Assembly (NCBI RefSeq): GCF_030013595.1
Contig: NZ_CP122768.1
Source: Escherichia coli
Lineage (GTDB): Bacteria > Pseudomonadota > Gammaproteobacteria > Enterobacterales > Enterobacteriaceae
Strand: one strand, 5' to 3'
Length of the DNA: 64,000 bases
In this document: positions 1 to 64,000 of the stretch, one piece after another
How positions within the stretch are numbered: the first letter of the stretch is position 1
How the letters are laid out: every line of letters starts with the position of its first letter
The notes under the pieces: generated by a model
Told to the model about the DNA's origin: nothing
The model's input: only the letters and a program-made list of their open reading frames with translations
Databases searched by the model: none
Position numbers and translations under genes: made by a program

Positions 1-837
1 TTCAATACCGTCTGCGCCGAGAGAAATAGAGAAATCGGGGTCATCTTTAACGGCCTGACCATTACTGTAAACGGGCTTTTTAATTCCTGCCGCGTTAGCA
101 ATGTCGAGTGAATAATTGAGGCGCTGAATGTTTGCATCAAGTTGATTTTTCGTTTTAATGCGGTCCTGAGCCAGTTTTTCTTTTTCAAACTGGGTTTTGA
201 TCTCCAGTTTATTACGGACGTTTTCTATCGACTCTTTCACCACCAACGCAGAGATATAATCGATATACCCGCTCAAAACGGTCTGCGCCTCTTCACTGGT
301 TGGCGCGGTAAAACTTAGCGTCCAGGAGGTATACAGTGACGGTTCATCTTTTTTCTTACTGGCATTGTCATCAACCGCTTTCATTTTTTCGCTCAATGCG
401 ACAATTGCGCGATGCAAATCCAGTTCGTCGATTTTCGCCTCTTTTAATTGGTCCATCACATAAGGTGTTGAGCGCAGGTACTCTTCCAGCAAGCTAACTG
501 ACTGAAACTTCTTGATAAACAGGTTAAATGCTTCTGTACGATCAATTTTGATATCCAGATCCAGCACACGAAGCTTAGTGAATGTTTTCTCAAGCGCCTG
601 CCACTGAACAGGTTCTGGAGGCGTGACAACCGCCGCGCTGGTCCATTTTTGCGGCAGGATGAAAGAGATCAGTAAACCTGCGCAGGCAAACGCAAAAACG
701 ACCGCCATGACCGTTTTTTTGGCCCGCCATAAAACTTCAATTAGATTAAGTAAATCAATTTCATTATTACTGGGCGACGCCAGAGGATACTCGGGAAAAT
801 GAGCGTCACTTCCCTGTTTAATATTCAGTGATGACAT
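1..837 (-). CDS. fepE: FepE / Wzz-like polysaccharide co-polymerase (ferric enterobactin transport protein FepE), 3' end outside window
   Basis: Minus-strand reading frame from ATG at 835-837 runs off the window start; translation begins MSSLNIKQGSDAHFPEYPLASP..., recognised as FepE. Not in ORF track because no stop is inside the window. Confidence 0.8.
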   Translation of the reverse strand, partial: MSSLNIKQGSDAHFPEYPLASPSNNEIDLLNLIEVLWRAKKTVMAVVFAFACAGLLISFILPQKWTSAAVVTPPEPVQWQALEKTFTKLRVLDLDIKIDRTEAFNLFIKKFQSVSLLEEYLRSTPYVMDQLKEAKIDELDLHRAIVALSEKMKAVDDNASKKKDEPSLYTSWTLSFTAPTSEEAQTVLSGYIDYISALVVKESIENVRNKLEIKTQFEKEKLAQDRIKTKNQLDANIQRLNYSLDIANAAGIKKPVYSNGQAVKDDPDFSISLGADGIE

Positions 838-1004
838 GGGGTATAACCTGAAAATGAGTCCAATAGGGGGAAATCTCCACGGCGCTCACTTTACCAGTTG
901 GTGAGAATTATCCGAAGCTGAAGTTTGTAAATTCCTTCCACTGAATGCAACATTCACTCTATTTAAGAGAAATATCCACCAAACTTATAAATTAAATAAA
1001 TGAT

Positions 1005-1037
1005 AAACCCATAATTATTTCCTGTAATTATGGGTTT
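1005..1037 (-). terminator. Hairpin downstream of entF (putative intrinsic terminator)
   Basis: Perfect 13-bp inverted repeat aaacccataatta / taattatgggttt with 7-nt loop, followed on the minus strand by a T-rich stretch. Confidence 0.5.
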
Positions 1038-1052
1038 ATCGATAATATTAAT

Positions 1053-4000
1053 TTACCTGTTTAGCGTAGCGCGAATAATCGGCCCAATTTTTTCAAACGC
1101 CCCTGGAGAGATAATATCCACATGCGCACAATCCTGACGATAGATATCCAGCTCCGCAATCCACGGCGACCAGGCGCGTTCGGGACTCATACCTTGCTGA
1201 AGCGTGCGTTCAGCAACAAACAGCGTCGCTTTACCGTCAAACGGTACGCTATGAGCAGTCGTCAGCAGGCGCACAGCATCAGCGTAGTTGCCTTCAATGG
1301 TGGTAAACAACTCCGTTGAAGTACTTCCCTGCTGTGCCGCCAGGAAGGCCTCGCGCTCGCGGTTAATCTCCGCCAGCACTTCCGGATCCAGACCATTAGC
1401 TTCTTTTTCCTGCCAGTTTTGCGTTTCTGGCGGCCAGGTATCCAGCAAGCCAAGAAATGCCACCTGTTCGCCACGGGCACGCAGTCGCGCCGCAATGCCC
1501 TGCGCCAGCGTACCGCCAAGTGAATAACCCAGCAGGTAATATGGGCCGTGCGGTTGTTGTTCAAGTAACGTTGCCAGATGCGCTTCGCAGACTTCATCCA
1601 GATTTGCCGCCGTCTGCATGGGGCCACTGGGGCGCGGCGACTGAATGCCGATAATCGACCATTGTGGATCGAGATAACGCGAGAGCACGCTGAACTGCCA
1701 GGCAAAACCGGAGGCCGGATGGAAACAAAACAGCGTCGGGCCATTACCTTCACGCAACGGCAGAATGGTTTCGAATCCCATGCGCCGGGAGCTGTCTTCT
1801 TCCCCATCAATAATCGTTGCCAGTTTAGCGACGGTTGACGCAACCATCACCTGCCCCGGCGTCACCTGACGGGCAAACTGCCGACTTAACTGCGCTGCCA
1901 GTTTCATTGCCAGTAGTGAATGACCGCCAAGCGCGAAGAAATCAGCATCGGCATCCTGCACGTCACAACCCAGCAACGACGAGAATGCCGCGGCGATAAT
2001 CGTTTCACTGCCCGCTTTCGGCGTACGCCCCGGTGCTTGTGCCTTCAGTTCAGGCAACGGTAAGGCTTTGCGATCCAGCTTGCCGTTGGCGCTAAGCGGC
2101 AACTGCGGAAGTTGCAGCAGAACCACGGGCACCATATGCGGTGGCAATGTTTCGCGCAACTGCGCCTGCAATGCAGTGGTATCCAGCGGCAGGCCTGATT
2201 GCGACACCAGATACCCAACCAACTGACGCGCATCGCCTCCCGTTGCGGCAGCCTGGTTAATGACGCAGGCGTGGGTCACGGCCTGTTCAACGTCCGGCAG
2301 CGCCTGCATCACGCGATCGATTTCGCCCAGTTCGATACGCTGCCCGCGAATTTTTAGCTGATCGTCACTGCGCCCGAGGTACTCCACCGCGCCGTTATCC
2401 AGCCAGCGGGCAACGTCTCCGGTACGGTACATCCGTTCACCAGGGGCAAAAGGATCGGCAATAAAGCGACTGGCGGTCAGATCGGGTCGTCCAAGATACC
2501 CCTGCGCCAGTTGAATACCGGTGAGATAGAGATCACCTGCCACACCCGGCGGCACCGGATGCATCATCGCATCAAGAATACGCAGGCCCGTATTCCACAC
2601 CGGATAACCAATCGGCACACTGCTGCCGCGCACCTGTGCCAGTTCCTCGCCAAAAGCCGGATACCAGCTGACATCTACCGCCGCTTCCGTCGGGCCATAT
2701 AGATTATGCAACGGCACGCTGGTTAACTGTTGCCATTCGCGGCATAAATCAGCGGGTAAGGCCTCACCACTACAGAAAACCTGTTTCAACGTCGCGCAAT
2801 TCTGACGAGCGGTTTGCGGAGTCAGCGGTGCAACAAATGCCGCCAGCATCGACGGCACAAAGTGCGTGGTCGTTACGCCATATTCGGCAAAGAATTGCTG
2901 CATAGCGAGCGGGTCGCGGTGCGCTTCCGGTTCAGCCATCACCAGTTTAGCCCCGGCAATAAACGGCCAGAAAAACTCCCACACCGAGACATCAAAACTG
3001 CACGGCGTTTTTTGGGCAACGATATCATCGCCTGTAAGCGGGTAGTGGTTTTGCATCCAAAGCAAGCGGTTAACGATAGCCGTCTGCCCGACCATTACCC
3101 CTTTTGGTCTGCCGGTGGAACCGGAGGTAAAGATGATATAAGCCGTGTGGTGCGGTTGTGAAAGTTGCAGCGGCGCACTGCCCTGCGGTGTAAGCGGGGC
3201 GTTATAGCAAAGGCTGGTTAAATCTGGAACATCGGCAAAGCGCGGCAGTTGATCGTCGGTGGTGATTAACAGCGACGGACGCGCATCTTCCAGCATCATT
3301 TTCAGGCGATCGTCCGGATAGCCGGTATCCAGCGGTAACCAGGCCGCACCTGTTTCAACAATCGCATGTAGTGCCAGAGTCAAAAAGACCGAGCGCGGTA
3401 GCGCCACCGCCACGCTGTCGCCTGGTTTAACGCCGCGCTCACGCAGCAGATTCGCCAGCGCCACCACCTGCTCGCGCATTTCCCGATAGCTGAACAGATA
3501 ACGCGCATCTGCCAGCGCCGGAGCATCCGGTGTTTTTGCCGCTTGTTCTGCCACCAGCGCGCTCAGCGTGGTTTCTGGAATCTCAACCTGAGTGGCGTTG
3601 ATCTGCGCCAGCTGCACATATTCACCTGGCAGCATAATATCGACATCGCCGCACAACAGCGCCGGATCCGCGGCGAACTGGGCAATCAGCATTTTCAGGC
3701 GTTCAGCATGTTGAATTAACGTTGGCTCATCGTAACGCTGTTTATTGGCGAGGATCTCAATACTCAAATCACCGTGTTCATCCGGGAACAGGGCCAGTTC
3801 AAGGTCATTAACCGGACCGGTTGCCAGGGTATGGGTTTGCGTCTGAACACCAGGAATATCCAGTTGGTAATCAAATACCTTGATATTGAGTACCGGACCG
3901 AACAGCGGTTCCTCTCCTGCCGCTCGCCCGCTGTCACGGACAATTTGTTCGGCATCGTAACGTTGATGGCGGCGCATTTTTTTCAGTTGTGCTGCCAGTC

Positions 4001-4934
4001 GGGTTGCCAGTTCAGGCAGCGTTTCTTGCTCCGCAATATGAATACCCAGCGGCAAAACGTTGAGCACGGGTCCGGTAGCCGTCAGCGCCGCCGAGCCCAG
4101 TCGACGCATAAAGATAAATCCGGCGGCGTAGTCCATGCGATTGCACAATCGCCCCAGCCATAAGGCCGTCAGCGCAAGGGCTAAATCGGTACGCTGCACA
4201 CCTGAAAGTTGCGTAGCCAGCTGGCGGAATTCCCCGTCGGTAAATTCCAGTTTCAGGCGCAAAATATCTGCCGAAGCGCTGCGCCCCGGTAAAGGTGCCG
4301 GAGAAAGTGACGCGGGCGGCGGCAGTTGACGACGCTGTTCCGCCCAGAATGCCGCATCACGCTGCCAGGCTTCGCTTTCGCGGTATTGCTGGTACTCCTC
4401 CACTACATCAGCGAAAGGCGTAAACGGCGAAGCAGGCGTTGGTTCGCCACGCAGCCATGCGCAGTAAATATTGGCGATCTGGCGAGTAATGGCCGGGAAA
4501 CTGAAGCCATCGACCAGCAAATGGTGATAACGCTGATACCAGTACCAGCGGTTATCCGCCACCTGATTGAGCTGATGAAAGACCAGCGGTTTGCCGCTGT
4601 CGGCACGTAGATTTTGCTGTAAATCCGCCTGCATTAATGCCTGCGCAGTACCGTGCGGATCAATGTTGGTTCGCAGGTCGATAATTTCTGGTAGTTCAAA
4701 CGTCAGCGCATCATCGACCCATTGCCAGACTTCGCCGTTATCTTCCGTAAAACGCATCCGCAGCGTATCTGCTTGCGCTAATCCGGCAACCACCGCGCGG
4801 GCCAGTAATGGCGCATCAACCTCTCCGGTTAACTCAACGTAATGCGCCACGCTCCAGGCGGAGGGTAAATCCGACAGTTTTTCTGCCATCCAGATGCCGG
4901 GCTGTGCGGCGACCAATGGTAAATGCTGGCTCAT
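1053..4934 (-). CDS. entF: Enterobactin synthase component F (NRPS: condensation, adenylation, PCP, thioesterase domains)
   Basis: ORF 1053..5072; true start taken at internal ATG 4934 (MSQHLPLVAAQPGIWMAEKL...), giving 1293 aa. AMP-binding motif FTSGSTGRPKGV, PCP motif GGHSL and C-terminal thioesterase-like region are visible. Confidence 0.95.
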   Translation of the reverse strand: MSQHLPLVAAQPGIWMAEKLSDLPSAWSVAHYVELTGEVDAPLLARAVVAGLAQADTLRMRFTEDNGEVWQWVDDALTFELPEIIDLRTNIDPHGTAQALMQADLQQNLRADSGKPLVFHQLNQVADNRWYWYQRYHHLLVDGFSFPAITRQIANIYCAWLRGEPTPASPFTPFADVVEEYQQYRESEAWQRDAAFWAEQRRQLPPPASLSPAPLPGRSASADILRLKLEFTDGEFRQLATQLSGVQRTDLALALTALWLGRLCNRMDYAAGFIFMRRLGSAALTATGPVLNVLPLGIHIAEQETLPELATRLAAQLKKMRRHQRYDAEQIVRDSGRAAGEEPLFGPVLNIKVFDYQLDIPGVQTQTHTLATGPVNDLELALFPDEHGDLSIEILANKQRYDEPTLIQHAERLKMLIAQFAADPALLCGDVDIMLPGEYVQLAQINATQVEIPETTLSALVAEQAAKTPDAPALADARYLFSYREMREQVVALANLLRERGVKPGDSVAVALPRSVFLTLALHAIVETGAAWLPLDTGYPDDRLKMMLEDARPSLLITTDDQLPRFADVPDLTSLCYNAPLTPQGSAPLQLSQPHHTAYIIFTSGSTGRPKGVMVGQTAIVNRLLWMQNHYPLTGDDIVAQKTPCSFDVSVWEFFWPFIAGAKLVMAEPEAHRDPLAMQQFFAEYGVTTTHFVPSMLAAFVAPLTPQTARQNCATLKQVFCSGEALPADLCREWQQLTSVPLHNLYGPTEAAVDVSWYPAFGEELAQVRGSSVPIGYPVWNTGLRILDAMMHPVPPGVAGDLYLTGIQLAQGYLGRPDLTASRFIADPFAPGERMYRTGDVARWLDNGAVEYLGRSDDQLKIRGQRIELGEIDRVMQALPDVEQAVTHACVINQAAATGGDARQLVGYLVSQSGLPLDTTALQAQLRETLPPHMVPVVLLQLPQLPLSANGKLDRKALPLPELKAQAPGRTPKAGSETIIAAAFSSLLGCDVQDADADFFALGGHSLLAMKLAAQLSRQFARQVTPGQVMVASTVAKLATIIDGEEDSSRRMGFETILPLREGNGPTLFCFHPASGFAWQFSVLSRYLDPQWSIIGIQSPRPSGPMQTAANLDEVCEAHLATLLEQQPHGPYYLLGYSLGGTLAQGIAARLRARGEQVAFLGLLDTWPPETQNWQEKEANGLDPEVLAEINREREAFLAAQQGSTSTELFTTIEGNYADAVRLLTTAHSVPFDGKATLFVAERTLQQGMSPERAWSPWIAELDIYRQDCAHVDIISPGAFEKIGPIIRATLNR

Positions 4935-5149
4935 TGCGCCTCCTGCAACTGGGTGAAATTCGACGGTGTCAGAGTACGCCAGTGGGCTTCCAGCCACTGC
5001 TGGCAGGACGCCTGTGACTGCGGCTGACACACAACGTCCCAGCCTGCCGGTAAGGCGCATTGTTGCGGCCACAGACTGAATTGCCCCTGCGCATTGCGCA
5101 AAATGTAAAACGCTCCCTGCGGATCATCGAAGGGATTACTGAATGCCAT
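4931..5149 (-). CDS. ybdZ: MbtH-like protein YbdZ (enterobactin synthesis accessory protein)
   Basis: 72-aa product MAFSNPFDDPQGAFYILRNAQGQFSLWPQQCALPAGWDVV...; stop overlaps entF start (ATGA-type coupling). Confidence 0.9.
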   Translation of the reverse strand: MAFSNPFDDPQGAFYILRNAQGQFSLWPQQCALPAGWDVVCQPQSQASCQQWLEAHWRTLTPSNFTQLQEAQ

Positions 5150-5151
5150 AT

Positions 5152-6354
5152 TCAACTCCTGTCATGGAAAAGTGGTTGCCAGAGGTCGATTAGCCCCTGC
5201 ATCAAGCCACCGCGCCAACAAAGCGCATCATGTCCGCCGTCAACCTGACGCCAGAAAATGGATTCTTTTATAGGGTGTAATTGCGCATACAGCGCCTGAT
5301 TGGCCCGCATGATCATCGGCTCGCGAATACCCGCTTCCAGCACAATGCGCAGACCTTCGGCGCTAACTTCACCAGTTTTTAGCTGTTCAAGTAACACGCC
5401 CTCTTGCTGCCCGCCCCGATGCGGCCACCAGTATGATCCTGACTGGCTTAATACACAGCCAAAGCGTTCAGGCCAGTTTAGTCCGGCATACAGCGCGGAA
5501 AGCCCACCAAAACTCTGCCCGGCGACCACGGTGCGATCGGCGCGATCGCTAAAAGGGGCAATAGCTTTCACCAGGGGTAATAACTCTTGCTGTACTGCCA
5601 GCCAGAAATCCGCATTACACGGCAGTTCGTAAGCGCGGTGCGTGGTGTCGATAGCGTCGATCAACACATACACGGCGGGAGGAAGTTGCCGACGATGGGT
5701 CAACGAAGTCAGCACAGGCCAGACGGGCATACTCTGCGCCCAAAATTCACCATCAAGCAAAACTGCCAGCGGGCGTTCTTCTGCTGTTGCATCGCCGGTG
5801 GTAAAAATCCATACACGGCGTGAATTTTTCAACCGTTCACTTTTCCAGATAATTTCTTTGGCAGGCGTTTCTGGCGCTTGCGGACAATCCCATCCCGGTT
5901 GCAGAGGCGCTTGCGGCATTTCGAGTGCAGAAACAGCGTGCCCTCGCCCGCCTTTCCAGCTTTGTGGATTCAGCGGATCGGCTATCGCCTGGGGTAATAG
6001 TTTTCGCCAGCCTTCACGTAATTCGAGGCGATCGGGGGATGGTGCAGAAAAAATGTCATCGCGTTCGGTGGGAATAAAGCAGTAGCTGCCGCGCCAGTTG
6101 GCATTGAGCTGTGTCGTCCACTGCCAGACGTTGGTGCCTGCAATTCGCTGCATCGACTGGGGCTGGCTGTTCTGATGGTGATCGGTCACACCAGTGATGT
6201 AGACCCATACGCGCTTTATCGTCGAGTATTCTTCAGAACCTTGGGGATCACGCCACCAGAAAGTAACCTCAAACATTTCGTCATTCAGACGCTGCCATTC
6301 CGGGCCATGTTTCGACTGCCACCAGCTCTCACTTCCTACTTTTAACGCCGTCAC
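5152..6354 (-). CDS. fes: Enterochelin (ferric enterobactin) esterase Fes
   Basis: 400-aa ORF MTALKVGSESWWQSKHGPEWQRL..., esterase motif GQSFGG; a shorter internal start is also possible. Confidence 0.9.
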   Translation of the reverse strand: MTALKVGSESWWQSKHGPEWQRLNDEMFEVTFWWRDPQGSEEYSTIKRVWVYITGVTDHHQNSQPQSMQRIAGTNVWQWTTQLNANWRGSYCFIPTERDDIFSAPSPDRLELREGWRKLLPQAIADPLNPQSWKGGRGHAVSALEMPQAPLQPGWDCPQAPETPAKEIIWKSERLKNSRRVWIFTTGDATAEERPLAVLLDGEFWAQSMPVWPVLTSLTHRRQLPPAVYVLIDAIDTTHRAYELPCNADFWLAVQQELLPLVKAIAPFSDRADRTVVAGQSFGGLSALYAGLNWPERFGCVLSQSGSYWWPHRGGQQEGVLLEQLKTGEVSAEGLRIVLEAGIREPMIMRANQALYAQLHPIKESIFWRQVDGGHDALCWRGGLMQGLIDLWQPLFHDRS

Positions 6355-6399
6355 ACCATAACCCCATGTTTACTGTGCAATTTTTCATTGATTGCAGAA

Positions 6400-6440
6400 A
6401 TATATTGATAATATTATTGATAACTATTTGCATTTGCAAT
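6400..6440. promoter_or_regulatory. Fur-box cluster in the divergent fes / fepA promoter region
   Basis: Overlapping GATAAT-type hexamers (attgataatattattgataactatttgcatttgcaat) in the 242-bp intergenic region between divergent iron-regulated genes. Confidence 0.6.
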
Positions 6441-6596
6441 AGCGTAATGGCGCGCCGTGGGAAGCGCGGACATTAATTAACCAACTGCACTGAGTGTCTT
6501 TCAGGATCAAAGGTTTTCGCGGTAGCGGGATGCGTCGTGTTGATGACGACCATGCCCGACAGTTGCAATTCGTGGCAAAAATGCAGGAATAAAACA

Positions 6597-8837
6597 ATGA
6601 ACAAGAAGATTCATTCCCTGGCCTTGTTGGTCAATCTGGGGATTTATGGGGTAGCACAGGCACAAGAGCCAACCGATACTCCTGTTTCACATGACGATAC
6701 CATTGTCGTTACCGCCGCCGAGCAGAACTTGCAGGCGCCTGGCGTTTCGACCATCACCGCAGATGAAATCCGCAAAAACCCGGTTGCCCGCGATGTGTCG
6801 GAGATCATCCGTACCATGCCAGGCGTTAACCTGATCGGTAACTCCACCAGTGGTCAGCGTGGGAATAACCGACAGATTGATATTCGCGGCATGGGTCCGG
6901 AAAACACGCTGATTTTGATTGACGGCAAGCCGGTAAGCAGCCGTAACTCGGTGCGTCAGGGCTGGCGTGGCGAGCGCGATACCCGTGGTGATACCTCCTG
7001 GGTGCCACCTGAAATGATTGAACGTATTGAAGTTCTGCGTGGTCCGGCGGCTGCGCGTTATGGCAACGGCGCGGCGGGCGGCGTGGTTAACATCATTACC
7101 AAAAAAGGCAGTGGTGAGTGGCACGGCTCCTGGGACGCATATTTCAATGCGCCAGAACATAAAGAGGAAGGTGCCACCAAACGCACTAACTTTAGCCTCA
7201 CCGGTCCGCTGGGCGACGAATTCAGCTTTCGCTTGTATGGCAACCTCGACAAAACTCAGGCTGACGCGTGGGATATCAACCAGGGCCATCAGTCCGCGCG
7301 TGCCGGAACCTATGCCACGACGTTACCAGCCGGGCGCGAAGGGGTGATCAATAAAGATATTAACGGCGTGGTGCGCTGGGACTTCGCACCATTGCAATCG
7401 CTGGAACTGGAAGCGGGTTACAGCCGCCAGGGTAACCTGTATGCGGGCGATACCCAGAACACCAACTCTGACGCTTACACTCGCTCGAAATATGGCGATG
7501 AAACCAACCGTCTGTATCGCCAGAACTACTCGCTGACATGGAACGGCGGCTGGGATAACGGCGTGACCACCAGCAACTGGGTGCAGTACGAACATACCCG
7601 TAACTCGCGTATTCCGGAAGGTCTGGCGGGCGGCACAGAAGGGAAATTTAACGAAAAAGCGACACAGGATTTCGTCGATATCGATCTCGATGACGTGATG
7701 CTGCACAGCGAAGTTAACCTGCCGATTGATTTCCTCGTTAACCAGACGCTGACGCTGGGTACGGAGTGGAATCAGCAGCGGATGAAGGACTTGAGTTCCA
7801 ACACCCAGGCGCTCACCGGGACGAATACCGGCGGCGCTATTGATGGCGTGAGTGCGACAGACCGTAGCCCATATTCAAAAGCAGAAATTTTCTCGCTGTT
7901 TGCCGAAAACAATATGGAGCTGACTGACAGCACCATCGTAACGCCGGGGCTGCGTTTCGATCATCACAGCATTGTTGGCAATAACTGGAGTCCGGCTCTA
8001 AACATATCGCAAGGTTTAGGCGATGACTTCACGCTGAAAATGGGCATTGCCCGTGCTTATAAAGCGCCGAGTCTGTACCAGACTAACCCAAACTACATTC
8101 TCTACAGTAAAGGTCAGGGCTGCTATGCCAGCGCGGGCGGCTGCTATCTGCAAGGTAATGATGACCTGAAAGCGGAAACCAGCATCAACAAAGAGATTGG
8201 TCTGGAGTTCAAACGCGACGGCTGGCTGGCGGGCGTCACCTGGTTCCGTAACGATTATCGCAATAAGATTGAAGCGGGCTATGTGGCTGTAGGGCAAAAC
8301 GCAGTCGGCACCGATCTCTATCAGTGGGATAACGTACCGAAAGCGGTGGTTGAAGGTCTGGAAGGATCGTTAAACGTACCGGTTAGCGAAACGGTGATGT
8401 GGACCAATAACATCACTTATATGCTGAAGAGTGAAAACAAAACCACGGGCGACCGTTTGTCGATCATCCCGGAGTATACGTTGAACTCAACGCTGAGCTG
8501 GCAGGCACGGGAAGATTTGTCGATGCAAACGACCTTCACCTGGTACGGCAAGCAGCAGCCGAAGAAGTACAACTATAAAGGTCAGCCAGCGGTTGGACCG
8601 GAAACCAAAGAAATCAGCCCGTACAGCATTGTTGGCCTGAGCGCGACCTGGGATGTAACGAAGAATGTCAGTCTGACCGGCGGCGTGGACAACCTGTTCG
8701 ACAAACGTTTGTGGCGTGCGGGTAATGCCCAGACCACAGGCGATCTGGCAGGAGCCAACTATATCGCCGGTGCCGGGGCATATACCTATAACGAGCCGGG
8801 ACGTACGTGGTATATGAGCATTAATACTCACTTCTGA
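6597..8837 (+). CDS. fepA: TonB-dependent ferric enterobactin outer-membrane receptor FepA
   Basis: ORF 6537..8837; start taken at MNKKIHSLALLVNLGIYGVAQA (signal peptide), 746 aa; TonB box DTIVVTA, C-terminal aromatic residue (F). Confidence 0.95.
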   Translation: MNKKIHSLALLVNLGIYGVAQAQEPTDTPVSHDDTIVVTAAEQNLQAPGVSTITADEIRKNPVARDVSEIIRTMPGVNLIGNSTSGQRGNNRQIDIRGMGPENTLILIDGKPVSSRNSVRQGWRGERDTRGDTSWVPPEMIERIEVLRGPAAARYGNGAAGGVVNIITKKGSGEWHGSWDAYFNAPEHKEEGATKRTNFSLTGPLGDEFSFRLYGNLDKTQADAWDINQGHQSARAGTYATTLPAGREGVINKDINGVVRWDFAPLQSLELEAGYSRQGNLYAGDTQNTNSDAYTRSKYGDETNRLYRQNYSLTWNGGWDNGVTTSNWVQYEHTRNSRIPEGLAGGTEGKFNEKATQDFVDIDLDDVMLHSEVNLPIDFLVNQTLTLGTEWNQQRMKDLSSNTQALTGTNTGGAIDGVSATDRSPYSKAEIFSLFAENNMELTDSTIVTPGLRFDHHSIVGNNWSPALNISQGLGDDFTLKMGIARAYKAPSLYQTNPNYILYSKGQGCYASAGGCYLQGNDDLKAETSINKEIGLEFKRDGWLAGVTWFRNDYRNKIEAGYVAVGQNAVGTDLYQWDNVPKAVVEGLEGSLNVPVSETVMWTNNITYMLKSENKTTGDRLSIIPEYTLNSTLSWQAREDLSMQTTFTWYGKQQPKKYNYKGQPAVGPETKEISPYSIVGLSATWDVTKNVSLTGGVDNLFDKRLWRAGNAQTTGDLAGANYIAGAGAYTYNEPGRTWYMSINTHF

Positions 8838-8876
8838 TGCTAACGTCAGATTGTTGACAAAGTGCGCGTAGTTCAT

Positions 8877-8974
8877 GCCGGATGCGGCGTGAACGCCTTA
8901 TCCGGCCTACAAAAATCTTGCCAATTCAATATATTGCAGGACCACGTAGGCCTGATAAGCGTAGCGCATCAGGC
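8877..8974. repeat. BIME: two inverted REP elements flanking a short spacer
   Basis: gccggatgcggcgtgaacgccttatccggcctac ... gtaggcctgataagcgtagcgcatcaggc; classic REP consensus in opposite orientations between fepA and entD. Confidence 0.7.
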
Positions 8975-9011
8975 AGTTTTGCGTTTGTCATCAGTCTCTA
9001 ATATGGTCGAC

Positions 9012-9632
9012 ATGAAAACTACGCATACCGCCCTCCCCTTTGCCGGAAATACGCTGCATTTTGTTAAGTTCGATCCGGCGAGTTTTCGCGAGCAGGATTT
9101 ACTCTGGCTGCCACACTACGCACAACTGCAACACGCTGGACGTAAACGTAAAACAGAGCATTTAGCTGGACGAATCGCTGCTGTTTATGCCTTGCGGGAA
9201 TATGGCTATAAATATGTGCCCGCTATCGGCGAGCTACGCCAACCTGTGTGGCCTGCGGAGGTATACGGCAGTATTAGCCACTGCGGGACTACGGCATTAG
9301 CCGTGGTATCTCGTCAACCGATTGGCATTGATATCGAAGAGATTTTCTCTGTACAAACCGCAAGAGAATTGACAGACAACATTATTACACCAGCAGAACA
9401 CGAGCGACTCGCAGAATGCGGTTTAACCTTTTCTCTGGCGCTAACACTGGCATTTTCCGCCAAAGAGAGCGCATTTAAGGCAAGCAAGATACAGGCCGCT
9501 CAAGGTTTTCTGGATTATCAGATAATTAGCTGGAATAAACAGCAGATCATCATTCGACTAGAGGATGAGCAGTTTGCTGTGCACTGGCAGATAAAAGAAA
9601 AAATAGTCATAACGCTGTGCCAACACGATTAA
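9012..9632 (+). CDS. entD: 4'-phosphopantetheinyl transferase EntD
   Basis: MKTTHTALPFAGNTLHFVKFDPASF... (ORF 8862..9632; alternative ATG at 9003). PPTase family features; located directly downstream of fepA. Confidence 0.9.
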   Translation: MKTTHTALPFAGNTLHFVKFDPASFREQDLLWLPHYAQLQHAGRKRKTEHLAGRIAAVYALREYGYKYVPAIGELRQPVWPAEVYGSISHCGTTALAVVSRQPIGIDIEEIFSVQTARELTDNIITPAEHERLAECGLTFSLALTLAFSAKESAFKASKIQAAQGFLDYQIISWNKQQIIIRLEDEQFAVHWQIKEKIVITLCQHD

Positions 9633-9742
9633 TTGACAACATCTGGTACGATTCGCCCGCAGCCATTGCTGACCGCGGGCGAAAGTGTAAAACAGGTGCC
9701 TTACCACCCTGACCTGACAACCGGATATGCGGGGATTACTCC

Positions 9743-11080
9743 CATAAGCGCTAACTTAAGGGTTGTGGTATTACGCCTGATATGATTTAACGTGCCGATG
9801 AATTACTCTCACGATAACTGGTCAGCAATTCTGGCCCATATTGGTAAGCCCGAAGAACTGGATACTTCGGCACGTAATGCCGGGGCTCTAACCCGCCGCC
9901 GCGAAATTCGTGATGCTGCAACTCTGCTACGTCTGGGGCTGGCTTACGGCCCCGGGGGGATGTCATTACGTGAAGTCACTGCATGGGCTCAGCTCCATGA
10001 CGTTGCAACATTATCTGACGTGGCTCTCCTGAAGCGGCTGCGGAATGCCGCCGACTGGTTTGGCATACTTGCCGCACAAACACTTGCTGTACGCGCCGCA
10101 GTTACGGGTTGTACAAGCGGAAAGAGATTGCGTCTTGTCGATGGAACAGCAATCAGTGCGCCCGGGGGCGGCAGCGCTGAATGGCGACTACATATGGGAT
10201 ATGATCCTCATACCTGTCAGTTCACTGATTTTGAGCTAACCGACAGCAGAGACGCTGAACGGCTGGACCGATTTGCGCAAACGGCAGACGAGATACGCAT
10301 TGCTGACCGGGGATTCGGTTCGCGTCCCGAATGTATCCGCTCACTTGCTTTTGGAGAAGCTGATTATATCGTCCGGGTTCACTGGCGAGGATTGCGCTGG
10401 TTAACTGCAGAAGGAATGCGCTTTGACATGATGGGTTTTCTGCGCGGGCTGGATTGCGGTAAGAACGGTGAAACCACTGTAATGATAGGCAATTCAGGTA
10501 ATAAAAAAGCCGGAGCTCCCTTTCCGGCACGTCTCATTGCCGTATCACTTCCTCCCGAAAAAGCATTAATCAGTAAAACCCGACTGCTCAGCGAGAATCG
10601 TCGAAAAGGACGAGTAGTTCAGGCGGAAACGCTGGAAGCAGCGGGCCATGTGCTATTGCTAACATCATTACCGGAAGATGAATATTCAGCAGAGCAAGTG
10701 GCTGATTGTTACCGTCTGCGATGGCAAATTGAACTGGCTTTTAAGCGGCTCAAAAGTTTGCTGCACCTGGATGCTTTGCGTGCAAAGGAACCTGAACTCG
10801 CGAAAGCGTGGATATTTGCTAATCTACTCGCCGCATTTTTAATTGACGACATAATCCAGCCATCGCTGGATTTCCCCCCAGAAGTGCCGGATCCGAAAAG
10901 AAGAACTAACTCGTTGTGGAGAATAACAAAAATGGTCATCTGGAGCTTACAGGTGGCCATTCGTGGGACAGTATCCCTGACAGCCTACAAAACGCAATTG
11001 AAGAACGCGAGGCATCGTCTTAACGAGGCACCGAGGCGTCGCATTCTTCAGATGGTTCAACCCTTAAGTTAGCGCTTATG
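9743..11080 (+). mobile_element. IS186 (IS4 family) insertion sequence, 1338 bp
   Basis: Terminal inverted repeats cataagcgctaacttaagggttg (9743-9765) and caacccttaagttagcgcttatg (11058-11080); flanked by direct repeat ggattactcc (9733-9742 and 11081-11090) inside a GGGG..CCCC context. Confidence 0.9.
9960..11072 (+). CDS. insL: IS186 transposase (DDE, IS4 family)
   Basis: ORF 9792..11072 (426 aa); start placed at MSLREVTAWAQ to give the 370-aa InsL form; start is uncertain. Confidence 0.8.
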   Translation: MSLREVTAWAQLHDVATLSDVALLKRLRNAADWFGILAAQTLAVRAAVTGCTSGKRLRLVDGTAISAPGGGSAEWRLHMGYDPHTCQFTDFELTDSRDAERLDRFAQTADEIRIADRGFGSRPECIRSLAFGEADYIVRVHWRGLRWLTAEGMRFDMMGFLRGLDCGKNGETTVMIGNSGNKKAGAPFPARLIAVSLPPEKALISKTRLLSENRRKGRVVQAETLEAAGHVLLLTSLPEDEYSAEQVADCYRLRWQIELAFKRLKSLLHLDALRAKEPELAKAWIFANLLAAFLIDDIIQPSLDFPPEVPDPKRRTNSLWRITKMVIWSLQVAIRGTVSLTAYKTQLKNARHRLNEAPRRRILQMVQPLS

Positions 11081-11101
11081 GGATTACTCCCCGCACAACG
11101 G

Positions 11102-11254
11102 CTACTTCTTCGGTTCGTAAGCGAGAACAGCCTTAAACTCAATATTACGTTCCTTCACCGTAAACTCACACAGCGAGTCTCCGACCAGAAGCGTAAATCC
11201 CAGTACCGTCAAACACAGCACTATGACTGCCACAAGGGCATATTTCGTCAGCAT
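11102..11254 (-). CDS. hokE: Hok-family small membrane toxin (type I toxin-antitoxin)
   Basis: 50-aa product [50 protein letters not shown] embedded in a longer leader ORF (mok-like, 11102..11398). IS186 lies 21 bp downstream. Confidence 0.85.
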
Positions 11255-11680
11255 GTTTATATTGCCTCCATGCGAAGAAGGGACTACCATCCAAATTGTC
11301 TGGTTTGGAGTGGCAGCCCCAGGGTTGATAGAAATATCTCCTGGGGCTTCATCTTTCCAGACCTCAGAGTAAACCTGAAACCGGAAAGCTTCAGGCACCC
11401 GCCGTTATCTTACCCTTCCTCAGCAAAATAGCTGTTTATTTATACAGTGAGTCCTGTTTCGGACTTCTCACTCCTCATTTGATCAACTGAAGCTGAACCC
11501 GTTTTTTTCTGCATGCCTCAATCGTCAAAATTCTTCGCCACCAGCCAGCTCTGCCATAACTTGTCACATTGCAGAAGTAGCCAAACTTCTTCAGTCACAA
11601 TCAGTTCACCATCACCAAAAAAAGAAACATTCCAGAACTTCCGCATCTCGCCCAGTCGCTCCCACTTCTATACTGAATAG

Positions 11681-12823
<1,143 letters not shown>

Positions 12824-12888
12824 GTCGGGAATTGCCTTACAGAAGAATATCCCTGACAATGGTGTTTTAACTTACATTTAACAATGTT

Positions 12889-13137
12889 ATGAAACACCCT
12901 TTAGAAACCTTGACCACCGCAGCAGGCATTTTGCTGATGGCTTTCCTCTCTTGCCTGCTGCTTCCCGCCCCCGCATTGGGGCTGACGCTGGCACAAAAAC
13001 TGGTGACCACGTTCCATCTGATGGATCTTAGCCAGCTTTACACTTTATTGTTTTGTCTGTGGTTTTTAGTGCTGGGCGCTATTGAGTATTTTGTTCTGCG
13101 CTTTATCTGGCGACGCTGGTTCTCGCTGGCGGATTAA
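12889..13137 (+). CDS. ybdJ: Small inner-membrane protein YbdJ
   Basis: 82-aa hydrophobic [34 protein letters not shown]... Confidence 0.8.
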
Positions 13138-13201
13138 ACGTCGATTATCGCCGAACTTCGCGGCATACTTTGCTTATTCTCCTTCGCCTAAAGGAACGTT
13201 T

Positions 13202-13585
13202 ATGGATAAGCAATCACTGCACGAAACGGCGAAACGCCTGGCCCTTGAGTTACCCTTTGTCGAGCTTTGCTGGCCTTTTGGCCCGGAGTTCGATGTTTTT
13301 AAAATTGGCGGCAAGATTTTTATGCTGTCGTCGGAGCTGCGCGGCGTCCCCTTTATCAATCTGAAGTCCGATCCACAAAAATCCCTGCTAAATCAGCAAA
13401 TATACCCAAGCATCAAGCCAGGGTATCACATGAATAAAAAGCACTGGATTTCGGTGTATCCCGGCGAGGAAATCTCCGAAGCGTTACTTCGCGATCTGAT
13501 CAACGATTCGTGGAATCTGGTGGTTGATGGTCTGGCTAAACGCGATCAAAAACGACTGCGTCCTTACTCAACCGTAAATCAATAG
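13202..13585 (+). CDS. ybdF: Uncharacterised protein YbdF
   Basis: ORF 13082..13585; start chosen at [32 protein letters not shown]... Confidence 0.8.
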
Positions 13586-13663
13586 CGCATTTTTCTCGCT
13601 TACCATTTCATCTCGATCCTTGTAATCTGCTGGCACGCAAAATTACTTTCACATGGAGTCTTT

Positions 13664-14317
13664 ATGGATATCATTTCTGTCGCCTTAAAGCGTCATTCCA
13701 CTAAGGCATTTGATGCCAGCAAAAAACTAACCCCGGAACAGGCCGAGCAGATCAAAACTCTCCTGCAATACAGCCCATCCAGCACCAACTCCCAGCCGTG
13801 GCATTTTATTGTTGCCAGCACGGAAGAAGGTAAAGCGCGTGTTGCCAAATCCGCTGCCGGTAATTACGTGTTCAACGAGCGTAAAATGCTTGATGCCTCG
13901 CACGTTGTGGTGTTCTGTGCAAAAACCGCGATGGACGATGCCTGGCTGAAGCTGGTTGTTGACCAGGAAGATGCCGATGGCCGCTTTGCCACGCCGGAAG
14001 CGAAAGCCGCGAACGATAAAGGTCGCAAGTTCTTCGCCGATATGCACCGTAAAGATCTGCATGATGATGCAGAGTGGATGGCAAAACAGGTTTATCTCAA
14101 CGTCGGCAACTTCCTGCTCGGCGTGGCGGCGCTGGGTCTGGACGCGGTACCCATCGAAGGTTTTGACGCCGCAATCCTCGATGCAGAATTTGGTCTGAAA
14201 GAGAAAGGCTACACCAGTCTGGTAGTTGTTCCGGTGGGTCATCACAGCGTTGAAGATTTTAACGCTACGCTGCCGAAATCTCGTCTGCCGCAAAACATCA
14301 CCTTAACCGAAGTGTAA
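13664..14317 (+). CDS. nfsB: Oxygen-insensitive NAD(P)H nitroreductase
   Basis: 217-aa [56 protein letters not shown]... Confidence 0.95.
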
Positions 14318-14376
14318 TTCTCTCTTGCCGGGCATCTGCCCGGCTATTTCCCCTCAGATTCTCCTGATTTGCATAA

Positions 14377-15672
<1,296 letters not shown>

Positions 15673-15673
15673 T

Positions 15674-15712
15674 TAAAAAAACCGCTCTTATCGAATGGAT
15701 GAGAGCGGTTTC
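15674..15712. terminator. Bidirectional intrinsic terminator between mscM and pheP
   Basis: A-run, stem accgctct / agagcggt with loop, then T-rich tail; sits between convergent genes. Confidence 0.65.
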
Positions 15713-15752
15713 GGATGGTTGACATCATTTTGTCGGATACGGCGTGAATGCC

Positions 15753-17129
15753 TTATTTCCGACGCAGCGTTTTAAACGCTACAAACAGGAATACAATCCA
15801 CACTGGCAGCAGAATCGCTGACAAGCGCATATCATCCATCGTGCACATCAGCAGCAAAATCATGCCGAGGAAGGCGATGCAGAGATAGTTGCCGAACGGA
15901 TAGAGCAGCGCCTTAAACTGTGTTTCACGCCCCTGACGACGCATCGCTGCACGAAAACGCAGATGCGCCAGGCAGATCATAATCCAGTTCAACAGCAGCG
16001 TTGCTACCACCAGCGCCATCAGCAGACCAAACGCTTTTTGCGGCAGCAGATAGTTGATTAACACCACCAGCGAAGTGATCGCTCCGGAAAGCATCAGCGA
16101 GTTAATCGGCACACCGCGACGGCTGACGCGAGTCAAAAACTTTGGCGCATTACCCTGCACTGAAAGGCCAAACAGCATCCGACTGTTAGAATAAACCCCG
16201 CTGTTATACACCGATAACGATGCCACCAGAATGACGAAGTTCAGCGCAGAAGCTACCACGTTGCTGTCGAGATTATGGAAAATCATCACAAACGGGCTAC
16301 TGTTGGATTTCACTTCCACCCACGGATAGAGTGCCAGTAAAACCACCAGTGAGCCGATATAAAACAGCAGGATGCGATACACCACCTGATTCACTGCTTT
16401 AGGGATGCTTTTTTCCGGATCGCGCGCTTCAGCGGCAGTAATCCCAATCAACTCCAGACCGCCGAAAGAGAACATAATTACCGCCAGCGACAAAATCAGC
16501 CCATTCCAGCCGGTGGCAAAAAAACCACCGTAGCGCCAGAGGTTGTCGATACTGGCTTTCTCGCCGCCGTGACCAGAAAACAGCAGCCACAGACCAAAGC
16601 CGATCATACCGATGATCGCCAGCACTTTAATCAGCGCAAACCAGAACTCGGTTTCGCCATATAAGCGCACGTTCACCAGGTTAACGGCGTTGATGATAAT
16701 AAAGAAGGCGGCAGCCCAAATCCACGTTGGAACATCCGGGAACCAGTACTGCATATAGATGCCCGCAGCGGTCAACTCTGCCATTCCCACCAGCACGAAC
16801 ATCACCCAGTAGTTCCAGCCAGAGAGGAAGCCCGCAAACGGTCCCCAGTATTTATAGGCAAAGTGGGCAAATGAACCGGATACCGGCTCTTCGACCACCA
16901 TCTCGCCGAGCTGGCGCATAATCAGGAAAGCGATGATCCCAGCGACGCCGTAGCCCAGCAATACAGCCGGACCCGCCATCTGAATCGCCGGGCCAATGCC
17001 AAGAAACAGACCAGTACCAATTGCGCCACCCAGCGCAATCAGTTGAATATGACGGTTATGTAATCCGCGATGAAGCGTCGGCTCTTGATTCGACGCAGTA
17101 TCTTCCGATACGGTTGACGCGTTTTTCAC
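15753..17129 (-). CDS. pheP: Phenylalanine-specific permease (APC family)
   Basis: ORF 15753..17165; start assigned to GTG at 17127-17129 (VKNASTVSEDTASNQEPTLHRGLHNRHIQLIALGGAIGTGLF...). Confidence 0.9.
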   Translation of the reverse strand: MKNASTVSEDTASNQEPTLHRGLHNRHIQLIALGGAIGTGLFLGIGPAIQMAGPAVLLGYGVAGIIAFLIMRQLGEMVVEEPVSGSFAHFAYKYWGPFAGFLSGWNYWVMFVLVGMAELTAAGIYMQYWFPDVPTWIWAAAFFIIINAVNLVNVRLYGETEFWFALIKVLAIIGMIGFGLWLLFSGHGGEKASIDNLWRYGGFFATGWNGLILSLAVIMFSFGGLELIGITAAEARDPEKSIPKAVNQVVYRILLFYIGSLVVLLALYPWVEVKSNSSPFVMIFHNLDSNVVASALNFVILVASLSVYNSGVYSNSRMLFGLSVQGNAPKFLTRVSRRGVPINSLMLSGAITSLVVLINYLLPQKAFGLLMALVVATLLLNWIMICLAHLRFRAAMRRQGRETQFKALLYPFGNYLCIAFLGMILLLMCTMDDMRLSAILLPVWIVFLFVAFKTLRRK

Positions 17130-17230
17130 GCCTTTCCCCTGTGTGTCTTTTTTGTTGAGGGGCACCTTTTAACATTTAGTGCCCATCGTCGCAAGACACA
17201 ATCCACACGGTTAAACCGGGTATCCTGCTT

Positions 17231-20200
17231 TTATTTCCGTACCCGATGTCGGTGCAGCCACATCAGCTTATACGCCGCCGGGATAATAAACAGCGACAGC
17301 AAAGGCGCGGTGATCATGCCGCCAATCATCGGCGCGGCAATCCGGCTCATCACCTCTGAACCTGCTCCCGTTCCCCACAGAATCGGCAGCAGACCAGCGA
17401 TAATCACCGCCACCGTCATCGCTTTCGGGCGCACGCGCAGGACCGCGCCGTGATACAACGCCTCATCCAGCTTCTGCTCGCTGAATGTTTGCGGATTATT
17501 CAACGACGGCTCGGCCTCTATGGCGTGACGTAAATACATCAGCATCACCACGCCAAATTCGGCGGCGACCCCGGCAAGGGCAATAAAACCGGTGCCCGTC
17601 GCCACGGAAAGATGAAAGCCCATCCACCACAGCAACCAGATGCCACCCACCAGCGCAAACGGTACGCTGCTGATAATCAGCAACGCTTCGCCCACCCGAC
17701 GGAACGCCAAATACAACAGCACGAAGATGATCATCAACGTCATCGGCACCATGAGTTTCAGCTTATGGTTGGCGCGTTCCAGTAGCTCGAACTGCCCGGA
17801 GAATGCCACGCTGGTGCCCGGTTTTAACTGTACTTTTTCAGCTATCGCTTTTTGCAGATCGTGAACCACCGACACTATGTCACGATCGCGGGCATCGATA
17901 TAAATCCAGCTCGTCGGGCGCGCATTCTCGGTTTTCAGCATCGACGGTCCGGTAGAGACTTTAACGTCAGCCACGTCTGCCAGGGTGATTTGCTGCTTCA
18001 TCGGCGTCAGAATCGGCAACTGGCGCAGCGCCTGCGGACTATCGCGCCAGCTTTGCGGATAACGCAGATTAATTGGATAACGGGCAATCCCTTCCACCGT
18101 TTCGCCAACCATCGCCCCGCCCACCGCAGATGTCACAAACAATTGCACATCCGCCACCGTCATACCGTAACGCGCGGCTTTTTCACGGTTAATCTCAACG
18201 TTGATATAGCGCCCACCTTCCAGACGCTCGGCAAGCGCAGAAGCTACGCCTGGCACCGTTCGCGCCACTTCTTCAATTTGCTCCGCCATCGCGTCGATAT
18301 CCGCCAGCACAGTGCCGGAAACTTTAATGCCGATGGGGCTTTTAATGCCGGTTGAGAGCATATCGATACGGTTACGAATTGGCGGCACCCACAGATTCGC
18401 CAGCCCCGGCAGACGCACGGTGTTATCCAGTTCCTCAATGATTTTGTCCATCGTCATGCCTGGCCGCCACTGATCTTGTGGCTTAAGCTGGATGGTCGTT
18501 TCTACCATCTCCAGCGGAGCAGAATCGGTGGCGGTTTCCGCTTTCCCGGTTTTGCCAAATACCCGCGCCACTTCAGGTACGCTCATAATCAGCTTGTCGG
18601 TTTTTTGCAGCATACTCGCCGCCTCTGCTGCGGAAATCCCCGGCAGCGTCGATGGCATATACAACAAGTCGCCTTCATTGATCTGCGGTAAAAATTCCCC
18701 GCCAACTTTATTGAGCGGCCAGAGAACCGTCAGCACCGAAAGCGCTGCCACCAGCAGCGTGGTTTTTGGCCAGTGCAGTACTTTCAGCAACAGCGGATGA
18801 TAAGCACGAATCAAAAAGCGATTGAGCGGGTTACTGCTTTCTGGCGGAATTTTGCCACGGATCCAGTAACCCATCAGGATAGGGATCACTATGATCGCCA
18901 GCAGCGCCGCACCCGCCATCGCATACGTTTTGGTGAACGCCAGCGGGCCAAACAGACGCCCTTCCTGCCCTTCCAGGGTGAAGATCGGGATAAACGACAA
19001 CGTGATAATCAGCAGACTGATAAACAACGCCGGACCCACTTCAACAGACGCATCGGTGATCACCTGCCAGCGCGTTTTATTATCCAGCGTGGCGTCAGGA
19101 TGCTGGTGCTGCCACTCTTCCAGCCGTTTATGCGCATTCTCGATCATGACGATAGCGGCATCGACCATCGCCCCGACGGCAATCGCAATGCCGCCCAGCG
19201 ACATAATATTGGCGTTCAGTCCCTGAAATTGCATGACAATAAAAGCAATACACAACCCCAGCGGCAACGAAATAATCGCCACCAGCGCCGAGCGCACATG
19301 CCAGAGAAACAGCGCACAGACTACCGCCACCACAATAAACTCTTCCAGCAACTTGCCGCTGAGGTTGTCGATGGCGCGGTCAATGAGCTGGCTGCGATCG
19401 TATGTTGTAACTATCTCCACGCCTTCCGGCAGACTACTTTTCAGCGTTTCCAGTTTGTCTTTCACGGCGGCGATCACTTCTCGGGCGTTTTTGCCGGAGC
19501 GCAGGATCACCACCCCGCCCGCCACTTCGCCTTCGCCGTTCAGTTCGGCAATGCCCCGGCGCATCTCCGGGCCAATCTGGACCTTCGCAACATCGCGCAG
19601 ATAAACGGGCACGCCATTTTCACTGGCTTTTAAAACGATGTGATTAAAGTCGTCGAGCGTTTGCAGATAGCCGCTGGCGCGCACCATATATTCCGCTTCC
19701 GCCAGTTCGATCGACGAACCGCCCGCTTCCTGGTTTGAAGCATCCAGCGCGCTTTTTACTTCGGCGAGACTGATGCCATATTGCGCCAGGCGCTGAGGAT
19801 CGATAACCACCTGATACTCTTTCACCACACCGCCTACCGACGCCACTTCCGCAACGTCAGGAATGGTTTTCAGCTCATATTTGAGAAACCAGTCCTGCAA
19901 TGAGCGTAAATCGGCAAGATCGTGCTTACCGCTGCGATCCACCAGTGCATATTCATAGATCCAGCCAACACCCGTGGCATCTGGCCCCAGCTCGGCGCTG
20001 ACTCCCGCAGGGAGCTTACCCTGTACCTGGTTGAGGTACTCCAGCACCCGCGAACGCGCCCAGTACGGATCGGTGCCATCTTCGAAAATGACATACACAT
20101 AAGAGTCGCCAAACTGCGAGAAACCGCGCACAGTCTTCGCGCCAGGCACCGACAACATGGTGGTGGTTAGCGGATAAGTCACCTGATTTTCAACGATTTG

Positions 20201-20374
20201 CGGTGCCTGACCGGGATAGCTGGTTTTAATAATCACCTGCACATCGGAGAGATCCGGCAGCGCATCCACTGGCGTGTTAATGATGGTCCAGGTGCCCCAG
20301 ATACTCAGAAACAACGCGCCCATCAGTACCAGAAAACGGTTCGCCACCGAGCGACGAATAATCCATTCAATCAT
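17231..20374 (-). CDS. cusA: RND copper/silver efflux pump, inner-membrane transporter CusA
   Basis: 1047-aa [32 protein letters not shown]... Confidence 0.95.
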
Positions 20375-20385
20375 TGGTTATTCCC

Positions 20386-21609
20386 TCAATGCGCATGGGT
20401 AGCACTTTCAGAGCGAATCCGCTCCAGTGCGCCAGAAATATTGGCTTCGGAATCAATCAGGAACAGGCCGCTGGAAACCACCTTTTCACCTTCCGCCAGA
20501 CCAGAGCGTAACGCGGTGACGCCTTGCGATGCCTGGAAAACGGCAACGCGTTTCGGTACAAAGCGCCCGTCGGCATCAACGGTAATCACCCGCTGTTCGC
20601 TGCCGGTATCAATCAGCGCTTGTGACGGAATGAGCAGCATCGGTTCGCTGGCGGTGTTGAGTTGCAACCAGGCGTTCATTCCCGGCTTTAGCGCCTCGTC
20701 GGTGTTGTCGACTTCCAGGCGCAACTGCAGCGTGCGGGTCGCGGCATCCACGCCAGGTAGTAGCGTCCATTTGCGAATGGTGAGTGTTTTATCCGGTCGC
20801 GCCGGAACGGTGAGCGTAAACTGCGAGGCATCTTTCACCAGCCAGGCGATGGACTCCGGGATCGCAGCAGTGACCCACACCGGATCCATACCCTGAATTT
20901 TCGCTACCACGTTATCTTTGGCGATATTCATTCCCGCGCGCAGATCAAACGCGGTGATCACGCCATCAATGGGTGCTTTGAGCGTAAAGCGAGTCTGGAT
21001 TTTTTGCGTGGCAATCAGGCGGCGAATATCCGCCTCCGGCATTCCCGCCAGTCGCAGTCGCTCAAGAATGCCTTCAGTCTGGGTCGCCGTACCGCCGGTT
21101 TCGCGCAGCAGTAAATACTCACTCTGCGCTTCCACCCAGTCAGGAATGGTCAGGTCGAGAAGCGGCGCGCCCTTTTGTACTTTATCGCCCACGGTAAGCG
21201 GATACACCTTGTCGATAAACCCGGCGGCGCGGGCCTGCACAATGGCATACTGATACTCGTTGTAACTGACATTCGCCGGGAAACTCTGGGAAAAAGTCAG
21301 CGGCCCGCGCGTGACGGTAGCCGTTTTCACCCCCAGATTCTGCGTCTGAGTCGGGTCAATGCGCACACCAGACGCAGAACTCTCTTCATCGGCATATTTC
21401 GGCACCAGATCCATATCCATAAACGGCGATTTACCTGGTTTATCGAACCGCGTATTGGGATACATCGGGTCGTACCAGAATAATATTTTACGTTCTGCGG
21501 TCGACGTTTTTTCTGCGGGCGGTTCCGCCTTTGCAAACCAGGTAAAACCTGCCGCAGAAATAATACCGCCCGCGATCATGCTGCCGATAATAAGCGCGAT
21601 TTTTTTCAT
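20386..21609 (-). CDS. cusB: Copper/silver efflux membrane fusion protein CusB
   Basis: 407-aa ORF MKKIALIIGSMIAGGIISAAGFTWFAKAEPP... Confidence 0.95.
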   Translation of the reverse strand: MKKIALIIGSMIAGGIISAAGFTWFAKAEPPAEKTSTAERKILFWYDPMYPNTRFDKPGKSPFMDMDLVPKYADEESSASGVRIDPTQTQNLGVKTATVTRGPLTFSQSFPANVSYNEYQYAIVQARAAGFIDKVYPLTVGDKVQKGAPLLDLTIPDWVEAQSEYLLLRETGGTATQTEGILERLRLAGMPEADIRRLIATQKIQTRFTLKAPIDGVITAFDLRAGMNIAKDNVVAKIQGMDPVWVTAAIPESIAWLVKDASQFTLTVPARPDKTLTIRKWTLLPGVDAATRTLQLRLEVDNTDEALKPGMNAWLQLNTASEPMLLIPSQALIDTGSEQRVITVDADGRFVPKRVAVFQASQGVTALRSGLAEGEKVVSSGLFLIDSEANISGALERIRSESATHAH

Positions 21610-21624
21610 CTCATTAAACCTGGG

Positions 21625-21957
21625 TTACTGGCTGACTTTAATATCCTGTAATAAAGAAAGGTTGCCCTGCTGGACAAAATTAAACGCCACTTTGTCGCCG
21701 GTTTTAATTTCACTCATTTTCGTCTGCGGGGTGATGGTAAAGCGCATGGTCATCTCCGGCCAGTTCACGGCTGCAATCGGATCGTGATGGATGGTGATTT
21801 TTTTGCTTTCCAGATCAACACCTTTTACCACGCCAGTGGCGCTAATAACCTGTTGTTGTGCTTCGCTCATGGTTTCATGATGATGTTCGTTAGCCTGGGC
21901 ATTAAAGCCAATAACGGTAAACAGACTAAACATTGCGACTTGCAGTGCTTTTTTCAT
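21625..21957 (-). CDS. cusF: Periplasmic copper/silver chaperone CusF
   Basis: 110-aa ORF with signal peptide MKKALQVAMFSLFTVIGFNAQANEHHHETMSEAQ... Confidence 0.95.
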   Translation of the reverse strand: MKKALQVAMFSLFTVIGFNAQANEHHHETMSEAQQQVISATGVVKGVDLESKKITIHHDPIAAVNWPEMTMRFTITPQTKMSEIKTGDKVAFNFVQQGNLSLLQDIKVSQ

Positions 21958-21980
21958 TTATTCTCTCCTGGAGTTAAAAA

Positions 21981-23363
21981 TTATTGCTGCCAACCGCCCC
22001 CTAAGGCGGTATATAAAGAAATTTCGTTAACCTGACGGGCATAATTCAGGTCAAGTAAAGTTTGTCGGGTTGCAAATAAAGAACGCTCAGCATCCAGCAC
22101 TTCCAGATAGCTTACTGCGCCGTGCTGATATAATGCCCGCGCCCGTTGCAGGGTAATTTGCAGCGACGCCAGATAACGCTGCTGGGCGCTGATTTGATCG
22201 TTCAGGCTTTGACGTAATGCCAGCGCATCTGCCACTTCTTTAAAGGCGTTCTGGATTTTCTGTTCATAATTCACCACCGACTGCTGCTGGCGAATTTCGG
22301 CGATATCCAGATTGGCCTGGTTACGTTCGGCATTAAAAATGGGGATCTCAATTTTGGGTATAAAATTCCACATCCCGCTGCTGGCGTTAAATAATGACGA
22401 CAGATCGCTGCTGGCGGTTGATATTCCGCTGGTCAGGCTGATAGACGGGAAAAATGCCGCGCGTGCAGCACCAATATTGGCATTAGCCGCCATTAACGCA
22501 TGTTCAGCTTCCATAATATCCGGGCGCTGCAATAAGATTTGCGACGACAAGCCCGCCGGTAATTTAACGCTTTGCAGGCTGTCGCTGTTTACTGTCTGCG
22601 CTTGCGGCAGCTTGCCGTAGCTTCCCAATAACAGTTGCAATGCATTATTCGCCTGCGCCAGTTCCCCCTGACGTTTAGCGATGTCGCTACGGGTACTTTC
22701 AATCACCCCGCGAGCCTGTTCCAGCGCCAGAACATTACTGCTACCTGTCAACAGTTGTTTTTCAACAAACGCATATGACTGCTGATAATTACGCAGCGTT
22801 TCTTCGGCTATTTGTAATTGTGCATAAGCCAGTTGCTGATTGAAATAGCTTTGTGCGACATTAGAAACCAGCAGAATATGCACCGCGCGCTGGGCTTCCT
22901 CAGTGGCTAAATAATTTTGGCGCTCGGCTTCGCTCATGTTCTTTAAGCGACCGAAAAAATCGAGATCAAAGCTGGCGTTAAGGCCAGTCGAGAACTCCCG
23001 CGTCGAGGCTGAATCGCCTTTAAGATTGCCGCTCCAGCTGCCGCTGCCCTCGCCATTGAGCTGTGGGTAGCGGTCGGCATCGGTCAGACGATATTGCGCC
23101 CGCGCTTCCTGCACTTTCAGCGTCGCCATGCGCAAATCCCGGTTATTCACCAGCGCCTCGCTAATCAGCGTCTTCACCTGATTATCAACAAAAAAGGTGC
23201 GCCAGCCCGCGTTCTGGTAGTTATCTGCTGCGTTAACCAGGCCGTTCTGGTTGAGTGAGAACTGCTGCGGCACGGGCATTGCCGGGCGCTGATAATCCGG
23301 TGCCAGTGAACAACCGGTTAGCGCAAGGGCCACACAAAATGGCAGAAGTTTACAAGGAGACAT
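21981..23363 (-). CDS. cusC: Outer-membrane efflux channel CusC (lipoprotein)
   Basis: 460-aa ORF MSPCKLLPFCVALALTGCSLAPDYQRP... (lipobox LTGC). Confidence 0.95.
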   Translation of the reverse strand: MSPCKLLPFCVALALTGCSLAPDYQRPAMPVPQQFSLNQNGLVNAADNYQNAGWRTFFVDNQVKTLISEALVNNRDLRMATLKVQEARAQYRLTDADRYPQLNGEGSGSWSGNLKGDSASTREFSTGLNASFDLDFFGRLKNMSEAERQNYLATEEAQRAVHILLVSNVAQSYFNQQLAYAQLQIAEETLRNYQQSYAFVEKQLLTGSSNVLALEQARGVIESTRSDIAKRQGELAQANNALQLLLGSYGKLPQAQTVNSDSLQSVKLPAGLSSQILLQRPDIMEAEHALMAANANIGAARAAFFPSISLTSGISTASSDLSSLFNASSGMWNFIPKIEIPIFNAERNQANLDIAEIRQQQSVVNYEQKIQNAFKEVADALALRQSLNDQISAQQRYLASLQITLQRARALYQHGAVSYLEVLDAERSLFATRQTLLDLNYARQVNEISLYTALGGGWQQ

Positions 23364-23432
23364 AGGCTCATAATTTCTGGTGATTTTATGCCGCCAACTT
23401 TACTCGCCAGGCTCTGATTTTCCGGTGACAGG

Positions 23433-23454
23433 AAAATGACAAAATTGTCATTTT
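23433..23454. promoter_or_regulatory. CusR box (perfect palindrome) in the cusC / cusR divergent promoter
   Basis: aaaatgacaaaattgtcatttt, a 22-bp sequence whose two halves are exact reverse complements, between divergent cusC and cusR. Confidence 0.75.
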
Positions 23455-23519
23455 GCCAATAAGCGATTGCCATCTGATCCCGCTACTCTAGAATTGCCCG
23501 GGCAACATGCGGAGGAAAT

Positions 23520-34468: not shown

Positions 34469-35953
34469 ATGCGAAAAATAATTACTCATTTCAAAGTTGT
34501 TTTAACGTTACTTCTACCAGTAACCGTATCTGCCCAGCAGATACAGTGGCAATCCTGTATGGCCAGTCAATTCAACCACTGGTTTGGTGAGGAAAAACCG
34601 TCTCCTGACTTACTATGTGGTTATTTGTCTGTTCCATTAAAATATACAGACACAGGCGGAGATGCTTCTTATGAAAAAAAATCACAAGTCAAACTAGCGT
34701 TGACAAAATTGCCGGCAAAAAGCAAGCATAAAGGAAGTATCCTGATAATAAGTGGTGGTCCCGGGTTACCAGGCATAAATCCTTATATTAACTTTGACTG
34801 GCCAGTCACAAATCTTCGTGAGTCATGGGATATTATTGGATTTGATCCTCGAGGCGTCGGACAGTCCACTCCGACAATAAACTGCCGGCAATCAGATACA
34901 GAGACTCAGGAAAACATAACCGAAAAGCAACAAGTATTAAATAAAATTAATGCCTGTATCCATAATACCGGAGCCGAAGTCATTCGCCATATCGGCTCTA
35001 ACGAGGCTGTATACGATATTGATCGTATTAGGCAAGCCTTGGGGGATAAACAACTGACAGCCGTGGCGTATTCGTATGGAACTCAAATTGCAGCCTTATA
35101 TGCAGAACGTTTTCCCTACAACGTAAGATCTATCGTTCTTGATGGAGTCGTCGATATCGATGACCTGGAGGACAACTTCACATGGCAACTCAAACAGGCA
35201 CAGAGTTATCAGGAAACGTTTGATCGCTTTGCATCCTGGTGTGCGCGTACAAAAAGTTGCCCGCTTTCTTCAGACAGAGATAAGGCAATAACTCACTTCC
35301 ATGAGCTATTATCAAAATTACATCACAAACCTTTATTAGACAGTAAGGGAGAAAATATATCTTCAGGTGAACTCATATCATTAACAACAGACCTTCTGCT
35401 ATGGCGTTCATCATGGCCAACCCTTGCAACTGCCATACGCCAGTTCTCTCAGGGGATTGTCAGTAATGAAATTGAAACTGCGCTCAGTGCTCCGATAGCC
35501 TCAGAAGAGTCAAGCGATGCTTCGGGGGTAATCCTCTGTGTAGATCAGGGGGATGAGCAATTAACACCAGAAGAGCGAAAATCCCGAAAAGACGCTCTTG
35601 CGAATGCCTTCCCGGCTATTAACTTTGACAATGGACGTTCCGATTCACCTGATTTTTGTGAATTATGGCCAATACATAGCGACCTGAACAAAACTCGCCT
35701 GAAAAATACTGTTCTGCCCTCTGGTTTACTGTTTGTAGCACACAAATACGACCCAACAACGCCCTGGATTAATGCCCGTAAGATGGCAGAGAAATTTTCC
35801 AGCCCGTTACTAACAATAAATGGTGATGGGCATACATTAGCTCTCACCGGAGTTAATTTATGTGTAGATAAAGCAGTTGTACATCACCTGATCACTCCAC
35901 AAAAAATAGAAAATATATACTGCCCAGGAAATTCTGAAGCAGAAATACAATAA
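34469..35953 (+). CDS. Secreted alpha/beta-hydrolase, S33 (tripeptidyl-aminopeptidase-like) family; prophage cargo
   Basis: 494-aa ORF with N-terminal signal peptide (MRKIITHFKVVLTLLLPVTVSA), nucleophile elbow AYSYGT, AT-rich codon usage. Family call is from motifs only. Confidence 0.6.
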   Translation: MRKIITHFKVVLTLLLPVTVSAQQIQWQSCMASQFNHWFGEEKPSPDLLCGYLSVPLKYTDTGGDASYEKKSQVKLALTKLPAKSKHKGSILIISGGPGLPGINPYINFDWPVTNLRESWDIIGFDPRGVGQSTPTINCRQSDTETQENITEKQQVLNKINACIHNTGAEVIRHIGSNEAVYDIDRIRQALGDKQLTAVAYSYGTQIAALYAERFPYNVRSIVLDGVVDIDDLEDNFTWQLKQAQSYQETFDRFASWCARTKSCPLSSDRDKAITHFHELLSKLHHKPLLDSKGENISSGELISLTTDLLLWRSSWPTLATAIRQFSQGIVSNEIETALSAPIASEESSDASGVILCVDQGDEQLTPEERKSRKDALANAFPAINFDNGRSDSPDFCELWPIHSDLNKTRLKNTVLPSGLLFVAHKYDPTTPWINARKMAEKFSSPLLTINGDGHTLALTGVNLCVDKAVVHHLITPQKIENIYCPGNSEAEIQ

Positions 35954-35975
35954 TTTCAAAATATTCCGCTATTTG

Positions 35976-36020
35976 CTCCCAATGCAAAACATATATTGCA
36001 TTGGGAGCATATTCATATTT
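35976..36020 (+). terminator. Intrinsic terminator after the hydrolase gene
   Basis: Inverted repeat ctcccaatgca / tgcattgggag with 10-nt loop, followed by catattcatattttt. Confidence 0.6.
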
Positions 36021-36136
36021 TTGTTATTCTTGTATGAAATCGTCTCATGTACACGGTCCTTTTTTCGCCGAAAACTGATATTACTTTAATCAAAAGTTGA
36101 CGTGCCAGATTCGAAGTAAATTTATAAAATATCAAA

Positions 36137-36442
36137 TCAATATACATTTTGCACCTTCGAGATAGTAATGGCTGTTACTGTAACATGGGTTACAAACAGC
36201 TTCATACCCAGAGCTACTGATGTATCAACACGATTCAACAATACCCGATATTTATTCCATGCCTCCAGCAACGATCTTTCTTCCTCCGTTGCGATTTCCA
36301 GATCTACAGCATCCTGCAGTGGCGCAATATACTCACTGAATTCCTGGATGTAGAACTGTGTGGTGACGGTCTTCCAGCCATTCGGCTCCTGCTGTATCGA
36401 AGCATACCAGGCTATTTCAATATCGCTATGCTGCGGCAGCAT
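36137..36442 (-). pseudogene. tfaX: Tail fibre assembly protein fragment (Tfa C-terminal region fused to unrelated sequence)
   Basis: 101-aa ORF; residues ...[39 protein letters not shown] match the C-terminal conserved block of the full Tfa at 37222..37806; the rest does not. Confidence 0.6.
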
Positions 36443-36498
36443 TTAACCCCTTGTAATTCATCGCCATAATTGATTTAATTCACAAATAAAACTATAAC

Positions 36499-37167
36499 AT
36501 GGTGAAATTAATGAAAAAAAACACAGATGATGGGGCTAAAATTTACACACCACTTACCCTAAAGCTTTATGACTGGTGGGTTTTGGGAGTATCAAATCGG
36601 CTTGCATGGGGATGTCCTACAAAGGAACACCTTCTTCCACACTTTCTGGAACATTTAGGTAACAACCATCTGGATATTGGTGTTGGAACTGGGTTTTACC
36701 TTACTCACGTACCTGAGAGTAGTCTGATATCTTTAATGGATTTGAACGAAGCTAGCCTGAACGCGGCATCTACAAGGGCTGGGGAATCAAAAATTAAACA
36801 TAAAATTAGCCATGATGTTTTTGAACCTTATCCCGCGGCGTTACATGGTCAATTTGATTCCATTTCCATGTTTTACCTTCTTCACTGCCTGCCTGGAAAT
36901 ATATCTACAAAAAGCTGTGTAATACGCAATGCGGCGCAGGCCTTAACTGACGATGGAACTCTATACGGAGCCACAATTCTTGGCGATGGAGTTGTGCACA
37001 ATAGCTTCGGTCAAAAACTGATGCGCATTTACAATCAGAAAGGCATCTTTTCAAACACAAAAGATTCCGAAGAAGGCTTAACACATATACTCTCAGAGCA
37101 TTTCGAGAATGTTAAAACCAAGGTTCAAGGTACTGTAGTAATGTTTTCCGCTTCAGGGAAAAAATAG
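36499..37167 (+). CDS. ybcY: Class I SAM-dependent methyltransferase (YbcY-like prophage cargo)
   Basis: 222-aa ORF with motif DIGVGTGF (SAM-binding motif I); encoded opposite to the flanking tail-fibre genes; start codon uncertain. Confidence 0.65.
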   Translation: MVKLMKKNTDDGAKIYTPLTLKLYDWWVLGVSNRLAWGCPTKEHLLPHFLEHLGNNHLDIGVGTGFYLTHVPESSLISLMDLNEASLNAASTRAGESKIKHKISHDVFEPYPAALHGQFDSISMFYLLHCLPGNISTKSCVIRNAAQALTDDGTLYGATILGDGVVHNSFGQKLMRIYNQKGIFSNTKDSEEGLTHILSEHFENVKTKVQGTVVMFSASGKK

Positions 37168-37221
37168 CATCCAACCGCAGCACGTTCTTGCTTAAGACGT
37201 GCTGCGGCATAATCCCAATGA

Positions 37222-37806
37222 TTACTCCCTGACAGGGTTCGTAGGCCACTCAATATCAGGTGCAGTTGATGTATCAACACGGTTCAGCAACACCCGATAC
37301 TTTTTCCAGGCTTCCAGCAACGAGGTTTCTCCCTCCGTTGCGATTTCCAGATCTGCAGCATCCTGAAGTGGCGCAATATGCTCACTGGCTACCTGCATCA
37401 GGCTGTTTTTTGTTTCTTCCGCCTCCCGGATCCGGAACAGTTTTTCTGCTTCTGCATCTTTCACCCAGGTTGTGCCGTTCCACTTCTGAAACTCCCCTTC
37501 CGGGGATAACCAGGTGACATTTTCCGGTAATGAGCCGAGTTCAGAAATAAATAACGCGTCGCCGGAAGCCACGTCATAGACGGTTTTACCCCGATGGTCT
37601 TCAACGAGATGCCACGATGCCTCATCACTGTTGAAAACAGCCACAAAGCCAGCCGGAATATCTGGCGGTGCAATATCGGTACTGTTTGCTGGCAGACCTG
37701 TATGAGGCGGAATATATGCGTCACCTTCACCAATAAATTCATTAGTTCCGGCCAGCAGATTATAAATTTTTATGGTCCGTGGTTGTTCACTCATTCTGAA
37801 TGCCAT
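37222..37806 (-). CDS. tfa: Tail fibre assembly protein (lambda Tfa-like)
   Basis: 194-aa [42 protein letters not shown]... with C-terminal conserved block; start overlaps stf stop. Confidence 0.9.
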
Positions 37807-40800
37807 TATGCAAGCCTCACAATATAGTTAAATGCGATGTTTTTGACGGTGTTTTCCGCGTTACCAGCAGCGTTAACGGTGATGGTGTGTCCATGTGAGC
37901 CAATCGCAACCGAGTGCGTATGAGCACCAATACCGACAGTATGTGCGTGTGCACCTGCGCTTGCAGCAGTGCCGGACAGTGAGTGGGTATGTGCGCCAGC
38001 AGATGATGTTGCATAGTTTTGATTATGCACAACAGACAATCTTGTTGATGCACTACCAGCACCGGAGTTAGCACTAGCCGTGTTCACGTTGGCTAGTGAG
38101 TGTGTGTGTGCTCCAGCCGAGTTTGTAGAGCCGCTCACACTGTGTGTATGTGCCCCGGTGTTATTCGTAGATTTAGTGCCGTAATCAAACGACGATGTGG
38201 TTTTCGTACCCAAATCCGTACTTGATGCGCTGGCGCTGTGGGTGTGCGATTTAATGCCGTCCTGTTCCTGAGACAATACGGCACGACCACTGGCGGGCTT
38301 GCCCTTAATCGTCCAGCCACGCATATCAGGGATCACGCCTGACGGATAAGCAACTGCAAGTTTCGGGTATGCAGATTTGTCAAAAGTCTGCCCCTGCATC
38401 AGGGCATAACCAGACGGAACGGTATCTGATGGCCACGGAATTGGTGCGCCAACTGGGTAGCTTTCTGGTGGAAGATTTTTCGAGGTATAAACTTCTGCCC
38501 AGCCTTCCTCAAAACCATAGCCATCTCTTGAGGAACGGTAGAACAGACCTCCATTTCTGTAATGCGCCTTCATCTGCAGGGTCCGGCAACTTCCGACTCC
38601 GGTATAGAAGTTAACCAGAATATAGCTGTCGCCAGAGCGGGTGACATTGTAAGCGCCTGATTCGGCATTCCAGGGAACGCCACCATCCGCATCGGCATAT
38701 GTATCCGTTGCCCTTCTGGCAAAAGCAGCCACATGCGCGGCGGTTAAAGTAATATCTTTTGAACCATCAAACTCAACCCCAGAAACCAGTCTTGGCGTTT
38801 GCAGCTTTGTTGCTGTCAATGCGTTACCGTTCAGACTTGCAGACAGTTTGGTTCCAATAACCAGTTCGCCGGTTGCGTTATCAATAGCAAACGGTCTTAA
38901 TGTATTCCAGCCACCATAAACATCACCTTGATTGGTAAGCAGCAGGTAAGTTTTAGCGCCATCATTACGCCATAATGCCCCATACTCCCCACCTATCATT
39001 CGAATCTGATTACCACCACGCGCTACAATTTCGTCTGTGGCAAAAAGTTTTTTGCACGACAAGTTATCGTTAACGATTAACGAATGGGACTCATAAAAAC
39101 CACGCCCACTCTTAAAATCAAGGATAACGTCCGCCGCGATACATTCAGTCGCTGGAATTGTTGCCCCAAACTTATAGGTCGTATCATTAACAACGAGATC
39201 AGCACCAGGTGCGGATATTGACAGGCCATCTTCGATAAACGCAAAAACAGGGAAAGCAGCGCCATCAACATAGAACACAGAGCGCAAATCATCGCCCTTA
39301 TTACTCATCATTATTGAGTGGATGGCTCGTTCATTGTTTTGATATTGCCAGAACATTCCATAAGCATAACGCCCCCTGTCAGTCCAGCCACCAGGCATAA
39401 CAAATCCGTTAAACTCGCAGTTATTCATCGGATCGCCTGCGGTTCGCGTTGCCGTGGTGATAATGACCCTTGATGCCAGTTCGCTTACTGAGCCAGCAGA
39501 ACGCATAACAACAACAGGGTAATATTTTCCAGATGTTGCACCTGCAGGAGCGTTAACCCGCACATAACGCATACCACGCTTATCAGCAAAGTCTGTTTTA
39601 CTGACCGCGTTAATGTTGTTCAGGAAGCGTCCCTTATCGGGTATATCAGCGCCGTTCTGGTCTTTCTGCAGACGTTTCTCTGCATTGTCATAGGCTGATT
39701 TTACTGACTTTGGCGTTGCCGCCAGCGTTTCAGACGTACTGTTGGTCGCACTGCTGAGCTGTACTATCCCCTTTTTCGTCGTACTTGCATCCTCAAGCGC
39801 CACGGCGGATGCAATATCCTCTGCCCGTTTAGCTGCTGTCTCGGCGCGCGTTGCCGCGGATTCCGCCGTACTTTTGCTCTGTGCTGCCGCTGTCGCACTG
39901 CCAGCAGCCTCTGTCGCCTTCGTGGATGCCGTCGTGGCGCTGCCCTTCGCTGCTGACGCCTGTCTGGTCGCCTCATCTTTTGAAGCAGACGCAGATGATG
40001 CCGATGACGCCGCCGAACTGGCGGACGATGCCGCTGCCGTTTTTGAGGATTCTGCGCTGGTTTCCGACGCTTTCGCGTTCGTTTCGGATGTCTTCGCTGC
40101 GGATGCAGACCTCGCTGCTGCGCTGGCCTGTTCAGCGGCTTCGCCAGCCTTCGTTGTGGCTGTTGAAGCGGACAATGCAGCGCTTTCTGCCGATTTTCCG
40201 GCGGCGGTGGCACTGGCTGAGGCCTGCCCGGCACTTGTTGACGCTGCACTGGCAGACGACGCAGCCGCTGTTTTTGAGCCTGCCGCAGCTGAGGCGCTCT
40301 GTCCCGCTGCCGTTTCAGAAGACCTGGCGTTCGTCTCGGACGTTTTTGCCGCCTTCGCGGAATTTCCTGCCGCCGTTGCCGAGGAAGCTGCACTACTGGC
40401 GCTCGAGGCTGCGCTCGTTTCTGATGATTTTGCAGCCTCTTTTGAGGCCGCCGCATCCCGGGCCGAGGTCGCAGCTTCTGATGCCTTCGTGGTCGCGGTG
40501 GATGCAGATGTGGCTGCTGATTGTTGTGACGCTGAAGCATTCGTTTCTGACGTTTTCGCCGCACCGGCACTGGTGGCCGCCGCGCTTTTTGAGGACTCTG
40601 CAGCGGCAGCACTTTTTGATGCTTCAGTGGCCTTTGTTGATGCCGTTCCTGCGCTGGAAGACGCTGACTGAGCCGACGAAGCGGCCTGTCCGGCTGACGT
40701 GCTGGCTGCGCGTGCTGAGCCTGCAGCATCAGTCGCATGGGTTGCCGCCTCACGGGCAGATGTGCCGGCATCGCCGGCTGACTTCTTCGCGGCTGCCGTG

Positions 40801-41168
40801 TTCTGTGCCACCACGGACGCGTTACGCGCCACCTCTTCCACCATCAGCTCAAAACGGCGCAGTGCCTCCGGACGGGCATCATCCTCCGTCATGGCACCGA
40901 GAAAATCATTCAGCGTACCGGGTCGGGAATCTTCATACACTGTGATAGTCCCGGCATGTGACGGCGGGAATCCTTCCACCAACAGAATAACGCTGTACTG
41001 ACCGTACTCAACGTCCATACTGTAACGCCCGGCTTCATCCGGATTTTCTGAGGCCAGCGTGTTCACCACCACCGTGGTGCTGTTACGTTTTGCTTTCAGC
41101 TGGATTGTGCAGTTCTGTACCGGTTTTCCTGTGCCGTCTTTCAGTACACCTGAAATCTTTACTGCCAT
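37806..41168 (-). CDS. stf: Side tail fibre protein (lambda Stf-like), with long Ala/Ser-rich region and C-terminal HxH repeats
   Basis: ORF 37806..41174; begins (MNM)[31 protein letters not shown]...; about 480 aa of A/S/T-rich low complexity; C-terminus has repeated GAHTHS motifs. Confidence 0.9.
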
Positions 41169-41232
41169 ATTCACCCCACAAAAAAGCCCGCCTGAACCGG
41201 CGGGCTGTCATAACACTGTGTTACCTGGCTAA

Positions 41233-41832
41233 TCAGAATTTATAACCGACACCCACGATGAACCCGTCAGTGCGCCAGTCACCGCTGCCGGAGCCTTCAT
41301 AAGCGACGTCAACGGCCACGGATTCGGTCGGGTTAAACTGCACGCCAGCTCCCCACGCCAGAGACGTGTTGCTGTGGCGACCGTCATCACTTCCGGTCAG
41401 CACATCGTGCGTTTTCCCCTTGTTGTCAGTTACGCGGATATAATCTCCGGAGAAAGTCGACACACGGCTGTAAGCCATACCCGCCATCGCATACGCGCTG
41501 AACCATTCATTCACGCGCACAGACGGCCCCGCCATCACGCTGAACCAGCGGTTACGCACGGAATCTTCATGCCAGCGGGTATCGCTGTAATGCGTTTTTT
41601 GCTCATCTTCAGCGTTGGTATAACTGAATGACGTAATCAGCCCCAGCGTGTCCGTAAACTCATAACGGTATTTCACGTTAATCCCGTTCAGATTATCGCT
41701 GCCGGGAGCGTTCGTACGGGCATGAAGATACCCTGCGCTCAGTGTGGCCTGCTGCTCAGACGCCCATGCAGGCGCACCGGATACGGCCAGACAGATGGCT
41801 GCGGACAAAATGGCTGCACAAACTTTACGCAT
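41233..41832 (-). CDS. lom: Lom outer-membrane protein (Ail/Lom family; prophage moron)
   Basis: 199-aa ORF with signal peptide MRKVCAAILSAAICLAVSGAPAWA and beta-barrel-like C-terminus ending GYKF. Confidence 0.9.
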   Translation of the reverse strand: MRKVCAAILSAAICLAVSGAPAWASEQQATLSAGYLHARTNAPGSDNLNGINVKYRYEFTDTLGLITSFSYTNAEDEQKTHYSDTRWHEDSVRNRWFSVMAGPSVRVNEWFSAYAMAGMAYSRVSTFSGDYIRVTDNKGKTHDVLTGSDDGRHSNTSLAWGAGVQFNPTESVAVDVAYEGSGSGDWRTDGFIVGVGYKF

Positions 41833-41899
41833 AATTACCTCTCGCTTTTCTGCAATAAAAAAGGCGCCATTTCTGGCGCCCGTATATGGGTTATAAAAT

Positions 41900-44800
41900 T
41901 CAGCTGATACTGATGCCTGCGGTGGCTTTCTTCATCACCACAACCAGCAAATCGCTGATACTTGCTGTGGGATACCAGTTATTTACCAGCCATGCTGACA
42001 CCGAAAACTCCAGTGTCATGTGACCGTGACCGGCAGGCATATCAATAACACCACTGTAAATCAGCGTATTATCCAGCGCGGTACGGTTATAAATTTCAGC
42101 ACCGTTTTTCCGTACTATCAGACGGCATGAGGAGTAAATATCAGTATGCTCTTTCTCATGTTTAGCGCCGCTGAATGCCACCGCCGGAATAACAATCTGC
42201 CGGTCAAACGGCTGATCGTCATAAACCCTGACGGTGATGGTCCCTGATGGCCACCGTTCCGGTGCACGGGAGTCCCGGGGGAAAGCTTTGCCCACTGTTT
42301 TAACGAGATCGCCTTCAATCTGGTTCGCGGACAGTTTTCCCAGAACCCGACAGTTCTCGTTAATCGTGACGTTGTTGAGCGTCCCGGAGTTCGCATTCAC
42401 GTTACCGCTGATATCGGCATTTTTCGCCGTCAGCCGCCCGTCCGGTGTCAGGGAAAATGCCGGTGGATTTCCGCCGCTGGTAATGGTGGGAGCCGTCAGG
42501 CGTTTCAGGAACACGTCGTTCATGAATATCTGATCGCCCTGACCAACAAACATCGGCTTTGTGTTGCCATTCGCAGGATTAATCATCGCAATCCGGTCAG
42601 CAGCCAGAAGCACCTGACTCTGCATACCTGCTGGCGTATTCTCAATACCGGCTCCGATACCCGCAATATAAAGGCGTCCGTCCTTCATCTGCTGCAGTTT
42701 CACGGCCCACATGCTGTTCAGGTTATTATTTGTATCAACCTGAACTTTCTGTATCTGCTGGATTGCCGCGCTCTGATTTTCCAGTTTCTTATTGACGGTC
42801 TGTGTGATTTCATTGCTGACATCCGTAATGGACGTCCTGATTTCAGCCAGGTCAGGCGCAAGCTGATCGTTATCAATCTGCGTCCACAGCTCCTGAGCCA
42901 GATGGGTTTTCCCTATCTCGCCTTTGAAAAAATCCAGATAGCCGGATGCGTCATCACTCGGCTGACCGACAGCCTCCACGAATGCCGATTTGCCAACAGT
43001 GTTCACACTGCGAACGTAAAAATAATAATCATGGCCCGGCTTAATATTGATACTGGCAGCTATCCAGTACAGCGCCGTACCAAGATAGCGCGCTGTGGTT
43101 TCAACCTGCCTGATATCCGCAATCCGCTTTTCCGAGAACCAGAACTCAAACTGTACCGTCGGATCATAAACGGCAAGATGCGGCGTGGCGGTTATCTGAA
43201 AATAGCCCGGCGTCAGCTCAATCCGCGACGGTGCTGCCGGTGCGGCAATCCGGAACGATACCGATGCCGGATCGCCCTGCTGTCCCCACGCATTTACCGC
43301 CCGGACTGTCAGCCTGTAGTTCCCCAGCGCCAGCTGCCTGAAGCGGTATGTGGTTTCCGTCGTCCGGGCCGTGCTGACCAGCCGCTCACTGCCGTCATCG
43401 GCGGCCACGGTCAGGCGAAGCATAAAGCTCACACCCTTCACCACCTTCGGCGTGTCCCAGCGCGCCAGCACCTGATACTCCCCACTGTCTGCGGTGACTT
43501 CTGCGGTCAGGTGCTGCACCGCTGGCGGCGTGACACCATTCACCGTGCCGCTCTGGTCGCCGTCAAAGTGCGCCCCGTTATCCACGATGGCTTCTTTCTC
43601 CGGTACATGCTGCACGGCAGTGATGGCATACGTGCCGTCATCGTTCTCACGGATACTCACACAGCGGAACAGGCGCTGGCGCAACGTCGGCAGCTTCAGC
43701 CCCCACACGCTGTATTCTGCAACGCCGTCAGGAACACGGCTCACTTTCACCTTCACACCGTCGGTGACGGACTGAACCTCCACGCTGACCGGATTGCCAC
43801 TTCCGTCAACCAGGCTTATCAGCGTGGTACCGGAGGATGGCAGCGTGATTTCACGGTCGAGCGTCAGCGTCCGGGTCTGGCTGTTCACCGCCAGCACGCG
43901 CCCGCCGGTGCTGATACCGGCATAGTCATCATCGCAGATTTCAATGACATCGCCCGGCACATGGCGAAGCCCTTCTGCGCCCACGCTGAAATCCACGGTC
44001 TGCGTTTCCAGCAGTTCCGTTTTAATCAGCCACAGCCCGGCGCGGTGTGCCTGCCCCCGGCTGGTACAGCCAAAGGCATCCATCTTCGTAACATTACGAC
44101 CGTAACGGGCAATGGCCTGCGTATCTTCAACAAGCTCTGTCGCCGTCTCCCAGCCGTTATCCGGGTCAATCCAGTTCACCTCAACGGCATTATGGCGGTC
44201 CTTCAGGGCGCTGAAGCTGTAGCGGAACGGCGCGCCATCATCCGGCATCACCACATTACTGCGGTTATAGGTCCACACCTTATCCGACGGTCGGTCCTGC
44301 ACGAACGTCAGCGTCTGCCCGTTCCATACCGGCATACAGCGCATCGCCGAGCAGAAATCGCTGAGCACATCCCACGCCTTACGTTGTGTGGTCAGCCAGG
44401 CATTACAGGTGATGCGCGGCTCCGTGCCGCCAAAACCGTCCGGCACCGACTGGTCGCAGTACTGGCCGATGACATACAGCGCCCATTTATCCACATCTGC
44501 CGCACCAAGACGTTTCCCCATGCCGTAGCGCGGATGGGTCAGCATATCCCACAGACACCAGGCCATGTTGTTGCTGTATGCTGGCTTAAACGTTCCATCC
44601 CAGATACCGCTGTATTGCCGCGTCTGCGGGTTATAGTTCGACGGCACCTGCAGAATGCGCCCGCGCAGATGATAATTACGGCTCACCTGCTGGCTGCCGA
44701 ACTGCTCCGAGTCCACCTGCACGCCGACCAGTGCCGTGTTCGGGTAGCACTGTTTCACATCTATAATTTCGGTGTATGACGACCAGAGCGTTTTGTTCTG

Positions 44801-45379
44801 CAGCTGGTCTGTGGTGCTGTCCGGCGTCATCCTGCGCATCCGGATACTGAACGGGCGCGGCGGCAGGTTATCCACCACCACCGAGGCCAGATACTGCGAG
44901 GTGGTTTTGCCCTTAATGGTGATGTCTTTTTCCGTCACCCAGCCACCGTTACGTTGTATCTGAACCAGCAGGCGGACTTCCGATGGATTCCTGTCACCCT
45001 TTGAGGTGGTTTCCACCAGTGCCTGCACACCGAAGGTAAAGCGCAGTCGGTCGATGTTTGCCGACGTGATGGCGCGGGTGATCGGCGTGTCGTATTTCAC
45101 TTCCGTACCCAGCACCGTCTCGGAGCCGGAGGATTCAAATCCCTCCGGCGGAGTCTGCTCCTGCTCACCAGCCCGGAACACCACCGTGACACCGGCGATG
45201 TTGGTATTCCCCTCACTGTCCAGCACCGGCGTACTGTTCAGCAGCACGCTTTTTAATCCATCCACCGGACCTTCAATCGGCCCTTCACTGATGGCATCAA
45301 TCACACTCAGCAACTGCGTGGATTTCAGGTTGTCCTTCGCTTCGCGCGGGGTATGCCCCTTACTGCTGCCTTTACCCAT
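41900..45379 (-). CDS. J: Tail tip / host-specificity protein J (central tail fibre)
   Basis: 1159-aa [50 protein letters not shown]... Confidence 0.95.
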
Positions 45380-45439
45380 TCGTCACGCTCCATAAACGAC
45401 AAAACCGCCCGCAGGCGGTTTCACATAAAACATTTTTCA

Positions 45440-46111
45440 TCAGCGACCAATCACCACAACCTGACCACCATCACCTTCATCTGCTGTGCTGATCTCCTGA
45501 GATACCACCCGCGACCCCACACGCATTTCACCGTACAGAACGGGCAGGACATTGCCCTGGGCAACCATATTATCCAGTGAAGAAAAATAGGTGTTCTGTT
45601 TGCCGTTATCCGTTGTCTGTGTGCGGGGGGTTTTGGGTTTAGGGGCCAGCATCTGCGCCACACCACCGAGCACCATACTGGCACCGAGAGAAAACAGGAT
45701 ACCGGTCATACCACCGGCCCCAATGGCTGCCCCCCATGCTGCAAGGGTGGCTCCGGCAGTAAAGAATGATCCGGCAATGGCGGCAGCCCCCAGAACAATC
45801 TGGAATACGCCCCCTGACTTGGCCCCGGCGACTCTGGGAACAATATGAATCACAGCGCCGTCAGGCAGAGTCTCATGTAACTGCGCCGTTAACCCGGACG
45901 TGCTGACGTCCCGCCCGGCAATCCGTACCTGATACCAGCCGTCGCTCAGTTTCTGACGAAACGCCGGGAGCTGTGTGGCCAGTGCGCGGATGGCTTCAGC
46001 CCCCGTTTTCACACGAAGGTCGATGCGGCGGCCAAATCGTTGCAAATCCCCGTAAAGGCAGATGCGTGCCATTCCCGGTGACGCCAGAGGGAGTGTGTGC
46101 GTCGCTGCCAT
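45440..46111 (-). CDS. I: Tail assembly protein I
   Basis: 223-aa ORF MAATHTLPLASPGMARICLYGDLQRFGRRIDLRVKTGAEAIRALATQL...; overlaps the 3' end of K by about 100 nt in another frame. Confidence 0.9.
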   Translation of the reverse strand: MAATHTLPLASPGMARICLYGDLQRFGRRIDLRVKTGAEAIRALATQLPAFRQKLSDGWYQVRIAGRDVSTSGLTAQLHETLPDGAVIHIVPRVAGAKSGGVFQIVLGAAAIAGSFFTAGATLAAWGAAIGAGGMTGILFSLGASMVLGGVAQMLAPKPKTPRTQTTDNGKQNTYFSSLDNMVAQGNVLPVLYGEMRVGSRVVSQEISTADEGDGGQVVVIGR

Positions 46112-46752
46112 TTGTCGGTGTACCTCTCTCGTTTGCTCAGTTGTTCAGGAATATGGTGCAGCAGCTCGCTGTCACCACAGTAAATGGCGGCATGATTCGG
46201 CACCGATGAACCAAAACAGCACAGCAGCACATCGCCCGGCTGCGCCGCTGACAACGGCACCTGATACAGCCCTGTGGCCTCCAGATTATCCAGATAGAGA
46301 TTCTGACCGTTACGCCACCAGTCATCCTCGCGATGAAAATCCGGCATCTCAATCCCCGCCAGATGGTAAGCATCCCGGAACAGCGTGTAACAGTCCGTCA
46401 CCCCGTGCTCAAAGCGCCGCCCGGTGAGATGCGGCACACAGCGGAACTTGTGAATCGCCCCCCGGCAGACCAGCCACCACGGCAAATCACTCTGCACCTG
46501 CAGCCGCCGGTCAGCCTCACTCAGCCAGGGCAGACCACCGGGATGACTGTGGACCAGTGCCACAATCTCACCCTGCATCTCTGCCTGCAGCCAGTCCTCC
46601 GGAGCCATCCGGAAATAATCCTCCGGCTCACCGGAAATATTCACGCAGGGAAAATATCTTTCCCCCTCCGGCGCTCTCACCACGAAGCCGCACGACTCCG
46701 CTGGCGCACATCGCCGGGCGTGCGCCAGAATCGCTGATTCTGTCTCTGTCAT
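46009..46752 (-). CDS. K: Tail tip assembly protein K (MPN/JAMM plus NlpC/P60-like)
   Basis: ORF 46009..46794; start placed at MTETESAILAHARRCAPAESCGFVV...; contains JAMM-like motif HSHPGGLPWLSEAD. A shorter form starting at MAPEDWLQ (46608) would give the 199-aa length I recall for lambda K. Confidence 0.8.
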   Translation of the reverse strand: MTETESAILAHARRCAPAESCGFVVRAPEGERYFPCVNISGEPEDYFRMAPEDWLQAEMQGEIVALVHSHPGGLPWLSEADRRLQVQSDLPWWLVCRGAIHKFRCVPHLTGRRFEHGVTDCYTLFRDAYHLAGIEMPDFHREDDWWRNGQNLYLDNLEATGLYQVPLSAAQPGDVLLCCFGSSVPNHAAIYCGDSELLHHIPEQLSKRERYTDKWQRRTHSLWRHREWHASAFTGICNDLAAASTFV

Positions 46753-46756
46753 GGGA

Positions 46757-47455
46757 TTACTGCGAAAGTTTGTTAATGGAAAGGAAGCCGCCAAAGTTGC
46801 CGACGTTATTGCGAAACTTACAGCCGCTCAGGCATTTGCTGCATTTATCCTTCGTGATATCGGACGTCGGCTGGTCATATTCATCCGCGACTGCCGGACC
46901 GTGATAACCGCACTCATCACCGCGATAGGTCCAGGTGCAGGTGTTGGCCAGCATGATACGTCCCGGAAAAACAGCGCCATCCGTTTCCGTCGGCGTGGAC
47001 AGTACAAAGGAGGCACTCACCGCGCTCAGTTCGCTGCACTGCTCGATGCGCCAGCGGCTGATCACCTCCTGCTCCGGATCGGCGTCACTGTTTCCGTTGA
47101 CGAAGTTCACCGCATCCAGAAAACGGGCGTAAACCTTACGCCGGACCACCGTTCCGCCGACCAGACTCTGCAGATCTTCCGCCATCCCGGTGACCATACC
47201 GTACAGGTTAGAAACCGTCAGCGTGGGGCGCGTACTGGTGCCTTTGCCATTCAGTTCAAAACCACTCCCCTGAATGGGATACGGCTGATACTGTCGCCCC
47301 TGCCAGGTGACCGGCACACCTTTTTCGTTCTGCTCATTACAGAAAAAATAACGTTCTCCACCGACCTCTGTCAGGTCGATTTCCCAGAGCACCACGCTGG
47401 CCGACTGCTCCGCACGGGTGCATTCATTCAGTGTTTCCTGCCGGATATCCTGCAT
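46757..47455 (-). CDS. L: Tail tip protein L
   Basis: 232-aa ORF MQDIRQETLNECTRAEQSASVVLWEIDLTEVGGERYFFCNEQNEKG...; Cys cluster near C-terminus. Confidence 0.95.
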   Translation of the reverse strand: MQDIRQETLNECTRAEQSASVVLWEIDLTEVGGERYFFCNEQNEKGVPVTWQGRQYQPYPIQGSGFELNGKGTSTRPTLTVSNLYGMVTGMAEDLQSLVGGTVVRRKVYARFLDAVNFVNGNSDADPEQEVISRWRIEQCSELSAVSASFVLSTPTETDGAVFPGRIMLANTCTWTYRGDECGYHGPAVADEYDQPTSDITKDKCSKCLSGCKFRNNVGNFGGFLSINKLSQ

Positions 47456-47784
47456 CAGTTCACCACCTGTTCAAACTCTGCGCTGAACTCAACACGCAGC
47501 ATACTGACCCGCGACGACCATTTTGCGCAGGTCACCTTTATCTGCCGCCACTCATAAGGCGGCGTCCACAGAAAGGCTTTCCAGCCCCCGTGCTCTTCCA
47601 GAAACGACTCCAGTACCGTGGCCTCCTCACGGGGGACAGAAAGCGTCACGCTGTACGTTTTCAGGTTGGCATTCAGCCCGGCAGGCGCTCGCTGGGAATA
47701 GCCATCACCAAAGCGCACCTTTCTTACAGAAGGGGCCGAAGCCACATCCATACCGGGTTTCACTTTCCAGCGGAAGGTTTTCAT
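47455..47784 (-). CDS. M: Tail tip protein M
   Basis: 109-aa ORF MKTFRWKVKPGMDVASAPSVRKVRFGDGYSQRAPAGLNANLKTYSV... Confidence 0.95.
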   Translation of the reverse strand: MKTFRWKVKPGMDVASAPSVRKVRFGDGYSQRAPAGLNANLKTYSVTLSVPREEATVLESFLEEHGGWKAFLWTPPYEWRQIKVTCAKWSSRVSMLRVEFSAEFEQVVN

Positions 47785-50342
47785 CGTCCACCTCCGGAGA
47801 ACAGTCCACCATCACGCATCTGTGTCTGAATTTCATCACGGGCACCCTTGCGGGCCATGTCATACACCGCCTTCAGAGCAGCCGGACCTATCTGCCCGTT
47901 CGTGCCGTCGTTGTTAATCACCACATGGTTATTCTGCTCAAACGTCCCGGACGCCTGCGACCGGCTGTCAGCCAGACTGCCCGGTGTACCGACATAACCA
48001 CCGGTGGCATAGCCGCGCATCAGCCGGTAGAGATTCCCCACGCCAATCCGGCTGGTTGCCTCCTTTGTGAAGACAAATTCACCACGGTGAACAATCCCCG
48101 CTGGCTCATATTTGCCGCCGGTTCCCGTAAATCCTCCGGTTGCAAAATGGAATTTCGCCGCAGCGGCCTGAATGGCTGTACCGCCTGACGCGGATGCGCC
48201 GCCACCAACAGCCCCGCCAATAGCGCTGCCGATACTCCCGACAATCCCCACCATTGCCTGCTTAAGCAGAATTTCTGTCATCATGGACAGCACGGAACGG
48301 GTGAAGCTGCGCCAGTTCTGCTCACTGCCGGTCAGCATCGCCGCCATATTCTGTGCAATACCATCAAAGGTCTGCGTGGCTGCACTTTTTACCTGCGACA
48401 TACTGTCCGTGGCGCTCTCTTCCCACTCACTCCAGCCGGACTTCAGGCCTGCCATCCAGCTCCCGCGAAGCTGGTCTTCAGCCGCCCAGGTCTTTTTCTG
48501 CTCTGACATGACGTTATTCAGCGCCAGCGGATTATCGCCATACTGTTCCTTCAGGCGCTGTTCCGTGGCTTCCCGTTCTGCCTGCCGGTCAGTCAGCCCC
48601 CGGCTTTTCGCATCAATGGCGGCCCGTTTTGCCCGTTGCTGCTGTGCGAATTTATCCGCCTGCTGCGCCAGCGCGTTCAGGCGCTCCTGATACGTAACCT
48701 TGTCGCCAAGTGCAGCCAGCTGGAGTTTGTACTCCAGCGTCTCATCTTTATGCGCCAGCAGGGATTTCTCCTGTGCAGACAGCTGGCGACGTTGCGCCGC
48801 CTCCTCCAGTACCGCGAACTGACTCTCCGCCTTCCACAAATCCCGGCGCTGCTGGCTGATTTTCTCATTTGCTCCGGCATGCTTCTCCAGCGTCCGGAGT
48901 TCAGCCTGAAGCGTCAGCAGGGCAGCATGAGCACTGTCTTCCTGACGATCGCCCGCAGACACCTTCACGCCGGACTGTTTCGGCTTTTTCAGCGTCGCTT
49001 CATAGTCCTTTTTCGCCGCCGCCATCAGCGTGTTGTAATCTGCCTGCAGAATTTTCCCGTCCTTCAGTGCCTTGTTCAGTTCTTCCTGACGGGCGGTATA
49101 TTTCTCCAGCGGCGTCTGCAGCCGTTCGTAAGCTTTCTGCGCCTCTTCGGTATATTTCAGCCGTGACGCTTCAGTATCGCTCTGCTGCTGCGCATTTTTG
49201 TCCTGTTGACTCTGCTGTTCAGCCTTCTTTCTCGCGGCTTCAAGCGCAAGACGGGCCTTTTCACGATCATCCCAGTAACGCGCCCGCGCTTCATCGTTAA
49301 CAAAATAATCATCCTTGCGCAGACTCCAGATGTCGTCCGCTTTCTTAAACGCAGCCTCTGCCTTAATCAGCATCTCCTGAGCGGTATCAGGACGACCAAT
49401 ATCCAGCACCGCATCCCACATGGATTTGAATGCCCGCGCTGTCCTGTCTGCCCAGGTCTCCAGCGTACCCATGTTCTCTTTCAGGCGGCGGGTCTGGTCA
49501 TCAAACCCTTTCGTCGCGGCCTCGTTCGCCGCCTGCAATGCCCCGGCTTCATCGCCGGAACGCTGCAACTGAGCAACATACGCAATCTGCTCCGCCGTCA
49601 CGTTATGGAACTGGCGTGCCATCGCTGTCAGCCCTGACGTCGGGTCTGTGGTCAGCTTCCCGAAGGCTTCAGCGACCTTGTCCACCTCCACGCCGGATGC
49701 AGAGGAGAAACGCGCCACACTCTGGCTGATGGATGCAATCTGAGCCTCACCGCTTACTCCCGCCTTAACCAGTGCGCTGAGTGACTCGCTGGTCTGGTTA
49801 AACGTCAGCCCTGCCGCCTGCCCGGCTCTGGACAGGACCAGCATACGATCTGCCGTCAGACCCGACTGATTGCCGGAAAGGACCAGCGTTTTGTTGAAAT
49901 CGGACAGGGTTGAGTTGCCCTGATACCAGGCATACGCCAGCGCACCGGTCGCCACCGCCAGCGAGGTGGCCCCGACCATCGGCAGGGTGATCGCACCGGC
50001 AAGCCCCCTGAACATGGGGATCATCCCGCCGAAGGAGTCCTTCACCTGACCACCCTGTTGCAGCAGGATCAGCCACGGACTTTGCCCGCCTGCAAGCTGC
50101 GTGGCCACGTCGGTGAACTGCGCAGGCAGCATACGCATGGCAGCTTTATACTGCCCGACGGAAATCCCCGCTTTCTGTGCAGCCAGCGCCTGTCGGCTCA
50201 GCGACTGTTCAACGACTGCCGCTGTTTTTTTCGCATCACTTTCCGTACCGGAAAAATGACGCCTGACTCTGGCCATCTGCTCGTCAAATCTGGCCGCATC
50301 CAGACTTAAATCAACGACCAGATCGCCTACCGGTTCAGCCAT
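47781..50342 (-). CDS. H: Tail tape measure protein H
   Basis: 853-aa ORF MAEPVGDLVVDLSLDAARFDEQMARVRRHFSG...; long coiled-coil-like central region. Confidence 0.95.
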   Translation of the reverse strand: MAEPVGDLVVDLSLDAARFDEQMARVRRHFSGTESDAKKTAAVVEQSLSRQALAAQKAGISVGQYKAAMRMLPAQFTDVATQLAGGQSPWLILLQQGGQVKDSFGGMIPMFRGLAGAITLPMVGATSLAVATGALAYAWYQGNSTLSDFNKTLVLSGNQSGLTADRMLVLSRAGQAAGLTFNQTSESLSALVKAGVSGEAQIASISQSVARFSSASGVEVDKVAEAFGKLTTDPTSGLTAMARQFHNVTAEQIAYVAQLQRSGDEAGALQAANEAATKGFDDQTRRLKENMGTLETWADRTARAFKSMWDAVLDIGRPDTAQEMLIKAEAAFKKADDIWSLRKDDYFVNDEARARYWDDREKARLALEAARKKAEQQSQQDKNAQQQSDTEASRLKYTEEAQKAYERLQTPLEKYTARQEELNKALKDGKILQADYNTLMAAAKKDYEATLKKPKQSGVKVSAGDRQEDSAHAALLTLQAELRTLEKHAGANEKISQQRRDLWKAESQFAVLEEAAQRRQLSAQEKSLLAHKDETLEYKLQLAALGDKVTYQERLNALAQQADKFAQQQRAKRAAIDAKSRGLTDRQAEREATEQRLKEQYGDNPLALNNVMSEQKKTWAAEDQLRGSWMAGLKSGWSEWEESATDSMSQVKSAATQTFDGIAQNMAAMLTGSEQNWRSFTRSVLSMMTEILLKQAMVGIVGSIGSAIGGAVGGGASASGGTAIQAAAAKFHFATGGFTGTGGKYEPAGIVHRGEFVFTKEATSRIGVGNLYRLMRGYATGGYVGTPGSLADSRSQASGTFEQNNHVVINNDGTNGQIGPAALKAVYDMARKGARDEIQTQMRDGGLFSGGGR

Positions 50343-51173
50343 ACCGGACTCCTCCTGCGATCCCTTCTGATACTGTCATCAGCATTACGTCATCCTCCGT
50401 CATGTCCGCCACATCCGGGGAAACGGGGATAACTTCATTCACGTCCGGGCCAAAGCGGACGCCTCCGGCAAGCCCTGCCGCTTTCTGCATCAGCACATCA
50501 TCTTCAGGCTCTTCGTCAGCCTCACGCCGGTTCAGCAGACTGAAATCCAGCGGATGCATATCCGGATCGCTGAAAAACAGGCTGAGCACGGTGTACGTCA
50601 GCCCGGAAAAGTGCATATCCAGCAGAACATCATGAAAATAATGGGTACTGTAAAAGCGGTGCCAGTCGGCATACTCCGTGGATGACATCCCGGCAAGCAT
50701 GGCACGCCAGTCGGGTCGCCCCATCTCGCGCGCCAGTTTCAGGGCAAAGCTCAGCTCACCGTCGAACACTTTCCCGCAGAAACAGGCTCTGCAGGCCCGG
50801 CGTCCTCTGCCTGTTCAGGGGCATCATTCACCACAAACTCATACATACCGGACAGCCGGTACACCACGTTTTCAGCATGAGAAATTGCCTCTGTGGGCCA
50901 GGTGGTAAGCACTTCCTGCTCAATCTGTTTAACGGCTTCATTCATGGAAGGCTGCTTTGTCTTCTGCGGATGGTTATGCCACAGGGACATAGCCACCACA
51001 AAAGCACCGGTTCTGATGGCGTCTTCCACAGTAAACTTCCGGTTGCTGTCTGACTCCGCCTGTTCTGCCTGCCGTTTCATCAGGGCGAGATGCTCAATAC
51101 GCTGCAGGGCTGACAGTTCAGAAAGCGTGACGGTCACGCCGTTATGTTCAAATGATTCGGTTTTCAGGAACAT
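50335..51173 (-). CDS. T: Tail assembly chaperone G-T fusion, made by programmed -1 ribosomal frameshift at 50769-50775
   Basis: The -1 frame ORF 50335..50769 continues from the G frame at a GGGAAAG slippery heptamer located at the end of G. Confidence 0.85.
50751..51173 (-). CDS. G: Tail assembly chaperone G
   Basis: 140-aa ORF MFLKTESFEHNGVTVTLSELSALQRIEHLALMKRQAEQ... Confidence 0.9.
   Translation of the reverse strand: MFLKTESFEHNGVTVTLSELSALQRIEHLALMKRQAEQAESDSNRKFTVEDAIRTGAFVVAMSLWHNHPQKTKQPSMNEAVKQIEQEVLTTWPTEAISHAENVVYRLSGMYEFVVNDAPEQAEDAGPAEPVSAGKCSTVS
50769..50775 (-). other. Programmed -1 frameshift slippery heptamer G_GGA_AAG
   Basis: Plus-strand ctttccc is the reverse complement of GGGAAAG; GGA and AAG are zero-frame codons of G, and the -1 frame matches the T ORF. 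Confidence 0.85.
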
Positions 51174-51188
51174 CGCTGACTCTCCGGA

Positions 51189-51929
51189 TTAACTGTCGGT
51201 GACAGTGATTTCTGCAACCGCAGCAAGTTCACCATTACCGGATACAACCGGAATGTTGACCTTACCTGCAGCAACGCCTTTCACGGTGATGGTCATACCA
51301 CTGACCGACACGGTGGCTTTTGTTTTATCCGCAGACACCGCACGAAAGCTCTTGTCGGTTACGCCCTCCGGCTGGAAGGCCACGGTCAGCGTGGTGCTCT
51401 GCCCTTTCACCACCGAGGTGCTGGCAGGCGTCACGGTCATGCCGGTTGCCGCTGTTACCGTGCTGCGATCTTCTGCCATCGACGGACGTCCCACATTGGT
51501 GACTTTCACCGTGCGGGTGATCACTTCCTTCGCCGTCACCGCCTTACCGATACTGCTGACCCAGCCACGGAACACATCGACCGTGCCGTTCGGGAAGCGG
51601 ATTTTATAGGCACGGGTATCGCCTTCATTAAACCACGCCAGCAGCGCCTGCTGCCCCTGCTCTCCGGGCATCCACGCCAGCGTGAAGCTGGTATCTCCGG
51701 CAGATTTCTGCCCCTGCCCGGTCGCAGTCCAGTCTGCATCTTCATCATCGAGATAGCTGTCGTCATAGGACTCAGCGGTCAGTTCGCCGGGCGTCAGGTC
51801 TTTAACTTTTGCCAGACGCGACCAGTCAACGTCTGAAAGCGGATTCGCATAAGGGTCACCGCTCCCCTTATAAACCCACAGGGTGGTCCCGGCACCTTTC
51901 ACCGGCATTACAGGATTTGGTACAGGCAT
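51189..51929 (-). CDS. V: Major tail protein V
   Basis: ORF 51189..51959; start taken at [33 protein letters not shown]... (246 aa); C-terminal Ig-like region. Confidence 0.9.
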
Positions 51930-51936
51930 AGCGTCC

Positions 51937-52332
51937 TCACATTTCATAGGTAATGACATAAGTCAGATCGGCTGAACTCCACAGGCCCGCATCATCGTCG
52001 CGCCGGTAGTCATAGCCGCTGGCCACCATACTGGTGATCAAATCTGACAGTGCCGGGATATCGCTCATCACCGGATAAATCCGGGACTCCATCCACGCAT
52101 CCAGCTCTGAATCCGGCACCTGAGCAGGCAGGAAAACTTCGATATGCAGCTCCGCCTGCCAGGTATCGCTGTCCAGCTCTTCGCCCGTGTATTCAGCGCC
52201 GGTGAGATAAACGGCAACTGCCGGAAAATCCGCCTCATCAAAAACAGCGGGGCGACCATCAAAAAACGTCGCCCCGGTGTCATGCTTCTCCAGTGCATCC
52301 AGTACGGCTGCACGGAGTTCAGTATGTTTCAT
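51937..52332 (-). CDS. U: Tail terminator protein U
   Basis: 131-aa [55 protein letters not shown]... Confidence 0.95.
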
Positions 52333-52907
52333 CGCTTTATTACCATCCTCAGTTGATGCTGCAGCGCATAGCCCAGCTCTTTCGGAAGACGTTCACGCCG
52401 TATCCGCTCAATATTTTGTTTAAACGCCGTGGTCAGCGGCACCGCCATCGGGATTTTCACCACATCAATGGGGTAACGGTTTTTCCCGGCCACACGCTGC
52501 ATGACATGCCACCGGCCATTTTTCAGTTGCTGAATAAACGCGCCGGGAATACGACGGTTTCCCACCACAAGCACGCTGCCGCCACCTTTCAGGGCTGAAC
52601 GCTGCCCCTTTTTACGACGCCTGCGTCGGGACAGGACAATCCGCGCGTTACCCAGCTTTATTACGGGCAAATCCCCCCGGTTAACCTTGATTCTGGCCTG
52701 CGGATTTTTGACCGTGGCCCTTTTCAGCCTGGCCCTTTCCTTTACCAGTTTCCGGCGTACCTTTGTCTCACGGGCAACCTGTGACGCCGACTGCGATATC
52801 GCGGATGAAGCAACGCGGTTAATGGCCATTGCGGCGGCACCGGGCACCGCCGTTCTGCTGATACGGCTGAGGTTTTCAACGGCCTGCTCAAGACCTTTTA
52901 TGGCCAT
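52329..52907 (-). CDS. Z: Tail completion protein Z
   Basis: 192-aa ORF MAIKGLEQAVENLSRISRTAVPGAAAMAINRVASSAISQ... Confidence 0.95.
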   Translation of the reverse strand: MAIKGLEQAVENLSRISRTAVPGAAAMAINRVASSAISQSASQVARETKVRRKLVKERARLKRATVKNPQARIKVNRGDLPVIKLGNARIVLSRRRRRKKGQRSALKGGGSVLVVGNRRIPGAFIQQLKNGRWHVMQRVAGKNRYPIDVVKIPMAVPLTTAFKQNIERIRRERLPKELGYALQHQLRMVIKR

Positions 52908-52918
52908 ACATCCCCCTT

Positions 52919-53272
52919 TCAGCGGCGACGGTTAACGGCAGGCGGTACGCCCCGCCCAAGCCAGAGATGACAGCTTCCGCCATCATCCGGCGAAATCCGG
53001 TCCACCCAGAAGTTTTCCTCGCCGATGGTCAGTGTGTCTCCACGCCGCAGCTGCCGCACATCATCAGTCCGGACAAACAGGGACGGGCTGGAGCCTTCAA
53101 CGCGCACCCCCTGTCCGGCATAGCTGATATTTTCAGGGTCATCAAAAACACCACGTATCACAGCACCGGACAGCTCACCGGATGTCATGGTGGCTGACGT
53201 TCCCATGTACCCGCGTATCGTTTCATCGGCGCGGGCAATGGCAGCATCGAACAGGTTATCGGAATCAGCCAC
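52919..53272 (-). CDS. FII: Head-tail connector protein FII
   Basis: 117-aa ORF MADSDNLFDAAIARADETIRGYMGTSATMTSGELSGAVIRGVFDDPENI... Confidence 0.95.
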   Translation of the reverse strand: MADSDNLFDAAIARADETIRGYMGTSATMTSGELSGAVIRGVFDDPENISYAGQGVRVEGSSPSLFVRTDDVRQLRRGDTLTIGEENFWVDRISPDDGGSCHLWLGRGVPPAVNRRR

Positions 53273-53283
53273 AGCGCCTCCCG

Positions 53284-53679
53284 TTATTGCATTCTGGCCA
53301 GGCCATGTTCTGTCATTTCGGCTGCCACACCGGCAGAGACACGAAACGCCGTTCCCGGCAGCACAAATGCCACAGGCTCATCCCGCGTGGCGTGAAGTGC
53401 ATCAGTATGCAGCGTCACCAGTGCCACGACCGTGACCAGAGCAGCCGTATCAATCACGGTATCCGGCTGCGCTGATACCACCTCATTTTCATGCCCGGTC
53501 AGCGCATTTTCCGGGCTGACAGATGTGTCCTGACCGGCAGCGTCATCCGTGTCATCAAGCTCCTCTTCCAGCTCTGCCACACGGAGTGCCAGTTCTTCTT
53601 TCGTCCCCGTCAGGCTGACATCACGGTTCAGTTGCTCACCCAGCACCTGAAGACGGGCAATCAGTTCATCTTTCGTCAT
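53284..53679 (-). CDS. FI: DNA-packaging protein FI
   Basis: ORF 53284..53718; start taken at MTKDELIARLQVLGEQLNRDVSLTGTKEELALRVAELEEELDD... Confidence 0.9.
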   Translation of the reverse strand: MTKDELIARLQVLGEQLNRDVSLTGTKEELALRVAELEEELDDTDDAAGQDTSVSPENALTGHENEVVSAQPDTVIDTAALVTVVALVTLHTDALHATRDEPVAFVLPGTAFRVSAGVAAEMTEHGLARMQ

Positions 53680-53720
53680 GGACTCCTCCACAGAGAGAAA
53701 ATGGCCCCGAAGGGCCATGA

Positions 53721-54746
53721 TTACGCCAGTTGTACGGACACGAACGCATCAGGGTCAGCCAGCAGCATCAGCGGTGCTGACTGAATCATGGTGAACTCAC
53801 GCGCCGGATCGCCGGTGGTCACCCAGTTTTTCGGGTAGCGGGCAGAGGCGTTAATACCTTCGCGCTGTGCGTCCGCATCCTGAATGCAGCCATAGGTGCG
53901 CAGACCGCGTGCCTGAGTGTTCCCCAGCACCATCGTGTTGTCCGGAAGGAAGTTCTTTTTGACGTCGTTTTCCACATACTGTCCGGAATACACGACGATC
54001 GCCGTATCGCCATACATCCCCTTATAGGACACCGCTTCGCCCAGGTCTTTTACCGCTGTCTCCAGCTCGGAATTAGAGCCGCGACGGGTATCCAGCTTCT
54101 CCCTGACGGCTTTGAAGGAACGGAACAGCGCCCAGCCTTTCGGATCAAACACGATGATATTCACCACACCGCTGGCGTTCAGCGCGTAGGCTTCGATATC
54201 GTCGGTCGGGTCATACGTGGACTTGTCACGCTTGCTCCACTCCGTACCGCCGGACTGCGTGATGTTGTTCGCCACACTGCGGCCCATATCCACTTCAACC
54301 GGATCGAAGGCTTCACCGGTCATGGTGTATTTGCCCTTAAGCACGGCAGAAACTGCCTGCATCTCTTCGACCTGAGCAATGGCCAGCTCTTCGTCTCGCA
54401 TGTTCTGCAGGATGATGCGACGGCGGCGGTAAGCCGGGTCCGCCAGATTCTGTGGATCTTCATCCGGCAGGCGACGCAGGGTCATCTGCGGATTCACCTC
54501 ATGCTTGGGTTTGACATATCCCGGTGTAAATTCAGAGGTGGAGCCGCCACGGGAGCGGATAACCTCACCGGAAACAATCGGCGAAACGTACAGCGCCATG
54601 TTTACCAGTCCCGGAATTTGTGAGAGATAGACTTTCTCCGTGGTGAAGGGATAGCTCTCACGGAAAAAGAGACGCAGAAACAGCGGATCAAACTTAAATT
54701 TCTTCTCATTTGCCGCCAGCAGCTGGGCGGTTGTGTACATCGACAT
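53721..54746 (-). CDS. E: Major capsid protein E
   Basis: ORF 53721..54773; start taken at MSMYTTAQLLAANEKKFKFDPLFLRLFFRESYPFTTEKVYL... (341 aa). Confidence 0.95.
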   Translation of the reverse strand: MSMYTTAQLLAANEKKFKFDPLFLRLFFRESYPFTTEKVYLSQIPGLVNMALYVSPIVSGEVIRSRGGSTSEFTPGYVKPKHEVNPQMTLRRLPDEDPQNLADPAYRRRRIILQNMRDEELAIAQVEEMQAVSAVLKGKYTMTGEAFDPVEVDMGRSVANNITQSGGTEWSKRDKSTYDPTDDIEAYALNASGVVNIIVFDPKGWALFRSFKAVREKLDTRRGSNSELETAVKDLGEAVSYKGMYGDTAIVVYSGQYVENDVKKNFLPDNTMVLGNTQARGLRTYGCIQDADAQREGINASARYPKNWVTTGDPAREFTMIQSAPLMLLADPDAFVSVQLA

Positions 54747-54801
54747 AAAAAAATCCCGTAAAAAAAGCCGCACAGGCGGCCTTTAGTGATGAAGGGTAAG
54801 G

Positions 54802-55134
54802 TTAAACGATGCTGATTGCCGTTCCGGCAAACGCGGTCCGTTTTTTCGTCTCGTCGATGGCAGCCTCCGGCCAGAGCACATCCTCATAACGGAACGTGCC
54901 GGACTTGTAGTACGTCAGCGTGGTGCTGGTCTGGTCAGCATCAACCGCCAGAATGCCAACGGCAGCACCGTCGGTGGTGCCATCCCACGCAACCAGCTTA
55001 CGGGTGGAGGTATCCAGCATCAGCGGGGTCATTGCAGGCGCTTTCGCACTCAATCCGCCGGGCGCGGTTGCCGTATGTGCCGGGTCACTGTTGCCCAGCG
55101 GCTGGTAATGGGTAAAGGTTTCTTTGCTCGTCAT
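54802..55134 (-). CDS. D: Head decoration protein D
   Basis: ORF 54802..55140; start taken at [41 protein letters not shown]... (110 aa). Confidence 0.95.
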
Positions 55135-55143
55135 AAACATCCC

Positions 55144-55749
55144 TTACACTGGTGTGTTCAGCAAATCGTTAACGGCATCAGATGCCGGGTTACCTGCAGC
55201 CAGCGGTGCCGGTGCCCCCTGCATCAGACGATCCAGCGCAGTGTCACTGCGCGCCTGTGCACTCTGTGGTGCAGCTGCCAGAATGCGGCGGGCCGTTTCC
55301 ACGGTCATACCGGGGGTTTCGGCCAGCACGCGTGCCTGTTCTTCACGTCCGTGAGCCTCCTCACAGTTGAGGATCCCCATAATGCGACTGTTTTCTGCCG
55401 CAACCGCTGCGGTGATCTGCGCGTTTACGTCCGGCTGCGCCGCGCTGGCGTTCTCGCCCTCCGTCGCTTGCACCACGCCAGTAACGTCAGCCTGCGAAGC
55501 AGTGGCTGAAACAGTTGTTGATTGAGTCTCTTTGGTCATTCGCCCTCCTGAGAGACGGGATTTACGTGCATCCAGTGCATCACGCATGACGGTGATCGCA
55601 TCGGTACTGTTAACAAGTTCATCAGCCAGTCCGGCATCAATGGCCTCCTGACCGCTGTACACTGCAGCCTCGGTATCCAGCACAGCCTGCACAGACAGGC
55701 CGGTATATGCCGACACCTTCTGTGCAAACATCCGGCGGGTTGCATCCAT
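55144..55749 (-). CDS. Nu3: Capsid scaffolding protein Nu3 (in-frame internal start within C)
   Basis: Internal ATG giving MDATRRMFAQKVSAYTGLSVQAVLDTEAAVYSG... in the C reading frame, 201 aa, matching lambda-type nested C/Nu3 organisation. Start position is by analogy. Confidence 0.6.
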   Translation of the reverse strand: MDATRRMFAQKVSAYTGLSVQAVLDTEAAVYSGQEAIDAGLADELVNSTDAITVMRDALDARKSRLSGGRMTKETQSTTVSATASQADVTGVVQATEGENASAAQPDVNAQITAAVAAENSRIMGILNCEEAHGREEQARVLAETPGMTVETARRILAAAPQSAQARSDTALDRLMQGAPAPLAAGNPASDAVNDLLNTPV

Positions 55750-56443
55750 CCGGGACTGCAGTGTTTCCCGGACATCATCCGGTAGATGGCTGTAGGGGTT
55801 GCCATCCACCTTATGGCTGCCGCTGTAAATCAGCGTGATTTCCACGCCCTGTTTCTCCAGCGCAGCGCCGTAATTACTGTGAGCCATCATGACGCCGATG
55901 GAGCCTGTCCGGGCGGTCTGCGTGACCAGACGCCGGGAGGCGGCACTGGCAAGCAGCTGACCTGCGCTGCAGTTCATGTCATTGGCCAGCGCCCATACCG
56001 GCTTTATGTCACGCACACGGGCGATGATGTCAGCGCAGTCAAATGCCCCCGCCACCATTCCGCCTGGCGTATCCATATCGAGCAGAATGCCGTCCACCAT
56101 CGGGTCACTGGCAGCCTGTTGCAGACGGGCGATAATGCCGTTGTAACCGGTCATTCCCGAATACGGCTGCAGCGCCCGCGTCCGACTGACCAGCGTACCG
56201 GACACCGGCAGCACGGCGATGCCGTTCATGACCTGATAACTGCGGGCCTGTCGTGGTCCGTCATCATCACCGGATAACGCCAGCGCCGCGGGTGCCTCTC
56301 CGGCAGTCAGGCTGTCGCCGGATACTGCATCCGTCAGGCGGCTGATCCCAAGCTGGCCTGCAAGCGCACAAAAGAAAACCCGCGCATAGGCGGGTTCAAG
56401 CATCAGCGGCTCATTAAAAGCCATGCTGGCAATATGCGGGAGA

Positions 56444-56463
<20 letters not shown>
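55144..56463 (-). CDS. C: Capsid assembly protease C (ClpP/SppA-like serine protease)
   Basis: ORF 55144..56598; product begins (V)TAELRNLPHIASMAFNEPLMLEPAYARVFFCALAGQ... with GTG at 56461-56463 as the only plausible start at the conserved N-terminus; overlaps B 3' end. Confidence 0.9.
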
Positions 56464-60144
<3,681 letters not shown>

Positions 60145-60170
<26 letters not shown>

Positions 60171-60690
60171 TCAGCAACCCCGGTATCAGTTCATCCAGCG
60201 CGGCTGCTTTGTTCATGGCTTTGATGATATCCCGTTTCAGGAAATCAACATGTCGGTTTTCCAGTTCCGGAAAACGCCGCTGCACCGACAGGGGGATCCC
60301 GTCGAGAATACTGGCAATTTCACCTGCGATCCGCGACAGCACGAAAGTACAGAATGCGGTTTCCACCACTTCAGCGGAGTCTCTGGCATTCTTCAGTTCC
60401 TGTGCGTCGGCCTGCGCACGCGTAAGTCGATGGCGTTCGTACTCAATAGTCCCTGGCTGGAGATCTGTCTCGCTGGCCTGCCGCAGTTCTTCAACTTCCC
60501 GGCGCAGCTTTTCGTTCTCAATTTCAGCATCCCTTTCGGCATACCATTTTATAACGGCGGCAGAGTCATAAAGCACCTCATTACCCTTGCCACCGCCTCG
60601 CAGAACGGGCATTCCCTGTTCCTGCCAGTTCTGAATGGTACGGATACTCGCACCGAAAATGTCAGCCAGCTGCTTTTTGTTGACTTCCAT
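60145..60690 (-). CDS. Nu1: Terminase small subunit Nu1
   Basis: 181-aa ORF MEVNKKQLADIFGASIRTIQNWQEQGMPVLRGGGKGNEVLYDSAAVIKWYAERD... with N-terminal HTH; overlaps A start. Confidence 0.95.
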
Positions 60691-60855
60691 TGTTCATTCC
60701 ACGGACAAAAACAGAGAAAGGAAACGACAAAGGCCAAAAAGCCCGTTTTCAGCACCTGTCGTTTCCTTTCTTTTCAGGGGGTATTTTAAATAAAAACATT
60801 AAGTTACGACGAAGAAGAACGGAAACACCTTAAACCGGAAAATTTTCATAAATAG

Positions 60856-60896
60856 CGAAAACCCGCGAGGTCGCCGCCCCGTAACCTGTCGGATCG
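60856..60896 (-). other. cos site (cosN with adjacent cosB side toward Nu1)
   Basis: Plus strand gcgaaaacccgcgaggtcgccgccccgtaacctgtcggatc is the reverse complement of the lambda cohesive-end region; aggtcgccgccc (60868-60879) corresponds to the 12-nt cohesive end GGGCGGCGACCT. Confidence 0.85.
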
Positions 60897-61078
60897 CCGG
60901 AAAGGACCCGCAAAATGATAATAATTATCATCTACATGTCACAACGTGCATCTACGCCATCAAACCACGTCAAATAATCAATTATGACGCAGGTATCGTA
61001 TTAATTGATCCGCATCAACTTAACGTAAAAACAACTTCAGACAATACAAATCAGCGACACTGAATACGGGGCAACCTC

Positions 61079-61273
61079 ATGTCAACGAAGAACAGAACCC
61101 GCAGAACAACAACCCGCAACATCCGCTTTCCTAACCAAATGATTGAACAAATTAACATCGCTCTTGATCAAAAAGGGTCCGGGAATTTCTCAGCCTGGGT
61201 CATTGAAGCCTGCCGTCGGAGGCTAACGTCAGAAAAGAGAGCATATACATCAATTAAAAGTGATGAAGAATGA
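61079..61273 (+). CDS. ylcI: Small prophage protein (YlcI-like, DUF3950)
   Basis: 64-aa ORF MSTKNRTRRTTTRNIRFPNQMIEQINIALDQKGSGNFSAWVIEACRRRLTSEKRAYTSIKSDEE. Confidence 0.7.
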   Translation: MSTKNRTRRTTTRNIRFPNQMIEQINIALDQKGSGNFSAWVIEACRRRLTSEKRAYTSIKSDEE

Positions 61274-61437
61274 ACATCCCGCGTTCTTCCCTCCGAACAG
61301 GACGATATTGTAAATTCACTTAATTACGAGGGCATTGCAGTAATTGAGTTGCAGTTTTACCACTTTCCTGACAGTGACAGACTGCGTGTTGGCTCTGTCA
61401 CAGGTTAAGTAGTTTGAATGATTAGCAGTTATGGTGA

Positions 61438-61644
61438 TCAGTCAACCACCAGGGAATAATCCTTCATATTATTATCGTGCTTCACCAACGCTGCCTCAAT
61501 TGCCCTGAATGCTTCCAGAGACACCTTATGTTCTATACATGCAATTACAACATCAGGGTAACTCATAGAAATGGTGCTATTAAGCATATTTTTTACACGA
61601 ATCAGATCCACGGAGGGATCATCAGCAGATTGTTCTTTATTCAT
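61438..61644 (-). CDS. ybcW: Small prophage protein (YbcW-like)
   Basis: 68-aa [71 protein letters not shown]. Confidence 0.65.
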
Positions 61645-61806
61645 TTTGTCGCTCCATGCGCTTGCTCTTCATCTAGCGGTTAAAATATTACTTCAAATCT
61701 TTCTGTATGAAGATTTGAGCACGTTGGCCTTACATACATCTGTCGGTTGTATTTCCCTCCAGAATGCCAGCAGGACCGCACTTTGTTACACAACCAATAC
61801 TATTAA

Positions 61807-62340
61807 TTGAAAACATTCCTAATATTTGACATAAATCATCAACAAAACACAAAGAGGTCAGACCAGATTGAAACGATAAAAACGATAATGCAAACTACGC
61901 GCCCTCGTATCACATGGAAGGTTTTACCAATGGCTCAGGTTGCCATTTTTAAAGAAATATTCGATCAAGTGCGAAAAGATTTAAACTGTGAATTGTTTTA
62001 TTCTGAACTAAAACGTCACAATGTCTCACATTATATTTACTATCTAGCCACAGATAATATTCACATTGTGTTAGAAAACGATAACACTGTGTTAATAAAA
62101 GGACTTAAAAAGGTTGTAAATGTTAAATTCTCAAGAAATACGCATCTTATAGAAACGTCCTTTGATAGGTTGAAATCAAGAGAAATCACATTTCAGCAAT
62201 ACAGGGAAAATCTTGCTAAAGCAGGAGTTTTCCGATGGGTTACAAATATCCACGAACATAAAAGATATTACTATACCTTTGATAATTCATTACTATTTAC
62301 TGAGAGCATTCAGAACACTACACAAATCTTTCCACGCTAA
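61807..62340 (+). CDS. ybcV: Prophage protein (YbcV-like, DUF1398)
   Basis: 177-aa ORF; conserved part begins [33 protein letters not shown]..., so the true start may be internal at about 61888. Confidence 0.65.
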
Positions 62341-62630
62341 ATCATAACGTCCGGTTTCTTCCGTGTCAGCACCGGGGCGTTGGCATAATGCAATACGTGT
62401 ACGCGCTAAACCCTGTGTGCATCGTTTTTAATTATTCCCGGACACTCCCGCAGAGAAGTTCCCCGTCAGGGCTGTGGACATAGTTAATCCGGGAATACAA
62501 TGACGATTCATCGCACCTGACATACATTAATAAATATTAACAATATGAAATTTCAACTCATTGTTTAGGGTTTGTTTAATTTTCTACACATACGATTCTG
62601 CGAACTTCAAAAAGCATCGGGAATAACACC

Positions 62631-62924
62631 ATGAAAAAAATGCTACTCGCTACTGCGCTGGCCCTGCTTATTACAGGATGTGCTCAACAGACGTTTACTG
62701 TTCAAAACAAACAGACAGCAGTAGCACCAAAGGAAACCATCACCCATCATTTCTTCGTTTCTGGAATTGGGCAGAAGAAAACTGTCGATGCAGCCAAAAT
62801 TTGTGGCGGCGCAGAAAATGTTGTTAAAACAGAAACCCAGCAAACATTCGTAAATGGATTGCTCGGTTTTATTACTTTAGGCATTTATACTCCGCTGGAA
62901 GCGCGTGTGTATTGCTCAAAATAA
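62631..62924 (+). CDS. bor: Bor lipoprotein (serum-resistance moron)
   Basis: 97-aa ORF MKKMLLATALALLITGCAQQTFTVQNKQTAVAPKETITHHFFVSGIGQKKTVD... with lipobox ITGC; opposite orientation to the lysis genes. Confidence 0.9.
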   Translation: MKKMLLATALALLITGCAQQTFTVQNKQTAVAPKETITHHFFVSGIGQKKTVDAAKICGGAENVVKTETQQTFVNGLLGFITLGIYTPLEARVYCSK

Positions 62925-62955
62925 TTGCATGAGTTGCCCATCGATATGGTCAGCT

Positions 62956-63417
62956 CTATCTGCACTGCTCATTAATATACTTCTGGGTTCCTTCCAGTTG
63001 TTTTTGCATAGTGATCAGCCTCTCTCTGAGGGTGAAATAATCCCGTTCAGCGGTGTCTGCCAGTCGGGGGGAGGCTGCATTATCCACGCCGGAGGCCGTG
63101 GTGGCTTCACGCACTGACTGACAGACTGCTTTGATGTGCAACCGACGACGACCAGCGGCAACATCATCACGCAGAGCATCATTTTCAGCTTTCGCATCAG
63201 CTAACTCCTTCGTGTATTTTGCATCGAGCGCAGCAACATCACGCTGACGCATCTGCATGTCAGTAATTGCCGCGTTCGCTAGCTTCAGTTCTCTGGCATT
63301 TTTGTCGCGCTGGGCTTTGTAGGCGATTGCGTTATCACGGTAATGATTGACCGCCCATGACAGGCTGACGATGATGCAGATAATCAGAGCGGATATAATC
63401 GCGGTTACTCTGCTCAC
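62956..63417 (-). CDS. Rz: Spanin, inner-membrane subunit Rz
   Basis: ORF 62956..63429; product (V)[43 protein letters not shown]...; start most likely GTG at 63415-63417, immediately after the R stop. Confidence 0.85.
63015..63197 (-). CDS. Rz1: Spanin, outer-membrane lipoprotein subunit Rz1 (embedded in Rz in the +1 frame)
   Basis: 60-aa [63 protein letters not shown] with lipobox VVGC and Pro-rich segment, wholly inside Rz. Confidence 0.85.
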
Positions 63418-63911
63418 TGTTGCCCCCACAAACAGACTTCACGCTCAATCTCACGACGAGTCATCAGGCCTTTCCATTGCTTACCGCCAGCGTATGTCCA
63501 GCGACGCAGCTGATCACATGCGCCTTTGATATCGCCCTGGTTTATTTTGCGAAGAAGCGTCGATGTTCTAAAATTGCCAGCACCCACATTGTAAACGAAT
63601 GAGTAAAGAGCGCCGCGCGTTGTTTCCGGTATATCGACTTTGATATACGGGTTAATTTGTCTGGCGACAGTGGCAAGGTCTTTATTCAAGAGTGCTTTGC
63701 ATTCTGCTTTGGTATACGTTTTACCGAGCATGATGTCTTTTCCGGTGTGTCCGTGACATACAGTCCATACACCAACAATATCTTTGTATGGTATGTAGCT
63801 GACACCTTCCAGACCATCGTTACCACTTGGGCCAGTGATTAACACTGATGCTATAGCAATTGCTCCGCCACCAATAGCAGCAGCAACGGCTTTTCGTAAT
63901 GATGGAGGCAT
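63414..63911 (-). CDS. R: SAR endolysin (phage 21 R-type, T4-lysozyme fold)
   Basis: 165-aa [62 protein letters not shown]...; N-terminal Gly/Ala-rich hydrophobic SAR segment; not the lambda transglycosylase type. Confidence 0.9.
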
Positions 63912-64000
63912 TATTCACCTCTCGCAGCCTTGCGCTTATCTTCTTTAATCTTGAAATAAAGGTTTGTCAGGTACGTCAGCAGGCCAAATACCAGGCTACC
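63911..64000 (-). CDS. S: Holin (phage 21 S-type pinholin), C-terminal part only; 5' end outside window
   Basis: Minus-strand frame reads ...[29 protein letters not shown] then TAA, which overlaps the R start codon by one base. Confidence 0.7.

What the first reader, a model, noticed from the sequence alone, without database searches (positions are those of the whole stretch)
46009..46794. K reading frame extends well upstream of the short form remembered for lambda
The ORF containing K runs 62 codons upstream of the MAPEDWLQ methionine that would give a 199-aa product. The upstream part (MTETESAILAHARRCAPAESCGFVV...) has the look of the N-terminal strand of an MPN/JAMM domain whose HSHPGG...SEAD motif lies just downstream. 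The functional protein therefore probably uses the upstream start, leaving only a 5-nt gap after L.
Basis: inference. Interest (0 to 1): 0.3.

Follow-up and report, generated by a model that had tools for sequence, protein, structure and literature searches.

The report
Full-length lambda-type tail gene K
The prophage's tail-assembly gene K really does start 48 codons upstream of the 199-residue form listed for phage lambda; that short form comes from a one-base omission in the 1982 lambda reference sequence, and most modern annotations already use the long form.

Summary
On the minus strand, an ATG at 46752 lies 4 nt after the stop codon of gene L and opens a 247-codon frame ending at 46009. 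The 199-aa "lambda" form would start at the ATG at 46608.

The 48 extra residues are an integral part of a JAMM/MPN+ metalloprotease domain. They supply helix 1, strands 1-2 and the catalytic Glu19 of the motif E19...H68-S-H70...S78..D81. They are conserved down to 35% identity, evolve under purifying selection, and are needed for the Pfam Prok-JAB match to pass threshold.

All 169 related loci that carry an intact gene have this ATG. The internal Met49 is Ile in most distant homologues.

The reason lambda is remembered with a short K is that J02459/NC_001416 lacks one G after position 14266. That breaks the frame 10 nt before the annotated ATG. Five independently sequenced lambda derivatives have the G and an intact 247-aa ORF, and no complete E. 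coli genome with a match shows the reference version.

PGAP and the phage 434 and 21 records already annotate the long form. RefSeq lambda and Swiss-Prot TIPK_LAMBD still hold the truncated one.

The parts
46009..46752 (-). Gene K, full-length CDS (247 aa, 28.3 kDa; ATG 46752, TGA 46011-46009). It is 96% identical to the 247-aa K of resequenced lambda.
46438..46752 (-). JAMM/MPN+ (Prok-JAB) metalloprotease domain, residues about 1-105. Catalytic Glu19 is the GAG at 46698-46696. H68, H70, S78 and D81 lie at 46551-46510.
46609..46752 (-). The 48 codons missing from the 199-aa annotation. They encode helix 1, strands 1-2 and Glu19 of the JAMM domain.
46753..46759 (-). L-K junction: the L stop TAA (46759-46757) plus a 4-nt spacer TCCC. 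There is no Shine-Dalgarno sequence, so initiation is inferred to be coupled to termination of L.
46606..46624 (-). Internal in-frame ATG (Met49, 46608-46606) preceded by GGAGG (46624-46620) at 11-nt spacing. This is the start used in the old lambda annotation. The GGAGG lies in the codons for Pro43-Glu44-Asp45.
46081..46422 (-). NlpC/P60 (C40) cysteine-peptidase domain, residues 111-224. Conserved Cys121 (46392-46390), His187 (46194-46192) and His199 (46158-46156).
46792..46794 (-). TTG that opens the mechanical ORF inside the end of L. It is present in only about a quarter of relatives (47 of 169 loci) and is not regarded as a start.
46757..47455 (-). Gene L (232 aa), the upstream neighbour.
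45440..46111 (-). Gene I (223 aa), the downstream neighbour. It overlaps K by 103 nt in another frame. Its N-terminal ubiquitin-like domain (residues 14-97) is the reported substrate of the K JAMM domain.

Best explanation
Window 46009-46752 (-) is the complete gene K of a lambda-like prophage. It encodes a 247-residue, two-domain peptidase: an N-terminal JAMM/MPN+ zinc isopeptidase domain and a C-terminal NlpC/P60 cysteine peptidase domain.

Translation starts at ATG 46752, 4 nt after the stop of L. Because no Shine-Dalgarno sequence precedes this ATG, initiation most likely occurs by termination-reinitiation coupling with L (inferred).

The first 48 residues carry the catalytic glutamate and three core secondary-structure elements of the JAMM domain. 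The 199-aa product would therefore have a dead, incomplete JAMM domain.

From the literature, the JAMM domain cuts the N-terminal ubiquitin-like domain off the neighbouring protein gpI during tail-tip assembly. This was predicted by Iyer et al. 2006 and reported experimentally by the Davidson laboratory in a conference summary.

The 199-aa K of lambda is an annotation artefact. The 1982 reference sequence lacks one G after position 14266, which shifts the upstream 44 codons out of frame.
For: Shown here:
- Pfam Prok-JAB scores 52.9 bits over profile positions 4-103 of 114 for the long form, against 23.0 bits (below the 25-bit cut-off) for the short form.
- E19, H68, H70, S78 and D81 are conserved in 65-69 of 69 homologues. 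The mean conservation of residues 7-48 (0.445) is similar to the rest of the domain (0.482).
- 169 of 170 loci have an intact ORF. All 169 have an ATG 18 or 16 codons before the Glu, and in 107 of them it is the only start codon available upstream of the Glu.
- The L-stop to ATG gap is 4-10 nt in 154 of 167 loci. Thirteen loci with a 45-58 nt spacer carry a GGAG or AGGAG motif 6-7 nt before this ATG.
- pN/pS is 0.30 upstream and 0.22 downstream. Third codon positions are the most variable.
- The AF2 model has pLDDT 96.9. Foldseek hits include PfJAMM1, AMSH, Rpn11, CSN5 and MepS/Spr. PDB profile hits are 2kks, 2kcq and 5lda.
- The lambda reference differs from five resequenced lambdas by one missing G. 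Only 4 of 122 phage records share the reference version, and no E. coli genome among 3,986 matching records does.
- PGAP and the phage 434, 21 and ev207 records already annotate 744 nt.

From papers:
- TAPK = JAB + NlpC/P60, with predicted cleavage of the gpI ubiquitin-like domain (PMC1779556).
- In virions, gpI is resolved only from residue 101 (PMC11101478). This is directly after Gly100-Gly101 at the end of the ubiquitin-like domain (my count on the window sequence).
Against: - The long start has no recognisable Shine-Dalgarno sequence (0 kcal/mol). The internal ATG has GGAGG at -9.5 kcal/mol, so an RBS-only reading favours the short start.
- No proteomic, N-terminal sequencing or ribosome-profiling data for K could be retrieved. 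gpK was not detected in virions by mass spectrometry (PMC10721106).
- The AF2 model of the short form is still confident (pLDDT 93.5), so structure prediction does not discriminate between the forms.
- The cleavage of gpI by gpK is known to me only from a meeting summary.
Confidence: 0.9

Rival explanations
1. Both forms are made. The 247-aa protein starts at 46752, and a nested 199-aa isoform starts at Met49 (46608) using the internal GGAGG. This would give a JAMM-dead, NlpC/P60-only protein alongside the full enzyme, as with other in-frame nested products of lambda (C/Nu3, S107/S105; from general knowledge).
For: - GGAGG lies 11 nt upstream of ATG 46608 at -9.5 kcal/mol.
- ATG occupies codon 49 in 105 of 127 unique close relatives.
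- Expert annotators marked this site as an RBS in lambda imm434.
- Iyer et al. mention phages whose TAPK has only the NlpC/P60 domain.
Against: - Codon 49 is Ile in 42 of 69 diverse homologues and Met in only 14.
- Among representatives with ATT, ATA, ATC or CTG at codon 49, 8 of 13 still carry a strong SD-like motif. The motif therefore looks like a by-product of the conserved Pro-Glu codons rather than a selected RBS.
- The 11-nt spacing is longer than optimal.
- The local RNA fold is not special (z = -1.0).
Confidence: 0.1
2. Only the short 199-aa protein is made, as annotated in RefSeq lambda and Swiss-Prot, and the upstream open frame is untranslated spacer.
For: - The RefSeq NC_001416 annotation.
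- A strong internal SD.
- The lambda imm434 and DE3 records keep this start.
Against: - The upstream codons are under purifying selection and hold invariant residues, including the JAMM glutamate.
- A 148-nt non-coding gap would be unique to the one sequence that has a frameshift.
- The short form fails the Pfam JAB threshold.
- The reported deubiquitinase-like activity of gpK needs a complete JAMM domain (inference).
Confidence: 0.02
3. Translation starts at the TTG at 46794, giving a 261-aa product that overlaps the last 12 codons of L.
For: It is the first start codon of the mechanical ORF.
Against: - The TTG is present in only about 47 of 169 related loci. In most of them the frame is closed or has no start codon there.
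- It has no SD (-1.7 kcal/mol).
- Homologues begin within a few residues of Met1.
Confidence: 0.01

Closest known systems
Phage lambda tail tip assembly protein K (gpK; TAPK of Iyer et al. 2006; Swiss-Prot TIPK_LAMBD, AAA96551)
   Same: - 96% identical over 247 residues to K of resequenced lambda.
- Same L-K-I-J gene order.
- Same JAB + NlpC/P60 architecture.
   Different: The database entry for lambda is 199 aa because J02459 lacks one G after position 14266. The window carries the intact frame. The L-K spacer is 4 nt here and 5 nt in lambda.
Archaeal JAMM1 desampylases (Pyrococcus furiosus JAMM1, PDB 5ld9/5lda; Haloferax desampylase, NCBIfam NF041370)
   Same: - Single-domain-sized MPN+ fold with E...HxH...S..D.
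- Foldseek TM (target-normalised) 0.66, rmsd 2.5-2.7 A.
- Profile hit E = 7e-11.
- These enzymes cut ubiquitin-like proteins at their C-terminal glycines, which is the activity proposed for gpK on gpI.
   Different: - Only 21-24% identity.
- The NCBIfam score of 28.6 bits is far below the 130-bit cut-off, so this is not an equivalog.
- gpK is fused to an NlpC/P60 domain and acts in virion assembly.
Eukaryotic JAMM deubiquitinases (Rpn11, CSN5, AMSH)
   Same: Same fold and metal-site motif (PMC300881).
   Different: The eukaryotic enzymes are larger, carry insertions and work within multi-subunit complexes. Identity is 13-22%.
NlpC/P60 (C40) peptidases such as E. coli MepS/Spr
   Same: The C-terminal domain has the papain-like fold and a Cys-His-His triad.
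   Different: There is no signal peptide or lipobox context. The substrate in gpK is unknown. It is not a demonstrated peptidoglycan hydrolase.

Membership tests
JAMM/MPN+ metalloproteases (Pfam PF14464 Prok-JAB) | Motif E-x(n)-H-S/T-H-x7-S-x2-D | tested here: met
   E19, H68-S69-H70, S78 and D81 are present in the window. They are conserved in 65-69 of 69 homologues. The Glu lies in the 48 upstream codons, so the feature is met only by the long form.
JAMM/MPN+ metalloproteases (Pfam PF14464 Prok-JAB) | Profile score above the curated cut-off over the whole domain | tested here: met
   The long form scores 52.9 bits against a 25-bit cut-off, covering profile positions 4-103 of 114. The short form scores 23.0 bits, covers positions 63-103 only, and fails.
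JAMM/MPN+ metalloproteases (Pfam PF14464 Prok-JAB) | MPN fold | tested here: met
   The AF2 model has pLDDT 96.9. Foldseek matches 5ld9/5lda, 2kks, AMSH, Rpn11 and CSN5 at probability 1.00.
JAMM/MPN+ metalloproteases (Pfam PF14464 Prok-JAB) | Zinc binding and (iso)peptidase activity | not testable with these tools
NlpC/P60 (peptidase C40, Pfam PF00877) | Profile score above cut-off, and a conserved Cys-His-polar triad | tested here: met
   47.6 bits against a 23-bit cut-off, covering profile positions 1-105 of 105. C121 is conserved in 68/69, H187 in 68/69 and H199 in 69/69. Fold hits include MepS/Spr.
Lambda gpK / TAPK tail-tip assembly proteins | Close sequence identity to lambda K, and a position between L and I-J in a siphovirus tail module | tested here: met
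   96% identity to the 247-aa lambda K. The match to phrog_30 'minor tail protein' has E = 1.7e-162. M, L, K, I and J are in lambda order on the minus strand.
Nested in-frame isoform pairs of lambda (C/Nu3, S107/S105 type) | An internal start codon with an RBS, conserved across relatives | tested here: inconclusive
   ATG plus GGAGG is present in the window and in most close relatives. Codon 49 is Met in only 14 of 69 diverse homologues, and the SD-like motif persists where there is no start codon. No expression data are available.

The most novel reading that the evidence does not exclude
Lambda-type K genes deliberately make two proteins from nested starts. One is the full JAMM + NlpC/P60 enzyme. 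The other is a 199-aa form with a dead JAMM domain, started at Met49 from the internal GGAGG, which modulates or chaperones processing of gpI. If so, the old '199-aa K' would be a real second product rather than only an artefact.
Probability: 0.08. Interest if true: 0.4.

Novelty: already known. Interest (0 to 1): 0.15.

Why it matters
The biology is not new. K as a JAB + NlpC/P60 protein was described in 2003-2006. The long start is what PGAP and several curated phage records already use. [quoted passage not shown]

The practical point concerns curation. The two most-cited records for the model phage, RefSeq NC_001416 and Swiss-Prot TIPK_LAMBD, still give a 199-aa K that lacks the catalytic glutamate, because the 1982 sequence is missing one base. 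Anyone who clones, models or mutates "lambda K" from those records, or transfers annotation from them, gets a truncated and catalytically dead JAMM domain. The lambda imm434 and DE3 records show this transfer: they keep the short start even though their own DNA has the intact frame.

Tried and rejected
- Structure prediction of the short form. AF2 still gives pLDDT 93.5, so it cannot discriminate between the forms.
- RNA structure around the internal SD. A small hairpin is flagged, but the fold is not better than shuffles (z = -1.0).
- Rfam search of 45000-48000 at E <= 1 found nothing.
- The promoter/terminator scan found nothing meaningful at the L-K junction.
- Literature on the reference-sequence error. 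Casjens & Hendrix 2015 and the lambda ribosome-profiling paper (Liu et al. 2013) are not held. Searches for '14266', 'gene K' and NC_001416 gave nothing relevant. Feiss et al. [quoted passage not shown]
- The full text of the phage 434 CDS note ('This start has ...') is cut off by the tool.
- The virion mass-spectrometry table gives one gpI peptide with no position. It therefore cannot show whether the ubiquitin-like domain is absent from virions.
With the 58%-identical homologue P0127 it found nothing.

Full report
WHAT IS THERE

The window carries a lambda-like prophage tail module on the minus strand, in the order H, M, L, K, I, J. The mechanical ORF 46009-46794 (261 aa) opens at a TTG inside the end of L. 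L stops at TAA 46759-46757. An ATG follows at 46752 after a 4-nt spacer (TCCC) and gives a 247-aa product of 28.3 kDa. The ATG at 46608 (MAPEDWLQ) gives 199 aa and 22.9 kDa.

IS THE UPSTREAM PART CODING?

Pfam assigns the long form a complete Prok-JAB domain: residues 4-98, profile positions 4-103 of 114, 52.9 bits against a 25-bit cut-off. It also assigns a complete NlpC/P60 domain. The short form keeps only profile positions 63-103 and falls below threshold at 23.0 bits.

An exhaustive HMMER search found 2,739 relatives. Full-length relatives at 35-50% identity are 230-260 aa long and align from query residues 3-10.

In an alignment of 69 homologues, G22 and N38 are invariant. P17, E19 (68/69), C21 and F47 are at least 90% conserved. 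Mean conservation of residues 7-48 is 0.445, against 0.482 for the rest of the JAB domain. E19 is the glutamate of the JAMM motif E...H68-S-H70...S78..D81, so the catalytic residue sits in the 48 codons that the short annotation omits. Met49 is Met in only 14 of 69 homologues and Ile in 42.

At the DNA level I collected 170 loci: the window, ten GenBank or RefSeq records and 160 IMG/VR loci.
- 169 have JAB and NlpC/P60 in one open frame. The only exception is the lambda reference.
- All 169 have an ATG 18 or 16 codons before the Glu. In 107 of them it is the only start codon in the frame upstream of the Glu.
- The TTG at 46794 has a counterpart in only about 47 of the 169.
- Across 48 representative sequences, pN/pS is 0.30 for codons 2-48 and 0.22 for codons 49-247.
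- Variable sites by codon position in the upstream part are 27, 21 and 44 of 47, the signature of a translated frame.

RIBOSOME-BINDING SITES

This is the one line of evidence that favours the short start. No Shine-Dalgarno pairing is found before 46752. GGAGG (46624-46620) lies 11 nt before ATG 46608, at -9.5 kcal/mol.

The junction statistics explain the missing SD. The L stop lies 4-10 nt before the long ATG in 154 of 167 loci, which is the geometry of termination-reinitiation coupling (inference). In the 13 loci where a 45-58 nt spacer with a hairpin and a T-run has been inserted, a GGAG or AGGAG motif sits 6-7 nt before the same ATG.

The internal GGAGG is made of the conserved Pro43-Glu44 codons. 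It persists in 8 of 13 representatives that have ATT, ATA, ATC or CTG at codon 49, so it looks like a coding by-product. A low level of internal initiation cannot be excluded.

STRUCTURE

AlphaFold2 with the 69-sequence alignment gives pLDDT 96.9 and pTM 0.91. Helix 3-15 and strands 21-27 and 30-36 belong to the first domain. Foldseek against the PDB returns three groups of matches:
- Pyrococcus JAMM1 (5ld9/5lda, rmsd 2.5-2.7 A, target-normalised TM 0.66);
- AMSH, Rpn11 and CSN5;
- NlpC/P60 enzymes (MepS/Spr) for the second domain.

A sequence profile hits the MPN proteins 2kks, 2kcq and 5lda starting at profile positions 2-16. No gpK structure is in the PDB. The short form is still modelled confidently (pLDDT 93.5), so this test does not discriminate between the forms.

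WHY LAMBDA IS REMEMBERED WITH A SHORT K

NC_001416/J02459 annotates K at 14276-14875, leaving a 148-nt gap after L. Aligned with the window, phage 434 and ev207, the reference lacks one base: GAGCCGGAGGC-TATTTCC. In the reference, the ORF from ATG 14133 (MTQTESAILAHARRCAPAESCGFVV...) runs out of frame and stops after 76 codons.

Five independently sequenced lambda derivatives all read GGCGTAT and have a continuous 247-aa ORF:
- lambda imm434, OM418626;
- Lambda, PV340536;
- KT232076;
- Lambda_AGU, LC730321, whose length is 48,503 bp, one base more than the reference;
- DE3, EU078592.

Of 122 phage records matching this 101-nt segment, only four are identical to the reference. These are J02459, its RefSeq copy, an 'UNVERIFIED' engineered strain, and an isolate with reference-identical coordinates. 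The last two were probably derived from the reference. Among 3,986 matching records from complete E. coli genomes, the best identity is 99.0%, corresponding to a single gap. None of them therefore has the reference version.

The missing G falls after position 14266 (my count). I recall seeing '14266 +G' in resequencing reports, but I could not verify that in the held literature. Feiss et al. 2022 state only that hybrid phage sequences show nine differences from the original sequence, present in many laboratory strains (PMC9119081).

STATE OF ANNOTATION

The long start is used by PGAP on E. coli genomes, by RefSeq ev207, by the curated phage 434 and 21 records and by Lambda PV340536. The exact 247-aa lambda protein occurs on at least 1,000 contigs, named 'C40 family peptidase' or 'metal-dependent protease of the PAD1/JAB1 superfamily'.

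The 199-aa form persists in RefSeq lambda and in Swiss-Prot TIPK_LAMBD (AAA96551). By transfer it also persists in DE3 and lambda imm434, although their DNA has the intact frame.

FUNCTION

Lambda K was listed as a JAMM protein in 2003 (PMC300881). Iyer et al. 2006 described TAPK as JAB + NlpC/P60 next to TAPI, which has an N-terminal ubiquitin-like domain ending in glycine. They predicted that the JAB domain releases that domain (PMC1779556).

gpK is not detected in virions (PMC10721106). In virion cryo-EM, gpI is resolved only from residue 101 or 135. In the window's gpI, the ubiquitin-like domain (Pfam residues 14-97) is followed by Gly100-Gly101. [quoted passage not shown] That activity requires a complete JAMM domain, and hence the long form (inference).

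VERDICT

The feature is ordinary and already known.

Noticed in passing
L001 (NC_001416) 954-976 = lambda 14253-14275; corresponds to window 46609-46632 (-): The lambda reference J02459/NC_001416 lacks one G after position 14266 (GGC-TAT against GGCGTAT in five resequenced lambdas). This splits K into a 76-codon out-of-frame ORF plus the annotated 199-aa ORF. RefSeq and Swiss-Prot (TIPK_LAMBD) still carry the truncated protein.
   Followed up: yes
window 45440-46111 (-), alternative start GTG 46012: Gene I has the mirror-image annotation problem. PGAP and several phage records start I at the GTG that overlaps the K stop (190 aa), which cuts the ubiquitin-like domain to Pfam profile positions 26-83 of 83. 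The ATG 103 nt upstream (223 aa; domain at residues 14-97; SD -8.5 kcal/mol) is present in nearly all related loci, whereas the GTG is missing in about 40. K and I therefore overlap by 103 nt in different frames.
   Followed up: partly
window gpI residues 98-102 (KSGGV), about 45808-45822 (-): [quoted passage not shown] One cryo-EM study resolves virion gpI from residue 101 onward (PMC11101478). This fits cleavage at the di-glycine by the K JAMM domain, but a disordered N-terminal domain would look the same.
   Followed up: partly
L-K junction of 13 of the IMG/VR loci L010-L169 (locus ids not recorded; junction sequences): In 13 related loci the L-K junction is widened to 45-58 nt by a GC-rich hairpin followed by a T-run (terminator-like), then a GGAG or AGGAG motif 6-7 nt before the long K start. 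An SD appears exactly where coupling to L is lost. Whether the hairpin terminates transcription in the middle of the tail operon was not examined.
   Followed up: no
L005 (OM418626, lambda imm434) 762-778; L002 (OL657226, phage 434) 800: The same authors' records are inconsistent. Phage 434 and phage 21 K are annotated from the long start. Lambda imm434 K keeps the 199-aa start with an annotated RBS, even though its DNA has the intact 247-codon frame.
   Followed up: yes
proteins P0012, P0016, P0024, P0028, P0036, P0090: The databases contain L-K and K-I 'fusion' proteins of 310-430 aa, carrying PF05100 or PF06805 together with JAB/NlpC. Given the 4-nt L-K spacer and the K/I overlap, these are most likely single-base assembly errors or frameshifts. 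Iyer et al. treated some such fusions as real architectures.
   Followed up: no
window 46620-46637 (-): The internal GGAGG is flanked on both sides by TTTCCGG, which can pair with CCGGAGG, so the SD-like motif could be sequestered in either of two small hairpins. The fold energy of the region is not better than shuffles (z = -1.0).
   Followed up: yes

Follow-up and report, generated by a model that had tools for sequence, protein, structure and literature searches.

A near-identical copy of the lambda G/GT frameshift cassette in a prophage at the DLP12 position of Escherichia coli

The closest described system is the programmed −1 frameshift that joins the tail genes G and T of phage lambda, for which the original work is that of Levin, Hendrix & Casjens (1993) and of Xu, Hendrix & Duda (2004, 2013, 2014) (as cited in PMC5009743). 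Two products, gpG and gpGT, have been reported in lambda (PMC5009743, PMC3296357). Both are needed for tail assembly, and neither is present in the virion (PMC5009743). The lambda shift signal is G_GGA_AAG, that is, GGGAAAG (PMC7618472; PMC3296357 Table 1). In PMC3296357 the heptamer appears as GGGTTTG in the body text and as GGGAAAG in Table 1; the former is taken here as a misprint. With an arrangement like the one found at the present locus, lambda makes its two products at a G:GT ratio of ~30:1 (PMC5009743, PMC7618472, PMC3296357), and according to one review a stimulator is seemingly not involved in the shift (PMC5009743).

The lambda mechanism and ratio are set out in section 9 and the Fig. 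4 legend of PMC5009743, in section 2.1.2 of PMC7618472 and in PMC3296357. In lambda, gpG and gpGT both coat the tape-measure protein gpH through their G part, and the rare gpGT recruits the tail-tube protein gpV through its T part. A fixed slip frequency therefore sets the G:GT ratio of about 30:1 that tail assembly needs.

The DNA analysed here is a stretch of 64,000 nucleotides of the E. coli chromosome (contig NZ_CP122768.1), referred to below as the window. It contains a lambda-like prophage at the DLP12 position, and the locus under study, which is part of that prophage, is very probably the lambda G/GT programmed −1 ribosomal frameshift cassette. The original prediction had read the locus in this way, and the reading is supported by the frames, the family identity of G and T and the near-identity to lambda, as well as by the fact that T has no start signal of its own and by the conservation of the site; the sequence evidence contains nothing that contradicts it. 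That the site slips at the lambda rate and that the two proteins play lambda-like roles would be expected by homology. A lambda-type G/GT frameshift in this setting is already known, textbook and ordinary, and this near-identical copy of a classic ratio-fixing programmed frameshift has little significance beyond annotation.

Gene G, which encodes the tail assembly chaperone in the zero frame, spans 50751..51173 on the minus strand (140 aa), from an ATG at 51173 to a TGA at 50753..50751. A Shine-Dalgarno (SD) sequence, GGAG, was read at 51182..51185 (minus strand) with a spacing of ~8 nt to the ATG, and the best anti-SD duplex at this start has −6.6 kcal/mol at a spacing of 7. The product matches PF06894 (Phage_TAC_2, 4.9e-59), scores 215 bits against the TIGR01674 phage_lambda_G equivalog (cutoff 74) and is 100% identical to RefSeq WP_000479169.1, 'phage tail assembly chaperone G'. 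The slippery heptamer G GGA AAG, at which the −1 shift would take place, was put at 50769-50775 on the minus strand by the original prediction, with GGA and AAG in the zero frame of G; on recomputation of the phase this turned out to be correct to the base. Read from 50775 to 50769, the heptamer lies at an offset of 398 from the G ATG at 51173 (398 mod 3 = 2), and the zero frame across the site runs GCG GGA AAG TGT TCG ACG GTG AGC TGA. GGA is thus codon 134 and AAG codon 135 of the 140-codon gene, in the X XXY YYZ arrangement, and five codons separate the heptamer from the stop. No other in-frame XXXYYYZ heptamer occurs in G.

The T reading frame, −1 relative to G, occupies 50335..50769 on the minus strand (144 codons) and ends with a TGA at 50337..50335. 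Starting with GTG TTC GAC, it is open for all 144 codons from 50769, so no stop directly follows the site; upstream of the site, just 15 codons are open, back to a TGA at 50817..50815. The T product matches PF06223 (Phage_tail_T) and the TIGR01715 phage_lam_T equivalog (187 bits, cutoff 77), and these family matches, together with the frame arithmetic, bear out the earlier claim that the −1 frame continues as the T ORF. The predicted gpGT fusion extends over 50335..51173 (minus strand) as join(51173..50769, 50769..50335), with base 50769 read twice, and has 279 aa with the junction ...PVSAGK/VFDGELSF.... Against phrog_32165, a 290-position profile of the fused protein, G covers positions 1-142 and T positions 140-285, the two halves meeting at the junction. 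An equivalent G-T join is annotated in phages 434 and LLS. A sequence-based search for solved G-T structures found none.

Translation of the cassette would proceed as follows. Ribosomes would start at the G ATG at 51173, and most of them would stay in frame across G GGA AAG and terminate after five more codons, giving the 140-aa gpG. A minority (some 3-4% in lambda) would slip back one base with tRNA-Gly on GGA and tRNA-Lys on AAG, the former re-pairing from GGA to GGG in the P-site and the latter from AAG to AAA in the A-site. The slipped ribosomes would then translate the T frame from 50769 as far as 50335 and yield the 279-aa gpGT.

Aligned with lambda 9711..10549, the G-T locus has 97.7% nucleotide identity, and the heptamer and ~25 nt on each side of it are identical; with phage ev207 the identity of the locus is 99.9%. 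The genes, the V-G-T-H order, the 140- and 144-codon ORFs, the 279-aa fusion, the G GGA AAG at codons 134-135, the five codons to the G stop and the 8-nt overlap of T and H are all the same as in lambda. gpG differs from lambda G by five amino acids (L59V, Q73K, M74Q, N117D and T122A), and T differs from lambda T by two (G110V and A116V). The substitutions are mostly synonymous in their own frame, with 10 synonymous and 5 non-synonymous in G and 4 and 2, respectively, in T. A further difference lies in the setting: lambda integrates at att-lambda, whereas this copy belongs to a prophage at the DLP12 position with an amber codon in gene A.

Directly upstream of G is gene V for the major tail tube protein (51189..51929, minus strand; 246 aa; PF16461 Phage_TTP_12 and Big_2), whose coordinates were taken from a comparison with the RefSeq relative. 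On the other side lies gene H for the tape measure protein (47781..50342, minus strand; 853 aa; PF06791 and PF09718). The end of T and the start of H share 8 nt: the H ATG lies at 50342..50340, and its own strong SD, AGGAGGA at 50356..50350, falls within T (duplex −10.3 kcal/mol, spacing 7). The V-G-T-H synteny is therefore complete, with all genes on the minus strand and the overlapping G and T ORFs between the tail tube and tape-measure genes. From Z to tfa, all 14 genes are open and 92-100% identical to those of an intact relative, with which the G and T proteins are 100% identical, and the cos-to-tfa module as a whole is ~97% identical to isolated viable phages. The suggestion that the tail module is functional thus holds at the level of sequence. 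A tail module cannot work without an intact frameshift signal, but such a signal is far from sufficient; taken with the open tail genes, it indicates a module that is potentially competent.

The heptamer itself is not enriched, as GGGAAAG is found in 7 copies on both strands of the window and in 7.43 ± 2.54 copies in shuffles. Since it occurs at chance frequency, the motif alone is no evidence, and it is the context that carries it. A crude geometry, defined as an in-frame heptamer no more than 30 codons from the stop with at least 100 codons of −1 extension, was found in 8 cases among the 388 mechanical ORFs of the window. In the seven cases other than G/T, a long ORF in the −1 frame is overlapped by a short spurious zero-frame ORF. 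By frame arithmetic, five of these lead into real genes (A, E, stf, ompT and an IS transposase) and two into non-coding ORFs, namely, a second frame inside stf and an ORF antisense to fepA. With seven of the eight cases spurious, the geometry alone is not diagnostic either. What stands above chance is the family matches in both frames, the V-G-T-H synteny, the near-identity to the experimentally characterised lambda site and the positional conservation of a shift-prone heptamer in all relatives examined.

The state of the prophage as a whole bears on the use of the cassette. The terminase large-subunit gene A has an amber at codon 443 (GAG to TAG, 58844..58842), and this exact allele occurs in none of the 3,102 matching E. 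coli records, which argues that the amber is recent or private. Because of it, a packaging defect of the prophage is probable, functionality of the tail module must not be taken to mean that the phage is functional, and selection on the G/GT cassette may have ceased in this lineage. The cos site is intact and all other head and tail genes are open; the early and regulatory region of the prophage falls outside the window. Before induction, the late genes of a prophage are not expressed.

An alternative in which T is a gene of its own, with translation starting at the GTG at 50769, so that no frameshift is needed, takes its support from the ORF finder, which lists that GTG as a start, and from RefSeq and NC_001416, both of which list a stand-alone T CDS. 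However, clear SD sequences are present for G, H and M, and by the same computation T has none: among its four candidate starts, none has an SD at a workable spacing. For the GTG, nothing but the heptamer resembles an SD, and it lies at a spacing of 1 nt (−4.3 kcal/mol); the other starts reach no better than −2.2 kcal/mol, and the internal ATGs have no SD at all. Moreover, the first T-frame codon in relatives is GCA or GCC, neither of which is a start codon, yet T is conserved in them; the fused-protein PHROG profile is matched contiguously; and the products described in the literature are gpG and gpGT (PMC5009743, PMC3296357). Independent translation of T is therefore very improbable. T is reachable only through the shift, the GTG at 50769 consists of the last heptamer base and two more and is no initiation codon, and the stand-alone 'T' CDS of automatic annotation is an artefact, the real product being the G-T fusion. 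It is still less credible that the fusion arises from slippage of RNA polymerase rather than of the ribosome, an explanation that can be put forward at any homopolymer run and for which there is nothing specific here. Transcriptional slippage requires much longer homopolymers, and the runs at this site are just GGG and AAA. In addition, the modification state of tRNA-Lys alters the GT:G ratio in lambda, which points to the ribosome (PMC3296357).

Two further alternatives leave the ribosomal −1 shift in place and concern how it is assisted and whether it is still used. A downstream stem 7 nt past the heptamer might boost the shift, which would then depend on a stimulator instead of being an unaided slip. 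RNAalifold of 11 sequences gave a candidate consensus structure at 50691..50761 (minus strand) with the canonical 7-nt spacer, in which helix 1 (50761..50754 with 50698..50691) encloses a GC-rich hairpin, helix 2 (50735..50720 with 50715..50700). Folding of the 90 nt downstream of the site gave pair probabilities of >0.97 for the window, Stx1 and PhiR12_4 sequences, and the fold is likewise predicted with high probability for lambda and for PhiR12_4/Stx2-type sequences. A further 80 IMG/VR loci were brought in, and over 37 unique sequences 2 of the 21 pairs are compensatory, among them a G-C to A-U change in helix 1. Against this, no variation is seen at 12 of the 21 pairs, and a single event in four related sequences accounts for the compensatory change; the probability of helix 1 in phi80 is only 0.24, and both 3' arms are deleted in a natural variant (L068). 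The stability is not unusual relative to dinucleotide shuffles (z = −1.4) or to synonymous-codon resampling (z = −1.15, with 13.7% of resamples as stable), and synonymous diversity along T shows no drop near the shift site. The excess stability or conservation that marks stimulator-dependent −1 frameshifting (a heptamer, a spacer of 5-9 nt and a stem or pseudoknot) was thus not seen, and the stem was rejected as an established feature: the fold is plausible and indistinguishable from what GC-rich, highly conserved coding sequence gives. A stimulator is accordingly unlikely, and it is a shade more doubtful that lambda-like G/T frameshifting in general is tuned by a conserved bipartite stem of helix 1 and the enclosed hairpin at 50735..50700; if true, this would contradict the prevailing view of a stimulator-free shift. 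As to use, the signal may be an intact but idle relic of a defective prophage, kept since the inactivation is recent and not through continued use. This is possible, though we consider it rather doubtful. The recent or private change at codon 443 of gene A and the complete identity of G and T to those of the intact relative, which leaves no time for visible decay, are in its favour. On the other hand, tails could still form on induction and a helper terminase could package the genome, as the remaining head and tail genes are open and cos is intact, and the amber could be suppressed or a sequencing error. In any case, the idea concerns present use and not the identity of the element, and it is compatible with the G/GT cassette.

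Related G-T DNA was found in 3,539 of 5,426 complete E. coli genomes (about two-thirds). In a survey of relatives, a shift-prone heptamer stands at the equivalent position in all 89 resolved loci, as GGGAAAG in 82, GGAAAAG in 4 and AAAAAAG in 3. Because the G stop forms part of the anchoring motif of this survey, the distance from site to stop is to some extent built in; it was measured independently in 10 reference phages. Down to ~72% nucleotide identity, relatives keep the site five codons before the G stop, and it always opens into T-like sequence. Some lambdoid relatives have A AAA AAG, a shift site discussed in PMC5009743, or the non-canonical G GAA AAG in place of the G GGA AAG found here, and in relatives with these alternative heptamers, the T domains are shorter (113-117 codons compared with 144). 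The lambdoid phages 434, ev207, HK225, phi80, mEp043 and LLS and the Stx1 and Stx2 phages share the position of the site relative to the G stop and the synteny, and their −1 frame opens, as here, into the conserved T N-terminus xELxFxLxLAREfGRPDWRAMLAGM.

Outside the phages, the system to compare is E. coli dnaX, where one mRNA gives a fixed ratio of two proteins with a common N-terminus, tau and gamma, by a tandem −1 slip at A AAA AAG in which tRNA-Lys moves from AAG to AAA. G/GT resembles dnaX in the tandem −1 slip with tRNA-Lys re-pairing from AAG to AAA and in the two proteins with a common N-terminus. In dnaX, the stimulators are strong (an SD-like element upstream and a stem-loop downstream), the efficiency is ~50%, and the shifted frame stops almost immediately. 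In G/GT, by contrast, the efficiency is low, a stimulator is not established, and the shifted frame adds a domain of 144 residues.

When the reading frames were recomputed, the G ORF on the minus strand was found to run for 140 codons from its ATG at 51173 to a TGA at 50753..50751, with the slippery heptamer GGGAAAG on the same strand at 50775..50769. The offset of the heptamer from the ATG is 398 (398 mod 3 = 2), so that the zero frame reads GCG GGA AAG TGT TCG ACG GTG AGC TGA, in which GGA and AAG are G codons 134 and 135. This agrees exactly with the position and phase named in the original prediction, and no other in-frame X XXY YYZ heptamer occurs in the G ORF. The -1 frame had been expected to continue as the T ORF; it stays open on the minus strand for 144 codons from 50769 to a TGA at 50337..50335, without an immediate stop, and for only 15 codons upstream of the heptamer. 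The predicted G-T fusion has 279 aa, with ...PVSAGK joined to VFDGELSF... at the junction, and the end of the -1 ORF overlaps an 853-codon ORF (ATG 50342) by 8 nt.

The GGGAAAG motif by itself is no more than chance, since seven copies are present on both strands of the window and dinucleotide-preserving shuffles give 7.43 ± 2.54. The crude geometry of a shift is also not rare. A scan for an in-frame heptamer at most 30 codons from the stop, with the -1 frame then open for 100 codons or more, returned eight cases among the 388 mechanical ORFs of the window. In the other seven, a long -1-frame ORF is overlapped by accident by a short spurious one; frame arithmetic showed that five of these long ORFs are real genes (terminase A, capsid E, stf, ompT and an IS transposase) and two are non-coding (a second frame within stf and a frame antisense to fepA). 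The significance of the site at 50775 comes from its context, i.e., the families in both frames, the fusion profile and the neighbouring genes. The zero frame matches PF06894 and TIGR01674 (phage_lambda_G; 215 bits, cutoff 74), and the -1 frame matches PF06223 and TIGR01715 (phage_lam_T; 187 bits, cutoff 77). On a PHROG profile built from fused proteins (290 positions), G covers 1-142 and T covers 140-285, and they meet where the -1 fusion predicts. The lambda tail-tube protein V lies upstream and the tape-measure protein H downstream. With both frames in the lambda G and T families and a signal identical to that of lambda, the proposed G/GT -1 frameshift is supported.

Among reference phages of falling similarity, the site keeps its position, five zero-frame codons ahead of the G stop, but is variable in sequence. 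G GGA AAG is found in lambda, 434, PhiR12_4 and an Stx2a phage; A AAA AAG in Stx1_1380 and CP-1639 (Stx1-type); and the non-canonical G GAA AAG, about 24 nt before each G stop, in HK225, phi80, mEp043 and LLS. The last is not a strict X XXY YYZ sequence, as GAA in the P-site would re-pair on GGA with a first-position mismatch; the LLS record annotates it as the frameshift site. In every reference phage compared, the -1 frame leads into the conserved T N-terminus. IMG/VR, searched with an alignment of the T domain, contributed 80 further loci. In all 89 resolved loci the same place is occupied by a shift-prone heptamer that ends in A AAG (GGGAAAG in 82, GGAAAAG in four, AAAAAAG in three); the spacing in this count is partly by construction because its anchor contained the G stop codon. 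The site-to-stop spacing in the reference phages was measured independently of that count. Two IMG/VR loci differ within T: L068 (IMGVR_UViG_2874956758_000002) has lost T codons about 22-36 through an in-frame deletion between two CCGACTGGC repeats, and L087 (IMGVR_UViG_2537562188_000009) has a 1-nt insertion (GGGG to GGGGG) at T codon 17-18, which would disrupt the T frame. Both are possibly decayed copies or assembly errors.

Independent translation of T was considered as an alternative to the frameshift. Public records do contain a stand-alone T CDS, at 15405..15839 of L003 (from RefSeq NZ_CP048821) and 716..1150 of L001 (lambda, NC_001416), in both cases starting at a GTG that shares the last base of the heptamer and without a G-T join; the frameshift product is annotated in only some records (434, LLS). 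None of the four candidate T starts in the window has a Shine-Dalgarno sequence at a workable spacing. The best duplex is formed by the heptamer itself (1 nt spacing, -4.3 kcal/mol), and G, H and M have clear Shine-Dalgarno sequences of -6.6 to -10.8 kcal/mol at 4-7 nt. Where the window has the "GTG start", the T frame of relatives carries GCA or GCC, neither of which can initiate. Independent translation is therefore very unlikely, and the stand-alone T CDS is taken as an annotation convention, an artefact that spreads to thousands of genomes. A correct join annotation for gpGT is a useful by-product.

A second candidate was a bipartite RNA stem at 50691..50761 (minus strand), starting 7 nt after the heptamer. 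RNAalifold on 11 sequences proposes a helix of 50761..50754 with 50698..50691, closed around a GC-rich hairpin (50735..50700); one of its pairs is compensatory (G-C to A-U). When only the 90 nt after the site were folded, the helix reached a probability of >0.97 in the sequences of the window, Stx1 and PhiR12_4 and only 0.24 in that of phi80. Its stability is ordinary against dinucleotide shuffles (z = -1.4) and against synonymous-codon resampling with the protein fixed (z = -1.15; 13.7% of resamples as stable), and synonymous diversity does not drop at the stem (about 0.12 in T codons 5-28, about 0.15 in codons 29-82). Among 37 unique sequences, 12 of the 21 pairs are invariant, and each of the two compensatory pairs probably goes back to one event. 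Having failed the coding-aware controls, with the invariant pairs and the natural deletion of both 3' arms in L068 also against it, the stem was retained solely as a low-probability reading.

The window is E. coli chromosome (ent-fes-fepA-entD, cusCFBA/RS, nfrBA, ybcH, envY, ompT) and holds, on the minus strand, a lambda-like prophage that extends from about 36.1 kb past the window end. It occupies the DLP12 position, where RefSeq relatives carry the gene names quuD, essD, rrrD, rzpD, bor and nohD. In a gene-by-gene comparison with an intact relative, all tail genes were open (Z, U, V, G, T, H, M, L, K, I, J, lom, stf and tfa), as were all head genes but one. The cohesive-end sequence GGGCGGCGACCT lies at 60879..60868, and isolated phages, including Kati, ev099, PhiR34_1 and mEp332, match the whole 23.7-kb cos-to-tfa module with about 97% identity across 97-98% of its length. 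Based on the open genes, cos and this match, the tail module looks competent at the sequence level, in line with the functional tail proposed earlier. The stf gene (37806..41174, minus strand) is long and uninterrupted, with 1,122 codons by ORF finder and 1,120 aa in a RefSeq relative; a second-frame 335-codon ORF is open within it (39764..40771), and tfa (37222..37806) comes next.

The exception among the head genes is A, encoding the terminase large subunit (60170..58245, minus strand), in which codon 443 (58844..58842) is changed from GAG to TAG, an in-frame amber (RVD*AINKTY). The 61-mer around it has an exact match in none of 3,102 matching E. coli records, so the change is either a base-calling error or a private mutation. 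Although cos and the other head and tail genes are intact, the prophage is probably packaging-defective; if the amber is real, tails and proheads could be made, and unaided DNA packaging could not occur. A second private nonsense codon within the 64 kb lies in nfrB (25836..28022, plus strand), where codon 234 is changed from TTA to TGA (26535..26537); the gene is intact in the 99.9%-identical strain HCP5S3_I2. NfrB is a c-di-GMP-activated glycosyltransferase required for adsorption of phage N4. The two private nonsense codons are a further useful by-product.

Across ~5000..33000, the nearest relative (NZ_CM149870) differs by seven SNPs over about 27 kb, excluding a recombinant patch near ompT. 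All six SNPs within annotated CDS (fepA 1, pheP 1, cusA 2, nfrB 2) are protein-changing, one being a nonsense codon; they may have arisen in either lineage. Relaxed selection, mutagenesis or errors in the sequence would be compatible with this pattern. Compared with HCP5S3_I2, 1,336 bp are extra between entD and hokE (9744..11079), flanked by a 12-bp target duplication and encoding an IS4-family transposase (NF033592, ORF 9792..11072); the insert looks IS186-like. Strain QEC11-421 (NZ_CP048821 1451480..1488500, compared with 1..36000) shares the prophage end (ompT, alpha/beta hydrolase, partial tfa, methyltransferase), which is joined there to intS/tRNA-Arg/yfdC and the fad-yfc region, not to envY-ybcH-nfrAB-cus. 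This altered junction implies that the chromosome of QEC11-421 has undergone a large rearrangement, probably between prophages.

In lambda, about 96% of ribosomes keep frame and make gpG, and the remainder slip -1 at G_GGA_AAG to make gpGT, at a frequency that varies with the mnm5s2U34 modification of tRNA-Lys(UUU). This gives a ratio of about 30:1, which tail assembly requires; the G part is responsible for binding to the tape-measure protein and the T part for recruiting the tube protein, and both are absent from the virion (PMC3296357; PMC7618472, section 2.1.2; PMC5009743, section 9, Fig. 4). By homology, most ribosomes at the site in the window would stay on the G frame and the rest would slip at G GGA AAG into gpGT, whose G part would sit, like gpG, on the tape-measure protein while the T part recruits the tube protein. 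That the lambda mechanism operates here is by far the most likely reading and appears close to certain, since the signal is identical base for base and the proteins are 95-98% identical to those of lambda.

The 839-bp G-T interval is 97.7% identical to lambda 9711..10549, 98% to phage 434, the record of which annotates the G-T join as a frameshift product, and 99.9% to phage ev207. A three-way alignment showed that the heptamer and about 25 nt on either side are the same in lambda and the window. Each in its own frame, G differs from lambda G at 15 codons (10 synonymous, five non-synonymous) and T from lambda T at six (four synonymous, two non-synonymous). Among 5,426 complete E. coli genomes, 3,539 contain related G-T DNA; in four of them this DNA is 100% identical to the interval here, and RefSeq labels its products "phage tail assembly chaperone G" and "phage tail assembly protein T". 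This is the lambda G/GT frameshift of the textbooks, a known and very widespread feature.

Follow-up and report, generated by a model that had tools for sequence, protein, structure and literature searches.

The window analysed here, a stretch of 64,000 nt from Escherichia coli, begins with chromosomal DNA (bases 1 to ~33,000) that carries an entF-like NRPS gene, a hok/sok locus, a group of cus-sized ORFs, ybcH and envY. The cus-sized ORFs probably represent the cus operon, judging from their size and the gene order of K-12. From ompT on, the gene order is that of the K-12 cryptic prophage DLP12, namely ompT, a methyltransferase gene, tfa and stf, leading to nohD, cos, ylcI, ybcW, ybcV, bor, rzpD, rrrD and essD. 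The part of the prophage that is visible in the window consists of a holin gene fragment, R, Rz, bor, ybcV, ybcW, ylcI, cos, the genes from Nu1 to J, lom, stf and tfa. From R through lom there are 26 genes besides A, all full length and free of stops, while the window ends within the holin gene.

Several smaller features accompany these genes. The interval from ompT to the tail-fibre assembly gene holds an alpha/beta-hydrolase gene (34469-35953, plus strand; 494 aa) and an intact SAM-methyltransferase gene (36499-37167, plus strand; 222 aa). Because K-12 DLP12 has appY, tfaX and the pseudogene ybcY where the window has the hydrolase and the methyltransferase, the cargo differs at this end of the prophage. 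Above the gathering score, Rfam models matched IS009 inside the tail-fibre assembly gene (37265-37463, minus strand), the sok antitoxin RNA of the hok/sok locus (11246-11400, minus strand) and the sRNA ES036 (8912-8953, plus strand).

The cos site is found in the joined arrangement of a prophage, between a block made up of R, Rz, bor, ybcV, ybcW and ylcI and another made up of Nu1, A, W and B. On the minus strand, positions 60856-60896 read CGATCCGACAGGTTACG, GGGCGGCGACCT and CGCGGGTTTTCG in succession, which corresponds to lambda bp 48486-48502 (the right virion end) followed by bp 1-24 (the left end). In the alignment with lambda (NC_001416), through which lambda coordinates were transferred to the window, 40 of these 41 positions match, and the sole mismatch (lambda T48486 to C) is located at the final base, 60896. 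This segment spans just cosN and its immediate flanks, not the complete cos; a complete lambda-type cos of ~200 bp, from cosQ to R1, occupies 60714-60909 (Table 1).

Table 1. The cos subsites, the terminase genes and the visible prophage in the window, with the corresponding lambda positions
Feature	Window position	Strand	Lambda bp	Remarks
Lambda-like prophage, visible half	37222-64000	-		Continues past the window end; includes holin fragment and cos
A, terminase large subunit	58245-60170	-		641 codons with one in-frame TAG; collinear with lambda A
Nu1 (nohD), terminase small subunit	60145-60690	-		181 aa, intact; Pfam Phage_Nu1, E = 3.9e-101
R1	60714-60729	-	152-167	Accessory TerS binding site; 16 bp TGTCGTTTCCTTTCTC, identical to lambda
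R2	60757-60772	+	108-123	TerS binding site, opposite in orientation to R3 and R1; 16 bp TGTCGTTTCCTTTCTT, identical to lambda
I1	60789-60806	-	74-91	Predicted IHF binding/bending site between R3 and R2; identical to lambda
R3	60815-60830	-	50-65	Critical TerS (Nu1) binding site; reads AGGTGTTTCCGTTCTT, C53T relative to lambda
I2	60830-60862	-	18-50	AT-rich spacer between cosN and cosB; 100% identical to lambda
cosN cohesive end	60868-60879	-	1-12	GGGCGGCGACCT; 12/12 identical to lambda
cosQ	60903-60909	-	48473-48479	Heptamer GGGTCCT, packaging-termination signal; identical to lambda

When both strands of the window were scanned, the 12-nt cohesive end was found as a single exact copy, and by our calculation ~0.008 exact copies of a 12-mer are expected by chance in 128 kb of sequence. 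With two mismatches allowed, four further sites appear in the window, and the resulting five are within expectation (6.15). A 38-nt pattern composed of cosQ and cosN gave one match with no mismatch in the window and none in 100 shuffles. A chance match was rejected as the origin of cos on these grounds, the single exact 12-mer and the absence of the composite pattern from all 100 shuffles; the feature is real and is a matter of homology, not of chance. Neither the 12-mer scan nor the composite scan detected a second cos in the window.

The subsites were compared with lambda one by one. For cosQ, we take lambda bp 48473-48479 to be the extent, presumably as assigned by Wieczorek and Feiss (2001). 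Lambda bp 48472-48485 are entirely identical in the window, and GGGTCCT followed by TTCCGG is equally far from the nick in the window, lambda, N15 and phi80. The nicks in cosN, with positions predicted from lambda-type cosN, would lie between 60880 and 60879 on the top strand and between 60868 and 60867 on the bottom strand. By definition, cosN includes 2 symmetric bp on each side of the nicks (PMC9026076). The identity to lambda over bp 48487-48502 and 1-52 covers the symmetric bases flanking the nicks and all of I2. It is I2 that sets the critical spacing between cosN and cosB and is needed for packaging, and its extent has been defined by Feiss and colleagues (PMC4856287). As I2 is 100% identical to that of lambda, the spacing from cosN to R3 is unchanged.

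On the cosB side, R3 comprises bp 50-65, of which Nu1 contacts bp 55-63, with bp 56, 58 and 59 being functional (Murialdo and Feiss, PMC9026076). The C53T change falls outside this contact segment, which was delimited by NMR and genetics, and it is common to phage 2H10, K-12 DLP12 and two other prophages. The extent of I1 was set by our own consensus match rather than by a paper: a scan for the IHF consensus WATCAANNNNTTR gave two overlapping matches, at lambda 74-86 and 79-91, both being the same in lambda and the window, and the closest change, A73G, lies 1 bp outside. The R-site motif CGTTTCCKTTCT occurs exactly three times around cos, at 60816-60827 (minus strand), 60760-60771 (plus strand) and 60715-60726 (minus strand), and four times in the whole window, where 0.48 matches are expected. 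The sites R3 (minus), I1, R2 (plus) and R1 (minus) follow one another in the order and orientation found in lambda, and also in its spacing save for an R2-R1 spacer that is 1 bp shorter.

In that spacer, lambda NC_001416 has an extra base (GAGGC) at bp 137-139, opposite window positions 60743-60745. Since the shorter form is carried by DE3, 2H10, the PhiR phages, K-12 DLP12 and the window, it is the common state. This difference and the R1-flanking C151T are found in DE3, 2H10 or both.

Lambda 48446-182, a segment of 238 bp that carries cosQ, cosN and cosB, has been used experimentally as a complete cos (PMC4856287). Over lambda bp 48446-190, the window and lambda differ at 11-12 positions, counting substitutions and indels, and none of these lies in cosQ, cosN, I2, bp 55-63 of R3, R2 or R1. 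The change at lambda 48471 is to the base of phi80, and that at 48486 is to the base of both phi80 and N15. Over the same interval, no difference separates the window from Escherichia phage 2H10 (LR595862; 100% identity), and the cos of the window is also identical in the prophages of strains QEC11-421 and 2015C-3121. 2H10, the ICTV species exemplar of Glaedevirus, is 99.4% identical to the window over 501 bp; its name is absent from the text of Mathieu et al. 2020 (PMC6969025), although the record name fits the naming scheme of that paper. The phages PhiR26_1, PhiR63_1 and Turner show 5-6 differences from the window over cos. 2H10 and the ECOR-derived, lambda-like PhiR phages are represented by phage genome records in which the terminase genes are annotated as intact, whereas the window holds a chromosomal prophage with a broken A. 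The departures from lambda include C53T at the edge of R3, A73G beside I1, the shorter R2-R1 spacer and an amber codon at position 443 of gpA, and the insertion site differs as well, lambda being integrated at its attB (gal-bio) and the window prophage probably at the argU/DLP12 locus.

By every sequence criterion that could be tested, this cos is an intact site of lambda specificity, and it is probably functional, as judged from its identity to the cos of presumably functional phages. The original prediction of an intact cos adjoining Nu1 is therefore borne out, all subsites being in place and the Nu1 start codon (ATG at 60690, lambda bp 191) being 189 bp from the cohesive end. It had also been stated that the cohesive end and both flanks are present in prophage configuration, and this agrees with the alignment, in which all 12 bases of the end and lambda 48487-52 are identical and the ends are joined. 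The alignment to lambda cos that had been suggested as a check revealed no mutation in the 12-nt end and no loss of the R sites on the Nu1 side, and the packaging signals that were expected to be intact, cosQ, cosN, I2 and R3-I1-R2-R1, are all recognizable in the sequence and identical to those of 2H10.

The protein that would recognize this site is likewise close to that of lambda. Nu1 differs from its lambda counterpart by A75T and L132I only, with residues 1-74 identical, and is 100% identical to nohD of QEC11-421. The recognition helix and the wing have been mapped to residues 17-24 and 31-39, respectively (PMC9026076). As both substitutions lie outside the DNA-binding domain, these two elements, which set packaging specificity, are identical to those of lambda.

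The stop that had been noted in the large terminase gene is confirmed as an in-frame TAG that replaces the lambda GAG at codon 443 of A (E443*; window 58842-58844, minus strand). Three other amino acid differences, D185E, D320Y and I459V, separate gpA from that of lambda, leaving 99.4% identity apart from the stop; the residues in question are present in intact A genes of relatives and are not private. Measured on the Pfam GpA_nuclease profile, the TAG falls between positions 124 and 141 and so divides the domain in two. In lambda, the C-terminal part of gpA docks on the portal (PMC9026076). A truncated gpA would be deprived of half of the nuclease domain and of the portal-binding C-terminus, and because of the stop at codon 443 the prophage alone cannot cut cos or fill heads. 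Across 5,426 complete E. coli genomes, a 61-mer carrying the TAG had no exact match, and in 3,089 of them the best match to the 61 nt around the TAG is off by exactly one base (98.4%). The stop is private to this genome, and since the rest of the late operon is intact, this single point mutation suggests either a very recent inactivation or a sequencing error.

With respect to its position, the prophage belongs to the DLP12 family. The host flank on the tail-fibre side comprises ompT, envY, ybcH and nfrA, and the genes from rrrD to ylcI, cos and nohD follow in the family order. K-12 DLP12 shares this neighbourhood (ompT, envY, ybcH, nfrA) as well as the order rrrD, rzpD, bor, ybcV, ybcW, ylcI, cos and nohD, and its cos, which has the exact 12-nt end, differs from that of the window at 7 of ~247 positions. 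DLP12 of K-12 is cut off just past nohD, with aaaD, a fragment of A, fused to tfaD, whereas the window prophage keeps all of its head and tail genes. On the evidence of gene order and flank, the latter appears to be a full-length relative of K-12 DLP12 at the DLP12 (argU to ompT) locus. The argU prophage of strain 2015C-3121 occupies the same locus, with 99.4% identity over the first 13.5 kb and a matching gene order and host flank. It starts at tRNA-Arg/intD; A is intact, the tail gene T carries an IS3, and a replication gene is frameshifted. Given that the lesions in the window and in 2015C-3121 are different, one prophage lineage is decaying independently in different strains. By analogy with that strain, further defects are possible beyond base 64000, on the side of int, xis, the repressor and O/P.

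At the host-range end, J and lom (41236-45379), which are accompanied by stf at 37806-41174, share ~90% amino acid identity with the QEC11-421 prophage versus 99-100% for the head genes, which indicates that this end of the prophage is mosaic.

Taken together, the best explanation, to which we assign a probability of roughly 0.85, is that of a lambda-like prophage cos at the DLP12 locus, with its cis-acting parts and Nu1 intact and with gpA stopped at codon 443. The accompanying mechanism is taken over from the lambda paradigm. The joining of the virion ends in the prophage would allow late transcription to run from the lysis genes across cos into Nu1, A and the head and tail genes. Once positioned, gpA would introduce two nicks 12 bp apart in cosN, and terminase would remain on the cosB end, dock on the portal and pump DNA in the direction from Nu1 to J. 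The next cos would then halt packaging, for which cosQ and cosN would be required there. For lambda itself, it is established that cosB and cosN start packaging and that cosQ and cosN of the next cos end it (PMC4669245, PMC9026076). The lesion in gpA might be repaired in four ways, that is, by gpA supplied in trans from a phage of lambda specificity, by an amber suppressor, by reversion, or by recombination with a homologous A. In addition, packaging of the element itself would need excision and concatemer formation through its own early functions.

It had been proposed that a helper phage supplying terminase could package this element. The idea is sound in principle, being equivalent to helper packaging or to the classical complementation in trans of a mutant with an amber codon in A, but it does not extend to the single cos in situ, and the helper would have to be of lambda or N15 specificity. 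A suitable helper has lambda (or N15) packaging specificity and not that of 21, and the helper/passive-prophage assay of Feiss uses two tandem prophages as the substrate (PMC4669245). Without proper termination, packaging fails (PMC4856287). In the packaging direction, toward lower coordinates, the 12-mer and composite scans found no co-oriented cosQ-cosN within 60.8 kb downstream of cos, a distance exceeding one lambda headful, and an unexcised copy therefore cannot give a proper particle. Because lambda-type packaging runs from cos to cos and there is a single cos here, the element must first excise and replicate to concatemers; helper rescue is plausible only after these steps. From the 2015C-3121 relative, the size of the whole element is estimated at roughly 45 kb. 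Such a length is within the packaging limits of lambda.

Other readings of the site and of its lesion have to be weighed against this one. That cos is a degenerate, non-functional relic, in view of its 11-12 differences from lambda such as C53T and the shorter R2-R1 spacer, is extremely improbable. The position in question, C53, is conserved in R3, R2 and R1 of lambda according to our own alignment of the three sites; however, 2H10 carries every one of the differences, most of them recur in PhiR phages whose recorded host is E. coli C, MG1655 or ECOR13, the 1-bp spacer difference is found even in lambda DE3, and no difference touches bp 55-63, cosN, cosQ, I2, R2 or R1. Doubt could instead be directed at the TAG, which may be a sequencing or assembly error or be suppressed in the host, in which case the prophage would be fully packaging-competent and cos its working site. 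A single base change that is unique among 5,426 genomes would fit an error of this kind, as would the intactness of all other late genes and the sharing of the remaining gpA substitutions with intact relatives. Nevertheless, we regard it as unlikely: the window bears no sign of error, prophage genes often carry private nonsense mutations, and decay has proceeded independently in the same-locus relative. No prophage-borne suppressor tRNA that could read the TAG is encoded in the window, which is devoid of tRNA genes. In any case, that TerL alone in the late operon is knocked out, by the single GAG to TAG change, is only a mildly unusual point and deserves little weight unless the TAG is real.

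The remaining alternatives concern what the site is for. A prophage that is also dead elsewhere, in which cos matters just as a terminase target of infecting or co-resident lambda-like phages, the break leading to recombination and marker exchange, is possible but doubtful. Such a role is documented for cos of K-12 DLP12, where 10 of 19 lambda x DLP12 junctions adjoin cos (PMC3945230), and it gains from the frameshifted replication gene and the IS3 in T of the same-locus relative and from the median of two copies in genomes that have a lambda-type cos; against it, the visible 27 kb, which are 99.4% identical to relatives and have a single lesion, argue for a young, largely intact prophage. It is compatible with the best explanation, not exclusive of it. 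In K-12, lambda finds its largest homology in the cos region of DLP12, which is also a hotspot for recombination with the phage (PMC3945230, PMC545071), and cos-stimulated recombination with infecting lambda-like phages is likely to be a second consequence of the site. Far less can be said for helper terminase cutting cos in situ and packaging through the tail genes into ompT, envY, nfrAB and the cus operon, a specialised or lateral-type transduction that we hold to be very improbable. The packaging direction from Nu1 to J does face the host flank, by our calculation a headful of lambda length starting at 60879 would reach ~12,400 in the window, and 'doc' particles, derived from unexcised prophages, have been described for lambda. 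Termination, however, would fail for want of the downstream cosQ-cosN, the absence of cosQ leaves packaging unterminated and is lethal for the particle (PMC4856287), and packaging of a passive prophage takes two tandem cos sites (PMC4669245). A bolder proposal, in which the private TerL amber has made the prophage at the DLP12 site helper-dependent, so that it spreads only via gpA of co-resident lambda-type prophages, or in which cos cut in situ mobilises ompT-cus, is a long shot. Were the helper-dependence true, an element that keeps cos, TerS and all structural genes would represent a natural first step from phage to satellite. The chance that the element already is a PICI-like satellite, carrying cos to hijack a helper terminase, is practically negligible. 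Gram-negative PICIs such as EcCICFT073 do share with it a lambda-like cosQ and cosN and the dependence on helper TerL, a working TerL being absent here, but they have no R3, R2 or R1, Rpp instead of Nu1 and no structural genes, and the window prophage is the opposite on all of these counts; the lack of a lambda-type cosB in PICIs and the replacement of TerS by Rpp are described in PMC9026076 and PMC6739421. The identity as a PICI was rejected on the lambda-type R sites, Nu1 and the full set of head and tail genes in the window.

A cos of this kind is widespread. With a 237-bp query and matches counted at a coverage of at least 80%, a lambda-type cos was detected in 3,969 of the 5,426 complete E. 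coli genomes (about three quarters), with a median of 2 copies and a maximum of 8, identity to the query being 99% or higher in 161 records. The 4-kb cos-terminase block was found in 4,830 genomes, and its best matches among the complete E. coli genomes, 99.7% identical, are at another insertion site. E. coli C was chosen as an indicator since it is without cosN-lambda, unlike strains with defective lambda-like prophage DNA (Feiss and colleagues, PMC4669245). The cos in the window is an unremarkable example of a class that has been thoroughly characterised, and its biology is already known. Among the matches listed in the E. coli survey, no annotated feature lies under cos, and Table 1 supplies subsite coordinates for annotating a site that genome pipelines leave unannotated. 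Beyond annotation, the significance is small and consists in a complete lambda-specificity packaging signal combined with one visible lesion. The element is thus a ready partner for complementation by, and cos-stimulated recombination with, lambda-like phages, both of which are already documented for K-12 DLP12 and lambda amber mutants.

Two minor observations concern the cos region and its relatives. Rfam, promoter and terminator scans around cos returned nothing relevant. A sigma-70-like promoter match (10/12) is present at 60915-60944 (minus strand), directly upstream of cosQ and pointing to Nu1; four such matches were counted in the cos region against 2.2 expected, which is near chance, and the one at 60915-60944 is probably meaningless. 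In phage PhiR70_1 (PV340577), the cohesive end is the variant GGGCGGAGACCT, with C to A at bp 7, while the remainder of cos is 99% identical to that of the window; the change, in the left half of the end, reflects either natural polymorphism of cosN or a faulty assembly.

Follow-up and report, generated by a model that had tools for sequence, protein, structure and literature searches.

A very probable lysis cassette of the phage 21/434/DLP12 type in a lambdoid prophage of Escherichia coli

Is the lysis region of a prophage whose head and tail genes resemble those of lambda itself of the lambda kind, and if not, what does its composition say about the prophage that carries it? The question was raised by a 64,000-nucleotide stretch of Escherichia coli DNA (the window, here always meaning that whole stretch), one edge of which had been described, from the letters alone, as a mosaic of a phage-21-type pinholin and signal-arrest-release (SAR) endolysin with lambda-like genes. 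Reading the last 2.5 kb and listing the open reading frames showed S, R, Rz and Rz1 at the very end of the window, all encoded by the minus strand. Taken together, protein-family matches, alignments and the arrangement of the genes indicate that these genes very probably (about 95%) make up the standard set of late lysis genes in a lambdoid prophage, of the type found in phages 21 and 434 and in DLP12. The parts of the cassette and the neighbouring lipoprotein gene are as follows.

63911-64000, minus strand: 3' end of S (pinholin/antiholin, essD type), the last 29 codons and the TAA stop (63911-63913); translated part 63914-64000
63414-63911, minus strand: R (SAR endolysin, rrrD type, GH24 lysozyme), 165 aa, PF00959
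62956-63417, minus strand: Rz (i-spanin, rzpD type), 153 aa, PF03245
63015-63197, minus strand: Rz1 (o-spanin, rzoD type), 60 aa, inside Rz, PF06085
62631-62924, plus strand: bor (borD type lipoprotein gene), 97 aa, PF06291

All five parts scored far above the curated Pfam cut-offs and, since every listed element was found by Pfam and translation at a level beyond chance, the earlier observation was confirmed. The genes are tightly packed. The ATG of R overlaps the stop codon of S by one base (TAATG), and the GTG start of Rz at 63417 overlaps the stop codon of R (GTGA), so that Rz follows directly on R with an apparent GTG start, as the original prediction had it. An Rfam scan detected no RNA family inside the cassette. 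Consensus scans of 60700-64000 gave nine promoter matches (6.9±2.9 in shuffled controls) and six terminator matches (2.9±1.6 in shuffled controls), neither number being clearly above its controls.

R encodes a phage lysozyme (PF00959, Phage_lysozyme; E=1.3e-45, 155 bits) that is identical at all 165 positions both to the protein deposited as 'Lysozyme RrrD' of E. coli K-12 (PDB 4ZPU) and to R of phage 434. Identity to R21 of phage 21 (PDB 3HDE) extends to 163/165 residues and, as T98M and V160I are the sole differences, the SAR region and the catalytic region are the same in the two proteins. The catalytic residues are E35, D44 and T50, with spacings of 8 and 5 residues; these agree with the Glu-8X-Asp/Cys-5X-Thr triad that has been described for R21 and P1 Lyz (PMC3556154).

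The holin is incomplete because the window ends at 64000. The 42 N-terminal codons of S (dual start and TMD1) lie beyond that position, as do the late promoter and Q, and the N-terminus of S was read in relatives only. The 29-residue fragment present in the window scored 43 bits in its match to PF04971, 'Bacteriophage P21 holin S', for which the cut-off is 26 (E=4.5e-11), covered profile positions 39-63 of 64, and ended, in translation, in a cationic tail of 13 residues. It was identical to the corresponding part of phage 434 S and of K-12 EssD (29/29 aa, 90/90 nt) and shared 25/29 residues with S21, the DNA of the fragment being only 79% identical to that of phage 21; on alignment it was unrelated to lambda S. 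The prediction that the fragment is like an S21 pinholin was therefore borne out by the family match and by both alignments. Pinholins of the S21 family have two transmembrane segments, of which TMD1 is SAR-like, and a dual-start motif that gives rise to a 71-aa antiholin and a 68-aa holin. The K-12 gene, identical over the last 90 nt of the window, encodes a 71-aa protein that begins MKSMDK and has two uncharged stretches, and S of strain 2012EL-2448 begins MKFMDK and is annotated from Met4. In the source strain, the N-terminus of S, the late promoter and Q, all of them outside the window, could carry a lesion.

Rz matched PF03245 (Phage_lysis / Rz; E=5e-54, 182 bits) and contains an N-terminal transmembrane segment at residues 4-26 and cysteines at positions 14, 99 and 152. 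The protein is 152/153 identical to Rz of phage 434 and to K-12 RzpD, 150/153 to lambda Rz and 146/153 to that of phage 21. Its GTG start is common to phage 434 and K-12 rzpD, whereas lambda and phage 21 have ATG. A longer frame (157 aa, from a GTG at 63429) was considered and rejected, because the GTG at 63417 aligns with the lambda ATG and fits the curated annotation of both 434 and K-12. Rz1 (PF06085; E=4e-20, 71.7 bits) lies wholly within Rz, and its offset of 220 nt from the Rz start puts it in the +1 frame, where it had been predicted to be. It is identical to Rz1 of phage 434 and to K-12 RzoD (60/60 each) and nearly so to Rz1 of phage 21 (59/60) and lambda (58/60), and has a lipobox (VVG/C20), cysteines at 9, 20 and 29, and nine prolines in the mature part. 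Disulfide-forming cysteines and lipoprotein features have been described for the lambda spanins (PMC6139136), and C99 and C152 of Rz, together with C29 and the lipobox of Rz1, match them.

The region had first been presented as a cassette with 'embedded Rz/Rz1 and bor'. This description holds for Rz1, which is embedded in Rz, but not for bor, which lies outside 62956-64000, on the plus strand and downstream of the lysis genes. bor converges with them, placed and oriented as it is in lambda, 21 and 434. Its product (PF06291, Lambda_Bor; E=1.4e-30, 105.6 bits; lipobox ITG/C17) is identical to K-12 BorD (97/97) and matches Bor of lambda, phage 21 and phage 434 at 94, 89 and 87 of the 97 positions, respectively. 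bor is a separate lysogenic-conversion gene; its product, a lipoprotein of the outer membrane, is associated with resistance to serum.

The position at which likeness to lambda begins was located with blastn against the whole lambda genome. Identity began within the Rz start codon, at its second base (63416; lambda 45967); from there, window 63416-60880 corresponded to lambda 45967-48502 at 98.3%, and 60879-42883 to lambda 1-18002, from nu1 to J, at 97.3%. No lambda match was found by blastn for 63417-64000. Phages 21 and 434 both matched 64000-62574, phage 21 at 93.3%, and Rz, Rz1 and bor are common to lambda, 21 and 434 at 93-99% DNA identity. The head genes of phage 21, however, were only 66-69% identical to those of the window, against 97.3% for lambda 1-18002, in agreement with the earlier statement of lambda-like head and tail genes. 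As judged from these alignments, the module junction is the stop-start overlap of R and Rz (63416-63417), the holin side of which is of the 21/434 type only. A lambda-type cos junction was also seen at 60879/60880, where lambda 48502 corresponds to 60880 and lambda 1 to 60879, and ybcV (DUF1398), ybcW and ylcI (DUF3950) lie between bor and cos, as in the right end of lambda.

The description of the prophage as a lambda/21-type mosaic is thus correct, lambda-like virion genes being combined with S and R of the 21 type, but with qualifications: only S and R are of that type, and the word 'mosaic' holds relative to lambda only. The same combination is on record in phage 434, in the PhiR29, PhiR26 and PhiR30 phages and in DLP12; the arrangement is a standard lambdoid one and not a special mosaic.

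Comparison with named phages supports this placement. Phage 434 (OL657227) has lambda-like virion genes, 97.1% identical over 18 kb, and the DNA of S, R, Rz and Rz1 is 99.8-100% identical to that of the window. It differs in its Bor, that of the window being of the lambda/DLP12 type, and it is without the ybcV-ybcW segment between bor and cos, so that window 62574-61290 is unmatched. Phage 21 (OL657228; PDB 3HDE, 3HDF) shares the gene order, the overlaps, the Pfam families and, at the identities given above, R, Rz, Rz1 and the S tail, but differs in the S-fragment DNA, in the ATG start of Rz, in its head genes and in having other genes between bor and cos. In the curated annotation of 434 and 21 the genes are named antiholin, holin class II, SAR endolysin, i-spanin, o-spanin and outer-membrane lipoprotein complement inhibitor, with the same order and overlaps as in the window. 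Lambda itself shares Rz, Rz1 and Bor, the embedded +1 architecture of the spanin genes, and DNA that is 97-98% identical from the start codon of Rz, across cos, to J. Over 62500-64000, DNA identity was highest to phage PhiR29_1 (99.8%), followed by phage 434 (97.1%) and phage 21 (93.4%). In phages PhiR29_1, PhiR29_2, PhiR26_1 and PhiR30_1, matches to the cassette were 96.5-99.8% identical and those to the late region (25 kb) about 97%.

In K-12 MG1655, positions 577524-581661 (essD to aaaD, within DLP12) correspond to window 64000-59863 at 99.2% identity; RrrD, RzoD and BorD are identical as proteins, RzpD differs at one residue of 153, and the GTG start of Rz is shared. The right-hand junction is also the same, window 37660-36213 corresponding to tfaD..tfaX and 34286-28963 to ompT..nfrA. 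Over the prophage span compared (window 36213-64000, K-12 MG1655 577524-583104), the deletion in DLP12 amounts to about 22 kb, between the beginning of gene A (the aaaD pseudogene) and tfaD, whereas complete lambda-like head and tail genes are kept in the window (59863-37660). As K-12 is without these 22 kb, the window holds the undeleted form of a DLP12-type prophage, a counterpart of the cryptic DLP12 of K-12. The two also differ in that K-12 appY is replaced in the window by an alpha/beta-hydrolase gene, an ORF of 494 aa (PF00561, PF08386; 34469-35953, plus strand) between the right end of the prophage and ompT; the segment that carries it was present in 1249/5426 complete E. coli genomes.

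The DNA of the S fragment and R was found, at a coverage of at least 80%, in 3757 of the 5426 complete E. coli genomes, about two thirds. E. coli genomes that were 100% identical over 60000-64000 had RefSeq genes annotated there as essD, rrrD, rzpD, bor, ybcV, ybcW, ylcI and nohD, in a prophage adjoining tRNA-Arg and intD. Over 25 kb, the best match among complete E. coli genomes was 98.6%. Searches of the literature on DLP12 with rrrD and essD, and for an article describing the genomes of 434 and 21, gave no match. The DLP12 module itself has been described as the essD-ybcS-rzpD/rzoD operon, which is transcribed and influences vesiculation (PMC7918800).

In the late region of the prophage, Nu1, W, B, C, D, E, FI, FII, Z, U, V, G, T, H, M, L, K, I and J were all full length and without stops. 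The gene for the large subunit of terminase, A (58245-60170, minus strand), contained one in-frame TAG at codon 443 of 641 (58842-58844), where lambda has GAG. The prophage may be packaging-defective, or this amber codon may be a sequencing error; if the amber is real, DNA would not be packaged in a non-suppressing host. The prophage may then be unable to complete a productive cycle, and its cassette might act only as that of DLP12 does in K-12.

The strongest competing account concerns this role only and is compatible with the molecular mechanism proposed below: the cassette would be intact in a prophage unable to make particles, and would persist as a module domesticated by the host, as has been proposed for the DLP12 lysis operon in K-12, with roles in cell-wall maintenance, biofilm formation and vesicle control, and not as a working means of phage exit. 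We consider this unlikely. The amber codon in A speaks for it, as does the 99.2% identity to DLP12, of which only a few genes remain besides the lysis module; that module is reported to be transcribed and to affect vesiculation (PMC7918800). However, every other lambda late protein, Nu1 through J, is full length and has no stop, and both cassette and late region recur at 97-99.8% identity in the deposited phage genomes PhiR29_1, PhiR26_1 and PhiR30_1. Moreover, a lone amber could have arisen by recent mutation, could reflect a sequencing error, or could be suppressed in the host, and the early half of the prophage lies outside the window. A more specific version appears more doubtful still: that the prophage represents an early stage of the decay that produced DLP12, with virion genes complete and packaging abolished by the amber in A, and with selection keeping the fully intact cassette because it serves the host, in cell-wall turnover or in the control of vesicles or biofilm, and not phage release.

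Several features of the virion genes were recorded alongside. The closest complete genome, that of E. coli 2012EL-2448, has an IS3-family element in the tail assembly gene T (33277-34927 of its compared sequence), and the window copy is without it, which implies that different strains carry different single lesions in this prophage. The host-range genes diverge from lambda: J (41915-45379) has an overall identity of 83%, and past lambda 18002 its DNA is no longer homologous; the Lom homologue (41233-41832) is only 44% identical to lambda Lom; and the side tail fibre gene (37806-41174) is an uninterrupted ORF of 1122 aa, compared with the split orf-401/orf-314 of lambda. A full-length match to the Rfam sRNA IS009 (225.7 bits; 37265-37463, minus strand) lies inside the tail-fibre-assembly gene (37222-37806). 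Two further Rfam matches fell in the chromosomal part of the window, one to ES036 sRNA (42.2 bits; 8912-8953, plus strand) and one to the sok antitoxin RNA (83.7 bits; 11246-11400, minus strand), the latter implying a locus of the hok/sok type.

How would such a cassette lyse the cell? S21, R21, Rz21 and Rz1-21 of phage 21 are the experimental paradigm of lysis by a pinholin and a SAR endolysin. What the window shows is sequence identity or near-identity to characterised proteins, and from these we infer the mechanism here. Late transcription would start from a Q-dependent promoter beyond the window, and the S21-family pinholin would accumulate in the inner membrane. Sec would export the endolysin, whose N-terminal SAR helix, weakly hydrophobic and uncleaved, would keep it inactive in the membrane. 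At the programmed time, holes of about 2 nm made by the pinholin would collapse the membrane potential; the SAR helix would then exit the bilayer, and the GH24 lysozyme (Glu35-8X-Asp44-5X-Thr50) would refold and degrade the murein. Finally, a complex of Rz in the inner membrane and Rz1, an outer-membrane lipoprotein, would disrupt the outer membrane. Each of the central steps has been described elsewhere: R21-type endolysins are exported by Sec and tethered inactive by an uncleaved SAR helix; the channels of S21, about 2 nm wide, are too small for the endolysin but collapse the proton-motive force, which leads to SAR release and activation; and the last, outer-membrane step needs Rz and Rz1 in the lambda and phage 21 pathways alike (PMC6116005, PMC6139136).

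Residues 8-31 of R, which follow R6-K7, form an uncharged segment of 24 residues, of which 50% are Gly or Ala and 62% Gly, Ala, Ser or Thr. The segment is identical to that of R21, in agreement with the Gly/Ala-rich hydrophobic SAR segment that had been predicted. It could instead be a signal peptide of the usual cleaved kind, or anchor R in the membrane permanently. A SAR domain and a signal anchor are inseparable by sequence alone, and the maximum Kyte-Doolittle value of the segment over 19 residues, 2.11, is near that of a normal transmembrane segment. Against this, residues 1-97 of R are the same as in R21, whose uncleaved and releasable SAR behaviour has experimental proof (reviewed in PMC6116005), and the Gly/Ala/Ser/Thr content of the uncharged stretch is about twice that of the Rz transmembrane segment (62% vs 30%), so that we regard a signal peptide or a fixed anchor as very improbable. 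Export of R by Sec without cleavage, followed by release from the membrane and activation on depolarisation, can thus be inferred from its 163/165 identity to R21, for which this behaviour is described (PMC6116005).

R was also compared with the endolysin of lambda. The only alignment was a spurious one of 20 residues with two identities, and the maximum Kyte-Doolittle value over 19 residues was 0.04 for lambda R. A lytic transglycosylase of the lambda R type would be recognised by similarity to lambda R and by the lack of an N-terminal hydrophobic segment; R has the segment and is without the similarity. The statement that the endolysin is not the lambda transglycosylase therefore stands, R being a GH24 lysozyme (PF00959), and the alignments that were to decide the matter revealed neither a missing SAR domain nor a transglycosylase. 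In lambda, S is a large-hole holin of 107 aa with three transmembrane segments and R a cytoplasmic transglycosylase, both unrelated to S and R here, and lysis proceeds by holin-mediated release of the enzyme and not by depolarisation-triggered release from the membrane. That the window carries such a canonical lambda cassette, as the 97-98% identity of Rz, Rz1, bor and the DNA onward through cos to J might suggest, is refuted by the alignments and was rejected as having next to no probability, since 63417-64000 is without a lambda match, R is a lysozyme with a hydrophobic N-terminus, and the S tail fits PF04971 and not lambda S.

The reading of the region as a standard lysis cassette of the 21/434/DLP12 type offers little for discovery: its components are textbook ones, already known in every part from solved structures, curated phage annotations and K-12 gene names, and are present in most E. 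coli genomes. With the lambda/21 boundary exactly at the overlap of R and Rz, the region nevertheless provides a clean example of recombination between lambdoid phages at gene borders. The value of the cassette lies in annotation, as it shows the prophage to be a near-complete relative of DLP12 that has the same right-hand junction with the chromosome.
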